Assembly (NCBI GenBank): GCA_017522615.1
Contig: JAFWYR010000006.1
Span: 2,866 to 66,865, forward strand
Reading direction: 5' to 3'
Length of the DNA: 64,000 bases
From: Bacilli bacterium
GTDB taxonomy: Bacteria > Bacillota_I > Bacilli_A > RF39 > UBA660
In this document: in pieces, positions 1 to 64,000 of the stretch
Layout of the letters: each line of letters starts with the position of its first letter
Numbering within the stretch: the stretch's first letter is position 1
Translations under genes and position numbers: made by a program
The notes under the pieces: generated by a model
The model's database searches: none
What the model saw: the letters and a program-made list of their open reading frames with translations, nothing else
Told to the model about the DNA's origin: nothing

Positions 1-1
1 A

Positions 2-1264
2 AAATCTGGAACTAGACTATCAAAAATAACCGCATTAAATAAAGAAATAGCTCTAGATTTAGGAGCTAAAGATGTCAGAATTCAAGCTCCAATACCTGGC
101 AAAAAAACAGTTGGTATTGAACTGCCTAACAAAACTACAACTCCAGTTGCCGTAAGAGAAATACTAAGTGCCTTTAAAAATAAAGAAAATAGTAAATTAC
201 TTGTCGCTTTAGGTAAATCGATAATGGGCGAACCAGTTTGCTGTGAAATAGATAAAACACCTCACTTATTAGTAGCTGGATCTACAGGTTCTGGTAAATC
301 AGTTTGTATTAATAGTATGATTTCATCTATCTTAATGAGAACTAAACCAGATGAAGTAAAATTAGTACTTGTAGACCCTAAAAAAGTTGAATTATCTATG
401 TATAACGGAGTACCGCATTTATTAACTCCAGTTGTAACTGACCCTAAAAAAGCCAATATTGTTTTACAAAAAATAGTTAAAATGATGGAAGATAGATATG
501 ACTTATTTGAAAACAGTAAAACCAAAAACATCGCTGGATATAATGCTTATATAGAAAAGAAAAACGAAGATTTACCTGACGATGAAAAAATAGATAAACT
601 ACCATATATCGTCGTAATTATCGACGAGCTTGCCGATTTAATGTTAGTTGCTGCTAAAGAAGTAGAGGACTCTATCATGAGAATTACTCAAATGGCAAGA
701 GCTGCCGGAATCCACTTAATAGTTGCCACTCAAAGGCCATCGACTGATGTCATAACCGGTGTCGTAAAAGCTAATATTCCATCTAGAATATCATTTGCCG
801 TATCAAGTAGCATCGACTCAAGAACAATATTAGATATGTCTGGAGCTGAAAAATTACTTGGTAAAGGTGATATGTTATTCTTACCACAGGGAGAAAATGT
901 TCCAATAAGAGTTCAGGGAACATTCATAAGTGACGATGAAATAAAAGCCATAGTTGACTATACAATTTCTCAGCAAAAAGCTATGTACGATAATTCATTT
1001 ACTCTATCAGAAGAAGACAAAGGAGCAACCACTATGGTTGATAATGATGATGATTATGAAGAGCCACTTTATAACGAAATCAGAGAATTTGTCATAACTC
1101 AAGGTAAGGCAAGTGCCTCACTTCTTCAACGAAGATTTAGATTAGGATATAATAGAGCTGCAAGATGTATTGATTTACTAGAAGAAAGAGGAATAGTTGG
1201 ACCACCTAATGGTTCTAAACCTAGAGAAGTACTAGTTAAATTAGAAAAGAAAGAAGAAGAATAA
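2..1264 (+). CDS. ftsK: DNA translocase FtsK/SpoIIIE, C-terminal motor and gamma domain (5' end outside window)
   Basis: Frame is open from the window edge ([43 protein letters not shown]...). Walker [11 protein letters not shown], Walker [18 protein letters not shown] motif, C-terminal winged-helix [27 protein letters not shown]. Confidence 0.95.
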
Positions 1265-1366
1265 TCTTCTTTTAAAATTATAAAAATTTAGCTTTTTAAT
1301 TAAAATATTTAAAATATAAAACTACTTTTGTCGAAACTATATCAATAATAAAAAAATAATAATAAA

Positions 1367-1693
1367 ATGATAATCGGTGATGATATGTTAGATATAGATA
1401 TAGATTCGAAATGTGGTATCTTATTTGTAAGATTATTTGGAACATTAAACAAAGAAACATCAAAAAAATTAAATAAAGAAGTAACTAAACTATTAGATGA
1501 TGTAGGTATAAACAACATTGTTATCAATATTCAAAACTTATTGAGTATCGATATGTACGGTATGAAATCATTAAAAAGGTGTTATAAAATATGTAAAAAC
1601 AGTTTATTGTGCGTAAATCCAAATCAAATCTCTAAAATCGAAGATTTAAAATATGTAACCGATGAATTAAGTGCAGTAAGATTAAACACATAA
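1367..1693 (+). CDS. spoIIAA: STAS-domain anti-sigma-factor antagonist-like protein (SpoIIAA-like)
   Basis: 108 aa directly upstream of a SigF-like sigma gene. Aligns by eye to SpoIIAA (ILFVRLFGTLNKETSKKLNKEV...IVINIQNLLSIDMYGMKSL). The DSSG phospho-serine position reads DMYG. No strong RBS, so the start is uncertain. Confidence 0.6.
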   Translation: MIIGDDMLDIDIDSKCGILFVRLFGTLNKETSKKLNKEVTKLLDDVGINNIVINIQNLLSIDMYGMKSLKRCYKICKNSLLCVNPNQISKIEDLKYVTDELSAVRLNT

Positions 1694-1703
1694 GGAGACT
1701 GAT

Positions 1704-2345
1704 ATGGAATCTATCGAAGAACTTATAATAAAAAATAAAAACTTAATATATGATATTGTAAGTAATTATCCAAGTTACAAAAGTAAAGAAGATTTATTTC
1801 AAGCTGGATGTATGGGTATGATAGAGGCATATAATAATTTTGATGAAAGTAAAGGATGTAAATTTACAACTTATGCTTATCCATACATATTTGGTGAAAT
1901 AAATAAATTTGTAAAAGAAGACCATAATATTAAACTAAGTAGAGAAATGTCGAGATTAAAAAGTCAAATAGAAAAAGCGAGAATTTATCTAACTCAAAAC
2001 TTAATGGAAGAACCCAGCATTAAACAGCTAAGTGATTTTATGAAAATAGATGAAGAGTTAATAAGTCAAATATTAAACTATGGTGATACATATAGTATAG
2101 ATCAAACTGTAGGCGAAGATTTATCACTTCATGAAATAATACCAGATAGAAATATAGATTATAATGTACTTTTAGCCTTAAAAGAAGAAATAGAAAAATT
2201 AGAAGAGCCAGAAAGAACTATAATGTATAAAAGGTATTATGAAGATCTAACACAGACAGAAATTGCAAGTATTATAGGTTTATCACAAGTTGACATTTCT
2301 AGAAGAGAAAAAAAGGTTTTAACTAAAATAAGAAATAAACTTTGA
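1704..2345 (+). CDS. sigF: Sporulation-type group 3 sigma-70 factor (SigF/SigG-like)
   Basis: RBS aaggag. Region 2 DLFQAGCMGMIEAYNNFD...FTTYAYPYIFGEINKFV and region 4 ERTIMYKRYYEDLTQTEIASIIGLSQVDISRREKKVL. Position between a spoIIAA-like gene and spoVA matches the Bacillus spoIIA-spoVA order. Confidence 0.75.
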   Translation: MESIEELIIKNKNLIYDIVSNYPSYKSKEDLFQAGCMGMIEAYNNFDESKGCKFTTYAYPYIFGEINKFVKEDHNIKLSREMSRLKSQIEKARIYLTQNLMEEPSIKQLSDFMKIDEELISQILNYGDTYSIDQTVGEDLSLHEIIPDRNIDYNVLLALKEEIEKLEEPERTIMYKRYYEDLTQTEIASIIGLSQVDISRREKKVLTKIRNKL

Positions 2346-2374
2346 TTGACAACTACCTACTATTAATTTATAAT
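2346..2374 (+). promoter_or_regulatory. Consensus sigma-A type promoter for the pilin gene
   Basis: TTGACA (2346-2351), 17-nt spacer, TATAAT (2369-2374), immediately after the sigF stop. Confidence 0.6.
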
Positions 2375-2390
2375 TATATTAGGTGATGAT

Positions 2391-2780
2391 ATGAAAAAAG
2401 GATTTACACTAATGGAATTACTTGCTGTTTTTATTGTTATTGGAATTATAGTTACAATTACAATGCCTACAATCGCAAATGTTATAAGAGATTCAAAAGA
2501 AAAAACATATAAAGAACAAATAAGCCTTATAGAAGATGCAGCAAAAAACTATATGATTGCTCATTCTGCAAACCTTCCGAAAGCTGGAGGAAGTTATGCA
2601 GTAGCTGTAAGTACACTAAAAGATGAAGGACTTATATCTAACAAAGATATCAAAAATCCAATTTACAGTAGTAATGGTACTAGAGACGAAGAAAAACATC
2701 AAACGTTCTCTGGAGCTGTATGCGTTACATATTCAAATAATAAATATAAGTATACTTATAAACAAAGTGGCTCATGTTAA
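2391..2780 (+). CDS. Type IV pilin / pseudopilin with prepilin-type N-terminal signal
   Basis: MKKG|FTLMELLAVFIVIGIIV: Gly-1, Phe+1, Glu+5 and a hydrophobic helix. Two C-terminal Cys (AVCV ... SGSC-stop) are compatible with a D-region disulfide. Confidence 0.85.
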   Translation: MKKGFTLMELLAVFIVIGIIVTITMPTIANVIRDSKEKTYKEQISLIEDAAKNYMIAHSANLPKAGGSYAVAVSTLKDEGLISNKDIKNPIYSSNGTRDEEKHQTFSGAVCVTYSNNKYKYTYKQSGSC

Positions 2781-2792
2781 GTCACTTTTTTT

Positions 2793-2821
2793 GTATAAAA
2801 TAATAAATATTTCAAATACTA
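2793..2821 (+). promoter_or_regulatory. Possible forespore (sigma-F/G type) promoter for spoVA
   Basis: GTATA (2793-2797), 17 nt, then AATACTA (2815-2821), resembling GnATA-N17/18-CAtnnTA. spoVA is sigma-G dependent in B. subtilis. Match is imperfect. Confidence 0.3.
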
Positions 2822-2839
2822 ACATCTAGGAGGAACAAA

Positions 2840-3277
2840 ATGAAAGATAATTATCAAAAAATAATAGATACTTATACCCCTAAAGAAGATATTTTAAATA
2901 ATTCAATAATTGCCTTTATAACAGGTGGTCTTATGGGAATAATAGGAGAGGCCTTAATCGAATTTTACACCTTTATAATGCATATTCCATCTAAAGAAGC
3001 TACCGTATGTATGCTTATAACTTTGATTTTTTTAGGATGTATATTAACTTGTTTAGGTTTTTTCGACAAATGGGTAAATTTTTGCAAATGCGGACTAATA
3101 ATACCGATAACTGGATTTGCACATGCAACCCAAAGTGCAGCTTTAGAATATAGAAAAGAAGGATTAGTAACCGGTATTGGAACAAACATGTTAAAACTAT
3201 CTGGAGCTGTCATAATATATGGAATAATAGGAAGCTTTATATTCAGTTTAATTAGAATGTTGGTGGGGTTAGTATGA
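2840..3277 (+). CDS. spoVAC: Stage V sporulation protein AC
   Basis: 145-aa polytopic membrane protein (AFITGGLMGIIGE...IIPITGFAH) followed by spoVAD and spoVAE with overlapping stops and starts. Confidence 0.85.
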   Translation: MKDNYQKIIDTYTPKEDILNNSIIAFITGGLMGIIGEALIEFYTFIMHIPSKEATVCMLITLIFLGCILTCLGFFDKWVNFCKCGLIIPITGFAHATQSAALEYRKEGLVTGIGTNMLKLSGAVIIYGIIGSFIFSLIRMLVGLV

Positions 3278-4257
3278 CCATTTATTTTAAAAATGTATTT
3301 ATAAATGAAACATCAACTATTACCGGACCTTATGAAAAAAACGGACCACTAAGTCAATACTTTGATAAGTCATATAATGATCTTTATTTTAATCAAGAAA
3401 CTTGGGAACAAGCTGAGGAAAAAATAATAAATGAAAGTATAGATATGTTAAAAGAAAAATCAAAAATAAAAGATATAGATATATTACTTGGAGGAGATCT
3501 ATTAAATCAAATAGTGGCATCTAATTATGCAGCTTCTAAAATAAAATCACCTTTTATAGGAATCTATTCTGCATGTTCGACAAGTACATTAGGTTTAATA
3601 TTAGCCAGTACTTTAGTTGATAATAATATTGTAAAAAATGCTGTTACATTTACATCATCACATAATAACGGAGCAGAAAAACAATATAGATATCCAGTAG
3701 AATATGGTGGTCCAAAACCTAAGACAACTACATTTACCTCAACTGGAGCCGCATGCGCACTTCTTTCAAAATTAAAAAAAGGTATCAAATTAGAAAGTGG
3801 TACTATTGGTAGAGTAGTAGACTCTAAAACCACAAATATATTTCATATGGGAGCTGTCATGGCTAAAGCAGCCGCAAGTACTATTAATAGACACTTAAAG
3901 GATACTAATAGAACAATTGATTATTATGATTTAGTTCTAACAGGAGATTTAGGAATATACGGTAAAGAAATATTAAAAGATTATTTAAAACTAAAATATG
4001 ACATTATTTTAAAAAACTATAACGATACTGGAACAATGTTATATGATTTAAAAAAGCAGCCAGTATATGCTGGAGCTAGTGGACCTGTTTGTGCTCCGCT
4101 TGTAACTTATGGATACATATTTGATGAAATGAAAAAGTGCAAATTAAATAAAGTTTTATTAGTCGCAACAGGCGCTTTAATGAATCCCACGATGACAAAT
4201 CAAAAGTTAACCATTCCAGCCATCGCTCATGCAGTTAGTTTGGAGGTAATAAAATGA
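3274..4257 (+). CDS. spoVAD: Stage V sporulation protein AD (thiolase-like fold)
   Basis: 327 aa. TITGPYEKNGPL, GGDLLNQ and ACSTS motifs, plus the C-AD-AE gene order. Confidence 0.85.
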   Translation: MTIYFKNVFINETSTITGPYEKNGPLSQYFDKSYNDLYFNQETWEQAEEKIINESIDMLKEKSKIKDIDILLGGDLLNQIVASNYAASKIKSPFIGIYSACSTSTLGLILASTLVDNNIVKNAVTFTSSHNNGAEKQYRYPVEYGGPKPKTTTFTSTGAACALLSKLKKGIKLESGTIGRVVDSKTTNIFHMGAVMAKAAASTINRHLKDTNRTIDYYDLVLTGDLGIYGKEILKDYLKLKYDIILKNYNDTGTMLYDLKKQPVYAGASGPVCAPLVTYGYIFDEMKKCKLNKVLLVATGALMNPTMTNQKLTIPAIAHAVSLEVIK

Positions 4258-4604
4258 TATATATAAATGCTTTTATATTCTGTGGTATAGTGTGTTTGAT
4301 AGGACAGTTAATTTTAGATAATACGAACCTTACTCCAGGACATATAACTGTATTATTTGTTTTTATAGGAACATTTTTGGATGTCTTTAATATATATGAC
4401 AAAATAGTATTATGGGCAGGTGGCGGAGCTTTAGTACCAATTACTAGCTTTGGTCATATGTTAACTCATGGAGCCATCCAAGGATATAACGAAGGAGGAA
4501 TACTTGGATTATTTACCGGGACCTTAAATTTGACATCAGCAGGTATTTCAGCTGCTATAATATTTTCATTCTTTTTATCCCTTATATTTGAACCGAAAGA
4601 TTAA
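4254..4604 (+). CDS. spoVAE: Stage V sporulation protein AE (SpoVAEB-type)
   Basis: 116-aa membrane protein, a paralog of SpoVAC (LVPITSFGH). Third gene of the operon. Confidence 0.8.
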   Translation: MIYINAFIFCGIVCLIGQLILDNTNLTPGHITVLFVFIGTFLDVFNIYDKIVLWAGGGALVPITSFGHMLTHGAIQGYNEGGILGLFTGTLNLTSAGISAAIIFSFFLSLIFEPKD

Positions 4605-4656
4605 ATTTGACAAAACACCTAATTTCAATATAATAACTGAAAAAAGAGGTGGCGAA

Positions 4657-5442
4657 ATGATCTACGACTATTATAATCCAAGTGCTTACAACAATTATTT
4701 TTATAAATTCTTTAATAGAACGGAAAAGTACTGCAAACCAAATAAATATTTAGATATGTATTTAAGTTTTCTAGAACTATCGGATGAAGAAAAAGAAAAA
4801 TACTTTGAAGACTTTGATATAGACGAGGATGCATATTTATTTTATATTATAAGAAGATATGCCCAAACAAGAAAAAGAAAAAGAAAAGAGTTTTCTACTC
4901 ATCCTTATATAAATTCAATAAAGATAGATAAAGACCAAAACCATATAAGTACATTACTAGGGGACGCTAATTTTAAATTTTGGATAAAAGGAACATCTGA
5001 CATTTTATCGAATGTCATGAAAAATATAGGATGTAATCCTATTAACAAAACTACCCAAATATTTATGGATGAATATTTAGGAAATTATAATGGGAAATGC
5101 CACGAAGCTTCAATACAATTCTGCGGAAAGAACAAAGTAGTTACAGCTTTTATGCATGAGCCACTTTATAAACTTAGATACTTACATAGTTTTGTCGAAG
5201 GAGAAGAGAAAATATTAGAAACTACAGCTAATTTAGTAATGGATAAAGAAGAATACTATAGATTAACTAAACCTGAAGTTATAAGTGAATTATCTAAAGA
5301 TGATATAGATGAGTATTATAATCATTTAATGAAAAAATATCCTAGATTAGAAAATATGTCCACAAAACAATTTTTAACAGAATTTGAAGAAATAAAGAAA
5401 AATCCTAAAACGATAAAATTAAAACCATATATAAACATGTAA
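4657..5442 (+). CDS. Hypothetical protein; possible papain/transglutaminase-like Cys-His fold
   Basis: Start moved to the ATG at 4657 (RBS agaggtgg). Own promoter TTGACA 4607-4612 / TATAAT 4629-4634. GKCHEAS ... YLHSFVEGEEKILETT resembles a Cys...His...acid arrangement. No firm family recognised. Confidence 0.5.
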   Translation: MIYDYYNPSAYNNYFYKFFNRTEKYCKPNKYLDMYLSFLELSDEEKEKYFEDFDIDEDAYLFYIIRRYAQTRKRKRKEFSTHPYINSIKIDKDQNHISTLLGDANFKFWIKGTSDILSNVMKNIGCNPINKTTQIFMDEYLGNYNGKCHEASIQFCGKNKVVTAFMHEPLYKLRYLHSFVEGEEKILETTANLVMDKEEYYRLTKPEVISELSKDDIDEYYNHLMKKYPRLENMSTKQFLTEFEEIKKNPKTIKLKPYINM

Positions 5443-5443
5443 A

Positions 5444-5467
5444 AAAGCGATATTTAATTATCGCTTT
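5444..5467. terminator. Bidirectional intrinsic terminator
   Basis: aaagcgata-tttaat-tatcgcttt, a 9-bp stem between convergent genes. Confidence 0.7.
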
Positions 5468-6260
5468 ATTTATTATGGATATCAATTTGTTTATAAGGAA
5501 TTTCAATTCCGTTTTTCTCTAAAACTTCAACTATTTTACATATACTATCACGTCTTGTCTGTGGTTTAGTTTCTTGTTCACATTGAATTCTAATTAAATA
5601 ATTAATACTAGAATCATCTAGTTTATTAATTCCTCTATATTCACAAGACCTAACTTTAGAATTAGTTTTAATATTATCTATTGCTATTCTAATTATTTCT
5701 TCCGCTTTTTCTTTAGAAAGCTCATAAGATAGAGGAACTTCGATATCGAGCTGTGTAGATACCACTTCAACTTTTTCGATGTTTCTGTTGGCTATTGATA
5801 TAACATTTTGATTTATAATACTTCTAACTTTAGTTGTTTTAAGCCCAATAACTAAAACCTTAGCTTCAATATCACCATATTTAATAACATCACCTACAGA
5901 GAAATAATCATCTGATAAAATACTAAACCCTCGGATTATATCTTTTAGAGCATCTTGAATAGCTAACCCGATAACGACAGAAACGAGTCCAATTCCCGCC
6001 AGCATGCCACTGACGTCTACGTCGTTAATCTGTAAGACAATAAGCAAAGTTATAATTAAAAATACATATCTAAGAGTATTACTAATCATTTTAATGTAAG
6101 TTTCACTTTTATTACTAATCATAAATTTAAGAGAATCCTTTTTCTTACTGTTTAAAATTCTATTGATTACAGAATAGATTACAAAACCAGCTATAACTGC
6201 AACAACCGAACTTACAATTTTATTACTTATTAAAACGTTTAAAAATTCATTTAAATTCAT
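5466..6260 (-). CDS. Small-conductance mechanosensitive channel (MscS family)
   Basis: Three N-terminal TM helices, then the MscS beta domain GDVIKYGDIEAKVLVIGLKTTKVRS. Confidence 0.85.
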   Translation of the reverse strand: MNLNEFLNVLISNKIVSSVVAVIAGFVIYSVINRILNSKKKDSLKFMISNKSETYIKMISNTLRYVFLIITLLIVLQINDVDVSGMLAGIGLVSVVIGLAIQDALKDIIRGFSILSDDYFSVGDVIKYGDIEAKVLVIGLKTTKVRSIINQNVISIANRNIEKVEVVSTQLDIEVPLSYELSKEKAEEIIRIAIDNIKTNSKVRSCEYRGINKLDDSSINYLIRIQCEQETKPQTRRDSICKIVEVLEKNGIEIPYKQIDIHNK

Positions 6261-6333
6261 ATAAGCACCTCTTAAATAATAATATCATTTTTAATAAAAT
6301 CAATCAAGGACAATAAATAAAAGTAAATAACGA

Positions 6334-6362
6334 TTGACAAACAATTGTTTGTGGTATAAAAT
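6334..6362 (+). promoter_or_regulatory. uvrA promoter with embedded 16-nt perfect palindrome (candidate LexA/SOS operator)
   Basis: TTGACA 6334-6339, 17-nt spacer, TAAAAT 6357-6362. Palindrome acaaacaa|ttgtttgt at 6337-6352 resembles the Gram-positive GAAC-N4-GTTC box with AAAC/GTTT arms. Confidence 0.45.
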
Positions 6363-6413
6363 TGTATTTGACAATCATGATATAATAAATAAGACAAAAA
6401 GGAGTAGATATTT

Positions 6414-9221
6414 ATGGATGAAATAATCATTAAAGGTGCGAGAGAAAATAATTTAAAAAATATAGATATAACACTACCAAAAGATAAATTAATCGTTATG
6501 ACAGGTGTATCAGGATCAGGTAAAAGTAGCTTAGCATTTGATACTATATATGCTGAAGGACAGAGAAGATATGTCGAAAGTTTAAGTGCTTATGCAAGAC
6601 AGTTTTTAGGTGGCTCTGAAAAACCAGATGTCGATAGTATTGAAGGATTAAGTCCATCTATAAGTATCGATCAAAAAACAACTAACAAAAATCCTAGAAG
6701 TACCGTGGGAACAGTAACTGAAATATATGATTATCTTAGATTATTATATGCGAGAATCGGTATTCCATATTGTCCAAACCATAATATTCCTATATCATCT
6801 CAATCTATAGAAGAAATGGTTAATGATGTATTAGAATTAGAAGAAAAAACAAAAATAAGAGTTTTATCTCCAGCCGTAGCTGAAGCCAAAGGAACTCACA
6901 AAGACTTATTAGAAAGCTTGAGAAAAGATGGATATATTAGAGCTGTAATAGATGGTAAAGAATATGATTTATCAGAAGATATAGAACTTGAAAAAAATAA
7001 AAAGCATACAATCGAAGTAGTAATCGATAGATTAATAATCAAGCCAGATATCAGAAGTAGATTATATGAAAGTATGGAAACAGCTGTTAAATTAGGCAAA
7101 GGAAAGGTTATAATTGATGTAATTAATGGTGAAAGAATGTTATTATCTGAAACATACGCATGTCCTCACTGTAACTTCTCACTACCATCATTAGAACCTA
7201 GAATGTTTTCATTCAACGCTCCATGGGGGGCATGTTCAGAATGTAAAGGCCTTGGAATAAAATACAAAATAGATGAAGACTTAATAATACCAGATAAAAG
7301 TAAAAGTTTAAAAGATGGAGCAATCGTTGTCGTAAGTGATGACAATAATATTACGAATACTAATTTAGAAACCGCCTGTAAACACCACAATATCGACATG
7401 GATAAACCTGTAAGTAAATTGACTAGAAAAGAATTAGATATCATTTTTTATGGATCAAAGGACTTACTAACATTTAACTATGTTGCCAAAAACGGAAACA
7501 AAAGAACTACCACAGGATATTATGAGGGAATTATTACTAACTTAGAAAGACGTTATATGGAAACCAAAAGTACCTGGATTAGACAGTGGATTGAAAACTA
7601 CATGACCGAACTTACTTGTCCAAAGTGTCATGGAGCAAGATTAGATGATAGTATATTATCCGTTAAAATAGGGAAGAAAAACATATTTGAAGTAACTGAA
7701 TTATCTATAGGTAAATTATTTGAATTTTTAAGTAAATTAAAATTAAACAAAGAACAAAAAGAAATATCTAACCTAATTATAAAAGAGATTAATTCCAGAT
7801 TAAAATTCTTAATAAATGTTGGACTTGAATATTTAACTTTATCTAGAGAAGCAAAAACTCTATCGGGCGGAGAAGCTCAAAGAATAAGATTAGCAACTCA
7901 AATAGGATCTAGGTTAACAGGAGTATTATATGTATTAGATGAACCATCCATTGGTCTGCATCAAAGAGATAACAATAGATTAATAAAATCACTATTAGAA
8001 ATGAGAGACTTAGGAAATACACTAATTGTCGTCGAACACGATACCGACACCATGTTAGCGGCTGATTATCTAGTAGATATTGGACCAAAGGCTGGAGTTC
8101 ATGGCGGAGAGATAGTAGCAGAAGGAACCCCAAAAGAAGTTATGAATAATAAAAATAGCCTAACAGGAAAATACTTAACGGGAGAACTTAAAATAAAAGT
8201 CCCTGAAAAAAGAAGAAAAGGTAATAAAAAATATCTCGAAATATTAGGAGCTGAAGAGAATAACTTAAAAAAATTAAAAGTTAAATTTCCACTTGGAAAA
8301 TTCATATGTGTAACCGGTGTATCAGGCTCTGGAAAATCTACTCTAGTAAACGAAATACTTTATAGAGCAGTATCTAATAATCTATATAAATCTAAAGCTA
8401 AACCTGGAAAATTTAAAAAGATAAAAGGATTAGAGAATATCGACAAAGTAATAGATATATCCCAAGCTCCTATCGGAAGAACACCTAGAAGTAATCCAGC
8501 AACATACACTGGAGTATTTGACGATATAAGAGATGTATTTACCGAAACCAAAGAAGCTAAAATGCGCGGGTATGATAAAGGTAGATTTTCATTTAATGTC
8601 AAAGGTGGAAGATGTGAAGCTTGCTGGGGAGACGGAGTTAAAAAAATTGAAATGCATTTCTTGCCAGATGTATATGTTCCTTGTGAAGTGTGTCATGGAA
8701 CCAGATATAATTCTGAAACCCTTCAAATTAAATATAAAGGAAAAAATATATCAGAAGTATTAGATATGACGGTTGAAGAAGCTTTAGAATTCTTTGAAAA
8801 TCATCCTAAAATTAAAAACAAATTACAAATGCTTATGGATGTAGGACTATCATATATTAAATTAGGTCAGCCCGCACCTACATTATCAGGTGGAGAAGCT
8901 GCTAGAATAAAACTAGCAAAAGAACTTCAGAAAAAACCAACAGGCAAATCACTATTCATACTTGATGAACCAACTACTGGTCTTCATACTGATGATATTA
9001 AAAAATTACTCGTAATATTAGATAGAATTGTCGATAATGGAGATACTGTAATAGTTATCGAACACAACTTAGACGTTATTAAAGTAGCAGATCATATAAT
9101 TGATTTAGGGCCGGAAGGTGGAGACGAAGGTGGTAATATAGTTATCACAGGTACTCCAGAAGAAGTAGTCGATTGCCAAGAAAGTTATACAGGAAAGTAT
9201 TTAAAGCCATATTTAAATTAG
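6414..9221 (+). CDS. uvrA: Excinuclease ABC subunit A
   Basis: 935 aa. Two ABC modules ([18 protein letters not shown]; [16 protein letters not shown]) and zinc-finger CxxC pairs. Confidence 0.98.
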
Positions 9222-9338
9222 ACTTTTATATAAAAATTATATTTGCAATCAAAAAAATACAAAATATGTAATAAATCGTTTTTATTGCATATAATAAAAA
9301 AGCTGGTGATCCCCACCAAAAAGAGGAACTTAAAAAAG

Positions 9339-9370
9339 AAACTAGAGAACTCACTCTAGTTTTATTTTTT
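9339..9370 (+). terminator. Intrinsic terminator, either for uvrA or the antitoxin-toxin spacer of a type III TA locus
   Basis: aaactagag-aactca-ctctagttt 9-bp stem followed by a T-rich run. Confidence 0.65.
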
Positions 9371-9450
9371 CTTTATAGGATAGTAATGCTTATTCCATAA
9401 GATGTTGAAGAACAAATGTACATATGCTATATTTTGGCTAGGGGGTAAAA

Positions 9451-9866
9451 ATGAAACGCAAACTTACATTGGTAAAACTAGATTATAAATATTGTGATTA
9501 TCTTAGAAAGTATGATAAAAAAGTTCCATATAATTATGGAGCAAAAGAATTAAGGCCATTTATTGGGGTATTATTTAAAATAAAGAGTTTTATGTACTTC
9601 GCACCATTATCAAGTCCAAAACCAAAGCATACAAAATTAAAAAACAAATTAGATTTACTTAAAATTGATGATGGAAAATTAGGTATAATAAACTTTTAAA
9701 AGAACAATTATATTGGCTAAATCGTCACAGTGAAAAAATATATTCAAAATCGTATAAACTATATACAAAGTATTTAGATAAAACTATACCTCAAAGTATG
9801 ATAGATAGATGCTGTAATTTTAAGCTATTGGAAAAGAAATGCGAAGAATATAACACTTCACTATAA
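9451..9866 (+). pseudogene. Disrupted ToxN/AbiQ-family type III toxin (endoribonuclease)
   Basis: N-terminal 82 aa (LDYKYCDYLRKYDKKVPYNYG..RPFIGVLFKI..FMYFAPLSSPKPKH...GKLGIINF) matches the ToxN/AbiQ N-terminus. Stop at 9697-9699. The C-terminal part continues in another frame at 9702-9866 (EQLYWLNRHSEKIYSKSYKLYTKY...CCNFKLLEKKCEEY). About 30 central residues are missing. Confidence 0.7.
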
Positions 9867-9958
9867 TAATCTTAATAAAACACCTAAAATATTCTAGTTT
9901 GGAAATATTAATTTATATTTTATAAATAATATGATAAAATTAAATAGTAGGTGAGAGT

Positions 9959-11167
9959 ATGAAAAGAAGTATAATAGTATTTGCTATAGTATTAATTAGT
10001 TTCATAACATTTAATGTAAAAGCTTTAGAATTAGATATCAATTCAAAAAATGCTATTCTTTATAATTTAGATAATAATGAAATATTATATGAGAAAGATG
10101 ACGAAACTAAAATTCAAATAGCCTCATTAACTAAAATAATGACAGCTTTAGTTACATTAGATAAAGTAGATGATTTAGACAAACAAATAATCATCACATC
10201 AGAGGATCTAAAAGGATTATCAGAAGCTAATTTAGTAACAGCCGGATTTACAGTAGGTGAAGTTGTAACATATAGAGATTTGCTATATGGTTTATTACTT
10301 CCATCCGGAGCTGATGCTGCCAATGCCTTAGCTAGAAGTGTAGCTGGAAGCAATGAAGAATTTGTAAATTTAATGAATGAAAAAGCAAAAGAATTAAAAT
10401 TAAAAAACACTAACTTTTCAAATCCAATAGGTTTAGATGATGAAAACAATTATTCTACTGCTAAAGAGTTGTCAATAATATTTAATAAAGCTATAAAAAA
10501 CGAAACATTTAAAACTATTATTACGAGTAAAGAATATCAAACTTCCGATGGTAAACTAACATTAAAAAGCACCATTCAAAAAAACGCTAGTAGATATGGA
10601 ATAGAAGTACCATACATATTAGGAGGAAAAACAGGAACGACTGATGGAGCTGGATTATGTCTAGCTACTATAGCCACTTCTAATGATGTTAATTATCTAT
10701 TAGTAACCACCGGAGCCACATACGACAAAATAAGACCTCATAATATTGATGATGCCAAAATAATATATGATTATTTTATCCAAAATTATGGTAATCATAA
10801 AATAGTTGATAAAGAAAAGTCATATAAATCTTTAAAGACAAAATATTTAGAACAAGATGAAATAAAATTATATCCTAATGAAGATATAATAAAATATGTC
10901 CCAAACGAATATAATGAAAAAGATATTAAATACAAATATGATGGAGTAGAGGAAGTAAATATCTTTACCAAAAAGAAATTAGGAAAACTAAAAATTTATT
11001 ATAAAGATGAACTTTTAAAAGAAGAAGATGTATTATTAAAAATTAAATGTCATTTTAGTCTATCAAAATTCATAAAAGAAAATATATTATACATATCACT
11101 AGGATTTATCGCAATTATTTTAATTATCATATTCGTTACCAAAAAAAGAAAAAAGTCCTTAAGATAG
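9959..11167 (+). CDS. D-alanyl-D-alanine carboxypeptidase (S11 low-MW PBP) with C-terminal membrane anchor
   Basis: Signal peptide, SxxK (ASLTKIM), SGAD, KTG (GGKTGTT), C-terminal TM helix. Confidence 0.85.
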   Translation: MKRSIIVFAIVLISFITFNVKALELDINSKNAILYNLDNNEILYEKDDETKIQIASLTKIMTALVTLDKVDDLDKQIIITSEDLKGLSEANLVTAGFTVGEVVTYRDLLYGLLLPSGADAANALARSVAGSNEEFVNLMNEKAKELKLKNTNFSNPIGLDDENNYSTAKELSIIFNKAIKNETFKTIITSKEYQTSDGKLTLKSTIQKNASRYGIEVPYILGGKTGTTDGAGLCLATIATSNDVNYLLVTTGATYDKIRPHNIDDAKIIYDYFIQNYGNHKIVDKEKSYKSLKTKYLEQDEIKLYPNEDIIKYVPNEYNEKDIKYKYDGVEEVNIFTKKKLGKLKIYYKDELLKEEDVLLKIKCHFSLSKFIKENILYISLGFIAIILIIIFVTKKRKKSLR

Positions 11168-11172
11168 TAAAA

Positions 11173-11200
11173 AAATACTAGCCATTATAGGCTAGTATTT
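11173..11200. terminator. Bidirectional intrinsic terminator
   Basis: aaatactagcc-attata-ggctagtattt, an 11-bp stem between convergent genes. Confidence 0.75.
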
Positions 11201-12066
11201 TATTTATATAACTCATTTTTCATAAGTTCTAAGTTTTCTTTCATGATGCTAAAGTAGTCTTTCTTTTCGCTAATCTCAATTTCTGAAAGATTTTCTAGTG
11301 TATGCCATTTCTGTACTTGAACCCCATAGTTCGCCATCAAATTTTTAATAATAGAATTTTCTTCTTCGTTATTTTTTACAAAAATATATTTTACAGTACC
11401 TGCTCTTATCAATTTAATAACCTCATTTGTAGTAATTTGAATATCAGTATCACTTTCATCTAAAACATAAACTGTTAAACCATACTTTTCTAAAAACTTA
11501 AACATTTTATTTGAAGTTACTAACACATTCGTACTACCTTTAGAAACTATATCTTTTATTTCTGCATCTAAATTTGAGGCTTCAATCTTTAATTTGTTAT
11601 AATTCTCTTCAATTTTACTATTTAAATAATAACTATCTATATATTCGTTTAAACCAGCTTTAATATTTTGAGCCATCATAAGGAAATTAGAAGGATCTAA
11701 CCAGAGTTCACTCATATCATTAGTAAATTCCATGTATAAAGTAGTATCGATAATTTTTAGTTCCTTATTATTTTTCCTCATTTTATTTAAATAATCTTTT
11801 TCTTTACTAAGCCCATTAAAAATATATAAGTCAGCTTCACTAAAGTCTTTGATTTGTTTATCGGTAAGTGAATAATCATCTATATTAGCTCCATTAGGAT
11901 ATATACTTTGTATTTTAGAAAATTTTCCATAAATTCTTTTAGTGATATATTGTATAGGATAGTTAGTAGTATCTATTGTTATTCCTTCCATACTATCTCG
12001 TTTAATACATCCTGTCATCATAAATACTAAAGCAAGCATAATAATCAAACTAATCTTTCTTTTCAT
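11200..12066 (-). CDS. Metal (Zn/Mn-type) ABC transporter substrate-binding lipoprotein, no adjacent permease or ATPase
   Basis: Start moved to 12066 (GGAGG RBS). Lipobox MMTGC. Cluster-9 (ZnuA/TroA-like) layout by eye. Confidence 0.6.
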
Positions 12067-12283
12067 TCTTTTCCTCCTTAATAACCGGATCATAACCATA
12101 TGTTCCAAATGGATTACACCTGATAATTCTTTTAACAGACATAATACTTCCTTTTAATGAACCATACTCAGTGATAGCTTCTATCGCATAATTGGAGCAA
12201 GTCGGAATATGTCTGCAACTATCGTGCCAAGGTCCCGGTATTTTTTGATATAATTTAATAATTCCAATTAACACTTTTTTCAT
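12050..12283 (-). CDS. yidD: Membrane protein insertion efficiency factor YidD
   Basis: 77 aa. [15 protein letters not shown]...GSLKG...RIIRCNPF motif. Confidence 0.9.
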
Positions 12284-12455
12284 ATAACATCTAACTTTAT
12301 TATACTATAAAAAACTTTAAAAAGTAAAATAAAATAAATAACTAAAAAATATAATTAAATTTTTTTACAGATGTATACAATATTTATAGATAATAAAAAC
12401 CTTTTACATAAACCACCATAAGTGATATAATCATATAGGAAGAGGGCGATATTAG

Positions 12456-13145
12456 ATGGAATTATTTGATAAATTAAATATAAAGCCGAATGATGCAAAT
12501 CTATTTGAAACAGCTTTTTGCCATACATCGTATGCCAACGAAAACAAGGAAGAAAGTTATGAAAGATTAGAATTCTTAGGCGATGCTGTTTTAGAATTAT
12601 TAATGAGTGATTATTTATATAATAGTAAAAATGCCAGTGAAGGAAAAATGACCAAAATAAGAGCTCATTATGTATGTGAAACCGCAAACTATGAATACTC
12701 AAAAAAAATTGGACTAGATAAATATCTAAAACTAGGGGTTGGAGAAGAAGAAAATGGTGGAAGACAAAATAAAGCAATTGTCTCAGATGTTTTTGAATCA
12801 TTTTTGGGAGCTTTATATTTAGATCAAGGAATAGAAGTAACAAGAGAGTTTTTTAATAAAAATATAATTCCTCTAATCGAAAATCATGAAGTAGATTTTT
12901 TTGATGATTATAAATCAGCCCTTCAAGAATTCGTTCAAACTGATAAAAAAAGTTTAGAATACAGATTAGTAGAGGAATCTGGACCGGCTCACAATAGACA
13001 TTTTAAAATTGAAGTTATTATTGACGATATAGTTTATGGAGTGGGTGAAGCTGGAAGTAAAAAATCTGCTGAACAAGAGGCAGCAAAAGACGCCTTATCA
13101 AAAGCACAGAAAGGAAGATTGAAATGGGAAGAGCTTATGAAGTAA
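12456..13145 (+). CDS. rnc: Ribonuclease III
   Basis: ERLEFLGDAVLELLMSDYLY signature and C-terminal dsRBD (GPAHNRHFKIEV...GSKKSAEQEAAKDAL). Confidence 0.95.
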   Translation: MELFDKLNIKPNDANLFETAFCHTSYANENKEESYERLEFLGDAVLELLMSDYLYNSKNASEGKMTKIRAHYVCETANYEYSKKIGLDKYLKLGVGEEENGGRQNKAIVSDVFESFLGALYLDQGIEVTREFFNKNIIPLIENHEVDFFDDYKSALQEFVQTDKKSLEYRLVEESGPAHNRHFKIEVIIDDIVYGVGEAGSKKSAEQEAAKDALSKAQKGRLKWEELMK

Positions 13146-13846
13146 GAAAAGCAAGTATTCAAAAGACAGGAGCTGCAAAAGCAAAAATTTATTCGATGTA
13201 TGCGAGAGAGATATATCAAGCTGCTAAAAACGGTGGAACTGAGATAGAAGGAAATCCTTCTTTAAAAAGACTAGTAGAAAAAGCTAAAAAGGAACAAGTT
13301 CCAAATGATATAGTAAAAAGAGCTATCGACAAAGTAAATAGTGGAGCTGATGAAACATATACTCAAGCAAATTATGAAATATTTGGTCCAAGCGGTTCGA
13401 CAGCTATAGCGGTATGTTTAACTGATAATGTCAACAGATCAGTAAGTAGCGTAAGAGCAGTAATTAACAAATGTCATGTTAAAATGGGAGCTCAAGGTAG
13501 TGTTAGTTATATGTATGATCACCTATCTATTGTAAGTTTTAAAGGCTTAGACGAAGAAGAAACCTTAGAACTTCTTATCGAAGAAGGAATAGATGTAACT
13601 GATATTGAAAAAGATGGTGAAGAAACCGTAGTATACGGAGAGCCAAATGACTTATATAAAATAAAAGAAGCTATATCTAAAAAATTACCAGGTATCGAAT
13701 TTGATATGGATGAAATAACGATGATTCCAAAAGAAAAAGTTACTTTAACTGGTGAAGATTTAGATACATTTAAGAGGATGTTAAGCTTGCTTGATGAAGT
13801 AGAAGATGTTCAAACAGTATATCATAATGTTGAACTAAGTGATTAA
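13124..13846 (+). CDS. YebC/PmpR-family (YeeN-type) transcriptional/translational regulator
   Basis: 240 aa. KIYSMYAREIYQAAKNGG, VPNDIVKRAIDK, GSVSYMYDH, VQTVYHNV. Confidence 0.9.
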   Translation: MGRAYEVRKASIQKTGAAKAKIYSMYAREIYQAAKNGGTEIEGNPSLKRLVEKAKKEQVPNDIVKRAIDKVNSGADETYTQANYEIFGPSGSTAIAVCLTDNVNRSVSSVRAVINKCHVKMGAQGSVSYMYDHLSIVSFKGLDEEETLELLIEEGIDVTDIEKDGEETVVYGEPNDLYKIKEAISKKLPGIEFDMDEITMIPKEKVTLTGEDLDTFKRMLSLLDEVEDVQTVYHNVELSD

Positions 13847-13848
13847 CG

Positions 13849-13869
13849 AAACCACGAAAGTGGTTTTTT
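13849..13869 (+). terminator. Intrinsic terminator
   Basis: aaaccac-gaaa-gtggttt followed by a T-run. Confidence 0.75.
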
Positions 13870-13879
13870 AAGTGTTGAT

Positions 13880-13907
13880 TTGACAAAAACTAAAATAATA
13901 GTATAAT
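13880..13907 (+). promoter_or_regulatory. Near-consensus sigma-A promoter (copy A of a repeated promoter module)
   Basis: TTGACA 13880-13885 and TATAAT 13902-13907. The 32-nt stretch is almost identical to 42281-42312. Confidence 0.55.
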
Positions 13908-13931
13908 AACGGCAAAAAAGGGAGGAAAATC

Positions 13932-14270
13932 ATGAAAATAACAGTTAAATCAAATGGAGAGTATAATACCAGAGTAGGCATAAATGTTAATGTGATAGAG
14001 TCATCAATGAAAAAACTATTAAAGAAAAAACCACATTTATGTGCTAGTTGTGGTTCAGTAGCATGCGGAGAAAACAGAAGCTTACAAAATGTTATTGTTA
14101 AAACTGGTATAAGAACATTAGACCGTGATTACATTTTTGAATGTTCTGGATATGAAAAAAGAGATGAATTTACACCATCAGTTCAAGAACAAGGAACAGA
14201 TAAAGTAGATTCTAGAGTATATAGAATAGCTCATCCTACAGTTAGAAGAGCAATTGACCATATTAAATAA
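13932..14270 (+). CDS. Hypothetical Cys-rich small protein
   Basis: 112 aa, good RBS (gggagg), own promoter and terminator (14284-14307). CASCGSVACGE ... FECSGYE. No family recognised. Confidence 0.5.
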   Translation: MKITVKSNGEYNTRVGINVNVIESSMKKLLKKKPHLCASCGSVACGENRSLQNVIVKTGIRTLDRDYIFECSGYEKRDEFTPSVQEQGTDKVDSRVYRIAHPTVRRAIDHIK

Positions 14271-14349
14271 TAGAAATTAAAATAAAGAGTTTAATAACTC
14301 TTTTTTCTTTGCCTAAAATATGATAGACTAATTATTAGAAGGTGAGAAA

Positions 14350-15621
14350 ATGGTCAAAAATCTTTTTCCGGCAGATACATATATTGTTAAAAATGCGACT
14401 ATTTTAAAAAAAGAAGATCAAGATATTCTTATGAAATTATATGAACCAGTAATAGGTTCTACTGCAGTAAGTTTATATTTTACTCTTTGGTCTAATTTGG
14501 ACACCATGGGAATTATTTCGACTGAACTCACTCACCATAATTTAATGGCTACTAAAAGATTAAAATTAGAAGATATTTTAGAAGCTAGAGAAAAATTAGA
14601 AGGAATAGGATTACTGAAAACATATGTGAAAGAGGGCAGTGTAAATAATTATATATATGAATTATATTCACCACTAGAACCTAAAGAATTTATCGAAAAT
14701 CCAATTCTATCTACAACTCTTCAAAGTAATATTGGCAAAAGAGCTTATAAATATTTATTAAAATATTATATAATTCCTAAAATAGATTTAAGTAGTTATA
14801 AAGAAATTACATCTAAATTTACCGATGTATTTGATGCTGTTAGTTCATATGAATTAAGTGAAATAGATGATATTAGAAGAGTTAAAAATCTAGATCTCGC
14901 AGTAGATGAAAAAATAGAATTAAATAGTATATTATCATCTATCCCATCAGAAATATTAAATCATCGAACTATTACCAACGAAGTAAAATCTCTTATATAT
15001 AAGTTATCATTTATATACAATTTAGATGAAGAGGAATTATCAGAACTTATTAGAAATTCAGTAGATGAAAAACGAATAATAGATAAAAACAAACTAAGAG
15101 AAAATTGTCATAATTATTACACGTTTGAAAACAAAAATTCCTCTCCTTCTGTAGTATATAAGAAAAACCCAGAATATCTGCGCAAAGCTGTAACAGGTAA
15201 TTCTAAAAAAGAGAAAATGATCTATACTTTCGAAAATGAAAGCCCATATGATTTTTTGTCTGGAAAAAATAGAGGAGTTAAACCCAGCAAAAATGATTTA
15301 AAAATAATAGAATCATTGATGATAGACTATGAGTTCCCTCAAGGTGTAGTCAATGTCTTAATAGATTATGTACTTAGAATAAATGATAATAAACTTACAA
15401 AAAACTTCGTTTTAGCAATTGCTAATCAATGGAAAAGAAATAATATTAAAACTGCTATAGAAGCTATGGAACTATGTAAAAAAGAAAATACAACTAAGAA
15501 AATAAATACTAAAAAGACAAAAACTACAAAAAAACCAGAGTGGTATGATAAATCAATAGAAATAGATGAAGCCACTAGTGAAGATATTCAAAAATTAGAT
15601 GACATGTTAAATAATTTATAG
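14350..15621 (+). CDS. Replication initiation/helicase-loading protein with DnaD/DnaB-type domains (B. subtilis DnaB-like, not the helicase)
   Basis: 423 aa directly upstream of dnaI. N-terminal winged-helix-like region and C-terminal DnaD-like repeat (FPQGVVNVLIDYVLRINDNKLTKNFVLAIANQWKRNNIKT). Confidence 0.8.
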   Translation: MVKNLFPADTYIVKNATILKKEDQDILMKLYEPVIGSTAVSLYFTLWSNLDTMGIISTELTHHNLMATKRLKLEDILEAREKLEGIGLLKTYVKEGSVNNYIYELYSPLEPKEFIENPILSTTLQSNIGKRAYKYLLKYYIIPKIDLSSYKEITSKFTDVFDAVSSYELSEIDDIRRVKNLDLAVDEKIELNSILSSIPSEILNHRTITNEVKSLIYKLSFIYNLDEEELSELIRNSVDEKRIIDKNKLRENCHNYYTFENKNSSPSVVYKKNPEYLRKAVTGNSKKEKMIYTFENESPYDFLSGKNRGVKPSKNDLKIIESLMIDYEFPQGVVNVLIDYVLRINDNKLTKNFVLAIANQWKRNNIKTAIEAMELCKKENTTKKINTKKTKTTKKPEWYDKSIEIDEATSEDIQKLDDMLNNL

Positions 15622-15631
15622 GAGGTAAAAA

Positions 15632-16555
15632 ATGAAGAAATTAAATACGCATCTTAAAATTGATTCAAATTTAGAAGACACATTAGATGATGCTTACGAA
15701 GAAGCTTTAAAAAATGATGAATTTAAAGCCTTTGTCTCAAAAATAAAATTAAAAAGAGAAAAACTAAAAAAATACACCTCACTATTGGAAGAAAGCTCAA
15801 AAGAATATCACAATTGTAAAAATTGTAAAAATCTTTTAGAATGTAAAAACAAAATAGAAGGATATGCATATCTACCTATTATAACTGGTAACGAATTAGA
15901 ATTTACATATAAAGCATGCAAATATAAAAAGAAAATGGATAAAGAAAATGAGTACCATAAAAACACTTTACTATATAATGTTCCAGATGAAATCAAAAAC
16001 GCTAGTATGAAAAAGATATACAAGTCAGATAAAAAACGCTACAGCACAATTGCTTGGCTTGTAAACTTTATTAAAACATATAATGAAAACCCACATCAAA
16101 AAGGATTATATTTATATGGGAATTTTGGCTCAGGTAAAACTTATCTTATTTCAGCTGCTTTTAATGAGCTTGCCAAAGAAGGCATTAAAAGTGCCATTGT
16201 CTTTTGGCCAGAATTTTTAAATGATTTAAAAGCAACCTTTAACTCACCTGTAAAAACAGAATTTGAAACTAAATATAATTCAGTTAGAAAAGCTCCTATT
16301 TTACTAATTGATGATATTGGGGCAGAATCAGTTACTTCGTGGTCAAGAGATGATATATTGTGTCCAATCCTTCAGTACCGAATGGATAATAAACTTCCAA
16401 CATTTTTCACATCAAATCTTGATTTAAAATCACTTGAACAAAGAATCGCCCTTACAAATAAAGGTGATGAAATAGTAAGTGCTGGAAGAATAATATCAAG
16501 AATTAATCAGCTTACAGAATATCAAGAATTAATAAGTAAGAATTTGAGGAAATAA
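15632..16555 (+). CDS. dnaI: Primosomal helicase loader DnaI
   Basis: N-terminal Zn-binding Cys cluster (CKNCKNLLEC), AAA+ Walker A GNFGSGKTYL, Walker B LLIDDIG. Confidence 0.9.
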   Translation: MKKLNTHLKIDSNLEDTLDDAYEEALKNDEFKAFVSKIKLKREKLKKYTSLLEESSKEYHNCKNCKNLLECKNKIEGYAYLPIITGNELEFTYKACKYKKKMDKENEYHKNTLLYNVPDEIKNASMKKIYKSDKKRYSTIAWLVNFIKTYNENPHQKGLYLYGNFGSGKTYLISAAFNELAKEGIKSAIVFWPEFLNDLKATFNSPVKTEFETKYNSVRKAPILLIDDIGAESVTSWSRDDILCPILQYRMDNKLPTFFTSNLDLKSLEQRIALTNKGDEIVSAGRIISRINQLTEYQELISKNLRK

Positions 16556-16557
16556 AT

Positions 16558-17067
16558 ATGGAATTATTAGATTTATATGATAAAAATAAAAGATTAACTG
16601 GAAAAGTAATAAAAAGAGAAAAAGGAATGATTATTGAAGAAGGGTTATATATAAATGTAGTATTAATATTTATCCAAAATAGTAGTGGTAAATTTTTACT
16701 TCAACTAACATCCAAAGAAAAAGGTAGTGTAATCGCCACAACCGGAGGACATGTAAAACATGGACAAACAAGCTATGAAGCTATTATAGCCGAAGTAAAA
16801 GAAGAAATAGGAATCGATATTCAAAAAGAAGAAGTAAAACATATTAAAAGTGAAATATTTAATAAAGTAATATTCGACATATATTATTTAGAAAAAAATA
16901 TAGATATAAATAAATTAATCCTTCAAGCCGAAGAAGTTGAATCTGTTATGTGGCTAAGTGCAGAAGAAATAGAAAAACTAATAAATGAAGATAAAGTAAG
17001 AAAAAGCAATATAAAACCATTTAGAGATGTACTCGAATATCTTAAACAAGAGAGGGGATTAGATTGA
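16558..17067 (+). CDS. NUDIX hydrolase
   Basis: Nudix-box-like GGHVKHGQTSYEAIIAEVKEEIGI. Confidence 0.75.
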   Translation: MELLDLYDKNKRLTGKVIKREKGMIIEEGLYINVVLIFIQNSSGKFLLQLTSKEKGSVIATTGGHVKHGQTSYEAIIAEVKEEIGIDIQKEEVKHIKSEIFNKVIFDIYYLEKNIDINKLILQAEEVESVMWLSAEEIEKLINEDKVRKSNIKPFRDVLEYLKQERGLD

Positions 17068-17672
17068 TAGAAATAAACACTCAAAGCAGTATAAAAATAG
17101 ATAATATATATTTTGATCCTTTTAAAATAGAAAAAGAATCACATGACGCTAATTTAATATTTATAACTCATGCTCACTACGATCACTTTGATCTAGACAG
17201 TATAGAAAAGATAGCTAAAGATGATACAATCATAATAACGCCTGACGACGAAGAGATAACTAAGTATTTAAATGGCTACGAAGTGTTTAAAGTACTGCCT
17301 AATCAAGAATATCAAGTAAGAGACATTACTTTTAAAACAGTACCAGCCTATAACACAAATAAGCCCTTCCACAAAAAAGAATACGGATGGGTAGGCTATG
17401 TACTACATTTAGATCAAATATATTATATTATGGGTGATACTGATGATACAGTTGAAGCTAGAAATATAAAATGTGATTACTTATTTATCCCAATTGGTGG
17501 TACTTATACAATGAATTATGAAGAGGCAGCTATTTTTACCAATGATACAAAACCTAAAACAGTGACTCCAATTCACTATGGCAGTATAGTTGGAGAAAAA
17601 GACAATGGAATAAAATTTAAAAAATTAATCGATAAAAGAATCAAAGTTGAAATTTTATTAAATAATGTTTAA
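17064..17672 (+). CDS. MBL-fold metallo-hydrolase
   Basis: HxHxDH motif (THAHYDHFD). 202 aa. Confidence 0.8.
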   Translation: MIEINTQSSIKIDNIYFDPFKIEKESHDANLIFITHAHYDHFDLDSIEKIAKDDTIIITPDDEEITKYLNGYEVFKVLPNQEYQVRDITFKTVPAYNTNKPFHKKEYGWVGYVLHLDQIYYIMGDTDDTVEARNIKCDYLFIPIGGTYTMNYEEAAIFTNDTKPKTVTPIHYGSIVGEKDNGIKFKKLIDKRIKVEILLNNV

Positions 17673-17709
17673 AAAAAACAAATAATGTGATACAATATTG
17701 TCAATAGCT

Positions 17710-17904
17710 TTGAAAGAGGACAAAACTGTTAAGAAGTATTTTAAAGAGAGTTTGGAAAATGGTGTGACCCAAATAAACAACCTTAATAGCTACTACCTCT
17801 GAGCTGACATAATAGTCCGGTAATTCCGTTATCATAATGAAGTTATAAATGAGGATGGTACCGCGCATAAAGCGCTCCTTGCTTTTAGAAGCAGGGAGTT
17901 TTTT
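17710..17904 (+). promoter_or_regulatory. T-box riboswitch leader, threonine specificity
   Basis: Promoter -10 tacaat at 17691-17696. AGAGA-type box at 17743-17750. Thr codons ACU-ACC at 17792-17797 (and ACC at 17767-17769). T-box motif aaatgaggatggtaccgcg at 17847-17865. Terminator ctccttgct/agcagggag plus T6 at 17875-17904. Confidence 0.85.
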
Positions 17905-17926
17905 AATTATTAGGGGGAATGGTTAA

Positions 17927-18319
17927 ATGACAAAGAAAGAATTAAAAAGATGCTCATCTATGAGTATGAATCATTTTTTGAGAACGTATTATGGATTAAG
18001 TGATGATTTAGCTGAAAAACTATCTATGCATTCGCACAAATCTTTAAGAGAAGTTGCTAAATTATATGAAATACCACTAAAAAAAATAGGTTTCCAAGAT
18101 GTCACTAGAGAAATGATAGCTGTAGGAGATGTGTTACTAATAATGGATCATTTTGGTAATCCCGCACCATATGTTAACCCATATGCGATTTTAGAAGACG
18201 AATACGAAACTACCATGGATGAAAGGTATATTTCATACGAAGTATATGATTTAAATGAAGGAGAAGATGATTATGATAAATATCAAGGAAGACAAAAAGT
18301 TAAACACTTTAAACCATAG
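17927..18319 (+). CDS. Hypothetical 130-aa protein between the T-box and thrS
   Basis: Good RBS (aggggga). Acidic C-terminal half. Overlaps the thrS start in a different frame. No family recognised. Confidence 0.5.
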   Translation: MTKKELKRCSSMSMNHFLRTYYGLSDDLAEKLSMHSHKSLREVAKLYEIPLKKIGFQDVTREMIAVGDVLLIMDHFGNPAPYVNPYAILEDEYETTMDERYISYEVYDLNEGEDDYDKYQGRQKVKHFKP

Positions 18320-20033
18320 TTGTGCCCATTTACTCGCACAAGCTGTAAAACACTTATACAAAGACGCAAAATTTTGGGTAGGTCCTGTAATTACTGAAGG
18401 TTTTTATTATGACATCGATTTAGGTGATAAAAAAATATCAGAAGAAGATTTAGAAAAAATCTCAAAAGAAATGAAAAAAATAGCCAAAGATGGAAAGAGA
18501 ATATATCGAGAAGAAATATCTAGAGAAGATGCCTTAGAACGTTTTAAAGATAATCCTTATAAAATAGATATTATTGAAAATTTACCTAAAGATGAGATAA
18601 TTAGTTGTTATACACAAGGAGATTTCACAGATTTATGTAGAGGGCCACACGTCGACACAGTTAAAAAATGTAAAAATTTTAAATTACTTAAAGTATCTGG
18701 CTCATATTATAAAGGTGATTCTAAAAACAAAGTTTTACAAAGAATATATGGAATTTGCTTTGAAAATAAAGAAGACTTAGAAAATCACTTAAAAGAATTA
18801 GAAGAAGCTAAAGAAAGAGATCACCGTAAAATTGGTAAAGAATTAGAAATATTTATGACATCAGATCTTGTAGGTAGAGGGCTTCCAATGTATCTACCAA
18901 ATGGGTATATTATATGGGAAGAATTGGAAAACTATATAAAAGACAAAGAGAAAAAATTAGGTTATACTCATGTATTAACTCCACCACTTGGTAATGTCGA
19001 ATTGTATAAAACATCAGGACATTGGGATCACTACAAAGAAAATATGTTCCCTAAAATGGAAGTAGATGGTGAAGAATTTGTCTTAAGACCTATGAACTGC
19101 CCACACCACATGATGATTTATTCCAATGCTATTCACTCGTATAGAGATTTACCTATAAGAATAGGTGAAATAGCAAGAGATTGTAGATATGAAACATCTG
19201 GTTCATTAAAAGGAATTGAAAGAACTCGTTCGTTCTGTCAAAACGATGCTCATCTCTTTGTAACGCCTGAGCAAATAGAATCAGAATTCAAAACAGTTGT
19301 CGATTTAATACTAGAGTGTTATAAAGAATTAAATATTAAAGATTTTAGATTTGAATTATCATTAAGAGATAAAGAAGATAAAGAAAAATATTATCCAGAT
19401 GATGAAATGTGGGATAATGCAGAAAACACCTTACGTAAAGTGTTAAATGAAATTGATATTGAATATACTGAAGCAATTGGTGAAGCTGCATTCTATGGAC
19501 CAAAATTAGATGTTCAAGTTAAACCAGCCGTTGGTAACGAATACTCTTTATCAACTTGTCAATTAGACTTCTGTTTACCTATGAAATTTAATTTAACATA
19601 CGTAGATAAAGATGGTTCTAAAAAAACACCAGTAGTTTTACACAGAGCTGTATTTGGTTCAATAGACCGCTTTATCGCATACTATTTAGAGGAAACCAAA
19701 GGAGCATTACCTCTATGGTTATCACCAAAACAAGTTAATATAATTCCAGTAAATAATGAATATCACCTAGAATATGCCAAAAAGATAGAAGAAAAACTAA
19801 GAAAACAAAACATTAGAGTATCTTTAGATTCTAGGGATGAAAAACTTTCGTATAAAATGAGAGAAAGCCAAATTAAAAAAATACCTTATACATTGATACT
19901 AGGGGATAAAGAAATGGAAGAGGGTAATATAAGTTACCGCCAGTATTCATCTAAAGAAACTACTAAGGTGAAAACTCAAGACTTTATCAAGAAAATAAAA
20001 AAAGAAATCGAAAAGAGAAAAACACAAGATTAA
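18273..20033 (+). CDS. thrS: Threonine--tRNA ligase lacking the N-terminal TGS domain
   Basis: Begins at the editing domain (NHSCAHLLAQAVKHLY). Class II motifs (FVLRPMNCPHH, RTRSFCQNDAHLF, GPKLD). Start chosen at 18273 for RBS spacing after gaaggag; 18255 and 18267 are alternatives. Confidence 0.93.
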   Translation: MINIKEDKKLNTLNHSCAHLLAQAVKHLYKDAKFWVGPVITEGFYYDIDLGDKKISEEDLEKISKEMKKIAKDGKRIYREEISREDALERFKDNPYKIDIIENLPKDEIISCYTQGDFTDLCRGPHVDTVKKCKNFKLLKVSGSYYKGDSKNKVLQRIYGICFENKEDLENHLKELEEAKERDHRKIGKELEIFMTSDLVGRGLPMYLPNGYIIWEELENYIKDKEKKLGYTHVLTPPLGNVELYKTSGHWDHYKENMFPKMEVDGEEFVLRPMNCPHHMMIYSNAIHSYRDLPIRIGEIARDCRYETSGSLKGIERTRSFCQNDAHLFVTPEQIESEFKTVVDLILECYKELNIKDFRFELSLRDKEDKEKYYPDDEMWDNAENTLRKVLNEIDIEYTEAIGEAAFYGPKLDVQVKPAVGNEYSLSTCQLDFCLPMKFNLTYVDKDGSKKTPVVLHRAVFGSIDRFIAYYLEETKGALPLWLSPKQVNIIPVNNEYHLEYAKKIEEKLRKQNIRVSLDSRDEKLSYKMRESQIKKIPYTLILGDKEMEEGNISYRQYSSKETTKVKTQDFIKKIKKEIEKRKTQD

Positions 20034-20060
20034 ATACTTGTGTTTTTATTATATTTTTTT

Positions 20061-20342
20061 CTAATTGTTATTCATGTTAGAAACTATTTTTTCTAAATTT
20101 ACTTTAAATGCTTTTTCATCTTCATCGACATATCCCATAAAGAAAATATGTTCAATTTGATCGTGGTTAAAAAGAATCGATTTATCAGTGAAAATTACAC
20201 CTTCAGGATATAAACAACCACAATAGTCAAATAATTGATTGTTAGTTTCTTCTGACTTACAAGCAAATCCAGTAATCATAAGTCTCTTTCTACCACCTTT
20301 AAGAATAACAATTGTACCAATAGGTAAATATTTATCTATCAT
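20061..20342 (-). CDS. DUF4176-family protein (T7SS-associated accessory protein), copy 1
   Basis: KYLPIGTIVILKGGRKRLMITGF...FDYCGCLYPEGV...LFNHDQIEHIFFMGY. A clear paralog of 33405-33794. Confidence 0.75.
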   Translation of the reverse strand: MIDKYLPIGTIVILKGGRKRLMITGFACKSEETNNQLFDYCGCLYPEGVIFTDKSILFNHDQIEHIFFMGYVDEDEKAFKVNLEKIVSNMNNN

Positions 20343-20836
20343 CTTTTGACACCTCTTTCTTGAATTCCGTATTTTTGCATTAAATCTTCATCGCCAATTT
20401 CTTCTAAATATTCTTTAATAGGGTAAACACTTAATAGTTCTTGAGCTCCAAGACCTTTAGCTTTACAATAACAAGATAAAATGTGCATAGCCATAGTCAT
20501 TTTATGATCGTCATCAAATAATAATTCTTGTAAAGTTTGAACTTTTTCAGGACTATTATCAATAAGATTTTCTATCGCATTAAATTCGACATTAGCATTG
20601 TTCATTTGTGCATATAAATCTTGTAAAAAATCTTTGCAATTAACAAAAGCAGATTTTTTCAAACTAAAGAACCCAGACTTTTGGATTTTAGAATCTAAAA
20701 CTCCAATAGTTCTATCTGTCGTTATCTTTGCTTTATAATATTGCCAAACAATATTTTTTAAATATTTAGCTTCAAAATTTTCTATCGTATATTTACCGTG
20801 TAATATTTCGTCTTCAAATTTAGTAATCTCATCCAA
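20339..20836 (-). CDS. Hypothetical 165-aa soluble protein (candidate chaperone or immunity partner)
   Basis: Overlaps the downstream DUF4176 gene by 4 nt and follows the Gly-zipper gene by 10 nt. No TM segment. No family recognised. Confidence 0.5.
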   Translation of the reverse strand: MDEITKFEDEILHGKYTIENFEAKYLKNIVWQYYKAKITTDRTIGVLDSKIQKSGFFSLKKSAFVNCKDFLQDLYAQMNNANVEFNAIENLIDNSPEKVQTLQELLFDDDHKMTMAMHILSCYCKAKGLGAQELLSVYPIKEYLEEIGDEDLMQKYGIQERGVKR

Positions 20837-20846
20837 TTAAATCACC

Positions 20847-22232
20847 TCAAATCACTCTAGTATGACTAACACTAGTATTATTTATAGTCTGAACACTTAA
20901 CTCGTTGTAAAGATTATCGAAAAAGGTTTTAACCTCAGGTTTTTTAGAAACAGAACGTCCAGAACGTTCGATAGTTCCATCTATAGATTTACAAATTCTA
21001 CTAGCAATTTCTTTATCGATGTTATCCGCACTTTTAGGAGTAAAATCAACACCTTCCACATCAAATACACTAAGATCATCAGGAACCAAAGAATCTCTTA
21101 CACTTTCAGAAGAATTAAGTTTAGTTGCAAGCTTGGGAATTGTACCGTAATTAAGTCCAGCCGCAAGACCGCCAAAGATAGGAAAAGCTACCATACTAGC
21201 TATACCACCATTTTTATCAAAGGCTTGAGCTACATCTCCATAATAAAATGAATCGACAACTGTTCCAGAAGACCATACGAGCTCGGCATTTGTAGCACCT
21301 ATCCTAACAGCTTGTCCAAGTGAAGTAACTCCTCCTAAAGCTCCACCACCAAAATAGGTTACACCACCAGCAAAAATTCCTTTTCCTAAAGAAGCAGCGT
21401 ACATTCCAACCTGTTCATCTGAGGTTAAAAATCTCTCACCATTATTAGATAATACTTTATATTTATTTGAATAATCAGAACCCATAGTAAGTAGTCCAAC
21501 AGAAGCAGCAGAGCCGGCTGGACCAAGAAGTATTCCGGACCCTATTATAATACCCATATCTCCACCAGCGCGTCCGACAAGTTTAATATTATTAAAAATC
21601 ACATCATCATATTTTATAAGAGAATAATGATCAATATAAGCGCCAAAGGGCGTATATTTGTAAAATTCTTTAGTAGCTTCGTCCACTATATTTGTAGCAA
21701 TTAAGTTTTGAAGATCATGAACGTGTTGATCGGCATCATTAGTACCTAAAATAGCATCACCAATTGCTGAAACTCCATGAACAAAAGGAACACCAACTAA
21801 AGAAAAAGCCCCATCTATCAAAGTTTCACCAGCATTATAAATACCATTTTTTAGAGCTATATCACTAGCCACAATTGTAGATACAATACTATTTAATCCA
21901 TCTGATATTGGTTGAAGTTGTTCATCAGTTATGCCTCTAACATTAGGATCATGAGTCCCAGTTGAAGTAGTAATAGTAGGCATAGCAGTTTTTTGATTAT
22001 TATTTGAATTACTTGTGTTTGAAGAAACATTAGATAAATTAGAATATTTCGGATTAGTTATATCAACGGTGGCTTCGGGTAAAGGATTACCTAAATTAGA
22101 ATTTGAATAATCTAACTCGAAATCAGGAGTGTTATCAGTAACTGATACGTAATTCAATTTAGTAGTTGAAGTAGTTGTCTTATTAAAATTTATTTTAACA
22201 TTATTGTAATTTAACTTTTTAATGTCACCCAT
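20847..22232 (-). CDS. Glycine-zipper-rich protein: candidate T7SS membrane-active effector or membrane component
   Basis: 461 aa. N/S/T-rich N-terminus without a signal peptide. Three Gly-rich hydrophobic blocks at aa 219-362 (GGDMGIIIGSGILLGPAGSAASVGLLTMG; GKGIFAGGVTYFGGGALGGVTSLG; GGIASMVAFPIFGGLAAGLNYG). Confidence 0.55.
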   Translation of the reverse strand: MGDIKKLNYNNVKINFNKTTTSTTKLNYVSVTDNTPDFELDYSNSNLGNPLPEATVDITNPKYSNLSNVSSNTSNSNNNQKTAMPTITTSTGTHDPNVRGITDEQLQPISDGLNSIVSTIVASDIALKNGIYNAGETLIDGAFSLVGVPFVHGVSAIGDAILGTNDADQHVHDLQNLIATNIVDEATKEFYKYTPFGAYIDHYSLIKYDDVIFNNIKLVGRAGGDMGIIIGSGILLGPAGSAASVGLLTMGSDYSNKYKVLSNNGERFLTSDEQVGMYAASLGKGIFAGGVTYFGGGALGGVTSLGQAVRIGATNAELVWSSGTVVDSFYYGDVAQAFDKNGGIASMVAFPIFGGLAAGLNYGTIPKLATKLNSSESVRDSLVPDDLSVFDVEGVDFTPKSADNIDKEIASRICKSIDGTIERSGRSVSKKPEVKTFFDNLYNELSVQTINNTSVSHTRVI

Positions 22233-22400
22233 TTAATCACCTCAATTCTATACAATAAAAGTATAACATATAACATTAATAATAATAAAATGATAATATA
22301 AATAATTGACATAAATATACATTTTTTATCTTCACATTTATTCATATAATTCATAGAGATAAATATAATATAATATAAAAAAGTACTAGGAGGGATAATA

Positions 22401-22901
22401 ATGATAAATAAAAGAAGTCTATGGTTTTTAACTTTATTCAGTTTGATATTAGTATTAAGTGTATATTATATTACAATGCCAAGTGAACTATTAATCGCAA
22501 CAAATAACGGAAGTAAAGAAACACAGACGGTATCAAAAGAAGAAACCACAAAAGAAAATGCCGAATTAGTTGCACTAAGGGTAGAAGAAGAAGAAAAAAC
22601 TTTGGATAAAATAACCGAATTAAAAAAAATACTAACAGACTCTAAAGCGACAACTGAAGAAAAAAATAAAGCTTTTGAAGAACTACAAAACATTAATAAA
22701 AATAAATCAGAAGAAGAAAAGATAGAAGAAATTGTTGAAAAAGAGCATAAACTGAAATCATTTGTCACAATCAATGATAAAAAAATTAATATAGTAGTAG
22801 ATAGCAAAGATGAAGGAACTGCACTAGCAAATAAAATAATGAGAACTGTTCAAAATAATTATAACGAACAGATGACGATTTCAGTTAAATTTCGTTCGTA
22901 G
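22401..22901 (+). CDS. spoIIIAH: Stage III sporulation protein AH
   Basis: N-terminus KRSLWFLTLFSLILVLSVYYITMPSE closely resembles B. subtilis SpoIIIAH. E/K-rich linker and C-terminal YscJ/FliF-like domain (FVTINDKKINIVVDSK...). Confidence 0.8.
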   Translation: MINKRSLWFLTLFSLILVLSVYYITMPSELLIATNNGSKETQTVSKEETTKENAELVALRVEEEEKTLDKITELKKILTDSKATTEEKNKAFEELQNINKNKSEEEKIEEIVEKEHKLKSFVTINDKKINIVVDSKDEGTALANKIMRTVQNNYNEQMTISVKFRS

Positions 22902-22913
22902 GCTTAAACTCTC

Positions 22914-22940
22914 ACTAATTATTCTTAAGGGCATATATTA
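22914..22940 (+). promoter_or_regulatory. Possible sigma-K type promoter for gerE
   Basis: AC (22914-22915), 16 nt, CATAtatTA (22932-22940), matching AC-N16/17-CATA---TA. gerE is sigma-K dependent in B. subtilis. Confidence 0.35.
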
Positions 22941-22986
22941 TTTATGAATGAATATAAGCCACCCAACTTAAGAAAGTGAGGGAAAA

Positions 22987-23193
22987 ATGAAAAACAGTAT
23001 CTTAACAAAAAGAGAACGTGAAGTATTTGAATTATTAATACAAAACAAAGATACAACCGAGATTGCTGATATTCTAAATATAAGTGATAAAACAGTACGT
23101 AATCATATTTCGAACGTAATGCAAAAGCTTGGAGTAAAAGGAAGAGCTGGAGCTGTAATCGAACTACTAAAACTAGGAGAATTATCGATATAA
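22987..23193 (+). CDS. gerE: Spore-coat transcription regulator GerE (LuxR-type HTH)
   Basis: 68 aa. LTKREREVFELL..TTEIA..L.IS.KTVRNHISNVMQKLGVKGRAGAVIELLKLGEL is near-collinear with B. subtilis GerE. Confidence 0.9.
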   Translation: MKNSILTKREREVFELLIQNKDTTEIADILNISDKTVRNHISNVMQKLGVKGRAGAVIELLKLGELSI

Positions 23194-23243
23194 AAGGTTA
23201 ATAATAAAACCTTTTTTTCATATCATTAAATAGGTGATAATTA

Positions 23244-24167
23244 ATGTTTAAAAAAATATCAATTAGAAAAATAGGATTATCAATTGCCGCTCTATTTGCC
23301 TTATTATTAATATATCTAATTCCGAATCAAGCTCCATCTTTAAAAATAAAAGAAGAATTAAAATATGTCGATAATAAAATTGAAGGGGCAGACGTATTTT
23401 TAATGGATAAAAACAGTTATGTTGCTATGACCGAAGCTCCAATATCAGAAAAAGATATAGAAAAAAGAGCCTTAGAATTAATCAAAATTCTTACGGTAGG
23501 AGGGATGGATAGTAAAGTTCCAAGTGGTTTTAGTGCTATAATACCACCAGATACCGAAGTGTTAAATCTAACATATGAGCGAGGTATTTTAAAAATAAAT
23601 TTTTCTAAAGATATATTGGACATCGATAAAAATCTAGAAGAAAAAATGATAGAAGCAATAGTTTATACATTAACATCGATTGAAAAAGTAGATAAAGTTA
23701 TAATATACGTCGAAGGTGATATATTAACAAAACTGCCTAAAACTAAAATAAATCTTCCATCCGCTTTAGATAGAAGTTTTGGAATTAATAAAGAATTTAA
23801 TTTAACCAGTACCAAAGATATAACCGATGTTACGATATATTATATAAATCAAATAAATGATAACTATTATTATGTGCCAGTGACTAAGTATTTAAATGAT
23901 CAAAGAGATAAGATAAACATAATAGTAGAAGAACTATCCATGGATTCCAATTTAAAAGATAATCTTAAAAGCTATCTTATGGATAATATAAAAATTGTAT
24001 CTGGTAGTGTTGAAAATGAAATTAATTTAGAATTCAACAAATTAAACTATAGTGAAGATATAAATGAAAAAATAGATAGAACAGTTTTACTATCAATATG
24101 TGATAACTATGACATTGAAAAACTAAAAATAAATCAAATAGATAAAGAATGTAAATCAGCAAAATAG
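23244..24167 (+). CDS. gerM: GerM-like germination/sporulation protein (GerMN domains)
   Basis: N-terminal TM anchor. GerMN-like block (VPSGFSAIIPPDTEVLNLTYERGILKINFSKDIL...AIVYTLTSIEKVDKVIIYVEGD). Confidence 0.7.
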   Translation: MFKKISIRKIGLSIAALFALLLIYLIPNQAPSLKIKEELKYVDNKIEGADVFLMDKNSYVAMTEAPISEKDIEKRALELIKILTVGGMDSKVPSGFSAIIPPDTEVLNLTYERGILKINFSKDILDIDKNLEEKMIEAIVYTLTSIEKVDKVIIYVEGDILTKLPKTKINLPSALDRSFGINKEFNLTSTKDITDVTIYYINQINDNYYYVPVTKYLNDQRDKINIIVEELSMDSNLKDNLKSYLMDNIKIVSGSVENEINLEFNKLNYSEDINEKIDRTVLLSICDNYDIEKLKINQIDKECKSAK

Positions 24168-24296
24168 CTGGTTTTTTGATAAAATAGTAAATAAGTAGAG
24201 TGTAAAATGTCGTAATCTATATATATCTTTTATTAAAATAATATTGTTATTCTTTTAAAAAAAATATATAATTAAAGAAGAATAGAGGGAATGAAA

Positions 24297-26588
24297 ATGG
24301 ATAGAAAAATAAAAATTATAGATAAATATTTTAATGCCGCAAATTACTTATCAGCTTGCCAGTTATATCTTTTAGATAATCCGTTACTAAAAAGGCCGCT
24401 AAAAAATGAAGATATCAAAAAGAAAATAGTCGGTCATTGGGGAACAGTCCCAACTCAAAATTTTATCTATGCTCACTTAAATAGAATAATAAAGGATTAT
24501 GATCAAGATATTATATATGTATCCGGCCCAGGACACGGTGGTAATAGCCCAGTAGCTAACACATACTTAGAGGGAACATATAGTGAAATATATAAAAATA
24601 TTACTGAAGATGAAGAAGGGTTAAAAAAATTATTTAAAAATTTTTCTTTTCCAGGTGGAATACCATCACATGCCGCTCCAGAAACTCCAGGATCCATACA
24701 TGAAGGGGGAGAACTTGGTTATTCACTTGCTCATTCATTTGGATTTGCTTTAGATAACCCAAATTTAATCGTCGCATGCGTAGTAGGTGACGGAGAAGCT
24801 GAAACCGGACCACTTGCCACTTCTTGGCATGGAATAAAATTTTTAAACCCAAAAAAAGATGGTTTTGTTTTACCGATTTTAAATTTAAACGGATATAAAA
24901 TAAGTAATCCAACCATTTTATCTAGAATGGATGACAAACATCTAGCAAGTTTCTTTTATGGTCTAGGATATCATCCTTATCTAGTTGAAGATGAAGATAT
25001 AATAAAAATACATAAAAAAATGTATCTAACACTAGATAAAATAATGGATGAATATAAAAGAATAAAAAATGGAGAAGGTATTCCTTACCCTATGATAATA
25101 TTAAGAACAAAAAAAGGTTGGACTGGTCCAAAAGAAGTCAACGGAAAACAAATAGAAGGAACTTTCAGAGCTCACCAAGTACCTTTACAAATAGAAGATG
25201 AAGACGATATTAAAAAACTCGAAAAATGGTTAAAATCATACCACCCAGAAGAATTGTTTGACGAAAATGGTAAATTAATAAAAGAAATAAAAGACTTCTT
25301 ACCAAAAGGAAATAAAAGGATGGGTTCTTCACCATACGCTAATGGTGGTAAACTTCTTAAACCATTAAAATTAGAAAATTTATATAACTATGAAGTAACA
25401 TTTGATAAAAGGGGAAACTATGAAACAAGTGATATGTTAGAACTAAGTGGATACTTAAAAGATGTATATCTTAAAAACGATAATTTCAGAATGTTTTCTC
25501 CAGATGAAGCTATGTCAAATAGATTATATAAACTATTTGAAAGTGAAAATAGAAATTGGCAAGAAAATATAAAAGAAAATGATGAGTATTTAAGCAAAGA
25601 TGGAAGAATAATGGATTCTATGCTTTCAGAACACATGTGCGAAGGAATGCTAGAAGGTTATATTTTAACCGGAAGACATGGGATATTTGATAGCTATGAG
25701 TCATTTGTAAGGGTCATAGACTCAATGGCTTCCCAGCATGCTAAATGGCTTAAAATGTGCAGTGAAATATCATGGAGAGAAGACATATCATCTTTAAACT
25801 ATATCTTAACATCACACATTTGGCAGCAGGATCATAATGGATATACTCATCAAGAACCAGGATTTCTAAATCACATAGCCGATAAAAAAGATGAAGTATC
25901 TAGAATATATCTTCCGTTTGACGCAAACAGTTTAATAGTAACTATAGATCATATATTAAAAACTAAAAACAAAATAAATGTTGTAACTGCATCTAAACAC
26001 CCATCTAAACAATGGTTATCTATGAAAGAAGCAACAGAACATTTCAATAAAGGAATAGACATATGGGACTGGGCATCTTCTAAAGGAAAACCGGATATAA
26101 TAATTGCCTCAGCTGGAGATACTCCGGTAATAGAAACCCTAGCTGCGACTAAAATATTAAACAAAGAATTTCCAAATTTAAAAATAAGATACATCAATGT
26201 GATAGATTTAATGAAACTTAAAAAGAATCATCCACATGGATTAGATGATAGAAAATATGATGAATTATTTACTAAAGATACACCAATAATCTTTGTCTTC
26301 CATGGCTATCCATCATTGATTTACTCATTAATTCATAATAGAACAAATAAAAATGTATCAGTTCATGGATATTTAGAAGAGGGAACAATAACTACACCAT
26401 TTGACATGAGAGTAAGAAATGAAATAGATAGATATCATATAGTAATCGATGTTATAAATCACTTAAATTTAGGAAAAGAAGGAGATATAGTTCTTCAAAA
26501 AATGAAAGATAATTTAAAAAATCATAACGAATATATTATCAAAAATGGAATAGACACCGAAGAAATCAGAAACTGGAAATATGAATAA
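24297..26588 (+). CDS. xfp: Xylulose-5-phosphate/fructose-6-phosphate phosphoketolase
   Basis: HWGTVPTQNF, YVSGPGHGG and EGGELGY motifs. Start at 24297 preferred over 24291 for RBS spacing. Confidence 0.93.
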   Translation: MDRKIKIIDKYFNAANYLSACQLYLLDNPLLKRPLKNEDIKKKIVGHWGTVPTQNFIYAHLNRIIKDYDQDIIYVSGPGHGGNSPVANTYLEGTYSEIYKNITEDEEGLKKLFKNFSFPGGIPSHAAPETPGSIHEGGELGYSLAHSFGFALDNPNLIVACVVGDGEAETGPLATSWHGIKFLNPKKDGFVLPILNLNGYKISNPTILSRMDDKHLASFFYGLGYHPYLVEDEDIIKIHKKMYLTLDKIMDEYKRIKNGEGIPYPMIILRTKKGWTGPKEVNGKQIEGTFRAHQVPLQIEDEDDIKKLEKWLKSYHPEELFDENGKLIKEIKDFLPKGNKRMGSSPYANGGKLLKPLKLENLYNYEVTFDKRGNYETSDMLELSGYLKDVYLKNDNFRMFSPDEAMSNRLYKLFESENRNWQENIKENDEYLSKDGRIMDSMLSEHMCEGMLEGYILTGRHGIFDSYESFVRVIDSMASQHAKWLKMCSEISWREDISSLNYILTSHIWQQDHNGYTHQEPGFLNHIADKKDEVSRIYLPFDANSLIVTIDHILKTKNKINVVTASKHPSKQWLSMKEATEHFNKGIDIWDWASSKGKPDIIIASAGDTPVIETLAATKILNKEFPNLKIRYINVIDLMKLKKNHPHGLDDRKYDELFTKDTPIIFVFHGYPSLIYSLIHNRTNKNVSVHGYLEEGTITTPFDMRVRNEIDRYHIVIDVINHLNLGKEGDIVLQKMKDNLKNHNEYIIKNGIDTEEIRNWKYE

Positions 26589-26674
26589 AGCAATGGCTTA
26601 AAAACCATTGTTTTTGCATAATGAAAAAGTTAAAATAAAAAAAGTCTTACACTATAAGACTTTTAATTTCTAAA

Positions 26675-26751
<77 letters not shown>

Positions 26752-26821
26752 AACTGACAACAAAATAATTATACAATATTTTAAAAAAAACATCAAGTAT
26801 ATTTTAAACATTTTTAAAATA

Positions 26822-26830
26822 TGTTATAAT
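26822..26830 (+). promoter_or_regulatory. Extended -10 promoter element upstream of eno
   Basis: TGtTATAAT, 26 nt before the GTG start. Confidence 0.5.
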
Positions 26831-26855
26831 TAATAAAGAATAGGAGAGGATAACA

Positions 26856-28082
26856 GTGTCAAAAATAAAAGATATAATAGCTCGTGAAATATTAGATTCA
26901 AGAGGAGATCCAACTGTAGAAGTCGATGTAATATTAGAAAGTGACATAATGGGAAGAGCTTCAGTTCCATCAGGAGCTTCAACAGGTATAAGAGAAGCTT
27001 TAGAACTAAGAGATAAAAATCCTGAAAGATATGGCGGGAAAGGTGTATTAACTGCTGTAAATAATGTAAACACAGTAATAAAAGAAGCTTTAATCGGAAT
27101 GGATAGTTTAGATCAAGAAGCTATCGATAGAAAAATGATAGAATTAGATGGTACTGAAAATAAAAGTAAATTAGGCGCAAATGCAATGTTAGGTGTTTCC
27201 ATGGCCAACTTAAAAGCAGCCGCAAACTATTTAAAAAAACCACTATATAAATATGTCGGCAAAGAAAGAACCATGCCAAAAGCTATGATGAATATTTTAA
27301 ATGGAGGCAAACATGCCGATAATGGATTAGATTTCCAAGAGTTTATGATAATACCTGAAGGAAAAACATTTTCAGATAGACTTGAAAGAGGTTGCGAAGT
27401 ATTTCATAGTCTAAAAAAAATACTCAAAGAAAAAGGTTTAAGTACCAATGTTGGCGATGAAGGAGGGTTTGCTCCTAATATAAGTAATAATAAAGCTGCA
27501 TTAAATTTACTAGTAGATGCGATTGAAAGAACTGGACTTATGCCAGGAAGAGATGTCAATATCGGATTAGATGTCGCTGCTAGCGAATTCTATGAAGATG
27601 GAAAATATAAATTAAAGGGAGAAAATAAAGAATACACTAGAGATGAATTAATTGAATATTATAATCAGCTAGTTAACGAATATCCTATAGTATCAATTGA
27701 AGACCCAGTTGAACAAGATGATTTTGAAGGCTTTACTAAAATAACCGAAATTTTAGGTGATACAGTACAATTAGTTGGTGATGATCTGTTTGTTACTAAC
27801 AAAAAATACCTAGAAAAAGGTATCAATATGAATGCTGGTAATGCAATTTTAATAAAAGTAAATCAAATAGGAACTATTACCGAAACAATCGAAACAATAA
27901 ACTTAGCTAAAGAAAATAATTATAATACGATTATTTCTCACAGAAGTGGAGAAACCGAAGATACAACTATTGCCGATCTTGCAGTAGGCTTAAATATGGG
28001 GCAAATAAAAACGGGATCTTTATCTAGAACAGATAGAATTTGCAAATATAATGAATTACTAAGAATCGAGGAAGAATTATGA
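26856..28082 (+). CDS. eno: Enolase, GTG start, C-terminally short
   Basis: [34 protein letters not shown], ends ...[12 protein letters not shown]-stop. It lacks the ~17 residues that follow this motif in typical bacterial enolases. Confidence 0.95.
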
Positions 28083-28441
28083 AAAAAAATGGTTTTACAT
28101 TGATCGAGTTAGTTGGAACAATAGTTATATTGTCACTAGCTCTAATTATAGTTGTGCCAACAGTAACCAAAAATGTTAGAAACGGGATGATAGATGCTGA
28201 TACAAACGCTAAATCATCTATTGAACTTGCTGCTAAAAACTGGGCAACAGACAATATGGGAACAGTTGGTGAATCATATTGTGTTAAAGTGTTAGATCTT
28301 CAAAATCAAGGATATCTAGATAAAAATTTAAAAATGCCTTCCAACGGCAACGCAAATATTAATAATGCCGGAGTAAGGATAGGAATTAAAGCAGGAACAG
28401 ATAAAAAAACATACACATACAAGTATGTTGAAAGCTGTTAA
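28079..28441 (+). CDS. Type IV pilin / pseudopilin, translationally coupled to eno
   Basis: ATGA start/stop overlap with eno. MKKNG|[20 protein letters not shown]. Two Cys (SYCV ... VESC-stop). Paralog of 2391-2780. Confidence 0.85.
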
Positions 28442-28539
28442 AAATAAATGTCAACTTATCACATAAAAACAGAATATTATTGACTATAGAATAGATTTAA
28501 GATAATCTTATAATAGGGATAAAATAGAAGGAGGGGCAT

Positions 28540-31500
28540 ATGATTATATATTTGATTAGACAAAACGAAATTGTGTCGATAAAAGTAGCCTCTGAATATA
28601 AAGGAAACTATTGGATTAAATGCAAGAACGACAGTGCAAAAAGCGTCAACTTGATTAATATAGAAGTAACAGAAGGATCATATGTTGCAAAAAGTAATGA
28701 AGATGCATCTATTGAAATAAATGGTGCACATGTAGAGTCAGCTAACTTGAATATGCATAACTTTTACACCATCAAAACAAAAAAAGAAAAAATGCTTCTA
28801 TATACTATGCCTCTTTATGATAATTCATTTAGAAAATACTACATCAAATCCGATAACATAACGATAGGAAAAACCGATAGCAATATAATAGTATATGGTT
28901 TAGAACTAATATCGGATAATCATGCGACTATTATTAAAACTGAAGAAGGATTAGAAATTGTTAGTAATGAAAGTGCATTTGGAGTATATGTCAACAAAGA
29001 AAAAGTTGGAAGAAAAAAATTAGAGGTTGGAGACTCTATATTTATAGCAGGACTAAGAATAATATATATGGGTGAGTTTTGGTTGATTAATAATCCAAAC
29101 AACATGCTAAAATTAAATTATCAAGTTATAGAAGAAAAACAAGATGTATTTGAAGAAACCACAAATGAAATAAAATCAGATCCGTATATGCAACTATATT
29201 CTGAAAGTGATTATTTTGAAAAAGCCCCAAGATTCATAACAGAATTTGAACCACAAAAAGTAGTGATAGATCCACCACCAAACAAACAAAACACCGAAGA
29301 AATGCCACTTTTATTAACAATCGGACCTATGATGACTATGGCAATAACTTCGATGGTAACAGCGTGGCAAGTAATAAGTAATATGGCAAACGGAGCTGAT
29401 ATTAAAACAGTTTTGCCTTCTCTAATCACTGTAATAGCTATGATGATGACAATGTTATTATGGCCAATTCTATCATCTAAATATCAAAAAAAGAGATCTA
29501 AGCAAAAAGAAGCTGAAAGACAAGAAAAATATCAAAAATACTTGTTAAAAAAGAAGATTGAAATTCAAAATTTAATGAAAAGAGAAAAACAAATAGTAAT
29601 CGACAACAATGTACCTTTGGAAGAATGTCAAAACATAATAATTAATAAAAAAATAAATCTTTGGGAAAAAGAAATATATCAAAAAGATTTCTTGACAGTA
29701 AGATTAGGAATTGGTTCTGTAAAACCAAGCATAGATATCTCATATCCTGAAGAACATTTCACAATGGAAGAAGATAATTTAAAAGATCTTTTAAGTAGAA
29801 CAGTCAAATACGATGAATATATAAAAGAAGTACCAATAAGTATTTCACTTATAGAGAAAAAAATATCAGAAATCAGAGGGGAAGAAAAATTAGTAGGTCA
29901 TTTCTTAGATAGTATATTATTACAATTAATGACATTTCATAGCTATAGAGATCTTAAAATAATAATATTAAAATCAGAAGAAGATGAAAGACTCTCATAC
30001 ATGAAAATGTCACAGTATCTATTTAGTGATGACATGCTAATAAGATTTTACGGAGACAACATAGATGATATTGAACAAATATCAAACTATTTAACTAGAA
30101 TATTTGATTCGAGATTGACAAATGAAAATGTAAAAGCCGAAAACTTTAAAAACTATAATACCTATTATCTAATATTAGCCGATAATGATATAAAAATAAA
30201 ACATACAGGAATAGTAAAAAAAATATTAGAAACAGAATTGAATTTTGGATTTAGCGTTATATTTTTAAGTAATAATTTATCATCATTGCCAAAAGAATGT
30301 ACAACCTTTATAACAATTAGTGGTGAAAACGGAAAAACATCAGGTTACTTTGAAAATGAATTAATAGCAGGCAAACAAAAACAATTTATCGCTGACCTTA
30401 ACTATAGTAATAGAGTTAATCTGCCAAAATGTGTTGAAGCACTAAATAAAATTCCACTAAGAAAAAAAGATAATTTGGAAAAAATGCCAAAAACAATTTC
30501 ATTTTTAGAATTATATAATGCTGGAAAAGTAGAACAACTTAATGTCGAATATAGATGGAAAAAGAACGATCCAACATTAACCTTAAACGCACCAATAGGA
30601 ATAGATGAAAATGGATCAATTTTCAAATTAGACTTACACGAAAAAAGACATGGTCCGCACGGACTTATAGCCGGAATGACAGGCTCTGGAAAATCAGAAT
30701 TTATTATTACTTATATCCTTTCGATGGCCATTAATTACCATCCTTACGAAGTATCATTTGTATTGATAGACTATAAAGGTGGAGGATTAGCTGGTGCCTT
30801 TGAAAATAGAAAAACAGGGTTAGTTTTACCACATCTAGCGGGAACTATAACCAACCTAGATATATCTACAATGAATAGAGCTCTTGCATCAATACATAGC
30901 GAACTTCAAAGAAGACAAATACTATTTAATGAAGCAAGAGAACAATTAGGTGAAAGTACAATAGATATTTATAAATATCAAAGATTTTATAGAGAAGGAA
31001 AGGTTGATAAACCAATTTCTCATCTAGTGATAATATCAGACGAATTTGCTGAATTAAAACAACAAAGACCAGAGTTCATGACAGAACTAATAAGCGCAGC
31101 AAGAATCGGAAGATCACTAGGAGTTCACTTAATACTTGCAACTCAAAAGCCAAGCGGAATCGTCGATGATCAAATATGGTCAAACAGTAAATTTAGAGTA
31201 TGTTTAAAAGTTCAAGATAGATCAGATAGTAACGATGTAATTGGAAGGCCAGATGCAGCCGCCTTAATTGATGTTGGAAGGTTTTATCTTCAAGTTGGAT
31301 ACAATGAACTGTTTGCTCTAGGCCAGTCAGCTTATTCAGGAGCTTCATATTACCCTCAAGATAAAATGCAAAAAAGAACAGATACATCGATTAATTTTAT
31401 TGATAATATTGGAAATACAATAAAAACATCAGATGACAATATTATTACAGTAAAACCAAGTGGAGAAGAATTAACAAACATTGTTAAATATCTTATATCT

Positions 31501-33144
31501 ATATCAGCAGAAAATAACATTAAAGTTGACAAATTATGGCTCGACCAGCTTAGAAATATAATTTATGTAGACGAATTAAAAAGAAAATATGGTTACACAC
31601 CGACAAAAAATATTATTAATCCGATAATAGGAGAGTTTGACGACCCAGGACGTCAGAGACAAGGATTATTAACTTTACCTCTTTCCGAAGACGGTAATAC
31701 TATAATATATGGTGTTGCAGGTAGTGGTAAACAAGATTTACTATCGACAATGATATATTCAATTATTACCGAACACGATGCATCTGAAGCAAGTTTATAT
31801 ATCTTAGATTTTGGCTCTGAAATATTAAAAATGTTTTCACAAGCACCTCAAGTTGGAGAAGTTGTTTCGATAGATGAAGAAGAAAAAGTTCAAAACTTAT
31901 TTAAAATGTTAAATACCGCAATAGAATATAGAAAAACATCTTTAGAAAAATATAATGGTGATTTTAAATTATATAATCAAAAGGAAGAAAAAAAACTTGC
32001 AACATATATTGTCATAATTAATAACTATGAAGCATTTTCTGAAAGTTATGAAGAATGTAATAATATGCTAGCAGTTCTTTCAAGAGAAGGATTAAAATAT
32101 GGAATAATATTTGTATTAGCATGCTCAGCAAGTAATGCTGTAAGATATAGAATATCACAGAACTTTAAACAACTTATCCCATTACAATTAAACGATCCAT
32201 TAGATTACCGAACAATTTTAGGTAAAACCGGAGGAATAATTCCATCAGATAATGTTGGTAGAGGATTAATAAAAATGGACGGCGTATATGAGTTCCAAAC
32301 TGCAATAATAGCTGATAGAGAAAGTCAATTTGAATATGTAAGACAAGTGTGTAAGGAATTAAGCATCAAAAGCAAATATAAAGCAACCAGTATACCAGTA
32401 TTACCTGAAAGAATTTCAATCAATCTACTTAAGCAATACATAAGTCCAAAAACAAATGGATATTTCCCAGTCGGAATATACAAAGATGATCTTAAAGTAG
32501 CATATCAAAATATTAAAAATAATATAGGAACTATAGTTTCTTCAATTGATCAAGATGCATTCGCAAACTTTATAAATCCTTTAATTAGAGAATTTATAAT
32601 AACAAATAAAGTAATCGTAATAGATGCCATGGAAATGGTAGAAAAAGATGACACATTTAATTATCATAACACTAAATTTGATGAAACCATCGATGAATTA
32701 AATAACTATATAGAAAAATTATATAATCAATATTCATCACATAACTATGACGCATCAACCATAGAAAAAGAGGAAAATATTATATGTGTTATATCTGGCG
32801 TTGGAAACCTACTAAATAGGATAAAAAGCGAAACAAAAGAAAAATTTGAAAATATGTTCACAAAAGATGCCGAGGTAAAAAAAGTATGGTTTGTTATAGT
32901 TGATACTGCAACTAATTTAAAGAGGGTAGAATTTGATAATTGGTATAAAGCAGCTATAACTCAAAATGCCGGAATTTGGATAGGAAATGGTATCAATGAT
33001 CAATCAGTCATCAAACTTGCAAAATTAGTACCAAACGGCAATATAGAAATTAAAAATAATTATGGATATGTTGTCAATAAAGGTAACGCACAATTTACAA
33101 AATTGTTAGAAGGTGAAATGGATGGAAAACAAAATACTAATTGA
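28540..33144 (+). CDS. essC: T7SSb EssC/YukB-type FtsK/SpoIIIE ATPase with N-terminal FHA-like domains
   Basis: 1534 aa. FHA-like ITIGKTDSNIIVYG...DNHATII...GVYVNKEKV. Two TM helices (aa ~255-310). P-loop D1 GMTGSGKS with Walker B LVIISDEFAEL, D2 GVAGSGKQ, D3 without a P-loop. Confidence 0.9.
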   Translation: MIIYLIRQNEIVSIKVASEYKGNYWIKCKNDSAKSVNLINIEVTEGSYVAKSNEDASIEINGAHVESANLNMHNFYTIKTKKEKMLLYTMPLYDNSFRKYYIKSDNITIGKTDSNIIVYGLELISDNHATIIKTEEGLEIVSNESAFGVYVNKEKVGRKKLEVGDSIFIAGLRIIYMGEFWLINNPNNMLKLNYQVIEEKQDVFEETTNEIKSDPYMQLYSESDYFEKAPRFITEFEPQKVVIDPPPNKQNTEEMPLLLTIGPMMTMAITSMVTAWQVISNMANGADIKTVLPSLITVIAMMMTMLLWPILSSKYQKKRSKQKEAERQEKYQKYLLKKKIEIQNLMKREKQIVIDNNVPLEECQNIIINKKINLWEKEIYQKDFLTVRLGIGSVKPSIDISYPEEHFTMEEDNLKDLLSRTVKYDEYIKEVPISISLIEKKISEIRGEEKLVGHFLDSILLQLMTFHSYRDLKIIILKSEEDERLSYMKMSQYLFSDDMLIRFYGDNIDDIEQISNYLTRIFDSRLTNENVKAENFKNYNTYYLILADNDIKIKHTGIVKKILETELNFGFSVIFLSNNLSSLPKECTTFITISGENGKTSGYFENELIAGKQKQFIADLNYSNRVNLPKCVEALNKIPLRKKDNLEKMPKTISFLELYNAGKVEQLNVEYRWKKNDPTLTLNAPIGIDENGSIFKLDLHEKRHGPHGLIAGMTGSGKSEFIITYILSMAINYHPYEVSFVLIDYKGGGLAGAFENRKTGLVLPHLAGTITNLDISTMNRALASIHSELQRRQILFNEAREQLGESTIDIYKYQRFYREGKVDKPISHLVIISDEFAELKQQRPEFMTELISAARIGRSLGVHLILATQKPSGIVDDQIWSNSKFRVCLKVQDRSDSNDVIGRPDAAALIDVGRFYLQVGYNELFALGQSAYSGASYYPQDKMQKRTDTSINFIDNIGNTIKTSDDNIITVKPSGEELTNIVKYLISISAENNIKVDKLWLDQLRNIIYVDELKRKYGYTPTKNIINPIIGEFDDPGRQRQGLLTLPLSEDGNTIIYGVAGSGKQDLLSTMIYSIITEHDASEASLYILDFGSEILKMFSQAPQVGEVVSIDEEEKVQNLFKMLNTAIEYRKTSLEKYNGDFKLYNQKEEKKLATYIVIINNYEAFSESYEECNNMLAVLSREGLKYGIIFVLACSASNAVRYRISQNFKQLIPLQLNDPLDYRTILGKTGGIIPSDNVGRGLIKMDGVYEFQTAIIADRESQFEYVRQVCKELSIKSKYKATSIPVLPERISINLLKQYISPKTNGYFPVGIYKDDLKVAYQNIKNNIGTIVSSIDQDAFANFINPLIREFIITNKVIVIDAMEMVEKDDTFNYHNTKFDETIDELNNYIEKLYNQYSSHNYDASTIEKEENIICVISGVGNLLNRIKSETKEKFENMFTKDAEVKKVWFVIVDTATNLKRVEFDNWYKAAITQNAGIWIGNGINDQSVIKLAKLVPNGNIEIKNNYGYVVNKGNAQFTKLLEGEMDGKQNTN

Positions 33145-33373
33145 TGTTATAGTTCCAATTTTAGAAGAAAATTACAACGTATTTATTCCAGTAGGAAAAA
33201 CAGTTAAAAGTATTGAAGAACAACTTAAAAAGTGTATCGCAGATCTATCCCTAGGTGCGATAAACGAAAAACAAATAATGAGACTCTATGATTCTGACGG
33301 AAAAATAATAGATAGTAATTGTTATATAAAAGATTCAGGAATAAAAAATGGAAGCAAAGTAATATTAGTATAA
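33122..33373 (+). CDS. esaB: EsaB/YukD-like ubiquitin-fold T7SS protein
   Basis: 83 aa, overlaps the essC end. The pattern IDVIVPIL..NYNVFIPVGKTV...SGIKNGSKVILV is typical of YukD beta-grasp proteins. Start set at 33122 (RBS gaaggtg). Confidence 0.75.
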   Translation: MENKILIDVIVPILEENYNVFIPVGKTVKSIEEQLKKCIADLSLGAINEKQIMRLYDSDGKIIDSNCYIKDSGIKNGSKVILV

Positions 33374-33404
33374 ACACATTAAAATGAAATAGGAGGATTT
33401 TAAA

Positions 33405-33794
33405 ATGAGTGAAGAAAAAACAGAAGAAATAATCGAAACTTTAGAAACTGAAGAAAAACCAAAAGATAGCGATATACCTAACAAATACTTACCAATAGGA
33501 AGTGTTGTAACATTAAAAAATGCGATAAAAAGCTTAATGATTATTGGTTACTGCCCAGTTACTAATAATAACGAATTATTTGACTATTGTGGGGTATTAG
33601 TACCTGAAGGCTTACTTGAATCAGATAAATTTATAGTATTTAATCATAATGTCGTTGAAAAATTACACTTTCTAGGATTACAAAACGAAGAACAAAAAAA
33701 GTGGGAAAACACTGTTGAAGAAATGGCTAAAAACGCTATTAATAATAGTTATACGCAAGAAAACACAAGCAATAATCAAAATATAGAAAATTAG
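33405..33794 (+). CDS. DUF4176-family protein, copy 2 (with acidic N-terminal and N-rich C-terminal extensions)
   Basis: KYLPIGSVVTLKNAIKSLMIIGY...FDYCGVLVPEGL...VFNHNVVEKLHFLG. Confidence 0.75.
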   Translation: MSEEKTEEIIETLETEEKPKDSDIPNKYLPIGSVVTLKNAIKSLMIIGYCPVTNNNELFDYCGVLVPEGLLESDKFIVFNHNVVEKLHFLGLQNEEQKKWENTVEEMAKNAINNSYTQENTSNNQNIEN

Positions 33795-33880
33795 ATATTA
33801 AATACTTAAAATTAAACCATTTCTATTGAATTTTTAATCTGAAAAAGATATAATTATAATAATGAAGGGAGGTGTAAGTA

Positions 33881-34534
33881 ATGAGAATAGATATTCCACA
33901 TATGCGTAGTACCTTAGCTGATTTAAAAAAAGAAGGTAATAGTTATGTAAATACAATTGTACAATTGTATCAAGAAGTATATTCAAAATTAGACCCATTG
34001 GATGTATCATTACCATGGGCAGGTCCACAAGCAGGTAACTTTATAAATGAAGTTAGATCAATGGAACCTACTTTCTTAAATATAACTGAGACACTACAAC
34101 AAGCAACTGATTCGTTAGCAACTCACATTTCTGCATGGGGAAGTTTGGAAACAACGATGCAACAAGATGAATTATTTGAAAAATATCATCCTGAAACAAT
34201 ACAAGAAGCATCACATAAGAAAGATGGTAATGATGCTGTAACAAACGCAGCAGAAGTAAACATGAATTTTGAACCAGAGCAGGTTGAAGCTTTAAGGGCA
34301 AAAATCATTGATTTAGGTGAGATGATTAACAAATTGTTTGCCAATATTACTGGACCAATTTTGTCAAATGTTAAACAATATTACGAGTCTGATGCATCAA
34401 CTTCATATCAAAATAAAGTTGAAAACGCATCAAACGAAGCTAATAACGCGATGAAGAAGGTCATAAACAGATTTGATTATTGGTTAGCAGAAGCTAAAGC
34501 TGCTTACAATAAACAAGATCAAAATCTTATTTAA
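33881..34534 (+). CDS. Tandem WXG100-like protein (two helical-hairpin modules fused)
   Basis: 217 aa, strong RBS gggaggtg. First module has W46-A-G48 (34016-34024) at the expected turn. Second module (from about aa 125, MNFEPEQVEALRAKIIDL...) has the same helical layout without WXG. The C-terminus contains AYNKQD (YxxxD). Confidence 0.65.
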   Translation: MRIDIPHMRSTLADLKKEGNSYVNTIVQLYQEVYSKLDPLDVSLPWAGPQAGNFINEVRSMEPTFLNITETLQQATDSLATHISAWGSLETTMQQDELFEKYHPETIQEASHKKDGNDAVTNAAEVNMNFEPEQVEALRAKIIDLGEMINKLFANITGPILSNVKQYYESDASTSYQNKVENASNEANNAMKKVINRFDYWLAEAKAAYNKQDQNLI

Positions 34535-34537
34535 TTA

Positions 34538-34593
34538 ATAGAAAATCATATTGATTTTCTATGAGTGAAGATTCAGTCTTTGCTCATAGAAAA
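34538..34593 (+). promoter_or_regulatory. Pair of mutually exclusive hairpins between the WXG gene and downstream genes
   Basis: atagaaaatca (34538-34548) pairs with tgattttctat (34552-34562). Alternatively ttttctatgag (34555-34565) pairs with ctcatagaaaa (34583-34593). Both stems are 11 bp and share 34555-34562. Confidence 0.5.
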
Positions 34594-34617
34594 TTGATAT
34601 AAAAGGAGATGAAATAT

Positions 34618-35043
34618 ATGAGTCACCCACTAGCATATAACACACCATGCGAAAAAAATGGAAGCCATAGGGCACCAGACCCAATAGATTTGAGTGAAAT
34701 AGATTCTGCTGTTGAACAAGCTAAATCAGTTGTTGAATCGTTAAAGGCAGCTGCATCAATTTCAGCCAACGGCTTAATTAAAGGCTCAACATTTACAGAT
34801 ACAATAGATATGGCCAAGTCTGTTACTGATGCTATTGATAATAGTATTAATTCGATTATTACGGAAATTGGTAATATGAAATCATCAATTGAAACAGAAG
34901 TAGACGCAATATATTCAAAAGAACAGGCTGCTGCAGAAGCGTTAAATAGTGAAGATAGGCGAGCAGCACAAATTAGACGTCAAGAAGAACAAGCAAGAAT
35001 TGCAGCTATGCAAGCTGAGGCGACAATGCAGCATTATTCATAA
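34618..35043 (+). CDS. Small alpha-helical protein (WXG100-/Lap-like candidate T7SS substrate or targeting factor)
   Basis: 142 aa from the ATG at 34618 (RBS aaggag). Heptad-like helical sequence and a Q/R/A-rich C-terminus. No WXG motif. Confidence 0.5.
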   Translation: MSHPLAYNTPCEKNGSHRAPDPIDLSEIDSAVEQAKSVVESLKAAASISANGLIKGSTFTDTIDMAKSVTDAIDNSINSIITEIGNMKSSIETEVDAIYSKEQAAAEALNSEDRRAAQIRRQEEQARIAAMQAEATMQHYS

Positions 35044-35067
35044 CAATACGAAAGGGGAGGAATATAT

Positions 35068-37038
35068 ATGCCAAGTGAACCATGGTATGGCAATGCGTTA
35101 GCAAACACAGGGCCTAAAGTCAAATCTACGATGTCAGACGGAAATGGCGGAACATATTCTTTTTTGGAAGATGGTACAACTAGGTATACAGTAGATACAA
35201 GTCGCTCTGTAAATCCAACCGCTAGCGGATCAGGAGTAGTAGATACTAACACATCACGTTATAAAACCTACGATACAACAACTTTAATGCCACAATACTT
35301 AGATAAAGGTAATGGTAGTACATTATATAATTCAAATATTAATGGAGAATATGCCGATAGACTTCAAAATGAAAATAGAAAAAGACAACTATATGTACAA
35401 CAACAGGAATATAATAATTTATACAACAAAGCTAAAGAAAAAAATGCTCAAGGTATATTTGAATATTATCCTGATGAATTAGCTAGGGCAATTTTAGGAA
35501 TTAATGATGCCCTTACATTAATTGAATCTGCAAAAAGTTCAATACAGGCAATAAGTACTGCAGCTTCTAGCGCATGTTCTAAACATAATGCAGAATTAGC
35601 AAACGATCATTATCTAAAAGAAAGATGTGGGGATGCTAACTTAAGTTCTAAAATTCAATCATCAGCATCATCAGTTTCTAATAGTATATCTTCAGTAACT
35701 TCAGCTATAAATAATGTAACTAATAAGCTAAGTGCATTTTTACAAAAAGCTGGAATAGTTGACGACGTCGTTAATCAAGCAAACCAAATAATTAATTCTG
35801 TAAATAATTCAAATGCCGGATATGCAGGAACTCCATTAATTTCATTACTTAATGATAGTTCAATTGTTAATGGTTACCAAGAAATCGGTGAAGCAAAAGT
35901 AGGTGGAGGAATCACCATACCTGTATATAGTCCATCAAAACGTGCTCAATATAGTACTGAACACTTAAGTCAAGCTGCTCTTTACAAAACAGGTCTAATG
36001 TTTGAAAATGGTGTTCTTAATGGACTTGAGTCCTTATCTGACGCAGCATTATGGCTTGGTGCCAAATGCGTTGAACTTAAATACTTCCCATTAACGCACT
36101 TCACATCTGTTGGAAAAGCCGCAATGAATAATGTATATGGTTTTATACAGGAAGATCATACAGCAAACTTGCTAAAGAGCCAAACAAATAGTGGTATGGG
36201 CGGTTATTATGAGCGAATTGTTTTTGATCCTTTAAAAAACGATGGAGGACTATTTAAATCAGGTTCTAAACTTATCGAAACAGCTACCACGTCATACTTG
36301 ACAGGTAAAATAGTAAAAGCCGTAAATTTTTTAGGTACCATGGAACAAGAAGCTACAATAGGAGCCAAAAGTTTACAATCAGCTGAAGGAGCAGAAGTAA
36401 TTGAACAAGGAGCAGTAAAAGGAGCTCAAACTGCCGAAACAGCTGCAACTGAGGGAACTGAATTAGCAGAAAAAGGATCAAATTCATTTATTAATAGACT
36501 TAGAAGTGAACTACCTGATACAGGAAAGGCGACAAAAAAGACAATAGATTTTTCAAAAGGAACTTCAGAAAATATGGAAAGTAGAGCTAAAAATAATCCA
36601 GGTATTGATCCGGAATATAATTCAACCACTTCAGCAGTTGAAGAATTAGCAGAAAATATAACAGGAAAAGTGGCAGAAAAAGTTCCAGTGCCAGGATTAA
36701 ATAAGGATGCTGGTACCATAATAACAGATAAAATGAATTTAGGAACTGTCGAAAAAGATCTTGTTAAAAAAGGTGTAAATATGACAACAGAAGCTGCATT
36801 GGGAAGCGTCCCTGAACCAGTAAAAGCATATACCGATATAGATGGTTATTTAAGCTCAAGAGTTTATGATATACCTGAAGCAGCAGCAGCAGCACCGGGA
36901 GCTTTAAACAATGTGAGAAATGAAATAGCTAGTGCTATGAATATTGATATAAATAATCCTGATCCTAGAAATGCAAATGAACCAGTAAATACAACTGCCT
37001 CTGGAACATCGCAAGACACACATAATTTAATACCATAA
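35068..37038 (+). CDS. Large (656 aa) candidate T7SS substrate of unknown function
   Basis: RBS ggggagg. No signal peptide or TM segment. Long S/A/N-rich helical segment (aa ~150-235). Motif ENGVLNGLESLSDAALWLGA resembles KNGIYNAGETLIDGAFSLVG in the 20847-22232 protein. No toxin domain recognised. Confidence 0.5.
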   Translation: MPSEPWYGNALANTGPKVKSTMSDGNGGTYSFLEDGTTRYTVDTSRSVNPTASGSGVVDTNTSRYKTYDTTTLMPQYLDKGNGSTLYNSNINGEYADRLQNENRKRQLYVQQQEYNNLYNKAKEKNAQGIFEYYPDELARAILGINDALTLIESAKSSIQAISTAASSACSKHNAELANDHYLKERCGDANLSSKIQSSASSVSNSISSVTSAINNVTNKLSAFLQKAGIVDDVVNQANQIINSVNNSNAGYAGTPLISLLNDSSIVNGYQEIGEAKVGGGITIPVYSPSKRAQYSTEHLSQAALYKTGLMFENGVLNGLESLSDAALWLGAKCVELKYFPLTHFTSVGKAAMNNVYGFIQEDHTANLLKSQTNSGMGGYYERIVFDPLKNDGGLFKSGSKLIETATTSYLTGKIVKAVNFLGTMEQEATIGAKSLQSAEGAEVIEQGAVKGAQTAETAATEGTELAEKGSNSFINRLRSELPDTGKATKKTIDFSKGTSENMESRAKNNPGIDPEYNSTTSAVEELAENITGKVAEKVPVPGLNKDAGTIITDKMNLGTVEKDLVKKGVNMTTEAALGSVPEPVKAYTDIDGYLSSRVYDIPEAAAAAPGALNNVRNEIASAMNIDINNPDPRNANEPVNTTASGTSQDTHNLIP

Positions 37039-37044
37039 AAGACG

Positions 37045-38724
37045 TTAATTTTTAACGCCTTTTTTTACATCCATTATAACTGGTAATATAATAGGTTTTC
37101 TTCCAGTATGTAAGCTTATATAATCACTTAAGTTTTTAATAATGTCGAATTTAATTTCTGTATAATTGACGCCAGTTTTAATTTTATTGTTAATTGAATC
37201 CTTTGCAATATTTTCAAGTTTCTTAAGTAATTCTATATTATCGTTAACTAAAACAAAACCTCTTGTAATAATATTTGGAGTAGTAAGTAATTTATTCTCT
37301 TTCAAATCCATATTTACAATAACTACGACAATACCATCATTAGCCATAATCTTTCTATCTCTCATAACCGCACTGCTAACTTCACCAATTCGGTTACCAT
37401 CAACGTAATTATCACCTGCTTGAACATAACCAGCTTTTTTTATTACACCATTTTTCATAGATAAAACATCACCATTACCTAAGACAAAAGTGTTCTCACG
37501 TGGAACATCACAACTAACCGCAATATCCGCATGTTTTTTAAGCATTCTATATTCACCGTGAAATGGCATAAAATATTTTGGATTAATAAGCCTTATCATC
37601 CATTTAAGTTCTTCTTCATTACCATGTCCAGATGCATGAATATCAGATAGAGATGTGTTAGTATAAACAGTAATTCCTTTAAGATAAAGTCTATTAATTG
37701 TTCTAGATATACTAAGTGCATTACCTGGGATAGCTGAAGAAGAGAAGACAACTATATCATCACTTCTAAGCTTAATATGTTTATGAGTTCCATTTGCAAG
37801 TCTACTTAATGCAGCTAATGGTTCACCTTGAGTTCCGGTACATAAAATACATATTTTATTAGATGGAAGTTTATTGGCCTCATCAGGAGTCACAAACAAC
37901 TCTTTATGTTTAATATATCCACCTTCAATAGATATTTCTATATTATTTTCCATACTTCTTCCGAAAACCGCAATCTTTCTTCCGTGTCTTTTACAAGTAT
38001 CGACAATATGTTTTAAACGGTAAATATTAGAAGCAAACGTTGCAATAATAATTCTACTATCATGTCTAGTAAATAATTCATCCAAAGCATCGTCTACTTT
38101 AGATTCGCTGTTACTAACTCCTTCATTTAAAGCATTTGTACTATCACTAAGTAGCAAAGTAACACCTTTACTTCCAAGTCTTGCAATTTTATGTAAATCA
38201 GCTATCGGACCAATTGGTGTCAAATCGAATTTAAAGTCTCCAGTAGTAACTACAGTTCCATTTGGAGTATGAACCACAACTCCATGAGAATCAGGAATAG
38301 AGTGAGTAGTTCTATAAAATTCTACCGAAACTTCTTTAAATTTGTATACGTTTTTTTCATTATAAACAAATAAATTATTATATTTAATACTTCTATCTTC
38401 GAGTTTCTTCTTAATTAAAGCTGCAGCTTGATTAGGCGCATATATAGCCGGAATATTAACCTCAGATAGTAAAAATGGTATAGCCCCAATATGATCTTCG
38501 TGACCGTGAGTTATAAATAATCCTTTAATTTTAGATTCGTTTTCCTTTAAAAATGTATAATCTTGAATAACGTAATCGATTCCCATAAGTTCAGAACCAG
38601 GGAATATCACACCCGCATCGATAATAATAATTTCGTCATTATGCATTACGCAGTACATATTTTTTCCAACTTCTCCAAGTCCACCTAAAGCGAATATGTA
38701 AGAAGTATCTTTATAAAATTTCAT
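37045..38724 (-). CDS. rnj: Ribonuclease J
   Basis: 559 aa. MBL/beta-CASP HGHEDHIG and the N-terminus IFALGGLGEVGKNMY. Confidence 0.95.
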   Translation of the reverse strand: MKFYKDTSYIFALGGLGEVGKNMYCVMHNDEIIIIDAGVIFPGSELMGIDYVIQDYTFLKENESKIKGLFITHGHEDHIGAIPFLLSEVNIPAIYAPNQAAALIKKKLEDRSIKYNNLFVYNEKNVYKFKEVSVEFYRTTHSIPDSHGVVVHTPNGTVVTTGDFKFDLTPIGPIADLHKIARLGSKGVTLLLSDSTNALNEGVSNSESKVDDALDELFTRHDSRIIIATFASNIYRLKHIVDTCKRHGRKIAVFGRSMENNIEISIEGGYIKHKELFVTPDEANKLPSNKICILCTGTQGEPLAALSRLANGTHKHIKLRSDDIVVFSSSAIPGNALSISRTINRLYLKGITVYTNTSLSDIHASGHGNEEELKWMIRLINPKYFMPFHGEYRMLKKHADIAVSCDVPRENTFVLGNGDVLSMKNGVIKKAGYVQAGDNYVDGNRIGEVSSAVMRDRKIMANDGIVVVIVNMDLKENKLLTTPNIITRGFVLVNDNIELLKKLENIAKDSINNKIKTGVNYTEIKFDIIKNLSDYISLHTGRKPIILPVIMDVKKGVKN

Positions 38725-38889
38725 AAAATCTCCTTTCGTTAAAGTTAAAACTGACTACATAATTATAACTTTTTTTTACCTCTTTGGCAAGTTATAACAA
38801 AAATATAAAATATTGATTATTTTTTGATAGTTCATTGAACTTTGTTAAAAAATAGTGTAAAATTAAAATATCTAGAAGGATGGTAAAAC

Positions 38890-39864
38890 ATGGGATTATT
38901 TGACAAATTTAAAAACATATTTAAAAAAGAAGAAAAAGAGGAAGTTGAAAAGTACGACAAAGGACTAGAAAAGACGAGAAATAATTTCTTATCACAACTC
39001 TTAACCCTAAACCAAAATCATAAAGTAGTAGATGATGACTATTTTGACAATTTAGAAGAAATACTTATAATGTCCGATATTGGAGTAAATACCGTAATGG
39101 ACATAATAGATAGACTTAAAAAAAGGGTTAAAAAAGAAAAAATACAAAGCCCTGAAGAATTAAAAGATATCATTGTCGATGAGATGTTTATCATATATGT
39201 CGGAGGAGACATAATAGTAAATAAAATAAACTATGCCAAAGAAGGGCCTACAGTAATACTATATGTCGGAGTTAACGGTGCCGGTAAAACGACAACCATC
39301 GGCAAAATGGCTTATAGATTAAAAGAAGAAGGTAAAAAAGTGTTGATGATTGCCGGTGATACCTTTAGAGCTGGAGCTACAGAACAATTAAAAGAATGGG
39401 CAGATAAAATAAAGTGTGATATAGTCTATAAAGAAAATGCTGATCCCGTAAGTGTAATGTATGACGGTGTAGAAAAAGCTAAAGAAGAAAACTATGACGT
39501 AGTATTAATCGATACAGCCGGAAGACTTCAAAATAAAGTTAACTTAATGAAAGAATTAGAAAAAGTTAATAAAGTAATAGGAAAATTAATAGAAGGTGCT
39601 CCTCATGAGACATTATTAGTCTTAGATGCGACAACTGGACAAAATGGAATAAGTCAAGCTAAAAACTTTAAAGAAATAACCGATATAACTGGTATAGTTT
39701 TAACTAAATTAGACGGAACTGCCAAAGGAGGTATAGTTCTAGCTATTAAAGATGAAGTTGGACTTCCAGTAAAGTATGTTGGTTTAGGTGAGACAAAGGA
39801 CGATTTAAGAGTATTCGATATCGAAAAATATATATATGGATTATTTAAGGGGATAGATGAATGA
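38890..39864 (+). CDS. ftsY: Signal recognition particle receptor FtsY
   Basis: NG domain with GVNGAGKTTTIGK, DTAGRL, TKLDGTAKGG. Confidence 0.95.
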   Translation: MGLFDKFKNIFKKEEKEEVEKYDKGLEKTRNNFLSQLLTLNQNHKVVDDDYFDNLEEILIMSDIGVNTVMDIIDRLKKRVKKEKIQSPEELKDIIVDEMFIIYVGGDIIVNKINYAKEGPTVILYVGVNGAGKTTTIGKMAYRLKEEGKKVLMIAGDTFRAGATEQLKEWADKIKCDIVYKENADPVSVMYDGVEKAKEENYDVVLIDTAGRLQNKVNLMKELEKVNKVIGKLIEGAPHETLLVLDATTGQNGISQAKNFKEITDITGIVLTKLDGTAKGGIVLAIKDEVGLPVKYVGLGETKDDLRVFDIEKYIYGLFKGIDE

Positions 39865-40103
39865 AATCACTCGCACTAACACTTAAAATAGAATTATTTC
39901 TATTAATTATCCTAATAATATCTTTCATTTCATCATTTATAACTAAAATATATTCATATACCGAGATAATTGCTGGAGTAACGTTATTACTAATGAGCTA
40001 TAATAATCAAAAATACATCAAAAAGAAATACATGACACCCACATACGCCATATTTGGAATAATAACCATAGCCATGGCGATATATAAGGTGTTTAATGGA
40101 TAA
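39861..40103 (+). CDS. Small membrane protein (2-3 TM), translationally coupled between ftsY and ylxM
   Basis: ATGA overlap with the ftsY stop and an 8-nt overlap with the ylxM start. Hydrophobic 80 aa. Confidence 0.5.
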   Translation: MKSLALTLKIELFLLIILIISFISSFITKIYSYTEIIAGVTLLLMSYNNQKYIKKKYMTPTYAIFGIITIAMAIYKVFNG

Positions 40104-40386
40104 GACAATATATTTAATAAATTTATATGATTATTATGGCGAACTATTAACTGATAAACAAAGAGAATACTTCGAAGATTATTACTTTAACAATTATTCG
40201 TTATCAGAAATAAGTGAAAATAAAGGGATTAGTAGAAATGCAATCCATAAAACGATAAAGGATACAGAAAATAAACTTATGCACTTTGAAAAAATTTTAA
40301 AAGAATATGAAAAATCAAACAAAATAAGAGAAATAATTAAAGACATCGACGAAGAAAAAAGAAAACAAATAGAAGATTTATTATAA
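40096..40386 (+). CDS. ylxM: YlxM (UPF0122) HTH protein of the SRP operon
   Basis: LYDYYGELLTDKQREYFEDYYFNNYSLSEISENKGISRNAIHKTIK is collinear with B. subtilis YlxM. Confidence 0.85.
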   Translation: MDKTIYLINLYDYYGELLTDKQREYFEDYYFNNYSLSEISENKGISRNAIHKTIKDTENKLMHFEKILKEYEKSNKIREIIKDIDEEKRKQIEDLL

Positions 40387-40402
40387 GGGGAGGAAACAAA
40401 TT

Positions 40403-42157
40403 ATGTTTGGAAAAATTATATATATAAGTGATACAGAGGCTCACGTAGAAGTACCTACAGATGGTTCATTATCAACAAACATCATGAATATGCATGTAAT
40501 ATTTGAAGACGAGGGAAGAAAAGTCGTCGGAGAAGTAGAAGACCTAGGTGCAGAAATAATTAAAATAAGATTTCTAGGAGAAATAGAAAATGGAAGATTT
40601 GTAGGAGGTGTTATTAGAAAACCTACATTTCATTCAAATATAAGAATGATAAGCCAAGAAGAAGTAGGGTTATTATTAGGTGATGATACTCCATCTACAT
40701 TCATTATAGGAGAAAGTCCTTTATATGATAGTAGACCAATAAGAACAGATATAAATGATTTATTTGCCAGTCACATGGCTATATTTGGTAACAGTGGTTC
40801 TGGTAAATCATGCGGAGTAGCTAGATTACTTCAAAACGTATTTGAAAATCCGAAAATGCTGCCATTTAGATCTAATTTCTTTATATTTGATGCTTACGGA
40901 GAATACCACAATGCTCTTCAAGGAATAGATAAGATAAATCCTAACTTAAATTTTAAATTCTATACGACAAATACTCAGCAAACAGATGGAGAAGTATTAA
41001 GTATTCCGTTATGGTTACTCGATATCGATGATATGGCACTACTTCTAAGAGCGGATAAACATTCTCAGTTAACAATAATAGAAAGAATGCTTAAACTAGT
41101 AAACATCTTTGCCTCAGATGATGATATGTCAGTAAGATATAAAAATCACTTAATTGCCAAAGCAATAATGACTATTTTATACACTAATCAAACTTCTAGT
41201 AGTAAACGTAATGATGTGTTTAAAATATTAGCTACTTGTTCAACTGAGCAGTTTAACCTAGAAGCTCCAGTTCAAGGAATAGGATATACTAGAAAATTTA
41301 GAGAATGTTTTACAATTGATACCCAAGGAAACTTTCCAGAAAGTATATTAATGACCGAATACATAACTGGATTTATCGATGAATCACTAGATACATATGA
41401 GCCAAAAGAAATAAAATTCTTTACTCTAGAAGATTTAGAAAAAGCCCTAGAATTTACATTAATTAGTGAAGGTTTATTAAATAACGAAGAAACATATTCA
41501 GATGCTATCACTTTAAAAGTTAGATTACACTCATTAACCATATCAGAAAACTCTCAATATTTGAGATTCCCTAACTTCATTACAATAGAAAACTATATCG
41601 CATCTTTAGTAGCTAAAAATGGAAGAAAAGCTCAAGTAATAAACTTCAACCTAGAAGATGTTGAAGATTGGTTCGCTAAAGTAGTAACTAAAATATACAG
41701 TAAAATGTTATTTAACTTCTGCAAAAGATTAACCAATAGAGCTTCAATTCCATTCCATATCTTCGTCGAAGAAGCTCATAGATATGTTCAAAACGATGGT
41801 GACGTCGACTTAATTGGATATAACATATTTGAAAGAGTAGCCAAAGAGGGAAGAAAATACGGAATAATATTTAACCTAATTTCTCAAAGACCAGTTGAAA
41901 TATCAGAAACTGTTATATCTCAGTGTGCAAACTTCTTAATATTTAAATTAAACCACCCAAGAGATGTCGAATACATAAGAAAAATGTTACCAAACATCAG
42001 TGCTGAAATAGTAGAAAAACAAAAATCACTTCAACCTGGAACATGTATGGCCTTTGGAAGTGCCTTTAAAGTCCCAACTATAGTTAGAATGAAAATGCCA
42101 GATCCTGCCCCTTCAAGTAACAGCTGTGATGTTGTAAAAACATGGCAAGCAAATTAA
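40403..42157 (+). CDS. HerA-like (DUF87, HerA/FtsK superfamily) ATPase with N-terminal HAS-barrel
   Basis: HAS-barrel-like GKIIYISDTEAHVEV...VVGEVEDLGAEIIKIRFLGE. Walker A GNSGSGKS, Walker B HIFVEEAHRY, and LISQRP...QCANFLIFKL. Confidence 0.75.
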   Translation: MFGKIIYISDTEAHVEVPTDGSLSTNIMNMHVIFEDEGRKVVGEVEDLGAEIIKIRFLGEIENGRFVGGVIRKPTFHSNIRMISQEEVGLLLGDDTPSTFIIGESPLYDSRPIRTDINDLFASHMAIFGNSGSGKSCGVARLLQNVFENPKMLPFRSNFFIFDAYGEYHNALQGIDKINPNLNFKFYTTNTQQTDGEVLSIPLWLLDIDDMALLLRADKHSQLTIIERMLKLVNIFASDDDMSVRYKNHLIAKAIMTILYTNQTSSSKRNDVFKILATCSTEQFNLEAPVQGIGYTRKFRECFTIDTQGNFPESILMTEYITGFIDESLDTYEPKEIKFFTLEDLEKALEFTLISEGLLNNEETYSDAITLKVRLHSLTISENSQYLRFPNFITIENYIASLVAKNGRKAQVINFNLEDVEDWFAKVVTKIYSKMLFNFCKRLTNRASIPFHIFVEEAHRYVQNDGDVDLIGYNIFERVAKEGRKYGIIFNLISQRPVEISETVISQCANFLIFKLNHPRDVEYIRKMLPNISAEIVEKQKSLQPGTCMAFGSAFKVPTIVRMKMPDPAPSSNSCDVVKTWQAN

Positions 42158-42195
42158 CTTGCATTTTAAAATAATTAAATATATAATCAAAATGG

Positions 42196-42270
42196 GTCCA
42201 GATAGTTTAATGGATAAAATATTCCCCTCCGAAGGGAAAGATAGGAGTTCGATTCTCCTTTTGGACGCCA
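42196..42270 (+). tRNA. tRNA-Arg (anticodon CCG), CCA encoded
   Basis: GTCCAGA-TA-GTTTAATGGATAAAAT-A-TTCCC-CTCCGAA-GGGAA-AGAT-AGGAG-TTCGATT-CTCCT-TTTGGAC-G-CCA. Acceptor and D stems each contain one G-U pair. Confidence 0.8.
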
Positions 42271-42281
42271 TTTGAGTAAAT

Positions 42282-42309
42282 TTGACAAAAATTAAAACAA
42301 TAGTATAAT
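42282..42309 (+). promoter_or_regulatory. Near-consensus sigma-A promoter (copy B of the repeated promoter module)
   Basis: TTGACA 42282-42287 and TATAAT 42304-42309. The stretch atttgacaaaaattaaaacaatagtataataa differs at 2 positions from 13878-13909. Confidence 0.55.
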
Positions 42310-42339
42310 AATCCTCACTTATTCAAAGGGGGATTTTTT

Positions 42340-42963
42340 ATGTTAAAAAGTAGAGAACAAATAGCCTTAGACAGAATAAAGCATAATGAAAAAGTAATAG
42401 AGGAAGCTAAAGAACGTAGAGAAAAATATAAAATTATAAGAGGTTCCATAGCTGCTGCCGCTTTATTAACTAGCACACTTGGAGTTGCTATGTATAGACA
42501 TGCACCTGTGGATGGAGTTTTATTCTACAGAGTAGGTTATAACGATACAGAAATGGTTTCTAACGATTTTAATTATATAGACGACCAAGAATTTTATGAA
42601 TCTAAAAATGGCCGTTTAATGACAAGAGAAGGAATTAGAAAATCATATATTACACCTGGAGATACTGAAACTGGTACCACAAAAGTAAGTGTTTCATTAC
42701 CACAAATAGTTAGTAAAACGAATGCAAATAAATTAGTAACAGAAAGAATTGAACTAGAAGATGGTGTCACAGGTATTGTAAGAACAGTTCCTACATCAGA
42801 TGAATCATTAAAAGATGGTGTGCTTGTTTCAGGGGGAGTATTAGGTACTATAGTTGATTTATTAGTTTCAAACAAATATATAAATGAAACATATTCTACT
42901 GAATCTAGATTTAATATCAAAAATAGAAAAATAAAAAGAAAAATTAGAAGAAACAAAAGATAA
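42340..42963 (+). CDS. Hypothetical bitopic membrane protein with highly basic C-terminal tail
   Basis: 207 aa. TM helix GSIAAAALLTSTLGVAMY. C-terminus NIKNRKIKRKIRRNKR. Terminator at 42963-42986. Confidence 0.5.
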   Translation: MLKSREQIALDRIKHNEKVIEEAKERREKYKIIRGSIAAAALLTSTLGVAMYRHAPVDGVLFYRVGYNDTEMVSNDFNYIDDQEFYESKNGRLMTREGIRKSYITPGDTETGTTKVSVSLPQIVSKTNANKLVTERIELEDGVTGIVRTVPTSDESLKDGVLVSGGVLGTIVDLLVSNKYINETYSTESRFNIKNRKIKRKIRRNKR

Positions 42964-43209
42964 ACAGGAAAAATCCTGTTTTTTTAATGCATTACTTAAA
43001 CAAGAAATTATTTTTTATTATTGAATAACTATTTGAACATATTCTAACGCAGTATATTATTATCCTTACAAATATCAAATTCATCATAAAGGATTAAAAA
43101 TAATATCATATAACATTTTATTATTTTATTGAACAAAGTTTAAAAGAATGATAAAATAAAACTATAAAATAAAAAAATATCGAAATATGAATAGGAGAGA
43201 TGATAAATA

Positions 43210-44661
43210 ATGCGGCCAAGTCAAAGAAAAAGTAGAAATTTAATAATTATAGGACTATGTGCGGTAGTTGCTATAATGGCAGTAGGTTTTGCGGCATTTT
43301 CTCAGCAACTTACTATTAATTCCACATCAGAAGTAACAAGTAATTGGAATATTAGAATCATTAACATTTCTACTATAATTCCATCAGGAAGTAGGACTAC
43401 TGATGTAAGTTCTACTTGTGATGAAGGTGGAACTCCTAAACAATGCGGAGATGGACTTACAGCTAGCATATCAGCAATGCTCGTGTCACCAGGAGACTCT
43501 ATAACATATAGAATAAAAATAGAAAATAAAGGTAGTTTAAACGCAGCACTTTCTAGCATTGATTTAAATTCTAATCAAAGTGATGACATAGGATACTATA
43601 TCAACAAGGATAAAGATAATAATCCTATAAGCGATATAGGATACAGATTACTTGAAGATAATAGTATTTTAAATCACAATGGAGACTCTAATGATCTAGA
43701 TGAAGGATATGTATATTTAACAATATATTATAAAGAATACGAGGGACAAACTTCACCTACAGGAGATAACAAAACTGTAGCTGCAACCGCAACATTCAAC
43801 TTTAATCAATCGATAACCGAAGCAAGCCCAAACATTGAATTATCTACAACAGTTGCTGATTATATAATAAATAGCGCATCTAATGATTCAACATTGTCAA
43901 ATGATAATACCTCGGATAATAATTTAAGGTATTCAGGTTCTTCTGTTAATAACTACATATGTTTGTCTCAAAGTGATGGAGATTCATGTCAAGATAAGCA
44001 TCTATATAGAATAATAGGAGTTTTTAATAATATAAAAACCAGTGAATCAGATTCATTAAGCGAAACGAGAGTAAAAGTTGTAAAGGCAACAAATTACGGG
44101 AATAATCTCTGGGATGATGGCAAAGAAAATAACTGGGCAAGACCGGCATCATTAAATACTATTTTAAATACAACATATTATAATAGTCTCTCAAATGACG
44201 CAAAAGATATTATAGATAAAACTGTTTGGAATATAGGGGGTATGACTAATAACAATAACCCAGCAATCGGTGCATACTATAGCGAGAGAAGTCAAGCACA
44301 TTATGACAATGATCCATATATATGGGAAGGAATAATGGGTATGATTCAACCTAGTGATTATGGTTATGCATCAAGTGGATGCAATCATTATTCGGATTTA
44401 TTGTCATCATATTACAATGAAACATGTCGTAGTACAAATTGGTTATATACTGGAGAGAATGAATGGATGTTAGGAAGTGTGCCTGATAATACTGAACATA
44501 TCTATTACATATCTCCTTCAGGAACTGTATTAAGCACTTCTTCTTTGAATTTGCGTTCAATGGAAGTACGGCCATCTGCTTTTCTTAAAGCTTCTGCCAT
44601 TATAGATTATAATGGACACGATGGTAGTTTAAATAATCCTTATATTATTAAAAATAATTAA
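43210..44661 (+). CDS. Secreted protein with TasA/camelysin-like N-terminal domain fused to an unknown C-terminal domain
   Basis: Signal/anchor LIIIGLCAVVAIMAVGFAAFSQQLTINSTS and LVSPGDSITYRIKIENKGSLNAAL resemble TasA/camelysin (AAF..., PGD...ENxGSL). The ~280-aa C-terminal domain ends in ...EVRPSAFLK. Confidence 0.55.
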   Translation: MRPSQRKSRNLIIIGLCAVVAIMAVGFAAFSQQLTINSTSEVTSNWNIRIINISTIIPSGSRTTDVSSTCDEGGTPKQCGDGLTASISAMLVSPGDSITYRIKIENKGSLNAALSSIDLNSNQSDDIGYYINKDKDNNPISDIGYRLLEDNSILNHNGDSNDLDEGYVYLTIYYKEYEGQTSPTGDNKTVAATATFNFNQSITEASPNIELSTTVADYIINSASNDSTLSNDNTSDNNLRYSGSSVNNYICLSQSDGDSCQDKHLYRIIGVFNNIKTSESDSLSETRVKVVKATNYGNNLWDDGKENNWARPASLNTILNTTYYNSLSNDAKDIIDKTVWNIGGMTNNNNPAIGAYYSERSQAHYDNDPYIWEGIMGMIQPSDYGYASSGCNHYSDLLSSYYNETCRSTNWLYTGENEWMLGSVPDNTEHIYYISPSGTVLSTSSLNLRSMEVRPSAFLKASAIIDYNGHDGSLNNPYIIKNN

Positions 44662-44801
44662 ATTAACACATTTGCTAAATAAAGAGTAAGAAATTTTGAA
44701 ATTGACAACAAAATTTTCCTACTCTTTTATTATTAATGATGGACTAATTATAAAACATTTGGTAAAATTAATATGTAAATGTTTTAAAGGAGGATATATT
44801 T

Positions 44802-46004
44802 ATGGAAGAAAAATATTTAATTATAAACGCAGGAAGTTCATCACTTAAATTTTCATTGTATGAAATGCCTAGCGCTAAAGAAATAGTAAATGGTTACATT
44901 CAAAAAATAGGCGAGGGTGATAGTTTTTATGAACTAAAATATGATGGAAAAAAAGATGTAAAAGAAAAGAATATCAAAAATCATAGTGAAGCTGTTCAAA
45001 CTATGTTAGATGAATTAATAGAAAACAAATTTATTAAAAATATAGGCGAAATAAAAGGCGTAGGTCATAGAGTCTTACACGGAGGAGAATTCTATTCAAA
45101 ATCTACATTAATCGATGAAGAAGTTTTAAATAATATCAAATCATTAACTAAATTAGGTCCACTTCATCATCCAGGAGAAATAGCTGGAATTGAAGGAATG
45201 ATGGAAGTATTAAAAGATGTACCACAAGTTGCTGTATTTGATACTGCATTTCATCAGACAATGCCAAAAGAAAATTATCTATATGCTGTTCCATATTCAT
45301 GGTATAAAGAAAATGGTGTAAGAAAATATGGGTTCCACGGAACTAGTCACAATTACATAACTGATAAAATGAAAAAACACTTTGGAAGAGATGATATTAA
45401 TATAATAGTATGTCATATCGGTTCTGGAGCAAGTATCGTATGTATAAAAGATGGGATATGTTATGATACAACTATGGGGCTTACTCCATTAGATGGACTT
45501 GTAATGGGAACGAGATCAGGTTCAATAGATCCATCAATAATTGAATACATTGCCAAAGAAAGAAATATGACAGTTGAAGAGATAACCAACGCTTTAAACA
45601 AAGAAAGTGGATTAATTGGATTAGCTGGTAAAAATGATTATCGTGATTTATCTAAAGCAAGAGAAGATGGCGATGATATGGCTAAACTAGCTTTAAAAAT
45701 ATTCTATAATTCAGTTACTAAGTATATTGCTGAATATTATTTTAAATTAGACGGAAAAGTAGATGCCTTAGTATTTACTGCAGGAATAGGTGAAAATGCA
45801 TATGTATTTAGGAAAAAGGTTATGGAAAGAATTTCTAACCCAATGCACATTAAATTAGATGAAGAAGCTAATAAAGCTATTCCAGCTAAAGTTCGTGAAG
45901 GAAAAATATCAACTGATGATTCTGCATTCGAAGTATTAGTTGTTCCAACTAACGAAGAGTATATGATATTAACAGACACATATAACGTAACCAAAGGAAA
46001 ATAA
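44802..46004 (+). CDS. ackA: Acetate kinase
   Basis: LIINAGSSSLKFSLYEM, GHRVLHGG, FHGTSH, VCHIGSGASI. Confidence 0.95.
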   Translation: MEEKYLIINAGSSSLKFSLYEMPSAKEIVNGYIQKIGEGDSFYELKYDGKKDVKEKNIKNHSEAVQTMLDELIENKFIKNIGEIKGVGHRVLHGGEFYSKSTLIDEEVLNNIKSLTKLGPLHHPGEIAGIEGMMEVLKDVPQVAVFDTAFHQTMPKENYLYAVPYSWYKENGVRKYGFHGTSHNYITDKMKKHFGRDDINIIVCHIGSGASIVCIKDGICYDTTMGLTPLDGLVMGTRSGSIDPSIIEYIAKERNMTVEEITNALNKESGLIGLAGKNDYRDLSKAREDGDDMAKLALKIFYNSVTKYIAEYYFKLDGKVDALVFTAGIGENAYVFRKKVMERISNPMHIKLDEEANKAIPAKVREGKISTDDSAFEVLVVPTNEEYMILTDTYNVTKGK

Positions 46005-46084
46005 GACTACCTATAAAGGTAGTTTTTTCAATATGACATATACTAAAATAATTGATATAATAAAAATAGTAAAGGAGAAGATAT

Positions 46085-46993
46085 ATGAAGGATATTACAT
46101 TAGTTATATTAGCCGCTGGAATGGGTTCCAGATTTGGAGGCTTAAAACAGATAGAACGAGTAGGTCCTAATTGTGAATTTATTATAGATTATTCAATTTA
46201 TGATGCTATACAAGTCGGTTTTAACAAAGTTATATTTATTATAAAAGAAGAAAATTATAAAATATTTAAAGAAACAATTGGAAAAAGAGTAGAGAAGAAA
46301 ATAAAAGTAGAATATGTGTTTCAAAATAATGACAACATTCCAAAATATTATGAGAAATTAAAAAATAGAAGTAAACCACTTGGCACAGCTCACGCCATTT
46401 TATGTTGCAAAAATATCATTAAGGAACCATTTATGGTAATAAATGCCGATGATTATTATGGGAAAGACGCATTTGAAAAAGGATATAATTTCTTGAAAAA
46501 TAAATTAAAAAAAGATAATTATGGATTGATAAGTTATAAAGTAGAAAACACTTTAAGTGAAAATGGCAAAGTAAAAAGAGGTATATGTATAACTGAAAAA
46601 AGTTACTTAAAAAAATTAATCGAAAGTGAAGTAAAAAAGAAAAATAATATAATTGAGGCTAGACCATTAGATAGTGAAATCAAACCCTTCATTATTGGAG
46701 AAAATGGCGAAGCTTCTATGAATATGTTTGTATTTGATAGTAATATATTAAATTATTTCGAAGAAAAATTAGAAAAGCACATAAAAAGAAGAATTAATGA
46801 ATTAGATAAATTTGAATATTATATTACTGACGTATTATTCGAATTAATTAGAGAAAACAAAGTAAAATGTGAGGTCATTAAAACGACATCTAAATGGCAT
46901 GGTATAACATACAAAGAGGATCTTCCGGATGTAAGAAAAGCAATATTAAATTTAATAGAAAAAAAAGAATATCCAGTAAATCTTTGGAAATAA
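46085..46993 (+). CDS. Sugar-phosphate nucleotidyltransferase family protein
   Basis: N-terminal LAAGMGSRFGGLKQ motif. 302 aa. Confidence 0.7.
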   Translation: MKDITLVILAAGMGSRFGGLKQIERVGPNCEFIIDYSIYDAIQVGFNKVIFIIKEENYKIFKETIGKRVEKKIKVEYVFQNNDNIPKYYEKLKNRSKPLGTAHAILCCKNIIKEPFMVINADDYYGKDAFEKGYNFLKNKLKKDNYGLISYKVENTLSENGKVKRGICITEKSYLKKLIESEVKKKNNIIEARPLDSEIKPFIIGENGEASMNMFVFDSNILNYFEEKLEKHIKRRINELDKFEYYITDVLFELIRENKVKCEVIKTTSKWHGITYKEDLPDVRKAILNLIEKKEYPVNLWK

Positions 46994-47058
46994 AATAATT
47001 AAAACTTATTGTATAAAAGATATATTTGTGTTAAAATGATTATGCGATAAGTTTTTAT

Positions 47059-47135
47059 GGCCTGTTGGTGAAGTGGTTCAACACACCGCCCTCTCAAGGC
47101 GGCATTCACGGGTTCAAATCCCGTACAGGCTACCA
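47059..47135 (+). tRNA. tRNA-Glu (anticodon CUC), CCA encoded
   Basis: GGCCTGTTGGTGAAGTGGTTCAACACACCGCCCTCTCAAGGCGGCATTCACGGGTTCAAATCCCGTACAGGCTACCA. Anticodon stem CCGCC/GGCGG with loop CTCTCAA. Terminator at 47146-47169. Confidence 0.8.
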
Positions 47136-47252
47136 TTAATAAATTAACTAACCGATAAGGTTAGTTTTTAATTATATAAATTTAAGAAAATTTATCAATA
47201 GTCTTGAACTTAATAATAAAATAAGATATAATTGAATTATAGAAAGTAGGGT

Positions 47253-47720
47253 ATGAAAATGAAAATTGTTAAAAATTTATTGAATTATAAGTATTCCAAA
47301 ATAATACTAGGCACATTATTAGTTGTTTTAGTCGCTGTTCCATTATTGTTTACTAATAATAAGCCAAAGAATCAAGGTAAAAAAATTGCTCAGAGTCAAG
47401 ATGCTGAAACATTTGCTCACACCGAAGAAAATATCATAAAAGAAGAAGAATATGAAGGTTTAAAAATAACTAACATAACACTTATTACAGATAAAGGATA
47501 TACAACATTTTCTGCTGATGTAACAAACACTAGAGAAGAACCTACAAATTTTGAAAATGTTAACATTGAACTTCAAGATAAAGATGGAAACACAGTTATT
47601 ACATTATTAGGTAATATTGGAACAGGTTTAAAAAAGGGTGAGACAAGAACAATTACAGCAAGTGCAAAAGGAGAATTCAAAACTGTAACTGCAAAATCAA
47701 TTACACCATATCAAGGCTAA
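47253..47720 (+). CDS. Hypothetical membrane-anchored beta-rich protein
   Basis: 155 aa with an N-terminal TM helix and a beta-sandwich-like C-terminus. Terminator at 47717-47742. Confidence 0.5.
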   Translation: MKMKIVKNLLNYKYSKIILGTLLVVLVAVPLLFTNNKPKNQGKKIAQSQDAETFAHTEENIIKEEEYEGLKITNITLITDKGYTTFSADVTNTREEPTNFENVNIELQDKDGNTVITLLGNIGTGLKKGETRTITASAKGEFKTVTAKSITPYQG

Positions 47721-47773
47721 GAATATAATTCTTAGTTTTTTTATTATATGTTTATAATAAAAAAAGTTTTAAG

Positions 47774-49315
47774 CTAATTAATATCGCTTAAAACTTCTAT
47801 ATTGTCTTGAGTATTTTGTATAACAGCATCATTTGTTACATTTTCAGAAGTAACATTTTGAACTATAGAATCAGTTGATATAGGTATATTGTTATTTGAA
47901 TCAATGTTTTGAATAGTAGAATTATTTGTAAATGATTCATTATTACCTAAGCCTGAAGTTTGAGTATCAGAATTAACTATATTTGCATAGTCTATTAGAT
48001 CAGTGTTGTTATTAATACCTATATTCTCATCTTTAGTAAATTCATTTCTTGATTTGTTCTGATATGAAAGAGCCGCTTTAGTTTCTAATATAGCTTCTTT
48101 AAGACTAGTATCATGGCTAATTTGATCTTCATCCTCAAGTTCAATTAGTTTTAATATCTCTTCAAAACTTGTTTTACCATCAACAACTTTTTGTAAACCA
48201 TCTTGAAGTAGAGTAATAACATCAGAACCACCGTAAACCAAATCTCTAAATTTTTCCTTTTCTGCATCCTCACCAAGAGCATCGCGAATTTCTTGAGTTA
48301 TTTTTAAAACTTCATGGATAGGAATTCTACCTTTATATCCATCATGACAATGTTCACATCCTTCAGCATCCCATATTTCATCAATATCTTTACCTAAGAC
48401 CGTTTTAAATATCTTTTTTTCATAACTAGTTGCTTTTCTTTTTTCTTTACAATGTTCACAAAGTCTTCTCGCTAACTTTTGAGATATAACTCCTTCTAAA
48501 GCAGAAGATAAAAGATATTTTTGAACATCCATATCTATTAATCTCTCAATAGTATTTAGTGAAGTGTTTGTATGTAAAGTAGATAAAACCAAGTGACCAG
48601 TAATTGAAGCTCTAACAGCTATTCTAGCAGTCTCTGTATCACGAATCTCACCAATCATTATAATATTAGGATCTTGTCTTAATATTGATCTTAAAGCTGT
48701 CGCAAAATCTAGACCGATTTTACTATTAGCTTGTACCTGATTAATACCTGCAATATCCATCTCGATAGGGTCTTCAACAGTAATAATATTAGTTGAAGAA
48801 GTGTTTAAATGTTGTAAGATAGAATACACTGTTGTAGATTTTCCTGAACCAGTTGCTCCTGTAACCAAAATAATTCCATTAGGTACTGAAATCATTTCTA
48901 ACACTTTTTTATAATTTTCTTCACTAAAATCAAGTTCACCAAGCCCAGCTAAACTCATTGAATAATCTAAAATACGTATAACTATTTTTTCACCCAAACT
49001 TACAGGAAGAGAAGATACACGCAAATCTAATTCCACTCCTTGTAAAGATGCCTTAATAGCACCATCTTGTGGGAGTCTAGATTCGGTAATGTTCATTCTA
49101 GCAACAGTTTTAACTCTAGTAATTAAATAGTCTCTCATCTCTTGAGGTACCTTAGCATAATCGTGTAAAATACCGTCAATTCTAACTCTTATAAGTAAAT
49201 GATCTACATAAGGATCAAAATGAATATCACTAGCACCTTTTTTAGTCGCATCCACAAGTATTTCATTAACAATATCAACAATAGGAGTCTTTTGAAAATC
49301 AAAAGTTCTCATCAT
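47774..49315 (-). CDS. Type IV pilus/competence assembly ATPase (PilB/GspE/ComGA family) with low-complexity C-terminal tail
   Basis: Start set at 49315 (GGGG RBS, 9-nt spacing). The track ORF extends spuriously to 49468. Walker A GATGSGKST. Tetracysteine CEHC...CEHC motif. 116-aa N/S/T/Q-rich tail. Confidence 0.85.
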   Translation of the reverse strand: MMRTFDFQKTPIVDIVNEILVDATKKGASDIHFDPYVDHLLIRVRIDGILHDYAKVPQEMRDYLITRVKTVARMNITESRLPQDGAIKASLQGVELDLRVSSLPVSLGEKIVIRILDYSMSLAGLGELDFSEENYKKVLEMISVPNGIILVTGATGSGKSTTVYSILQHLNTSSTNIITVEDPIEMDIAGINQVQANSKIGLDFATALRSILRQDPNIIMIGEIRDTETARIAVRASITGHLVLSTLHTNTSLNTIERLIDMDVQKYLLSSALEGVISQKLARRLCEHCKEKRKATSYEKKIFKTVLGKDIDEIWDAEGCEHCHDGYKGRIPIHEVLKITQEIRDALGEDAEKEKFRDLVYGGSDVITLLQDGLQKVVDGKTSFEEILKLIELEDEDQISHDTSLKEAILETKAALSYQNKSRNEFTKDENIGINNNTDLIDYANIVNSDTQTSGLGNNESFTNNSTIQNIDSNNNIPISTDSIVQNVTSENVTNDAVIQNTQDNIEVLSDIN

Positions 49316-49410
49316 ATTTATCATCCCCTTTTTAAAATTAGGACTAGATTTTATCCTAAATATATTATATAATAGATTTGAGATAAAAACAATCGGAAAA
49401 GGTGAAAAAA

Positions 49411-50688
49411 ATGTCAAGAATGAATAATAAGGGTTTTTTATTAGCAGAATCGCTAATAGTTTCAACATTCGTTTTAACAGTATTAATATTTTTATTTGTA
49501 CAATTTAAAAATTTAATGGTCAATCATAAGAGAAGCTACACCTATAATAGTGTAGAAAATATCTATGATTTAGGATCACTTGCAGATTACTTTAAAAATA
49601 ACGAAAGGTCAAACAACGCTTTAAGGACAACATTAAGTACCATCGGAAATAACAATAATCTAGAGATATATAATCAAAGCTCAGGATGTTTAGAGTCTGT
49701 TTTAAATCCAGGCACTGTTGGAACTTGCACAACGTTAGCTAGGACAATGGACTTAGATTATGTATTATATACAGACTCAGATATCGACAACATTAATCTA
49801 GAACAAATTAAATATCAAGATATGCGTGACTTTATCGATAAAATCGATGCGACAAAAGTACAAGATAAAGGAAGACTGTTTGCTAAATTTAAAAATGGAA
49901 ATTTTGCAACTATAGCCATGGAGCAAAAAACAGAAATCACAATTCCTACGAGAACTGTGACTTATGCCTTAGGCGACGGTAATAATATAAATTGGTGGAG
50001 CAAATTATTTCCAAATACATTTACAAGCATTGATTATAATTCAACTAACAAAATGAATACTATTACGATGACGACAACAGCAAACGGATGGGAACAATTA
50101 TATATGCCAATGCAAACAATAGCAGGTCAGTCATATACCATTCAATTTGATTATAAATTAGATACAGAACTAACTGGATTAAATGCTGAACACACATCAC
50201 TTGCTTATCAGATACTTGCCGAAAATACTAATGAAACAGCAATCGGCACAGAACTTTCAAACTCAAATCACAAATCAGAAGATATTCATATATCAACTGG
50301 AACTCTTCCAACAAATAACGGAGCTTCAGGTACGATAACATTAAACTTTACAGCTAAAGCTAATACGTCATTATCATATTTAGTATTTAACTTTGGATTT
50401 TTAGCAGATAATAAGACGTATAAAGTAGAATTAGGTAATATGAGAGTAGTAGAAAATGTAACAGGAAGAACTGTTTATGGCCCAATGTTATCACCTAAAT
50501 TTGGGCAACCAGATGGTACTCACGCGCCGTCACCACAACCAATTGTGCCAGCCCATAACTTCCGAGGATGGTTTGATGAAACACATTTAGATCAAAGTGG
50601 AAATCAAATCGAAGTAAAAGAAACAACATCTATAAGTCCATCATTATTTACTGATAATAAAGAGACAGTTACTGCACATTTTGATTAA
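49411..50688 (+). CDS. Large pseudopilin with lectin/CBM-like domain (candidate pilus tip adhesin)
   Basis: MSRMNNKG|FLLAESLIVSTFVLTVLIF (Glu+5). Jelly-roll/CBM-like region (ANGWEQLYMPMQTIAGQSYTIQFDYKL...). C-terminal NFRGWFDE... resembles a Listeria-Bacteroides repeat. Confidence 0.65.
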   Translation: MSRMNNKGFLLAESLIVSTFVLTVLIFLFVQFKNLMVNHKRSYTYNSVENIYDLGSLADYFKNNERSNNALRTTLSTIGNNNNLEIYNQSSGCLESVLNPGTVGTCTTLARTMDLDYVLYTDSDIDNINLEQIKYQDMRDFIDKIDATKVQDKGRLFAKFKNGNFATIAMEQKTEITIPTRTVTYALGDGNNINWWSKLFPNTFTSIDYNSTNKMNTITMTTTANGWEQLYMPMQTIAGQSYTIQFDYKLDTELTGLNAEHTSLAYQILAENTNETAIGTELSNSNHKSEDIHISTGTLPTNNGASGTITLNFTAKANTSLSYLVFNFGFLADNKTYKVELGNMRVVENVTGRTVYGPMLSPKFGQPDGTHAPSPQPIVPAHNFRGWFDETHLDQSGNQIEVKETTSISPSLFTDNKETVTAHFD

Positions 50689-50704
50689 TAGAAAGGGGAA
50701 AATT

Positions 50705-51154
50705 ATGAAAAATAAAAAAGGTTTTACGGTAGTAGAGTTAATAGCTTCATTTGCTTTAACGATGATCATCAGTGTTTTCCTCTTTGAAGTACTACTAGAT
50801 GTAAAAGACATATTTATCGAAACATCGATTAAGACGAGCATTCAAGAAAAGGTTAGTATAATATCAAAAAATATTAAATTAAACCTTCCACACGCTCAGA
50901 TAAATTGTTCTGGCAATTCTTGCACTGCAGGTTCAAACATTATAACAGTGAATTCTAATAATGTTAGAATTGGTTCTCAGACAATAAAAACTCCTTCTTT
51001 TGGAGGGACAAATGTAACAATAAATGATATAGTATTAAACGCCCCAGCTTGTTCTGGTAATAACTGTACATTAAAAGTACATTTTAATCTCACTCATCCA
51101 AATTTAAAGGAACCATATAATTACACGGTAGTTTATTACTATTCTATAGGTTAA
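50705..51154 (+). CDS. Minor pilin / pseudopilin
   Basis: MKNKKG|FTVVELIASFALTMIISVF. Start at 50705 (RBS aaagggg). Confidence 0.75.
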   Translation: MKNKKGFTVVELIASFALTMIISVFLFEVLLDVKDIFIETSIKTSIQEKVSIISKNIKLNLPHAQINCSGNSCTAGSNIITVNSNNVRIGSQTIKTPSFGGTNVTINDIVLNAPACSGNNCTLKVHFNLTHPNLKEPYNYTVVYYYSIG

Positions 51155-52112
51155 TCCAATAATTAAAAGATATAAAAAGTAAAAAAGAAGAGATTAAAGA
51201 AGCCAATAATCGCATACATAAAAATGGTAAATATTTAATATCGGTATCATTTAAAATACTCATAATCTGCATATGTACACTTAGCCCTCCAAACGATATA
51301 ATCATGACAGTCAAAGTAGATTTTAATCTTAAAGGAATATCTTCCATGCCGATATACTTAAGACCTTGTGTCATTTCGATAAATCCATTTAACGCACTTC
51401 TGTAAACATCGTTAATAGAAAAGATATTATTTATAATAGTAGTCAAAACTAAACAAACTGTAATCACCCCGAGAATTAGCAAAAGAGTATTGATACTTTG
51501 AATTAAGGAATTAGTTATAATCACGCCAAAGCTGTCTTTATTACTAATTCTTTTTCTGTGCATCTCATTTATAGCTTTCTTAAAACTAGCTTTATCTTCT
51601 AGATTACTAGGATGATAATTTCTAAGCAATAAACCAACTATAAAATTACCTACATAATGACATATTAAAACAAGTAGGGCAGCCTCGTAATTATTTAAAA
51701 AAACACTTACAGTTCCTAAAATAAAAAGCGGACTTGCAAAAGAAGAAAACGACAAAACCTTAATAGCCTCAAATCTATCGATATCACCATTTAAATATAA
51801 TTCCCTTGTATATTTGGCATTTGCTGGATTTCCTGATATAATACTCATGAAAAAAATAAACGCACATCTACTATTAATTTTAAAAAATTTATTCATAAAC
51901 CCTTTAAAAATATTACTCATAAATTCGACAAGTCCATAATTGACGAGTAAATTCGATAATACAAAAAATGGAAATAAAGAAGGAAATACGTTATTTTTAA
52001 AAATATTTAATGAAAATGAGACTGAGTTTAATATACTTTCGGACTCAGTTAATATTTCATATCCTGTAAACAAAAGAAAAATCATAATTAATATACTTTC
52101 AATTTTTTTCAT
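51144..52112 (-). CDS. ylbJ: YlbJ-like sporulation integral membrane protein (nucleoside-recognition domain family)
   Basis: 322-aa polytopic membrane protein. Adjacent and divergent to a ylbL-like gene, as in Bacillus. Confidence 0.6.
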   Translation of the reverse strand: MKKIESILIMIFLLFTGYEILTESESILNSVSFSLNIFKNNVFPSLFPFFVLSNLLVNYGLVEFMSNIFKGFMNKFFKINSRCAFIFFMSIISGNPANAKYTRELYLNGDIDRFEAIKVLSFSSFASPLFILGTVSVFLNNYEAALLVLICHYVGNFIVGLLLRNYHPSNLEDKASFKKAINEMHRKRISNKDSFGVIITNSLIQSINTLLLILGVITVCLVLTTIINNIFSINDVYRSALNGFIEMTQGLKYIGMEDIPLRLKSTLTVMIISFGGLSVHMQIMSILNDTDIKYLPFLCMRLLASLISSFLLFISFNYWINL

Positions 52113-52148
52113 AAAATAATATCCTCAGAATAATTTTAGATAGAAAGG

Positions 52149-53162
52149 ATGAGCAATATGCATAAAATAATTCAAAAAACAAAAAATTTTATTAAAGACT
52201 ATTATAAAACATTAATTATATATATTGTTATATTTTGTATATTTACCATAAATTTACCATTTTACATCAGTGCACCTGGCGGATTAATTGATACCAAAAG
52301 TAGAATAAAAACCGAAGACAGTTTTAAACTAAAAGGATCTCTTAACATGACATATGTATCGGAAATTCATGCGACACTGCCAACTTACATTTGGTCATTT
52401 ATAGCTAAAGACTGGGATTTAGAAAAAGAAGAAGACACAGTAATAGGAAATGAATCGGTAGAAGATATGTATAATAGAAATAAATTATTATTAAAAGAAT
52501 CGAACACAATTGCCGAGTTAGTAGCCTATAAATATTCGAACATAGACTATGAAATATCAAATGAAAAACTATACGTTACATACATAGATGAAAATGCTAA
52601 GACAAATTTAAAAAATAACGATCAAATAATAGAGATAGATGGAAATAAAATACCAGATAAAAATTATATATTTTCATATGTTGCTTCTAAAAATATTGGT
52701 GATAAAATAACATTAAAAGTAATTAGAAATAAGAAAAAGATAGAAAGAGAAGCTACATTAATCGATATAGAAGGAGAGCCAAAAGTTGGTATTATGATAA
52801 CTGAAAATTTTGATATTAAATCTAATAAAAAAGTTGATTTCACCTTTGACTCTTCAGAATCAGGCCCTTCTGGAGGACTTATGTCGACACTAACTATATA
52901 TAGTTATTTAAATAAAATAGACCTAACAGATGGAAGAAAAATAGCTGGAACAGGTACCATAGATATAAACGGAAACGTCGGTCAGATAAGTGGAGTAAAA
53001 TACAAATTAATAGGAGCTGTTAATAACAAAGCAGATGTGTTCATCGTTCCAAAAGGTGATAATTATAATGAAGCAAAAAAAGTTAAAAAAGAAAGAGGTT
53101 TTAAGATAGATATAGTACCAGTAGAAACATTTGAACAAGCTTTAAATTACCTATCGAAGTAA
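52149..53162 (+). CDS. ylbL: YlbL/SepM-type PDZ + Lon-like S16 serine protease
   Basis: N-terminal TM helix, PDZ region, Lon catalytic motifs SGPSGGL and GTIDINGNVGQISGVKYKL. Alternative start at 52158. Confidence 0.8.
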   Translation: MSNMHKIIQKTKNFIKDYYKTLIIYIVIFCIFTINLPFYISAPGGLIDTKSRIKTEDSFKLKGSLNMTYVSEIHATLPTYIWSFIAKDWDLEKEEDTVIGNESVEDMYNRNKLLLKESNTIAELVAYKYSNIDYEISNEKLYVTYIDENAKTNLKNNDQIIEIDGNKIPDKNYIFSYVASKNIGDKITLKVIRNKKKIEREATLIDIEGEPKVGIMITENFDIKSNKKVDFTFDSSESGPSGGLMSTLTIYSYLNKIDLTDGRKIAGTGTIDINGNVGQISGVKYKLIGAVNNKADVFIVPKGDNYNEAKKVKKERGFKIDIVPVETFEQALNYLSK

Positions 53163-53164
53163 AA

Positions 53165-53683
53165 ATGAAAAAAGAATATAACAAAGAACTATTAAAAGAA
53201 GCTTTAAAAGATGTAGTTCATTACGGTAAAGGATTTATCGTAACTAAATACTACTTAATTGACACGTATTTAAAAGAAATAATTCCATATAGTGATATAT
53301 TATTAGTAAACGAGCCAAATGATGGATCGATGTTTTTTAAAAGAATAAAAAAGAGAAAACTGACAACTATTCACACTTTAGAAAACAAGTATACATATGA
53401 AACGGAAGATTATGACTTACTAGATTATATCAGAATGAAAAATAAAAAAGTGTTAATAGAAAATGATTTTATAAATAAAAAGAAATTAAGGAAAATTAGA
53501 ACAGATAATAATTCAAAATACCTAAAAGTAATTAAATATAAAAAGATAAAATCATTAATCATAACATTTTTGATTATAATGATATCAGTAATTCTAGCCA
53601 TTATAAGGAACTTCTTACCACTAGGACTTATATTAGTGCCAGTAGCCATAATATCTGAAATATTTTATTTAATATACTTATAA
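53165..53683 (+). CDS. Hypothetical protein with C-terminal TM helices
   Basis: 172 aa, K-rich, with two C-terminal hydrophobic helices. Confidence 0.4.
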   Translation: MKKEYNKELLKEALKDVVHYGKGFIVTKYYLIDTYLKEIIPYSDILLVNEPNDGSMFFKRIKKRKLTTIHTLENKYTYETEDYDLLDYIRMKNKKVLIENDFINKKKLRKIRTDNNSKYLKVIKYKKIKSLIITFLIIMISVILAIIRNFLPLGLILVPVAIISEIFYLIYL

Positions 53684-53695
53684 ACGGAGGAAAGA

Positions 53696-54067
53696 ATGAA
53701 CAAAACAGAATTAATGGATTTAATAAATGACTTAAAAATAAATAAAAATGAATTTTGGATACTATCTAGCGGTGCTTTAGTTATCAGAGGAATATTAGAA
53801 AAAGCAAATGACCTAGATATAGCTGTTACAGAAAATGGATTAAAAGAATTAAAAGAAAACTATAATATAAAATCTATTGGTAATAATAAGTATATAATAA
53901 CTGATAACATAGAATGCGTTTTAGAAACAAAAAAGCCATGGAAAATAGAAAAATATGAAAACTTTTACATACAAAGCATCGAAGGATATTATGAATTTAT
54001 AAAAAATAGTTCAAGAGAAAAAGACAAACAAAGAATCCCATTAATTGAGAAATATATTAAAAGATAA
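53696..54067 (+). CDS. Small Pol-beta-superfamily nucleotidyltransferase-like protein
   Basis: LSSGALVIRGILEKANDLDIAV fits G[SG]-x(9-13)-DxD. Confidence 0.4.
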   Translation: MNKTELMDLINDLKINKNEFWILSSGALVIRGILEKANDLDIAVTENGLKELKENYNIKSIGNNKYIITDNIECVLETKKPWKIEKYENFYIQSIEGYYEFIKNSSREKDKQRIPLIEKYIKR

Positions 54068-54085
54068 CATGTTCTTTTTAACGAT

Positions 54086-54242
54086 TTGACAAAAACAAAG
54101 ATTTTTGATATAATGTATTCGTCCGAAGGGGAGTAGTTCTGAAAAAACTTAATTCGTCATTTCGAAATATTTCCGGATTAAGTAATAATAAAATATTGAA
54201 CGAGACTTTTGTACATTTAAGTGTATAATGTCTCGTTTTTTC
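54086..54242 (+). ncRNA. Candidate small RNA or cis-regulatory leader, class unknown
   Basis: TTGACA 54086-54091, 17 nt, TATAAT 54109-54114. ~120-nt noncoding transcript with stem cttaat/attaag (54147-54152 / 54176-54181) around palindrome atttcgaaat. Terminator aacgagac/gtctcgtt plus T-run (54199-54242). Next ORF starts 84 nt later. Confidence 0.5.
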
Positions 54243-54325
54243 TTATATACATTTAAATTAATTTGTCATAGTTAAAGGATACAAATTAGACAAACAAAAG
54301 AAAAAACATTTTAGGAGGAGGTTAA

Positions 54326-54739
54326 ATGTATAATTTATTATTAAAATTATTTGGGAAAAAGAAAACAAAACAAAGAAATAAAGTTGTAGAAAGTAGTCAC
54401 AAAAAGGATAATTGGACGAATGAACCAGAAGAACCATGGCAAAGTTATGATGAAGAAATGGAAGATCCATGGAAAAGTTTAGAAAACTCATCAGAAGAAA
54501 CTGTTGCTTGGCCAAGTGAATCCGATGATTACATATGCATGCTAGAAGACTTAAGGAAAGAAGAACCACAAAGAGAATGTAGATTAATGGCTCCAAGAAA
54601 AAAAGAAGAGCCACATATTGTTTGTATGTTAACTTCTGGTAGAATGTTCAAAGACTTAGAAGGAAAACAAGAGATGACATCAGAAGAATATGATGAAATG
54701 ATGAAAGGTCAAACCTATTCATTAAGAAGAAATAAATAA
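54326..54739 (+). CDS. Hypothetical acidic protein
   Basis: 137 aa, strong RBS aggaggagg. Repeated EEPW / EDPW / EEP motifs. Confidence 0.45.
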   Translation: MYNLLLKLFGKKKTKQRNKVVESSHKKDNWTNEPEEPWQSYDEEMEDPWKSLENSSEETVAWPSESDDYICMLEDLRKEEPQRECRLMAPRKKEEPHIVCMLTSGRMFKDLEGKQEMTSEEYDEMMKGQTYSLRRNK

Positions 54740-54763
54740 ATATTAAAATAAGGGGGAATCAAA

Positions 54764-55417
54764 ATGAAAAAAGAATTTGCTAAAAAAGATAACACTATTG
54801 TTTGTAATATTGAAGAAGCTGTAAAGTATTTAGAAGAATGCCGAAATAAAGGATTAAATATCTACATTGAATTTCAAAGCACTGGAAAAAAATATAGACT
54901 ATATTCATGTGATACGACAATATTAACTGCTTATTTAGAAATAGTTGGAATATCTAGAGAAGAACATAAAATGAATTTAGAAAGAGTATTATCTGCAAAA
55001 AGTATAGAAGAGCAAGATAAAATAGCTGTGTCTGTAATAGAACGACAAAGAAGAAACAAAAATATTCCTTATGAAGAATTATATGAAGCATATATTAATT
55101 CATATAAACAAACGGCAACAAAAGTTGATGGTTCAAAGTTCCACACAATTAAAGAAGCAGTAGAATACTTGGAAGAATGTAGAAATAATGGAATTAATGT
55201 ATACCTAGACTTTAATAGTGTAAAAGGTATTCAAAGATTCTATTCATGTGATATAACTATTGAAAAAGCTTATCAGCAGATATTCGGTATGTCAAAAAGT
55301 GAAGTAGAATATATAAGACAATTAGTCTTAGAAACAGACTCAGAAGAAGAAATCGAAAATATAATAAGAAAGCACTCAGAAAAAAATAAAACTTTAAACT
55401 TAAAAATCAAAAAATAA
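54764..55417 (+). CDS. Hypothetical protein built from two tandem ~65-aa repeats
   Basis: IEEAVKYLEECRNKGLNIYIEFQS..RLYSCDTTILTAYLEIVGIS compared with IKEAVEYLEECRNNGINVYLDFNS..RFYSCDITIEKAYQQIFGMS. Confidence 0.5.
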   Translation: MKKEFAKKDNTIVCNIEEAVKYLEECRNKGLNIYIEFQSTGKKYRLYSCDTTILTAYLEIVGISREEHKMNLERVLSAKSIEEQDKIAVSVIERQRRNKNIPYEELYEAYINSYKQTATKVDGSKFHTIKEAVEYLEECRNNGINVYLDFNSVKGIQRFYSCDITIEKAYQQIFGMSKSEVEYIRQLVLETDSEEEIENIIRKHSEKNKTLNLKIKK

Positions 55418-55574
55418 CAATATTGATTATCAAATATTTAAAAAGCTAAAACTATTTAACGAAAACACCTAAAACTCTTGACTAATAGTATAAAAAAGTG
55501 CTAATATACTGTTAGACACGGAGAGGTGTTTTTATTTTGAAGAAAAATCATATGATTAAAAGTAGGTGTGAAAA

Positions 55575-55784
55575 GTGAAAAAAGACAAGAAAAAAGACAA
55601 AAAGAAAAAAGAAGGTTTTCTAAAAAGCGTTAGAAAAGAGATGAAAGAAGTAAGATGGCCAAATAAAAAAGAAATGGTCAAATATTCATTTGCTGTCTTA
55701 GCTTGTATAATAGTTCTATCAGTATTCTTTACAGCATCTGATCTAATAATAGCTGGTGTAAGAACGATATTGGAGGGACTATAA
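55575..55784 (+). CDS. secE: Preprotein translocase subunit SecE (GTG start)
   Basis: 69 aa. K-rich N-terminus, VRKEMKEVRWPNKKE, one TM helix. Directly upstream of nusG. Confidence 0.9.
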   Translation: MKKDKKKDKKKKEGFLKSVRKEMKEVRWPNKKEMVKYSFAVLACIIVLSVFFTASDLIIAGVRTILEGL

Positions 55785-55785
55785 C

Positions 55786-56310
55786 ATGGAAAAAGAATGG
55801 TATGTTGTAAACACATATTCGGGGCATGAAAACAAAGTAAAAGAAAAATTAGAGATGCGTGCTAGTTCTATGGGTATGGAAGACTATATCTTAAGAGTAG
55901 TAGTCCCAGAATCAAAAGAAATAGATGCTAAAGGAAAAGAAAAAATCACAAAACTTTTCCCAGGATATATATTAGTTGAAATGGTCATGACAGATGAAGC
56001 ATGGTTTATCGTTAGAAACACACCAGGAGTAACCGGATTCATCGGATCGTCTGGTAAAGGTGCTAAACCATTCCCATTAACTCCTATGGAAGTAGACAAA
56101 ATATTAGGTTCTATGGGTATGAGTAGACTAGATGCCGAAGCTGACCTAAAAGTTGGTGAAAAGGTAAAAGTAATTTCAGGACCATTTGAAGGAATGTTCG
56201 GAGAAATTAAAACAGTTGATATTGAAAAAGCAACTTTGGAAGTTGCCATCGACTTATTCGGACAAGAAACTACTGTCGAACTTGAATTTTCAGAGATTTC
56301 TAAGCAGTAG
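55786..56310 (+). CDS. nusG: Transcription termination/antitermination factor NusG
   Basis: KEWYVVNTYSGHENKV and the KOW motif GEKVKVISGPFEGMFGEI. Confidence 0.97.
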   Translation: MEKEWYVVNTYSGHENKVKEKLEMRASSMGMEDYILRVVVPESKEIDAKGKEKITKLFPGYILVEMVMTDEAWFIVRNTPGVTGFIGSSGKGAKPFPLTPMEVDKILGSMGMSRLDAEADLKVGEKVKVISGPFEGMFGEIKTVDIEKATLEVAIDLFGQETTVELEFSEISKQ

Positions 56311-56446
56311 AATATTTACAAACCATATTTTTTGTGGTAATATTAAATAGCTATATTTTTGTTAATATAGATTTAGTGGGAGATTTGAATGTTAAAAAGC
56401 GGATCATTTGAACCACCCATGAAAAAAACTTAAGGAGGTGTTTTTC

Positions 56447-56869
56447 GTGGCAAACGTAGTAAATAAAATTAAAATCCAAATCCCTGCCGGAAAAGCAACA
56501 CCAGCTCCACCAGTTGGTACAGCACTAGGACCTGCAGGAATTAACTTAGGAGATTTTTGTACAAAATTTAATGATGCAACTAGAGATAAAATGGGAGATA
56601 TCCTACCAGTTGAGATTTCAATCTATGAAGATAGAAGTTTTGACTTCGTAGTTAAAACTCCACCAGCAGCTTTCTTAATTAAAAGAGCGCTAAAATTAAA
56701 GAAAGGTTCAGCAACTGGTAAAAATGATACAGTTGGAACTTTAACAAAAGCTCAATTAAAAGAGATAGCTGAAACTAAATTACCTGATTTAAACTGTTAT
56801 GATATAGAATCAGCAATGAAGATAATCGAAGGAACAGCCTTAAATATGGGTGTTAAAGTAGAAGACTAA
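56447..56869 (+). CDS. rplK: 50S ribosomal protein L11 (GTG start)
   Basis: [26 protein letters not shown]. Start at GTG 56447, 8 nt after aaggagg. Confidence 0.95.
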
Positions 56870-56924
56870 TTACCACACATTTAGTGGGAGGAAAAATCCG
56901 CAAAAACCACAAGGAGGTAAAAAA

Positions 56925-57620
56925 ATGAAAAAAGGTAAAAAATACATCGAAGCTGCTAATAAAGTAGAAAAGAATAAAGCCTATACCAAAGAAGACGCTG
57001 TTAAATTAGTTAAAGAGACTTCTTATGGTAAATTCGATGCTTCTGTCGAAGTAGCAATGCGTTTAAACCTTGATACTAGAAAAGCTGATCAGCAACTAAG
57101 AGGAGCAGTTGTTCTTCCTAAAGGAACTGGTAAAACTAAAAAAGTTCTAGTAATCGCTAAAGGTGATGCTGCTAAAGCTGCTAAAGAAGCAGGAGCAGAT
57201 TATGTTGGAGACACTGACATGATTGAAAAGATTCAAAAGGAAAACTGGTTTGATTTCGATTCTTTAATAGCTACACCTGATATGATGCCACAATTAGGTA
57301 AAATCGGTAGAATATTAGGACCAAAAGGTTTAATGCCAAACCCTAAAACTGGTACAGTAACTATGGACACTAAAAAAGCAGTAGAAGAAGTTAAGAAAGG
57401 TAGAGTAGAATATAGAACTGATTCATTCGGTAATGTTCACGCTTTAATTGGTAAAGTTTCTTTCAGTGAAGAAGACTTACTTGATAACTTAACTACATTT
57501 GTTAATTTGATAATCAAATCAAAACCTTCAGTTGTTAAAGGTACATATGTTAAAAATATATCTGTATCAGCAACTCAAGGACCTGGAATCAAAATTGATG
57601 TAAATAGCTTTGACAACTAA
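56925..57620 (+). CDS. rplA: 50S ribosomal protein L1
   Basis: 231 aa. [31 protein letters not shown]. Confidence 0.97.
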
Positions 57621-57624
57621 TCCA

Positions 57625-57749
57625 AAGCATGTTATAATTAATTCGAAAAAGCGAATGCCGTAGACAGTAGGTGCGATTAAGCTTAATTTCCTACCGAGGA
57701 TTAAATAATAATTCTTAAAAACTCTACGCGCATTAGCTAGAGTTTTTTT
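57625..57749 (+). promoter_or_regulatory. Ribosomal protein L10 leader (rplJL autoregulatory leader with terminator)
   Basis: Structured leader (gccgtagacagtaggtg...cctaccgagg) and terminator aaaactcta/tagagtttt plus T-run (57717-57749), directly upstream of rplJ. Confidence 0.65.
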
Positions 57750-57773
57750 ACAAAATATAAGGAGGTGCTAGAG

Positions 57774-58274
57774 TTGGCAAATCAAAAGATATTGGATCAA
57801 AAACAAAAAATTATCGACGAAATAGCAGATAAGACTAAGAACTCAAGTTCAGTAATCTTATTTGAATACCAAGGGTTAAACGTTGAAGATACAAACACTT
57901 TAAGAAGACTACTTAAAGAAAATGATTCAGAATTTAAAATTTACAAAAACACATTAGTAAAAAGAGCCTTTGATTCTTTAAAAATAGATTTAGATGAAGA
58001 ATTAAAAGGACCAAAAGCAATCGCCTTTTCAGACGATGCAATAGCTCCAATTAAAGTATTATATGATTTTTCTAAAAAGCACGACTCATTAGTTGTTAAA
58101 ACCGGACTAGTAGATGGTGAAATAACTGAAGAGGCAAAATTAAGAGAATTATCTACAATACCATCAAGAGAAGGATTACTTACAATGCTTGCTGGTGGCT
58201 TAATTGGAACAATCAAAGATTTAGCAATTTGTCTTGACTTAAGAGCTCAAGATTTAGAAAAAGAAGAAAATTAG
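57774..58274 (+). CDS. rplJ: 50S ribosomal protein L10 (probable TTG start)
   Basis: ANQKILDQKQKIIDEIADK... The TTG at 57774 lies 8 nt after aaggagg; the GTG at 57765 overlaps the RBS. Confidence 0.93.
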   Translation: MANQKILDQKQKIIDEIADKTKNSSSVILFEYQGLNVEDTNTLRRLLKENDSEFKIYKNTLVKRAFDSLKIDLDEELKGPKAIAFSDDAIAPIKVLYDFSKKHDSLVVKTGLVDGEITEEAKLRELSTIPSREGLLTMLAGGLIGTIKDLAICLDLRAQDLEKEEN

Positions 58275-58289
58275 AAAGGATATGATAAT

Positions 58290-58658
58290 ATGGCAAAACT
58301 TACAAAAGAAAAATTTATTGAAAGCTTAAACGAAATGTCACTACTTGAAATCAAAGAGTTAGTTGACGCTATGAAGGAGGAATATGGTGTAGATCCAAGT
58401 GCAGTTGCTGTTGCTGCTGCCCCTGCTGCTGCTGAAGAAGCTGCTGGACCATCTACAGTTACTGTTACACTTACAAGTGCTGGAGCAAACAAATTACCAG
58501 TAATCAAATTAATCAAAGAAGCTACTGGTTTAGGTTTAAAAGAAGCTAAAGCAATTGCCGATAACGGTGGAGCAGTTAAGGAAAATATTCCTACAAGTGA
58601 AGCTGAAGAATTAAAAGCTAAATTCGAAGAAGCTGGCGCTACTGTTGAAGTTAAATAA
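58290..58658 (+). CDS. rplL: 50S ribosomal protein L7/L12
   Basis: Ala-rich hinge AVAVAAAPAAAEEAAG and C-terminal domain VIKLIKEATGLGLKEAK. Confidence 0.97.
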   Translation: MAKLTKEKFIESLNEMSLLEIKELVDAMKEEYGVDPSAVAVAAAPAAAEEAAGPSTVTVTLTSAGANKLPVIKLIKEATGLGLKEAKAIADNGGAVKENIPTSEAEELKAKFEEAGATVEVK

Positions 58659-58729
58659 TAAATCTACTAAAGGCCTGCACTACATTATGTGGTGTGGGCT
58701 TTAGCCGTTTATTGAAAGGAGAAGATATC

Positions 58730-58963
58730 ATGAAAAATAGTAAAGAAAACGCTAATTTAAATTATATTGTTGAAGATCAAATAAATGCATTTGAAAATTT
58801 TAGAAACAATACAAATAATCAATTCAAAAATCTTGCTCCAAATAACACAAACTTAGGATACAACCCAAAAAATAATTTCCAAGGAGCACAAAAAACTCCT
58901 TATTTTAATATCGACAAAAGATATACGACCAAAAACATAACAAATTCAAAAAAAGGAGTATAA
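58730..58963 (+). CDS. Small N/Q-rich hypothetical protein
   Basis: Start at 58730 (RBS aaaggag). Low-complexity sequence, so coding status is uncertain. Confidence 0.3.
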   Translation: MKNSKENANLNYIVEDQINAFENFRNNTNNQFKNLAPNNTNLGYNPKNNFQGAQKTPYFNIDKRYTTKNITNSKKGV

Positions 58964-58964
58964 T

Positions 58965-59549
58965 ATGGCTCACTATTTTACAAACGACTATATAGAAAGC
59001 AACGAAAAACAGATAAATGTAAAAGTATCTAATTTAGACTTAAAATTTATAACAGATAACGGAACATTTTCTAAAAAAGGATTAGATTTTGGTACCAGAA
59101 CACTGCTCGAAAATATAGATTTTGAAAACATTGAAGGTGATGTACTAGATTTAGGCTGTGGTTGGGGACCAATCGGAATTACTATAGCTAAAAACAAAAA
59201 ATCTAAAATAGATATGGTAGACATAAATGAAAGAGCCATAAATTTAGCTAAAAAAAACGCTAAATTAAATGATGTAAATGTTAATATATATCAAAGTAAT
59301 GCATTTGAAAATATAGAAAAAAAATATGATTACATCGTTACAAATCCACCGATAAGAGTTGGAAAAGAAATACTTTATAATCTATTATTTTCTTCATTAA
59401 ACCACCTTAAAGAAAAAGGAAAATTATATTTGGTTGTAAATAAAAATCAAGGGGCTAAAACATTAATGAAAGATTTAAGTGTTAAAGCAAAAACTACGCT
59501 CATTGTAAAAAATAAAGGTTTTTATATAATAAGTGCTGAAAACCGTTGA
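58965..59549 (+). CDS. Class I SAM-dependent methyltransferase (RsmC/YbxB-like small-domain rRNA methyltransferase)
   Basis: VLDLGCGWGPIG and TNPPIRVGKE motifs. Sits between rplL and rpoB like B. subtilis ybxB. Confidence 0.8.
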   Translation: MAHYFTNDYIESNEKQINVKVSNLDLKFITDNGTFSKKGLDFGTRTLLENIDFENIEGDVLDLGCGWGPIGITIAKNKKSKIDMVDINERAINLAKKNAKLNDVNVNIYQSNAFENIEKKYDYIVTNPPIRVGKEILYNLLFSSLNHLKEKGKLYLVVNKNQGAKTLMKDLSVKAKTTLIVKNKGFYIISAENR

Positions 59550-59645
59550 CATTTCCGGCAAAAGTATTTATAATTATAAATTGGCGACATGTACCCTGGG
59601 GAGGTACAAAAAATTAAAAATTTACTATGATTTAGGGGTGAAATA

Positions 59646-62600
59646 TTGGCTTACAAAATTCAAAAAATTAACAAAAAACGCGAGAGAAGAAGTTATGCAA
59701 AAACTGAAAACGCTATTGAACTATCTAATTTATTAGACATTCAAAAAACATCATACCAATGGTTTTTAACTGAAGGAATCAAAGAAGTATTTGACGATAT
59801 ATTTCCAGTAGAGAGCTTTACTGGTAATTTGTCGTTGGAATTTGGTGAGTACAGTTTCGATGAACCAAGATGGAACATTAAACAGTGTAAAGAAAGATAT
59901 TCTACTTATTCTGCGCCACTAAAAGTAGAAGCTAGACTATTTAATGTCGAAACAGGAGAGGTAAAAGAACAAGAAATTTACTTAGGCGATATGCCTATAA
60001 TGACTGATAGCGGGTCATTTATCGTAAATGGGGCCGAGAGAGTAATCGTCTCACAGTTAGTCAGAAGTCCATCTGTTTATTATGGAAAAGAAGTCGACAA
60101 GAAAAACGGTAGAATAACCGCAACTTGTCAAATTATTCCAACTAGAGGAACATGGCTAGAACTTGAAACAGATGCCAGAGACATAGTATATGTCAGAATC
60201 GATAGAACTAGAAAAGTTCCAGTTACTACATTACTTAGAGCAATTGGATTATCTAGCGATAGCGACATAAATGATTTATTTGGTGAAAATGACTATATCT
60301 TAAAAACAATCGAAAAGGATGCCAACAAAAACACCGAAGAAGCCTTAATCGACATTCATTCGAAATTAAGACCAGGAGAACCATCTACTTTAGAAAGTGC
60401 GAAAAACCAATTAATTACGAGATTTTTTGACGCATTCAGATACGATTTAGCTAAGGTTGGAAGATACAAATTCAACAAAAAGCTAAACATTACAGATAGA
60501 TTACTAGGATGTAAACTAGCTGAAACAATCAAAGATGGTAATAAGATTATTGCCGAAGAAGGTACAGTAATCACTAAAGAATTACTTGAAGAATTAAAAC
60601 CTATCTTCGCAAAAGGATATGGTAAAACTGAGACGCTTATTAATAGAGATTTAGATTCATACGGAGATGTTCAAATCGTCAAAGTATATTCTAAAACAAA
60701 CCCAGAAAAAATAGTTAAAATAATTGGAAATGATCAAAGTATCGACGTCAAGAGATTAACTGTATCAGACGTTTATGCTTCACTTTCATATTATTTAAAT
60801 CTACTTGATGGAATTGGTAATTTTGATGAAATTGACCACCTATCAAATAGACGTGTTAGACAAGTTGGAGAATTGTTGCAAAATCAATTTAGAATCGGAA
60901 TTAGCCGAATCGAAAGAATGATTAGAGATAGAATGAGTACTCAAGATGTAACAGAAGTAACTCCAAAAAGTTTAATTAACATAAGACCACTTACAGCTGC
61001 AATCAAAGAATTCTTTGGTTCATCACAGTTATCACAGTTCATGGATCAAATTAACCCGATTGCTGAACTTACAAATAAGAGAAGATTATCTTCATTAGGA
61101 CCTGGAGGACTTTCTAAAGATAGAGCTGGAATGGAAGTTCGTGACGTTAATCCATCACACTATGGAAGACTTTGTCCTGTAGAATCTCCAGAAGGACCAA
61201 ATATCGGACTTATAACTTCATTAGCTAGTTATGCTAAAGTAAACGAATATGGATTTATCATGACTCCATATAGAAAAGTTGATAAGACAAAATTAACTGA
61301 TGAAATAAAATATATGACAGCTGACGAAGAATTAGAATATTATATCGCACCAGCTACTATTAAAACTGAAAAAGGAAAAATAGTAGAAGAGTCAGTACCT
61401 GTCAGATATCAAAATGATAACTTATTAGTTGAAAAAGATAGAGTAGACTACATGGATGTATCACCTCAGCAAATAATTTCAATTACGACAAGTGGAATTC
61501 CATTCCTTGAACACGACGATGGAAAACGTGCCTTGATGGGTGCTAACATGCAGCGTCAAGCTATCCCACTATTAGAAGCCGAAGCTCCACTAGTTGGAAC
61601 AGGTGTCGAAGCAATAGCTGCTAAAGACTCAGGCGTTGTAATAATGGCTAAAGCCGATGGTGTAGTTGATTATGTCGATGCTAGAAAAATCGTAATTAAA
61701 AATGCTAAAGGAACCGATACATATTACATGGATGGTTTCGAAAGAAGTAACATGGGAACATGTTATCATCAAAGACCAATCGTTAGAAAAGGCGATAAAG
61801 TAAAAGTAGGAGAAGTAATTGCCGACGGACCATCAACCGATGATGGAGAAATGGCATTAGGTAAAAACTTAACAATTGCCTTTGTAAACTACGATGGTTA
61901 TAACTATGAGGATGCGGTAATCTTAAATGAAAGATTAGTAAAAGATGACGTATTCACATCAATTCATATTAGAGACTGTGAAATAGAGTGTAGAGATACT
62001 AAACTTGGACCAGAAGAGTTCACGAGAGATATACCAAACGTATCAGAAGAAGCTCGTAAAAACCTAGATGAAAATGGTATCATCAGAATTGGTACAGAAG
62101 TAAAAGATGATGATATATTAGTTGGTAAAGTTACTCCAAAAGGAATGGCTGAGCTAACCTCAGAAGAAAAATTATTGCATGCTATCTTTGGTGAAAAAAC
62201 AAGAGAAGTAAGAGATACATCTCTAAGAGTTCAGCACGGTGGCGGTGGAATAGTTTGTGATGTCCAAGTATTATCCAAAGAAGATAATGAAGAATTACCT
62301 GCCGGAGTATCTAAGAAAATAAGAGTTTATATTGCTCAAAAGAGAAAAATCGGTGTCGGAGATAAAATCTCAGGAAGACACGGAAACAAAGGTGTAATTT
62401 CACTAGTACTTCCAGAAGAAGATATGCCATACACAAAAGATGGTAAAACAGTAGATATATTACTAAACCCACTTGGAGTTCCTTCACGTATGAACCTAGG
62501 ACAAATCTTAGAATTACACTTAGGTATGGCCGCTAAAACATTAGGTATTCATGTAGCTACACCAGTATTCGACGGTGCCACTAGAGAAGAAATACTAGAA

Positions 62601-63311
62601 GCATTAGATGAAGCTGGATTAGACCAAGATGGTAAAATGGAATTATACGACGGAAGAACCGGAGAAAAATTCGACAACCGTATATCTGTCGGAGTAATGT
62701 ACATGATCAAACTAGACCACATGGTTGATGATAAACTTCACGCAAGATCTACTGGACCATATTCATTAGTAACTCAGCAACCACTTGGTGGTAAAGCTCA
62801 GTTTGGTGGTCAGCGTTTCGGTGAGATGGAAGTTTGGGCTCTATATGCATATGGTGCCGCTAACATATTACAAGAGATGATGACAGTTAAATCAGACGAC
62901 GTAGTCGGAAGAGTAAAAGTTTATGAATCACTAGTTAAAGGTGAAGAACTACCTGAATCAGGAGTTCCAGAGAGCTTTAGAGTAGTAATTAAAGAATTTC
63001 AAGCATTAGGACTAGATATAACAGTTCTAAATAACGAAGGAAGATTTGTTGAACTAAAAGAACTTGAAGAAGCTGAAAAAGATACATATGTACCAGACAC
63101 AGATTTAGAAAGTGAAATATTAAAAGAAAGAGAAGCAAATCAAAAACAAAAAGAATCAAATGAAAAAAAAGAGACTGAAGATAGTAAAGAACTTCAAACA
63201 GAACTTGAAAACTTCGGTTTAGATGAACAAACTGAAAAAAATGAAGAATCAGAAGAAGAAATAGAACCTACAGATGAAGAATTAGAAAAGTTGGAAGGGG
63301 AGGGTAAATAA
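59646..63311 (+). CDS. rpoB: DNA-directed RNA polymerase subunit beta (TTG start, extended acidic tail)
   Basis: 1221 aa. RRSYAKT...[26 protein letters not shown], ~100-aa E/K-rich C-terminal tail. Confidence 0.98.
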
Positions 63312-64000
63312 TGGATGCAAATAGCTTTGAAGGCTTAAGAATAGCCATTGCCTCACCAGAAAAAATCCGTGCTTGGTCATACGGTGAAGTAAAAAAAGCC
63401 GAGACTATGAACTATAGAACTTTAAAACCAGAAAGAGACGGATTATTCTGTGAAAAGATATTCGGACCAACTAAAGATTTTGAATGTTCATGTGGTAAAT
63501 ATAAAAGATTAAGATATAAAAATATCATATGTGATAGATGTGGAGTTGAAGTAACTAAATCTAAAGTACGTCGTGAACGTATGGGACACATTGAACTTGC
63601 AACTCCTGTCTCTCACATCTGGTTCTTTAAAGGTGTTCCATCTAGAATGGGATTAGTTCTAGATATGTCACCTAGAGAACTAGAAGAGGTATTATACTTC
63701 GTTTCATATGTCGTACTAGATCCAGGAGATACTCCACTAGAGAAAAAACAAACAATCAGTGATAAAGACTACCGTACTTATTATGAAAAGTATGGAAATA
63801 CTTTCAGAGTAGGTATGGGAGCCGAAGCTATCGAAGAATTACTTAAAGAAGTAGACTTAGAAAAAGAAGTAGCAGATATCAAAAAGGAAATAGATGAAAT
63901 AAAAGATACATCAAGTCAAAAAAGAGTTAGACTAATCAAAAGATTAGACGTATTAGATGCATTTTTAGAATCTGGAAACAGACCAGAATGGATGATATTA
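63311..64000 (+). CDS. rpoC: DNA-directed RNA polymerase subunit beta' (N-terminal part, runs off the window)
   Basis: The ATG overlaps the rpoB stop (TAATG). [29 protein letters not shown]...[23 protein letters not shown] zinc-binding motif. Open to the window end. Confidence 0.95.

Follow-up and report, generated by a model that had tools for sequence, protein, structure and literature searches.

The three-gene module at positions 20061–22232 on the minus strand is best explained as a free-standing type VIIb effector cassette, a reading to which we give a probability of about 0.55. The 461-aa product would be the cargo, the DUF4176 protein its chaperone and the 165-aa protein its neutralizer, with export by an EssC encoded 6 kb away. 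The window, meaning the whole 64,000-nucleotide stretch of DNA under analysis, contains only one T7SS ATPase. This presumed exporter is a 1534-aa EssC with FHA and FtsK/SpoIIIE domains (28540–33144, plus strand).

The module consists of three minus-strand open reading frames of 461, 165 and 93 codons, located where the earlier note had placed them. The candidate effector gene opens the operon (20847–22232; ATG start at 22232) and is followed after 10 nt by the gene for the 165-aa protein (20339–20836; TTG start at 20836). The stop codon of the latter overlaps the start of the 93-aa small DUF4176 (Ltc/Lcp-type) gene as ATGA (20061–20342; ATG start at 20342). A GAGGTG-type ribosome-binding site stands ahead of all three start codons, as AGGTG in the case of the 93-aa gene. 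A bidirectional terminator-like hairpin (20018–20047), with an 11-bp stem and then a T run on both strands, lies 14 nt beyond the DUF4176 stop and is common to the operon and the convergent plus-strand thrS.

Upstream, the 461-aa gene is separated from the divergent spoIIIAH by an AT-rich intergenic region (22233–22400). This region is the presumed site of the operon promoter from reading its sequence; a promoter scan of it performed no better than on shuffled sequence. In the public runs surveyed for expression, the only RNA-labelled run, a doubtful one that is flagged as genomic, gave a single 251-nt contig.

The GC3 of the module matches that of its neighbouring genes, so the module has long been resident. 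A recent horizontal insertion was rejected for the same GC3 match and the absence of flanking repeats, and a phage-defence system was rejected as PADLOC gave no match. As listed previously, the genes between the module and the essC locus encode SpoIIIAH, GerE, Germane/GerM, XFP, a tRNA-Arg(TCT) (26675–26751), enolase and a prepilin-type protein.

The assignment of the 93-aa protein to DUF4176, made earlier from the sequence alone, passes a profile search. Pfam PF13780 matches it at E 3.3e-26 with 91.6 bits, where the cut-off is 25 bits, over profile positions 1–74 of 74. The solved small DUF4176 structure 9DCS matches its residues 4–82 (E 2.8e-10). Its length falls inside the small size class of 70–130 aa, the large class being 200–250 aa (PMC12478183). 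A 129-aa DUF4176 protein of the essC operon (33405–33794, plus strand; Pfam E 6e-23) is its paralog, as had been claimed, with 45% identity and E 1e-28.

The 461-aa protein begins with a polar N/S/T-rich region (aa 1–100; 21933–22232, minus strand, as for all its parts), predicted to be disordered from its composition (N 17%, T 15%, S 11%) and from AF2 (pLDDT 25–44, zero helices). Other family members have a helical head at this position. A PTIxTSxG...ITDEQL stretch is weakly conserved here with P0123, the sole full-length relative (457 aa, 28% identity, E 7.5e-29), and with a second satellite of locus L009. The N-terminus is not hydrophobic, so no Sec-type signal is apparent. LXG (PF04740) is absent, and neither Pfam nor NCBIfam matches any part of the protein even at E 1.

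A family-wide central helical domain follows (aa 103–296; 21345–21926), defined by homology, AF2 and an HMM. AF2 models it as a helical bundle with pLDDT 60–83 and is weak outside it. Within this domain, which is probably a membrane-insertion or translocation module bound by DUF4176, lies the first hydrophobic hairpin with a glycine zipper (aa 211–263). The second glycine-rich block (aa 297–365; 21138–21344), delimited by an alignment of four toxins and an HMM, carries the motif W..G..VDS.YY.DV..AF..NGGI. Its HMM matches only the loci whose toxin precedes a 165-like gene. The last part is a variable tail with two predicted helices by AF2 and alignment (aa 366–461; 20850–21137), of which the last helix (K.P....FF..L) alone is common to P0123. 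The full HMMER scan of 1.84e9 representatives found no relatives of this tail.

The Gly-zipper character ascribed to the protein is confirmed by G223xxxG227xxxG231, by G355xxxG359xxxG363 within the second block and by a Gly-rich run at 285–312; the third zipper is kept in P0123. The hydrophobic windows are merely moderate, with Kyte–Doolittle values ≤1.64. No toxin domain is recognizable in the last 160 residues. Foldseek of the AF2 model against the PDB gave nothing significant and no match below E 0.7, and a PDB search with the family sequence profile yielded only noise, without any chain at E<0.04. Thus neither the PDB profile nor Foldseek indicates homology to the characterized glycine-zipper toxins TspA, TelD, TelE and EsxX.

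Used as queries in word-based homolog searches, the 461-aa and 165-aa proteins returned self-matches only, among 5.8e9 proteins for the latter. The full HMMER scan of the 1.84e9 representatives added 20 partial relatives of the 461-aa protein to the full-length one. In these, aa 104–315 match proteins of 650–1236 aa, several of which end in ADP-ribosyltransferase (ART) or DUF3626. The ART-ended core toxins lie directly downstream of an orthologous essC (1519 aa) and an 86-aa gene, whose product is 37–39% identical to an 86-aa protein of the window. They adjoin genes for DUF4176 and an immunity-like ADP-ribosylglycohydrolase (ARH). The 93-aa DUF4176 gene is therefore linked, by adjacency, to the gene of a protein that shares its core with essC-linked ART toxins.

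A core HMM recovers proteins outside its training set, of 545 aa at L008 and of 589 and 592 aa at L013, with E 8e-53 to 5e-39. It finds 45 ORFs in 95 loci, the module's own copies and the training sequences included. The core toxins and essC adjoin close DUF4176 relatives, too. Among 80 new loci of such relatives, about 25 have an ORF with the core domain, in most cases right beside the DUF4176 gene, and essC is present in 13. The EssC of the window is 41% identical to that of L008, which is followed by DUF4176 and a central-domain toxin. Genome-contig scans with the 165-like and the 461/P0123 alignments gave no matches; the wide 461-family alignment is too variable for contig search.

The toxin, 165-like and DUF4176 genes recur as a triad in three other metagenomic lineages. 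One triad (L009/L010; 457, 158 and 110 aa) is free-standing in a CotZ/YutH neighbourhood, another (L005; 539, 170 and 115 aa) sits inside an essC operon, and the third (L007) encodes 206, 180 and 98 aa. Identities among the triads are 26–38% for the 165-like proteins, 27–34% for the toxins and 57–68% for DUF4176. As judged from these comparisons, the three genes are shown to be co-inherited.

The 93-aa DUF4176 has 158 relatives of ~49–68% identity, and it is 57–68% identical to the DUF4176 of other organisms versus only 45% to the main-locus copy. In the DUF4176 tree, the four triad genes make one well-supported, starred clade (98/91) with the essC-linked paralog outside, on a separate long branch. 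Because the two copies do not group, the module appears to be a separate lineage rather than a duplicate of the main locus. By tree and identity, then, the two are paralogs and not recent duplicates.

The earlier reading, in which the module serves the T7SS as an effector or accessory cassette, is supported by the DUF4176 profile match, the presence of the core in essC-linked toxins and the triad inside an essC operon. The link of the module to the T7SS is, on this genomic evidence, well supported.

The 165-aa protein is soluble, acidic (pI 5.2) and all-helical, and represents a rare unannotated family with no match in Pfam, NCBIfam, PHROGs or PADLOC. Its relatives were reached solely via synteny, at L009 (39% identity, E 4e-29), L007 (29%, E 1e-15) and L005, where the BLAST match is confined to the N-terminal 37 aa (E 6e-7). 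Its single-sequence AF2 model is helical with a pLDDT of 39 and unusable. In the family, the N-terminal 40 residues are the most conserved (FE..vL.G..sIE.FE...Y..AK), and near the C-terminus Tyr138 is invariant, with acidic residues after it.

The 165-like gene is found only with toxins that have the second Gly-rich C-terminal domain and is absent from the 80 loci of close DUF4176 relatives. The C-terminal 160 aa of the 461-aa protein are lineage-specific, and the 165-aa gene that comes next co-varies with them. As the 165-aa protein is rare, tied to the second domain of the toxin and co-diverging with it, it is probably a toxin-specific cytoplasmic neutralizer or immunity protein. The earlier note had left its role as chaperone or immunity factor; that alternative stands, and the co-variation with the toxin end makes it lean to the neutralizer or immunity side.

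At L090, an unrelated 184-aa protein is encoded between DUF4176 and a toxin with an HExxH end. Since the slot holds a different protein there, it follows the warhead, as immunity genes do. Genes for ~150-aa proteins upstream of DUF4176 elsewhere were considered as distant 165-like members and rejected, being coiled-coil, Lap-like and of zero similarity.

No gene of the module encodes a multi-TM protein, so a polytopic membrane immunity gene of the DUF443 or DUF5079/5080 type is absent from it, as are Lap and WXG-like genes. The one hydrophobic ORF in the vicinity (47 aa, 22211–22354) was rejected as an immunity gene, as it has no ribosome-binding site and overlaps the 461-aa start. Gene calls upstream of the L009 and L010 modules include no equivalent of it. 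The hydrophobicity of this ORF may simply reflect AT-rich DNA.

These features suggest the following course. The 461-aa cargo would have a disordered polar N-terminus and then a helical glycine-rich hydrophobic core (aa ~103–300) for membrane entry, followed by a lineage-specific second glycine-zipper domain and tail (aa ~300–461). It is most likely this end that would make the protein a membrane-damaging toxin, depolarizing or pore-forming, rather than an enzyme carrier. The 93-aa DUF4176, the probable cargo chaperone, would work in the producer cytoplasm. By binding hydrophobic or amphipathic helices of the 461-aa protein it would keep this cargo soluble, stable and export-ready, and it would stay behind once the cargo leaves through EssC. 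The 165-aa protein would recognize the lineage-specific C-terminal domain and neutralize the toxin inside the producer.

Several features weigh against this effector-cassette reading. The module has no LXG domain and none of the Lap, WXG-like and polytopic membrane immunity genes, the segments of the 461-aa protein are only moderately hydrophobic, its last 160 residues show no toxin domain, its AF2 model is weak outside the central domain and had no significant Foldseek match, and the 165-aa protein is helical where the DUF5085 neutralizers are alpha/beta.

It is possible, though unlikely, that the cassette and its cargo are as above while the 165-aa protein is an export adaptor or co-chaperone that presents the cargo to EssC, replacing the LXG/Lap signal. 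In that case the cargo could perhaps do without neutralization in the cytoplasm. With no Lap or WXG partner and no LXG head in the module, the signal must come from something, and the conserved N-terminal 40 residues look like a common interface, not a toxin-matching surface. The 165-aa gene is also translationally coupled to DUF4176. In Streptococcus suis, the non-LXG MSE-ExT reach a distant EssC via a YxxxD region on the immunity protein or MapC2 (PMC12558993), to which Tyr138 and the acidic residues near it could be compared. However, many other DUF4176/core-toxin loci likewise need export and have no 165-like gene, which tracks the type of the toxin C-terminal domain and matches the toxin in its rate of evolution. 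Moreover, the aligned 165-like family has no conserved FxxxD or YxxxD/E and no match to DUF6572.

A bolder view, speculative and distinctly unlikely, takes the glycine-rich core guarded by DUF4176 as a self-contained membrane-entry device. A stripped-down T7SS of EssC and a ubiquitin-like protein, without EssB, to which LXG effectors are known to dock, would then serve effectors lacking an LXG head. Naturally devoid of a warhead, the 461-aa protein would kill solely by forming pores, and the 165-aa protein would be both cytoplasmic antidote and EssC adaptor, the latter like the EIC-CR tail of S. suis.

It is improbable that the 461-aa protein is a warhead-less helper of membrane insertion, acting as a translocator or accessory for other effectors, such as the 656-aa protein of the main locus, or standing in for missing T7SS membrane subunits. 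Its best-conserved part is indeed the stretch found ahead of enzymatic warheads in its relatives, and it comes with no recognizable toxin end and no membrane immunity gene. Other short warhead-less members exist, too, such as P0133 (377 aa, adjoining DUF4176). Yet a machine part would be expected wherever such an essC occurs, whereas one full-length relative was found in 1.84e9 representatives. The family is also polymorphic, a single locus having several paralogs (four at L013), and the 461-aa protein has a dedicated fast-evolving partner, as toxins do. A missing T7SS membrane subunit was rejected for this polymorphism and paralogy and because conservation of the family does not go along with essC.

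A decaying remnant, a polymorphic toxin minus its N-terminal head and warhead that is retained by chance, would fit the short tail, the low-complexity N-terminus and the absence of an immunity-type membrane gene, and the MSE-ExT were also initially regarded as fragments (PMC12558993), but it is highly improbable given three intact reading frames with strong ribosome-binding sites, identical copies of the module DNA in several gut metagenome samples that stem from at least two submissions, and the 457-aa relative with an equal three-gene layout in another genome context, whose survival at only 28% identity is not expected without selection.

The effector-cassette reading has precedents in part. 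A small DUF4176 is required for the stability and export of the membrane-depolarizing TelD and was proposed, as a speculation, to bind membrane-inserting helices (PMC12478183). Like TelD and MQE10_09270 of Streptococcus intermedius GC1825 (PMC12478183), the module links a small DUF4176 to a T7SSb toxin, here a putative membrane-acting one. TelD comes with Lap partners, an LXG head and membrane immunity of the DUF443 type (PMC12478183), whereas the module is without all three and has the 165-aa protein as an extra partner.

Other glycine-zipper toxins also have soluble partners. The DUF4176 protein Gallo_0561 stabilizes the glycine-zipper toxin TelE, in its middle and C-terminal region (bioRxiv 10.64898/2026.03.12.711312), and the soluble ExiAB engages the glycine zipper of EsxX inside the cytoplasm (PMC12744356). 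As in EsxX/ExiAB/ExiCD of S. aureus ST398 (PMC12744356) and TelE/TipE/Gallo_0561 of S. gallolyticus, a glycine-zipper protein is encoded next to a soluble partner, which in those systems neutralizes the toxin in the cytoplasm of the producer and here is a putative neutralizer. The 461-aa protein is likened to EsxX and TelE by its zipper motif and gene layout, no sequence similarity being detected.

By this analogy, the 165-aa protein would most likely be a functional analogue of ExiAB and TipE with a different fold. Those neutralizers are DUF5085 (GyrI-like alpha/beta), while the 165-aa protein is helical and of no family. EsxX and TelE carry LXG domains and have polytopic membrane immunity, and the module has neither. 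Among the known channel-forming toxins of the T7SS and T6SS, nearly all are paired with a polytopic membrane immunity protein (PMC12744356).

The S. suis MSE-ExT resemble the cassette in their described architecture, being effectors without an LXG/YeeF head that have a conserved region and a variable end, with a distant EssC presumed here. Their conserved region is ~300 aa, and a non-neighbouring full-length EssC exports them (PMC12558993). They differ in that their ends are NADases and their immunity proteins, with a DUF6572/YxxxD tail, are encoded downstream of truncated essC copies (PMC12558993). The 165-aa family has no Pfam match and no aligned YxxxD motif, and DUF4176, present in the module, is not mentioned for MSE-ExT (PMC12558993).

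A further likeness is to TelA/LtcA and TelB/LtcB of S. intermedius B196 (PMC12478183), in which DUF4176 goes with a hydrophobic or amphipathic middle region; its binding is predicted here. LtcA and LtcB bind the toxin region between the targeting head and the warhead, a proposed membrane-translocation domain (PMC12478183). However, Ltc are large DUF4176 proteins of 200–250 aa that serve cytoplasm-acting LXG toxins (PMC12478183), as opposed to the 93 aa here.

In summary, this analysis delineates a core domain, widespread among the T7SS toxins of gut Firmicutes and so far unannotated, together with a new and rare partner family. The source organism is uncultured, and the value of the finding is that of a lead, not a discovery. 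If the proposed reading is true, the cassette would be a compact three-protein test case for the recognition by EssC of effectors without LXG/Lap, and would also bear on what the small DUF4176 chaperones bind.

The minus-strand module is most economically read as a satellite T7SSb effector cassette. Its three open reading frames occupy 20061–22232, precisely as the earlier note gave them. The 461-aa gene (22232..20847) starts with ATG and the 165-aa gene (20836..20339) with TTG, 10 nt past the 461-aa stop, each with GAGGTGA as the upstream ribosome-binding site. The ATG of the 93-aa gene (20342..20061), with AGGTG upstream, overlaps the 165-aa stop (ATGA). A hairpin flanked by T runs (20018–20047, both strands) ends the module operon and the convergent thrS.

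Upstream, nothing but an AT-rich spacer of 168 nt separates the 461-aa gene from the divergent spoIIIAH. The GC3 of the three genes (0.16–0.18) is that of the neighbouring genes, and no flanking repeats marking an insertion are found around the module. The genes on the way to essC are also those listed before, for SpoIIIAH, GerE, Germane/GerM, XFP, enolase, tRNA-Arg(TCT) at 26675–26751 and a prepilin-type protein. The window EssC (28540–33144, plus strand) is 1534 aa long and carries FHA and FtsK/SpoIIIE domains.

A very hydrophobic 47-aa ORF (22211–22354, minus strand) overlaps the 461-aa gene at its start and was considered as a small membrane immunity protein. It lacks a ribosome-binding site and has no counterpart in the gene calls upstream of the related modules in the metagenomic loci L009 and L010. 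We rejected it as a probable artefact of the AT-rich spacer.

The 93-aa product is a DUF4176 protein, as had been proposed: it covers the entire Pfam profile (E 3.3e-26) and has a further match (E 2.8e-10) in 9DCS, a solved structure of a small DUF4176 protein. Its claimed paralogy with the 129-aa DUF4176 protein of the main locus, encoded in the order essC, 86-aa gene, DUF4176, holds at 45% identity (E 1e-28). DUF4176 proteins of other organisms are nearer to it (57–68% identity) than this 129-aa copy, and the two copies in the window are not sisters in a maximum-likelihood tree. The pair are old paralogs that did not arise by recent duplication. A further match of the 93-aa protein is to phrog_14657 (E 1.3e-20), a functionally uncharacterised family of phage proteins, so DUF4176 genes occur on phages too.

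DUF4176 proteins are toxin-specific T7SSb chaperones (Gkragkopoulou et al., PMC12478183). The large ones, LtcA and LtcB, fold the disordered amphipathic region between LXG head and warhead, and the membrane-depolarising toxin TelD depends on the small MQE10_09270 for its stability and export; that small forms bind membrane-inserting helices is the authors' speculation (PMC12478183). TelE is a glycine-zipper toxin whose middle and C-terminal parts are stabilised by the DUF4176 protein of its operon (bioRxiv 10.64898/2026.03.12.711312). The 93-aa protein would be such a cytoplasmic chaperone, with the 461-aa protein as its cargo.

The 461-aa protein has no match in Pfam, NCBIfam, PHROG or PADLOC, and its N-terminus is not Sec-type. 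When 1.84 billion representatives were scanned in full with HMMER, 22 proteins reached E<1e-3, the sole full-length relative being P0123 (457 aa, 28% identity, E 7.5e-29), encoded in L009. The remaining matches (377–1236 aa) have only aa ~104–315 in common, and several carry a C-terminal ADP-ribosyltransferase (ART; PF03496) or a weak DUF3626 match. AlphaFold2, given the 22-sequence alignment, models aa 1–100 as disordered and aa 103–296 as a helical bundle (pLDDT 60–83) with a hydrophobic hairpin at aa 211–263, the rest being of low confidence.

Of the profile and structure searches that the earlier note suggested, the former succeeded for DUF4176, while Foldseek with the 461-aa model found nothing significant in the PDB, nor did a profile search of PDB sequences with the family. 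The protein's segments are glycine-rich, with GxxxGxxxG at aa 223–231 and 355–363. Their hydrophobicity is only moderate, which counts against a simple toxin, as do the lack of a recognisable warhead in the protein and of a membrane immunity gene in the module.

The family N-termini are of two kinds, either a short polar tail like that of the 461-aa protein or a helical head of ~100–230 residues, and Pfam recognises LXG in none of them. Three satellite-effector N-termini (window 21933–22000, aa ~78–107; L009:8001–9374; L009:111–1193, minus strand), otherwise of low complexity, have in common a short stretch of the pattern P-T-I/V-x-T-S/A-S/T-G ... I/F-T/N-D/N-E-Q/M, modelled as two short strands just ahead of the core. 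This stretch may serve partner binding or export. At the other end, an extreme C-terminal helix, K.P....FF..L[Y/F] (20850–20945, aa ~430–461), is kept in P0123, and the ~60 residues ahead of it are not alignable.

An HMM of the core (aa ~103–300) recovers toxins outside its training set (E 8e-53 to 5e-39). About 25 of 80 metagenomic loci with close DUF4176 relatives hold a core-domain ORF, mostly adjoining the DUF4176 gene, and essC is also seen in 13 of those loci. In L013, L014 and L015 the core-domain toxins are encoded downstream of essC (1519 aa) and of a gene for an 86-aa product, 37–39% identical to that of the window. An ADP-ribosylglycohydrolase gene comes after the toxins in all three, and a DUF4176 gene in L013 and L014; L015 has none.

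ADP-ribosylglycohydrolase is the expected antidote to an ART toxin, and its gene follows the ART-ended toxin in L013. The four core paralogs of this locus, tandem toxins of 938, 762, 589 and 592 aa downstream of a single essC (L013:2822–13669), form a polymorphic toxin array of the 461-aa protein's family. L011 begins with the DUF4176 gene, after which come a Lap-like 158-aa gene, the toxin, a 129-aa gene and lastly the glycohydrolase. In L090 (2133–5303) a 760-aa core-domain toxin with a C-terminal HExxH (zincin-like) motif is followed by an unrelated 184-aa gene, DUF4176 and essC, the effector genes being ahead of essC. The slot between toxin and DUF4176 follows the warhead there, in the manner of immunity genes.

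The last gene of the window's essC operon (35068–37038) encodes a 656-aa protein. At aa 311–368 it scores weakly with the core HMM (12.7 bits, E 4e-4 when all window ORFs are searched), and its BLAST comparison with the 461-aa protein gave nothing significant. It may hold a very diverged core and so may pair with the 129-aa DUF4176. The genome of P0123 has a second satellite (L009:1–2136, minus strand), on the other strand ~6 kb from the first. Its products are a helical protein of 313 aa, a hydrophobic protein of 360 aa with a polar head, and a DUF4176 protein (104 aa, truncated where the locus ends).

The 165-aa protein has no family match in Pfam, NCBIfam, PHROGs or PADLOC, and a word-based search of 5.8 billion proteins gave no relative. 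Its relatives were found solely via synteny, beside the closest DUF4176 homologs, in L009 (158 aa, 39% identity, E 4e-29), L007 (180 aa, 29%, E 1e-15) and L005 (170 aa), where the BLAST match is confined to the first 37 residues (E 6e-7). All triads keep the order toxin, 165-like, DUF4176, inside an essC operon in L005 and again as a free-standing three-gene module in L009 and L010, in a CotZ/YutH/NifU neighbourhood. The DUF4176 genes of the four triads form a single clade, starred in the maximum-likelihood tree (support 98/91).

The four triad toxins have in common a second glycine-rich block, W..G..VDS.YY.DV..AF..NGGI, absent from the ART toxins, and none of the 80 other DUF4176 loci examined has a member of the 165-like family. 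Across the four lineages, pairwise identities are 57–68% for DUF4176, 26–38% for the 165-like proteins and 27–34% for the toxins. What the 165-aa gene tracks is therefore the C-terminal domain of the toxin, rather than DUF4176 as a whole or the core.

As a cargo-specific partner, the 165-aa protein would most likely be a cytoplasmic neutraliser. The precedent is EsxX, whose glycine zipper is sequestered in the producer by soluble ExiAB, with outside protection via separate polytopic proteins (PMC12744356). It may instead be an adaptor, or antidote and adaptor together, a reading kept in play by the S. suis MSE-ExT toxins, where the tail of the immunity protein supplies the EssC-binding signal (PMC12558993). 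That the 461-aa protein itself is a machine subunit, a translocator or a decaying remnant is unlikely, as its family is polymorphic with many paralogs and P0123, near-equal in length and with the same gene order, has survived at 28% identity in different genomic surroundings.

In summary, the satellite cassette would belong to a known type of system, in which a DUF4176 chaperone and a cognate protective partner accompany a T7SSb toxin. It differs in having neither LXG head, Lap partners nor membrane immunity gene, in a toxin core of an unannotated family common to the ART toxins of essC-first loci, in a new and rare partner family and in standing alone away from essC. The 461-aa cargo would be built on the family's membrane-entry core, its lineage-specific glycine-zipper end probably being the toxic part. 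Its export would go through the EssC 6 kb off, the sole one seen in the window, for which the head-less MSE-ExT effectors of S. suis, served by a distant EssC, are a precedent (PMC12558993).

Follow-up and report, generated by a model that had tools for sequence, protein, structure and literature searches.

[quoted passage not shown] In B. subtilis the YukB hexamer is the central channel; YukB holds YukD with its FHA and DUF domains, and the FHA domains also contact the pseudokinase of YukC (PMC12637312). T7SS variants without the T7SSb accessory proteins are already documented (PMC11217815), and the simplest one published is T7SSg of Acetivibrio and Paenibacillus (Garrett, Higginson & Palmer 2024, PMC11217815).

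The locus described here fits no published subtype, T7SSa-j (PMC11217815). It was found in an uncultured gut bacterium, within a 64-kb stretch of DNA (the window) taken from a 232-kb contig. It is a real, intact T7SS locus with essC first, and it consists of six ORFs, all on the plus strand:

28540..33144, plus strand: essC (tsxC), 1534 aa, with tandem FHA, stalk and three ATPase modules (TIGR03928)
33122..33373, plus strand: ubiquitin-like protein of 83 aa, putative EsaB/YukD/TsxB analogue (AlphaFold fold, position)
33405..33794, plus strand: DUF4176 protein of 129 aa (PF13780, E 6e-23)
33881..34534, plus strand: fused WXG100 pair of 217 aa (TIGR03930, ESAT6_2, separate genes in relatives)
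34618..35043, plus strand: protein of 141 aa without family match or TM segment
35068..37038, plus strand: orphan protein of 656 aa without family, presumed secreted cargo

In the window, 53 ORFs were scanned with Pfam, and those left without an assignment also with NCBIfam. This set takes in every ORF outside longer opposite-strand ORFs whose identity the translation did not already make plain; phosphoketolase and enolase have their names from precomputed Pfam, and position and length alone identify the ribosomal-protein and rpoB ORFs at 56.4-63.3 kb. Uncultured gut "Bacilli" are the source of over 100 EssC homologues with 41-65% identity. From these, 11 distinct related loci (EssC 41-65% identical) were compared as 20-kb windows, with at most 10 kb of flank on each side of essC. 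Every sequence of the lineage is metagenome-derived, and the system is known from its genes alone.

The preliminary description had read the first gene as an EssC/YukB-type ATPase with an FHA-like N-terminus and three modules, and this reading was upheld. EssC matches TIGR03928 (T7_EssCb_Firm) over residues 223-1522 with an E-value of 3.9e-300 and 998.8 bits, against a cut-off of 778.4, and its Pfam matches are FHA (residues 107-167) and FtsK_SpoIIIE. It also matches YukB, EccC and EssC structures, the best solved relative being B. subtilis YukB (9qks_G, 402 bits). The N-terminal 210 residues have no sequence-level alignment with YukB. For residues 1-240, AlphaFold predicts two beta-sandwich domains (pLDDT 86.9, with block means of at least 86 up to residue 200), and in Foldseek this model comes closest to three tandem-FHA N-termini, those of YukB, Geobacillus EssC and S. 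aureus EssC (9qks_H, 5fwh and 1wv3, about 218 columns). Residues from about 1 to 200 are thus modelled as tandem FHA domains, the N-terminus that marks the EssC of canonical T7SSb. Hydrophobic stalk helices lie at about 256-279 and 291-312, followed by the DUF/stalk region; the second alone exceeds the hydropathy threshold of 1.6, and the first was placed from the alignment. By its profile and structure matches, EssC is a membrane-bound, multi-module ATPase of the FtsK/SpoIIIE family, as T7SS in the broad sense has. Walker A motifs are present in D1 (GMTGSGKS at 712) and D2 (GVAGSGKQ at 1058), and D3 has none. Across 120 full-length homologues (1497-1573 aa), D1 has a mean identity to the window EssC of 74% with the checked Walker A residues invariant, and the Walker A lysine of D2 is kept in 117. 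This conservation of D1 and D2 points to purifying selection on EssC. D3 is the most variable module, averaging 32% identity to the window EssC, which is what one would expect of the end that recognises the substrate. The gene has the ribosome binding site GGAGGGG 4 nt upstream of its ATG.

The 83-aa gene overlaps the end of essC by 23 nt, and its start is better placed at ATG 33122, which GAAGGTG precedes, than at GTG 33113. The earlier assignment of this ORF as YukD/EsaB-like holds for the predicted fold, the position and the overlap with essC, but not for the sequence: no Pfam or sequence match to YukD was obtained, and the hhalign probability is only 7%. AlphaFold gives a confident ubiquitin fold (pLDDT 91.8), and the top TM-scores of the model are with the EccD ubiquitin-like domains 7npt_D8 (0.78) and 4kv2_A (0.74). 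The protein has no C-terminal Gly-Gly. Six aligned relatives of 82-85 aa are 30-64% identical to it and homologous across the alignment. The resemblance to YukD is thus one of predicted fold and of position, not of sequence family.

For the 217-aa protein, described earlier as double WXG100-like, the related loci agree with that description. The N half is EsxA-like, with WAG at 46-48, and the C half is EsxB-like, with YNKQD at 209-213. TIGR03930 (3.6e-7) and ESAT6_2 (4e-5) match on the two halves, both below the curated cut-offs. Each half matches one of two separate adjacent genes in three related loci, namely L014, L019 and L021; the genes in L014 and L019 are Pfam-positive for WXG100, and the homology is weaker in L021. 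The YxxxD/E column is present in 6 of the 7 second-type WXG100 partners aligned, and the identical 217-aa protein occurs on 14 contigs. The protein is, by these sequence comparisons, a fusion of two WXG100 genes that are adjacent in relatives. That the WXG100 component is an EsxA/EsxB-like pair in one chain had been missed in the preliminary description. A WXG100-family protein is hence encoded with the ATPase, which is what characterises a T7SS in the broad sense. The single homodimeric esxA that heads the operon in T7SSb is not found; in the relatives two unlike WXG100 genes lie downstream of essC, and the source species has them as one fused gene.

The remaining three genes may be concerned with cargo. 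The DUF4176 assignment of the 129-aa protein was confirmed by the Pfam match, and the protein is 45% identical to a second copy at 20061-20342. Members of this family are effector-specific chaperones, and their genes typically lie 3' of their effector (PMC12482557); by analogy, the 129-aa protein is probably such a chaperone. The ORF reported earlier as 142 aa exists, with 141 aa from ATG 34618 or 144 aa from 34609. Neither a Pfam/NCBIfam family nor a homologue in the related loci compared was found for it, and it is a candidate Lap-like partner of the effector. The 656-aa ORF is likewise real, but an orphan: it has one homologue (75% identical) among 5.8 billion proteins, none among 1.84 billion representatives, no Pfam/NCBIfam family, and neither an LXG or toxin domain nor an immunity gene that could be recognised. 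Nothing follows it, as the RNase J gene converges on it 6 nt away, and no immunity candidate was seen there. From its position alone, it is presumed to be secreted cargo. Of the features of an LXG effector module, DUF4176 is seen twice in the window, and neither the 656-aa protein nor a 461-aa protein considered below has an LXG or toxin domain match.

We now turn to the related loci. A gene of 82-85 aa directly follows essC in all 11, and a pair of genes of about 95-108 aa comes next in eight, at least one member having a precomputed Pfam WXG100 match. In L016 there are three small genes of the same size without a Pfam match, while in L007 and L011 only ORFs of 65-72 aa are found, L007 also having a 175-aa ORF. 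The gene content upstream of essC is different at every locus. In L018 and L020 the four-gene cassette stands alone amid housekeeping genes (e.g. LysM/PolC and DUF421/RNHCP), and in L014 it stands amid conjugation genes (TraG-like, T4SS coupling protein, NlpC/P60). Since the same architecture occurs in 11 independent related loci with EssC only 41-65% identical, it is a lineage-wide variant and not a local accident. The essC-first reduced architecture as a lineage trait is our new result, and the earlier suggestion of an architecturally distinct T7SS variant is supported by the same layout in these loci, outside T7SSa-j.

Near essC, the variant has none of the recognised membrane partners. No match to EssB/YukC, EssA or EsaA/YueB was found among the ORFs of the 64-kb window, in accordance with what had been reported from the translations. 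For EssA/YueC this refers to Pfam and NCBIfam, and small bitopic proteins are easily missed by profile search. The only window proteins longer than 900 aa are EssC, UvrA and an ORF taken as RpoB by position, unscanned. The 217-, 141-, 165- (see below) and 656-aa proteins have no hydrophobic segment by hydropathy, which rules them out as membrane components. In the 11 related loci, up to 10 kb from essC, precomputed Pfam gives no PF10140 YukC and no recognisable EssA or EsaA domain, and no membrane protein family recurs beside essC. A 1017-aa protein of L015 was considered as a six-TM EsaA and rejected; its hydropathy profile has only four marginal peaks, which overlap and all fall within residues 217-322, and its N-terminus is helical and LXG-like.

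We consider it fairly probable that the locus encodes a reduced, T7SSb-related T7SS whose core is EssC, the ubiquitin-like protein and the EsxA/EsxB-like WXG100 pair, with EssB, EssA and EsaA dispensable or replaced. It may be the simplest natural version of the type VII machine. By homology, EssC would hexamerise in the membrane, with two helices per protomer lining the channel. The ubiquitin-like protein would sit in a clamp formed by the EssC tandem FHA and DUF domains and stabilise each protomer, as YukD does with YukB. The WXG100 unit would show a composite WxG and YxxxD/E signal to D3, upon which the motor would be activated and the unit exported. The 656-aa cargo, held by the DUF4176 chaperone and possibly by the 141-aa protein, would leave via the same route, and a Gly-rich 461-aa satellite protein would be exported likewise. 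The EssB crown, EssA and the wall-spanning EsaA would be dispensable in the lineage or replaced by unlinked, non-homologous factors. A stricter form, which we put forward tentatively and with some doubt, is that the four-gene cassette is a complete machine that works by itself, with no need for EssA, EssB, EsaA or a functional substitute. In that case, a hexamer of EssC with a ubiquitin-like clamp would suffice to move folded helical proteins across a Gram-positive membrane, and the source species would have gone one step further by making the EsxA/EsxB heterodimer as a single chain.

The strongest alternative, though an unlikely one, is an ordinary T7SSb with essA, essB and esaA moved elsewhere on the chromosome, which would leave a canonical machine with nothing unusual but its gene order. 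EssC exceeds the T7SSb equivalog cut-off and keeps both FHA domains, confidently modelled and part of the YukC-binding surface in B. subtilis, so a partner, distant or unrecognised, may still exist; moreover, the view covers 64 kb of the source genome and 20-kb windows of the relatives. On the other hand, well-studied T7SSb organisms have their six core genes together in one block (PMC11217815). Here 12 loci, with EssC down to 41% identity, have no essA, essB or esaA within 10 kb despite many chromosomal contexts, and this alternative would thus need stable unlinking across a deep clade. In addition, the WXG100 proteins form a heterodimer-type pair rather than the single EsxA of T7SSb, and the first 210 residues of EssC are without alignment to YukB.

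Replacement of the membrane partners by unrecognised proteins nearby is considerably less probable. The preliminary description had named the Gly-zipper protein at 20847-22232, which belongs to a satellite module on the minus strand:

22232-20847, minus strand: Gly-rich protein of 461 aa, no family
20836-20339, minus strand: protein of 165 aa, no family
20342-20061, minus strand: second DUF4176 protein (PF13780, E 3.3e-26)

Hydrophobic stretches rich in Gly occur in the 461-aa protein, whose gene is 6.3 kb away from essC and adjoins a T7-associated DUF4176 gene. However, when seven related loci were compared with BLASTP and phmmer, no convincing homologue of it turned up in the 10 kb around essC, only marginal matches with E of about 0.03, and its role as membrane partner is not supported. 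The absence of a recurring membrane family in the 11 loci, and the L018 and L020 cassettes ringed by housekeeping genes only, argue against any neighbour. An effector followed by a DUF4176 gene is a known toxin-cargo layout (PMC12482557). Because the 461-aa protein is in a module of its own with a DUF4176 gene, a signature of cargo, and lacks homologues near essC in relatives, it is more likely cargo, and the module is probably T7 cargo with its chaperone rather than a machine component.

Least probable of all is a decaying or non-secretory remnant, with EssC kept for e.g. DNA or conjugative transfer or the locus inactive: the conjugation genes around L014 and the orphan cargo gene would suit it, but the EssC frames are full-length in 120 homologues with D1/D2 Walker A conserved, the ubiquitin-like gene and the WXG100 genes, the latter with secretion-signal motifs, are always or usually co-inherited, the essC ribosome binding site is strong with translational coupling, and the FtsK gamma domain, which the true FtsK at 224-1264 has, is missing from EssC.

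When compared to T7SSb, the present system shares the EssC plan (tandem FHA, two membrane helices, DUF, three ATPase modules with variable D3) at a score above the equivalog cut-off, an adjoining gene for a ubiquitin-like protein without a Gly-Gly end, and DUF4176-type chaperones beside large cargo proteins. It differs in the absence of EssB, EssA and EsaA genes both from the window and from the surroundings of essC in the 11 relatives, in a reversed gene order with essC first and the WXG100 genes after, in a ubiquitin-like protein and FHA region without sequence-level match to YukD/YukB, and in a non-identical, fused WXG100 pair, WxG on one and YxxxD/E on the other, in place of homodimeric EsxA. 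T7SSg similarly has two WXG100 proteins, the ubiquitin-like TsgB, the ATPase TsgC and few accessory genes (PMC11217815). However, TsgC has no FHA, and T7SSg has the beta-propeller TsgL and always lies beside a full Tad pilus cluster (PMC11217815), whereas here tandem FHA is present and the window has neither a DUF5050 propeller nor a Tad cluster, only scattered type IV pilin-like genes nearby. The ATPase of T7SSf and T7SSj of Clostridia has FHA and clusters near T7SSb, and TsxA, TsxB and TsxC are present (PMC11217815). In T7SSf these are joined by a PPM phosphatase, the DUF6382-FHA protein TsfJ and an AAA+ ATPase that has a TadZ-like domain, and in T7SSj by a kinase, a phosphatase and the Ig-rich TsjI, among others (PMC11217815). 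None of these accessory domains was found in the window or the related loci, apart from one Pkinase-PASTA gene of L018, about 10 kb away in a kinase-rsgA-rpe cluster. Unlike mycobacterial ESX (T7SSa), the system has no EccB, EccD, EccE or MycP, its ubiquitin-like module is a free protein, its EssC has FHA where EccC has none, and its WXG100 pair is one polypeptide. It resembles ESX in that two different WXG100 genes lie side by side, WxG on one and a C-terminal YxxxD/E on the other, which are thought to form a composite secretion signal (motif role cited in PMC12482557), and in that the best TM-score of its ubiquitin-like fold is with the ubiquitin-like domain of EccD.

The locus at 28540-37038 (+) carries all six ORFs listed in the preliminary description, coding in order for EssC, an 83-aa protein, a DUF4176 protein (33405-33794; a clear match, E 6e-23, as had been claimed) and proteins of 217, 141 and 656 aa. 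EssC (28540-33144) scores 998.8 bits with the NCBIfam equivalog T7_EssCb_Firm (cut-off 778.4), in a match that spans residues 223-1522, and its Pfam matches are FtsK_SpoIIIE and an FHA domain at residues 107-167. The best solved relative is B. subtilis YukB (9qks_G, 402 bits), in an alignment that begins only at residue 211. Residues 1-240 were modelled with AlphaFold from 32 homologues (pLDDT 86.9, with block means of at least 86 up to residue 200). The model contains two beta-sandwich domains, and its top three Foldseek matches, over about 218 columns each, are the tandem-FHA N-termini of YukB (9qks_H), Geobacillus EssC (5fwh) and S. aureus EssC (1wv3). Hydrophobic helices are located at about residues 256-279 and 291-312; a strict hydropathy threshold is reached by just the latter of the two.

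Among 5.8 billion proteins searched, 265 were EssC homologues at E <=1e-50. The best 120 of the 265 are 41-65% identical and 1497-1573 aa long; nearly all are metagenomic proteins, and one is annotated as 'EssC [Bacilli bacterium]'. Walker A is present in the ATPase modules D1 and D2 of EssC and absent from the third, D3. Over 120 homologues, the mean identity to the window EssC is 74% in D1, 49% in D2, 32% in D3 and 32-35% in the FHA domains; the D1 Walker A residues checked are invariant, and the D2 lysine is retained in 117. Such values are typical of a working motor whose substrate-recognition end evolves fast. The second FHA domain (window 28855-28880, EssC residues 106-114) keeps the canonical glycine of the GR loop and S-x-x-H in the same 120-homologue alignment. 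The phosphate-binding Arg is replaced by Lys and the Asn of NG by Phe, so that phosphothreonine binding looks partial at best.

The 83-aa ORF has its best start at ATG 33122, behind GAAGGTG, and overlaps essC by 23 nt. Its AlphaFold model, based on a shallow alignment of six database hits, is a ubiquitin-like beta-grasp (pLDDT 91.8) with 417 PDB fold matches at E <=1e-3. The highest TM-scores were to ubiquitin-like domains of the T7SS protein EccD (7npt_D8, 0.78; 4kv2_A, 0.74). At the sequence level, no match to YukD was found by Pfam, phmmer or a profile search against PDB, and hhalign gave a probability of 7%, over the last 20 residues only. Therefore, the earlier naming of this ORF as YukD/EsaB-like holds for the predicted fold and the overlap with essC, but not for the sequence.

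The 217-aa ORF had been read as a double WXG100 protein, and its two halves indeed match two adjacent genes in each of the three closest relatives sampled (L014, L019 and L021). The N half (residues 1-92) corresponds to a separate gene of 94-95 aa (3e-15 in L021, 8e-13 in L019 and 5e-12 in L014), and the C half (134-216) to an adjacent gene of 94-105 aa (3e-10 in L019, 1e-9 in L014 and 4e-8 in L021). Several of these separate genes are Pfam WXG100. W-A-G is retained at residues 46-48 of the N half, while Y-N-K-Q-D at 209-213 ends the C half. A YxxxD/E column was found in six of seven aligned second-type partners (YQSQD, YDEED, YESAD, YEAAD, YRINE and the window's YNKQD), the exception being that of L016. 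The adjacent genes and the motifs together indicate that the clade uses an EsxA/EsxB-like heterodimer pair, which the window species would make as one chain. With this single-chain fusion, nature itself has set up a test of whether the members of the WXG100 dimer travel together.

We then compared 11 distinct related loci around EssC homologues (L007, L008, L011 and L014-L021), each with up to 10 kb of flank per side. In all 11, essC is followed by a gene for 82-85 aa, either overlapping it or within about 20 nt; six of these proteins were aligned and are 30-64% identical to the window 83-aa protein. Next comes, in eight loci, a pair of genes of about 95-108 aa, at least one of the pair with a Pfam WXG100 match. 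L016 has three small genes of this size without a Pfam match, and L007 and L011 have just ORFs of 65-72 aa there, plus one of 175 aa in L007. The four-gene cassette (essC, the ubiquitin-like gene and the WXG100 pair) stands alone between housekeeping genes in L018 and L020. In the other loci it is followed by variable large Pfam-less proteins, extra WXG100 pairs or DUF4176. The genes upstream of essC differ in each locus, and in L017 cargo-like genes precede essC. The earlier proposal is partly supported: the distinct T7SS variant is real and clade-wide, though perhaps incomplete as a machine. The Gly-zipper protein proposed as its partner is discussed below.

The window ORFs were scanned with Pfam, and the unknown ones also with NCBIfam; ORFs inside a longer opposite-strand ORF, two enzymes named by precomputed Pfam and the right-end ribosomal-protein and rpoB ORFs were left out. 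No match to YukC/EssB, EssA or EsaA/YueB was found among the scanned ORFs of the 64-kb window, in agreement with what had been noticed before. The 11 related loci, within their flanks of up to 10 kb, likewise contain no YukC, EssA or EsaA domain, and no kinase/phosphatase pair, propeller or Ig-rich giant protein. We rather favor a reduced variant of the T7SS as the explanation of the locus. That essA, essB and esaA are encoded elsewhere in the genome seems unlikely to us. The structure of the B. subtilis core unit (Oka et al. 2025, PMC12637312) bears on both readings. There, YukB holds YukD in a clamp of its FHA and DUF domains, so that a system without EssB could still retain its FHA domains for holding the ubiquitin-like protein. 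The YukC pseudokinase dimer also docks on FHA2 and the linker of YukB (PMC12637312), and a partner of the window EssC could therefore remain.

Less weight again is given to nearby unrecognised partners that replace EssA, EssB and EsaA. In the related loci, candidates of about the size of EssB or EsaA were rejected. The genes for 392 aa (L008) and 490 aa (L015) after the ubiquitin-like gene were considered as a divergent EssB, but their products have no TM segment; with a helical N-terminus, a Gly/Pro-rich linker and repeats, they look like cargo from their sequences. A 1017-aa protein of L015, considered as EsaA, is without the required TM topology and has a helical cargo-like N-terminus. The reading of the locus as a remnant is also of small weight, beside an EssC with the conservation described. 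By eye, the 392-aa (L008 14897-16075) and 490-aa (L015 14868-16340) proteins look related; neither has a Pfam family, and both have a WXG/LXG-like helical N-terminus and repeated 'DE(I/V)LADDKY...IPDELK' units. Perhaps the two represent a class of cargo that is conserved in this T7SS variant.

The 141-aa and 656-aa proteins are presumed to be cargo. Neither has a family match or a TM segment, and the related loci compared contain no homologue of either. For the 656-aa protein, only its own cluster and one 75%-identical relative were found among 5.8 billion proteins, and no relative among 1.84 billion representatives; as no gene lies downstream of it, there is no immunity candidate. A second set of genes is found to the left of the locus:

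20061-22232 (-): satellite module with a 461-aa Gly-rich protein, a 165-aa protein and a DUF4176 paralogue

The 461-aa protein (20847-22232) is the Gly-zipper protein that had been suggested as a membrane partner. This suggestion is rejected: the genes of DUF4176 proteins, which act as effector-specific chaperones, usually come directly after that of the toxin (PMC12482557), and by this analogy the module is best read as cargo plus chaperone. Its DUF4176 is 45% identical to that of the locus. A shared central domain in the 656-aa and 461-aa proteins was rejected (BLASTP E 0.52). The 165-aa protein (20339-20836, -), encoded between the 461-aa gene and its DUF4176 gene, matches no family and is without a TM segment; a role in immunity against a membrane-active toxin, or in neutralising one, is conceivable.

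The DNA is chromosomal, with a G+C of about 29%. The window contains sporulation genes (SpoVA, SpoIIIAH-like, GerM-like and GerE), a replication-initiation domain gene and a DnaA/IstB-type ATPase gene, as well as genes for ThrRS, phosphoketolase, enolase, RNase J, FtsY, acetate kinase and NusG. The right end has ribosomal-protein and rpoB ORFs, assigned by position, behind an L10 leader. The RNA features from Rfam, all of an ordinary housekeeping kind, are:

26678-26751 (-): tRNA gene
42196-42267: tRNA gene
47059-47132: tRNA gene
57640-57758: L10 leader, upstream of the ORFs read as rplJ and rplL

The locus is flanked by the enolase gene and a pilin-like gene on one side and a convergent RNase J gene on the other. 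No plasmid matched it in megablast, and scans for promoters and terminators did not outperform those of shuffled controls. An exact look-up of the window EssC gave no match. The 217-aa protein is identical on 14 metagenomic contigs, the longest among the matches listed being a 232-kb scaffold (gut metagenome XIEF21-1_SAMN15830016). The nearest GTDB genome, the sole relative returned by the genome scan, is a MAG labelled 'uncultured Bacilli bacterium'. Over the cargo genes (34001-38000) the G+C climbs to 33-34%, against about 29% in the window. The new chromosomal context of the cassette in each relative fits a mobile or often re-inserted island. In L014 (EssC 58% identical), the cassette lies amid conjugation-type genes (L014 1-9834 and 16265-20700) for a TraC-like protein, a TraG P-loop ATPase, a T4SS coupling protein and peptidases of the NlpC/P60 and C39-like kinds, and from this arrangement it may travel on integrative conjugative elements. 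In L016, the cassette is closely followed by a serine recombinase.

Other neighbors were also noted. A 120-aa prepilin-type gene (N_methyl, ComGC-like; 28079-28441, +) overlaps the enolase stop codon, with its own end 98 nt upstream of essC; further pilin-like genes and one for a PilB-type ATPase lie dispersed over the window (2391-2780; 47774-49468, -; 49402-51154), and L017, L018 and L020 have pilin or T2SSE genes within 10 kb of essC. Tad pilus genes always adjoin the published T7SSg and T7SSh systems (PMC11217815), and the pilin genes near essC may be a coincidence or a real link. A 584-aa HerA/DUF87-type ATPase (40403-42157, +) follows ftsY, an 80-aa ORF and ylxM in the usual ffh position; in L020, ffh is preceded by a cadherin-like protein and an equally long DUF87 protein.

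For the reduced variant, we propose that EssC hexamers would form a channel, with each protomer stabilised by the ubiquitin-like protein. The WXG100 unit, with its composite WxG/YxxxD/E signal, would engage D3 and be exported, and the variable cargo would then follow, escorted by DUF4176 and small helical partners. To our knowledge, the make-up of the T7SSb channel and the contributions of EssA, EssB and EsaA are open questions in the field. If this widespread lineage keeps only EssC, the ubiquitin-like protein and the WXG100 pair, the minimal functional unit would be defined. Such a cassette would be a small target for reconstitution and cryo-EM, and would separate the parts of T7SSb that serve a thick cell wall or regulation from transport itself. 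Ruminant, rabbit and human guts are the habitat of the lineage, and competition in these communities is therefore probably shaped by the system.

In B. subtilis, a modelled YukB hexamer serves as the channel at the centre of a YukC crown; the core-unit structure of 2025 itself gave no hexamer, and its authors suspected missing components (PMC12637312). The subtypes T7SSc-j were described from RefSeq isolates, with TsxA (WXG100), TsxB (ubiquitin-like) and TsxC (ATPase) near-universal and accessory proteins varying by subtype (Garrett, Higginson and Palmer 2024, PMC11217815). None of these subtypes matches the window system. T7SSg is similarly small, but includes a beta-propeller and adjoins a Tad cluster, and its ATPase, unlike the window EssC, is without FHA. 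T7SSf and T7SSj share FHA-bearing ATPases with the window system, but add phosphatase, kinase, FHA or AAA+ proteins. In the literature, we found no later T7SS subtype, no description of this lineage and none based on MAGs. The system adds to the published catalogue of subtypes, in which uncultured Bacilli were missed because it was built on RefSeq isolates.
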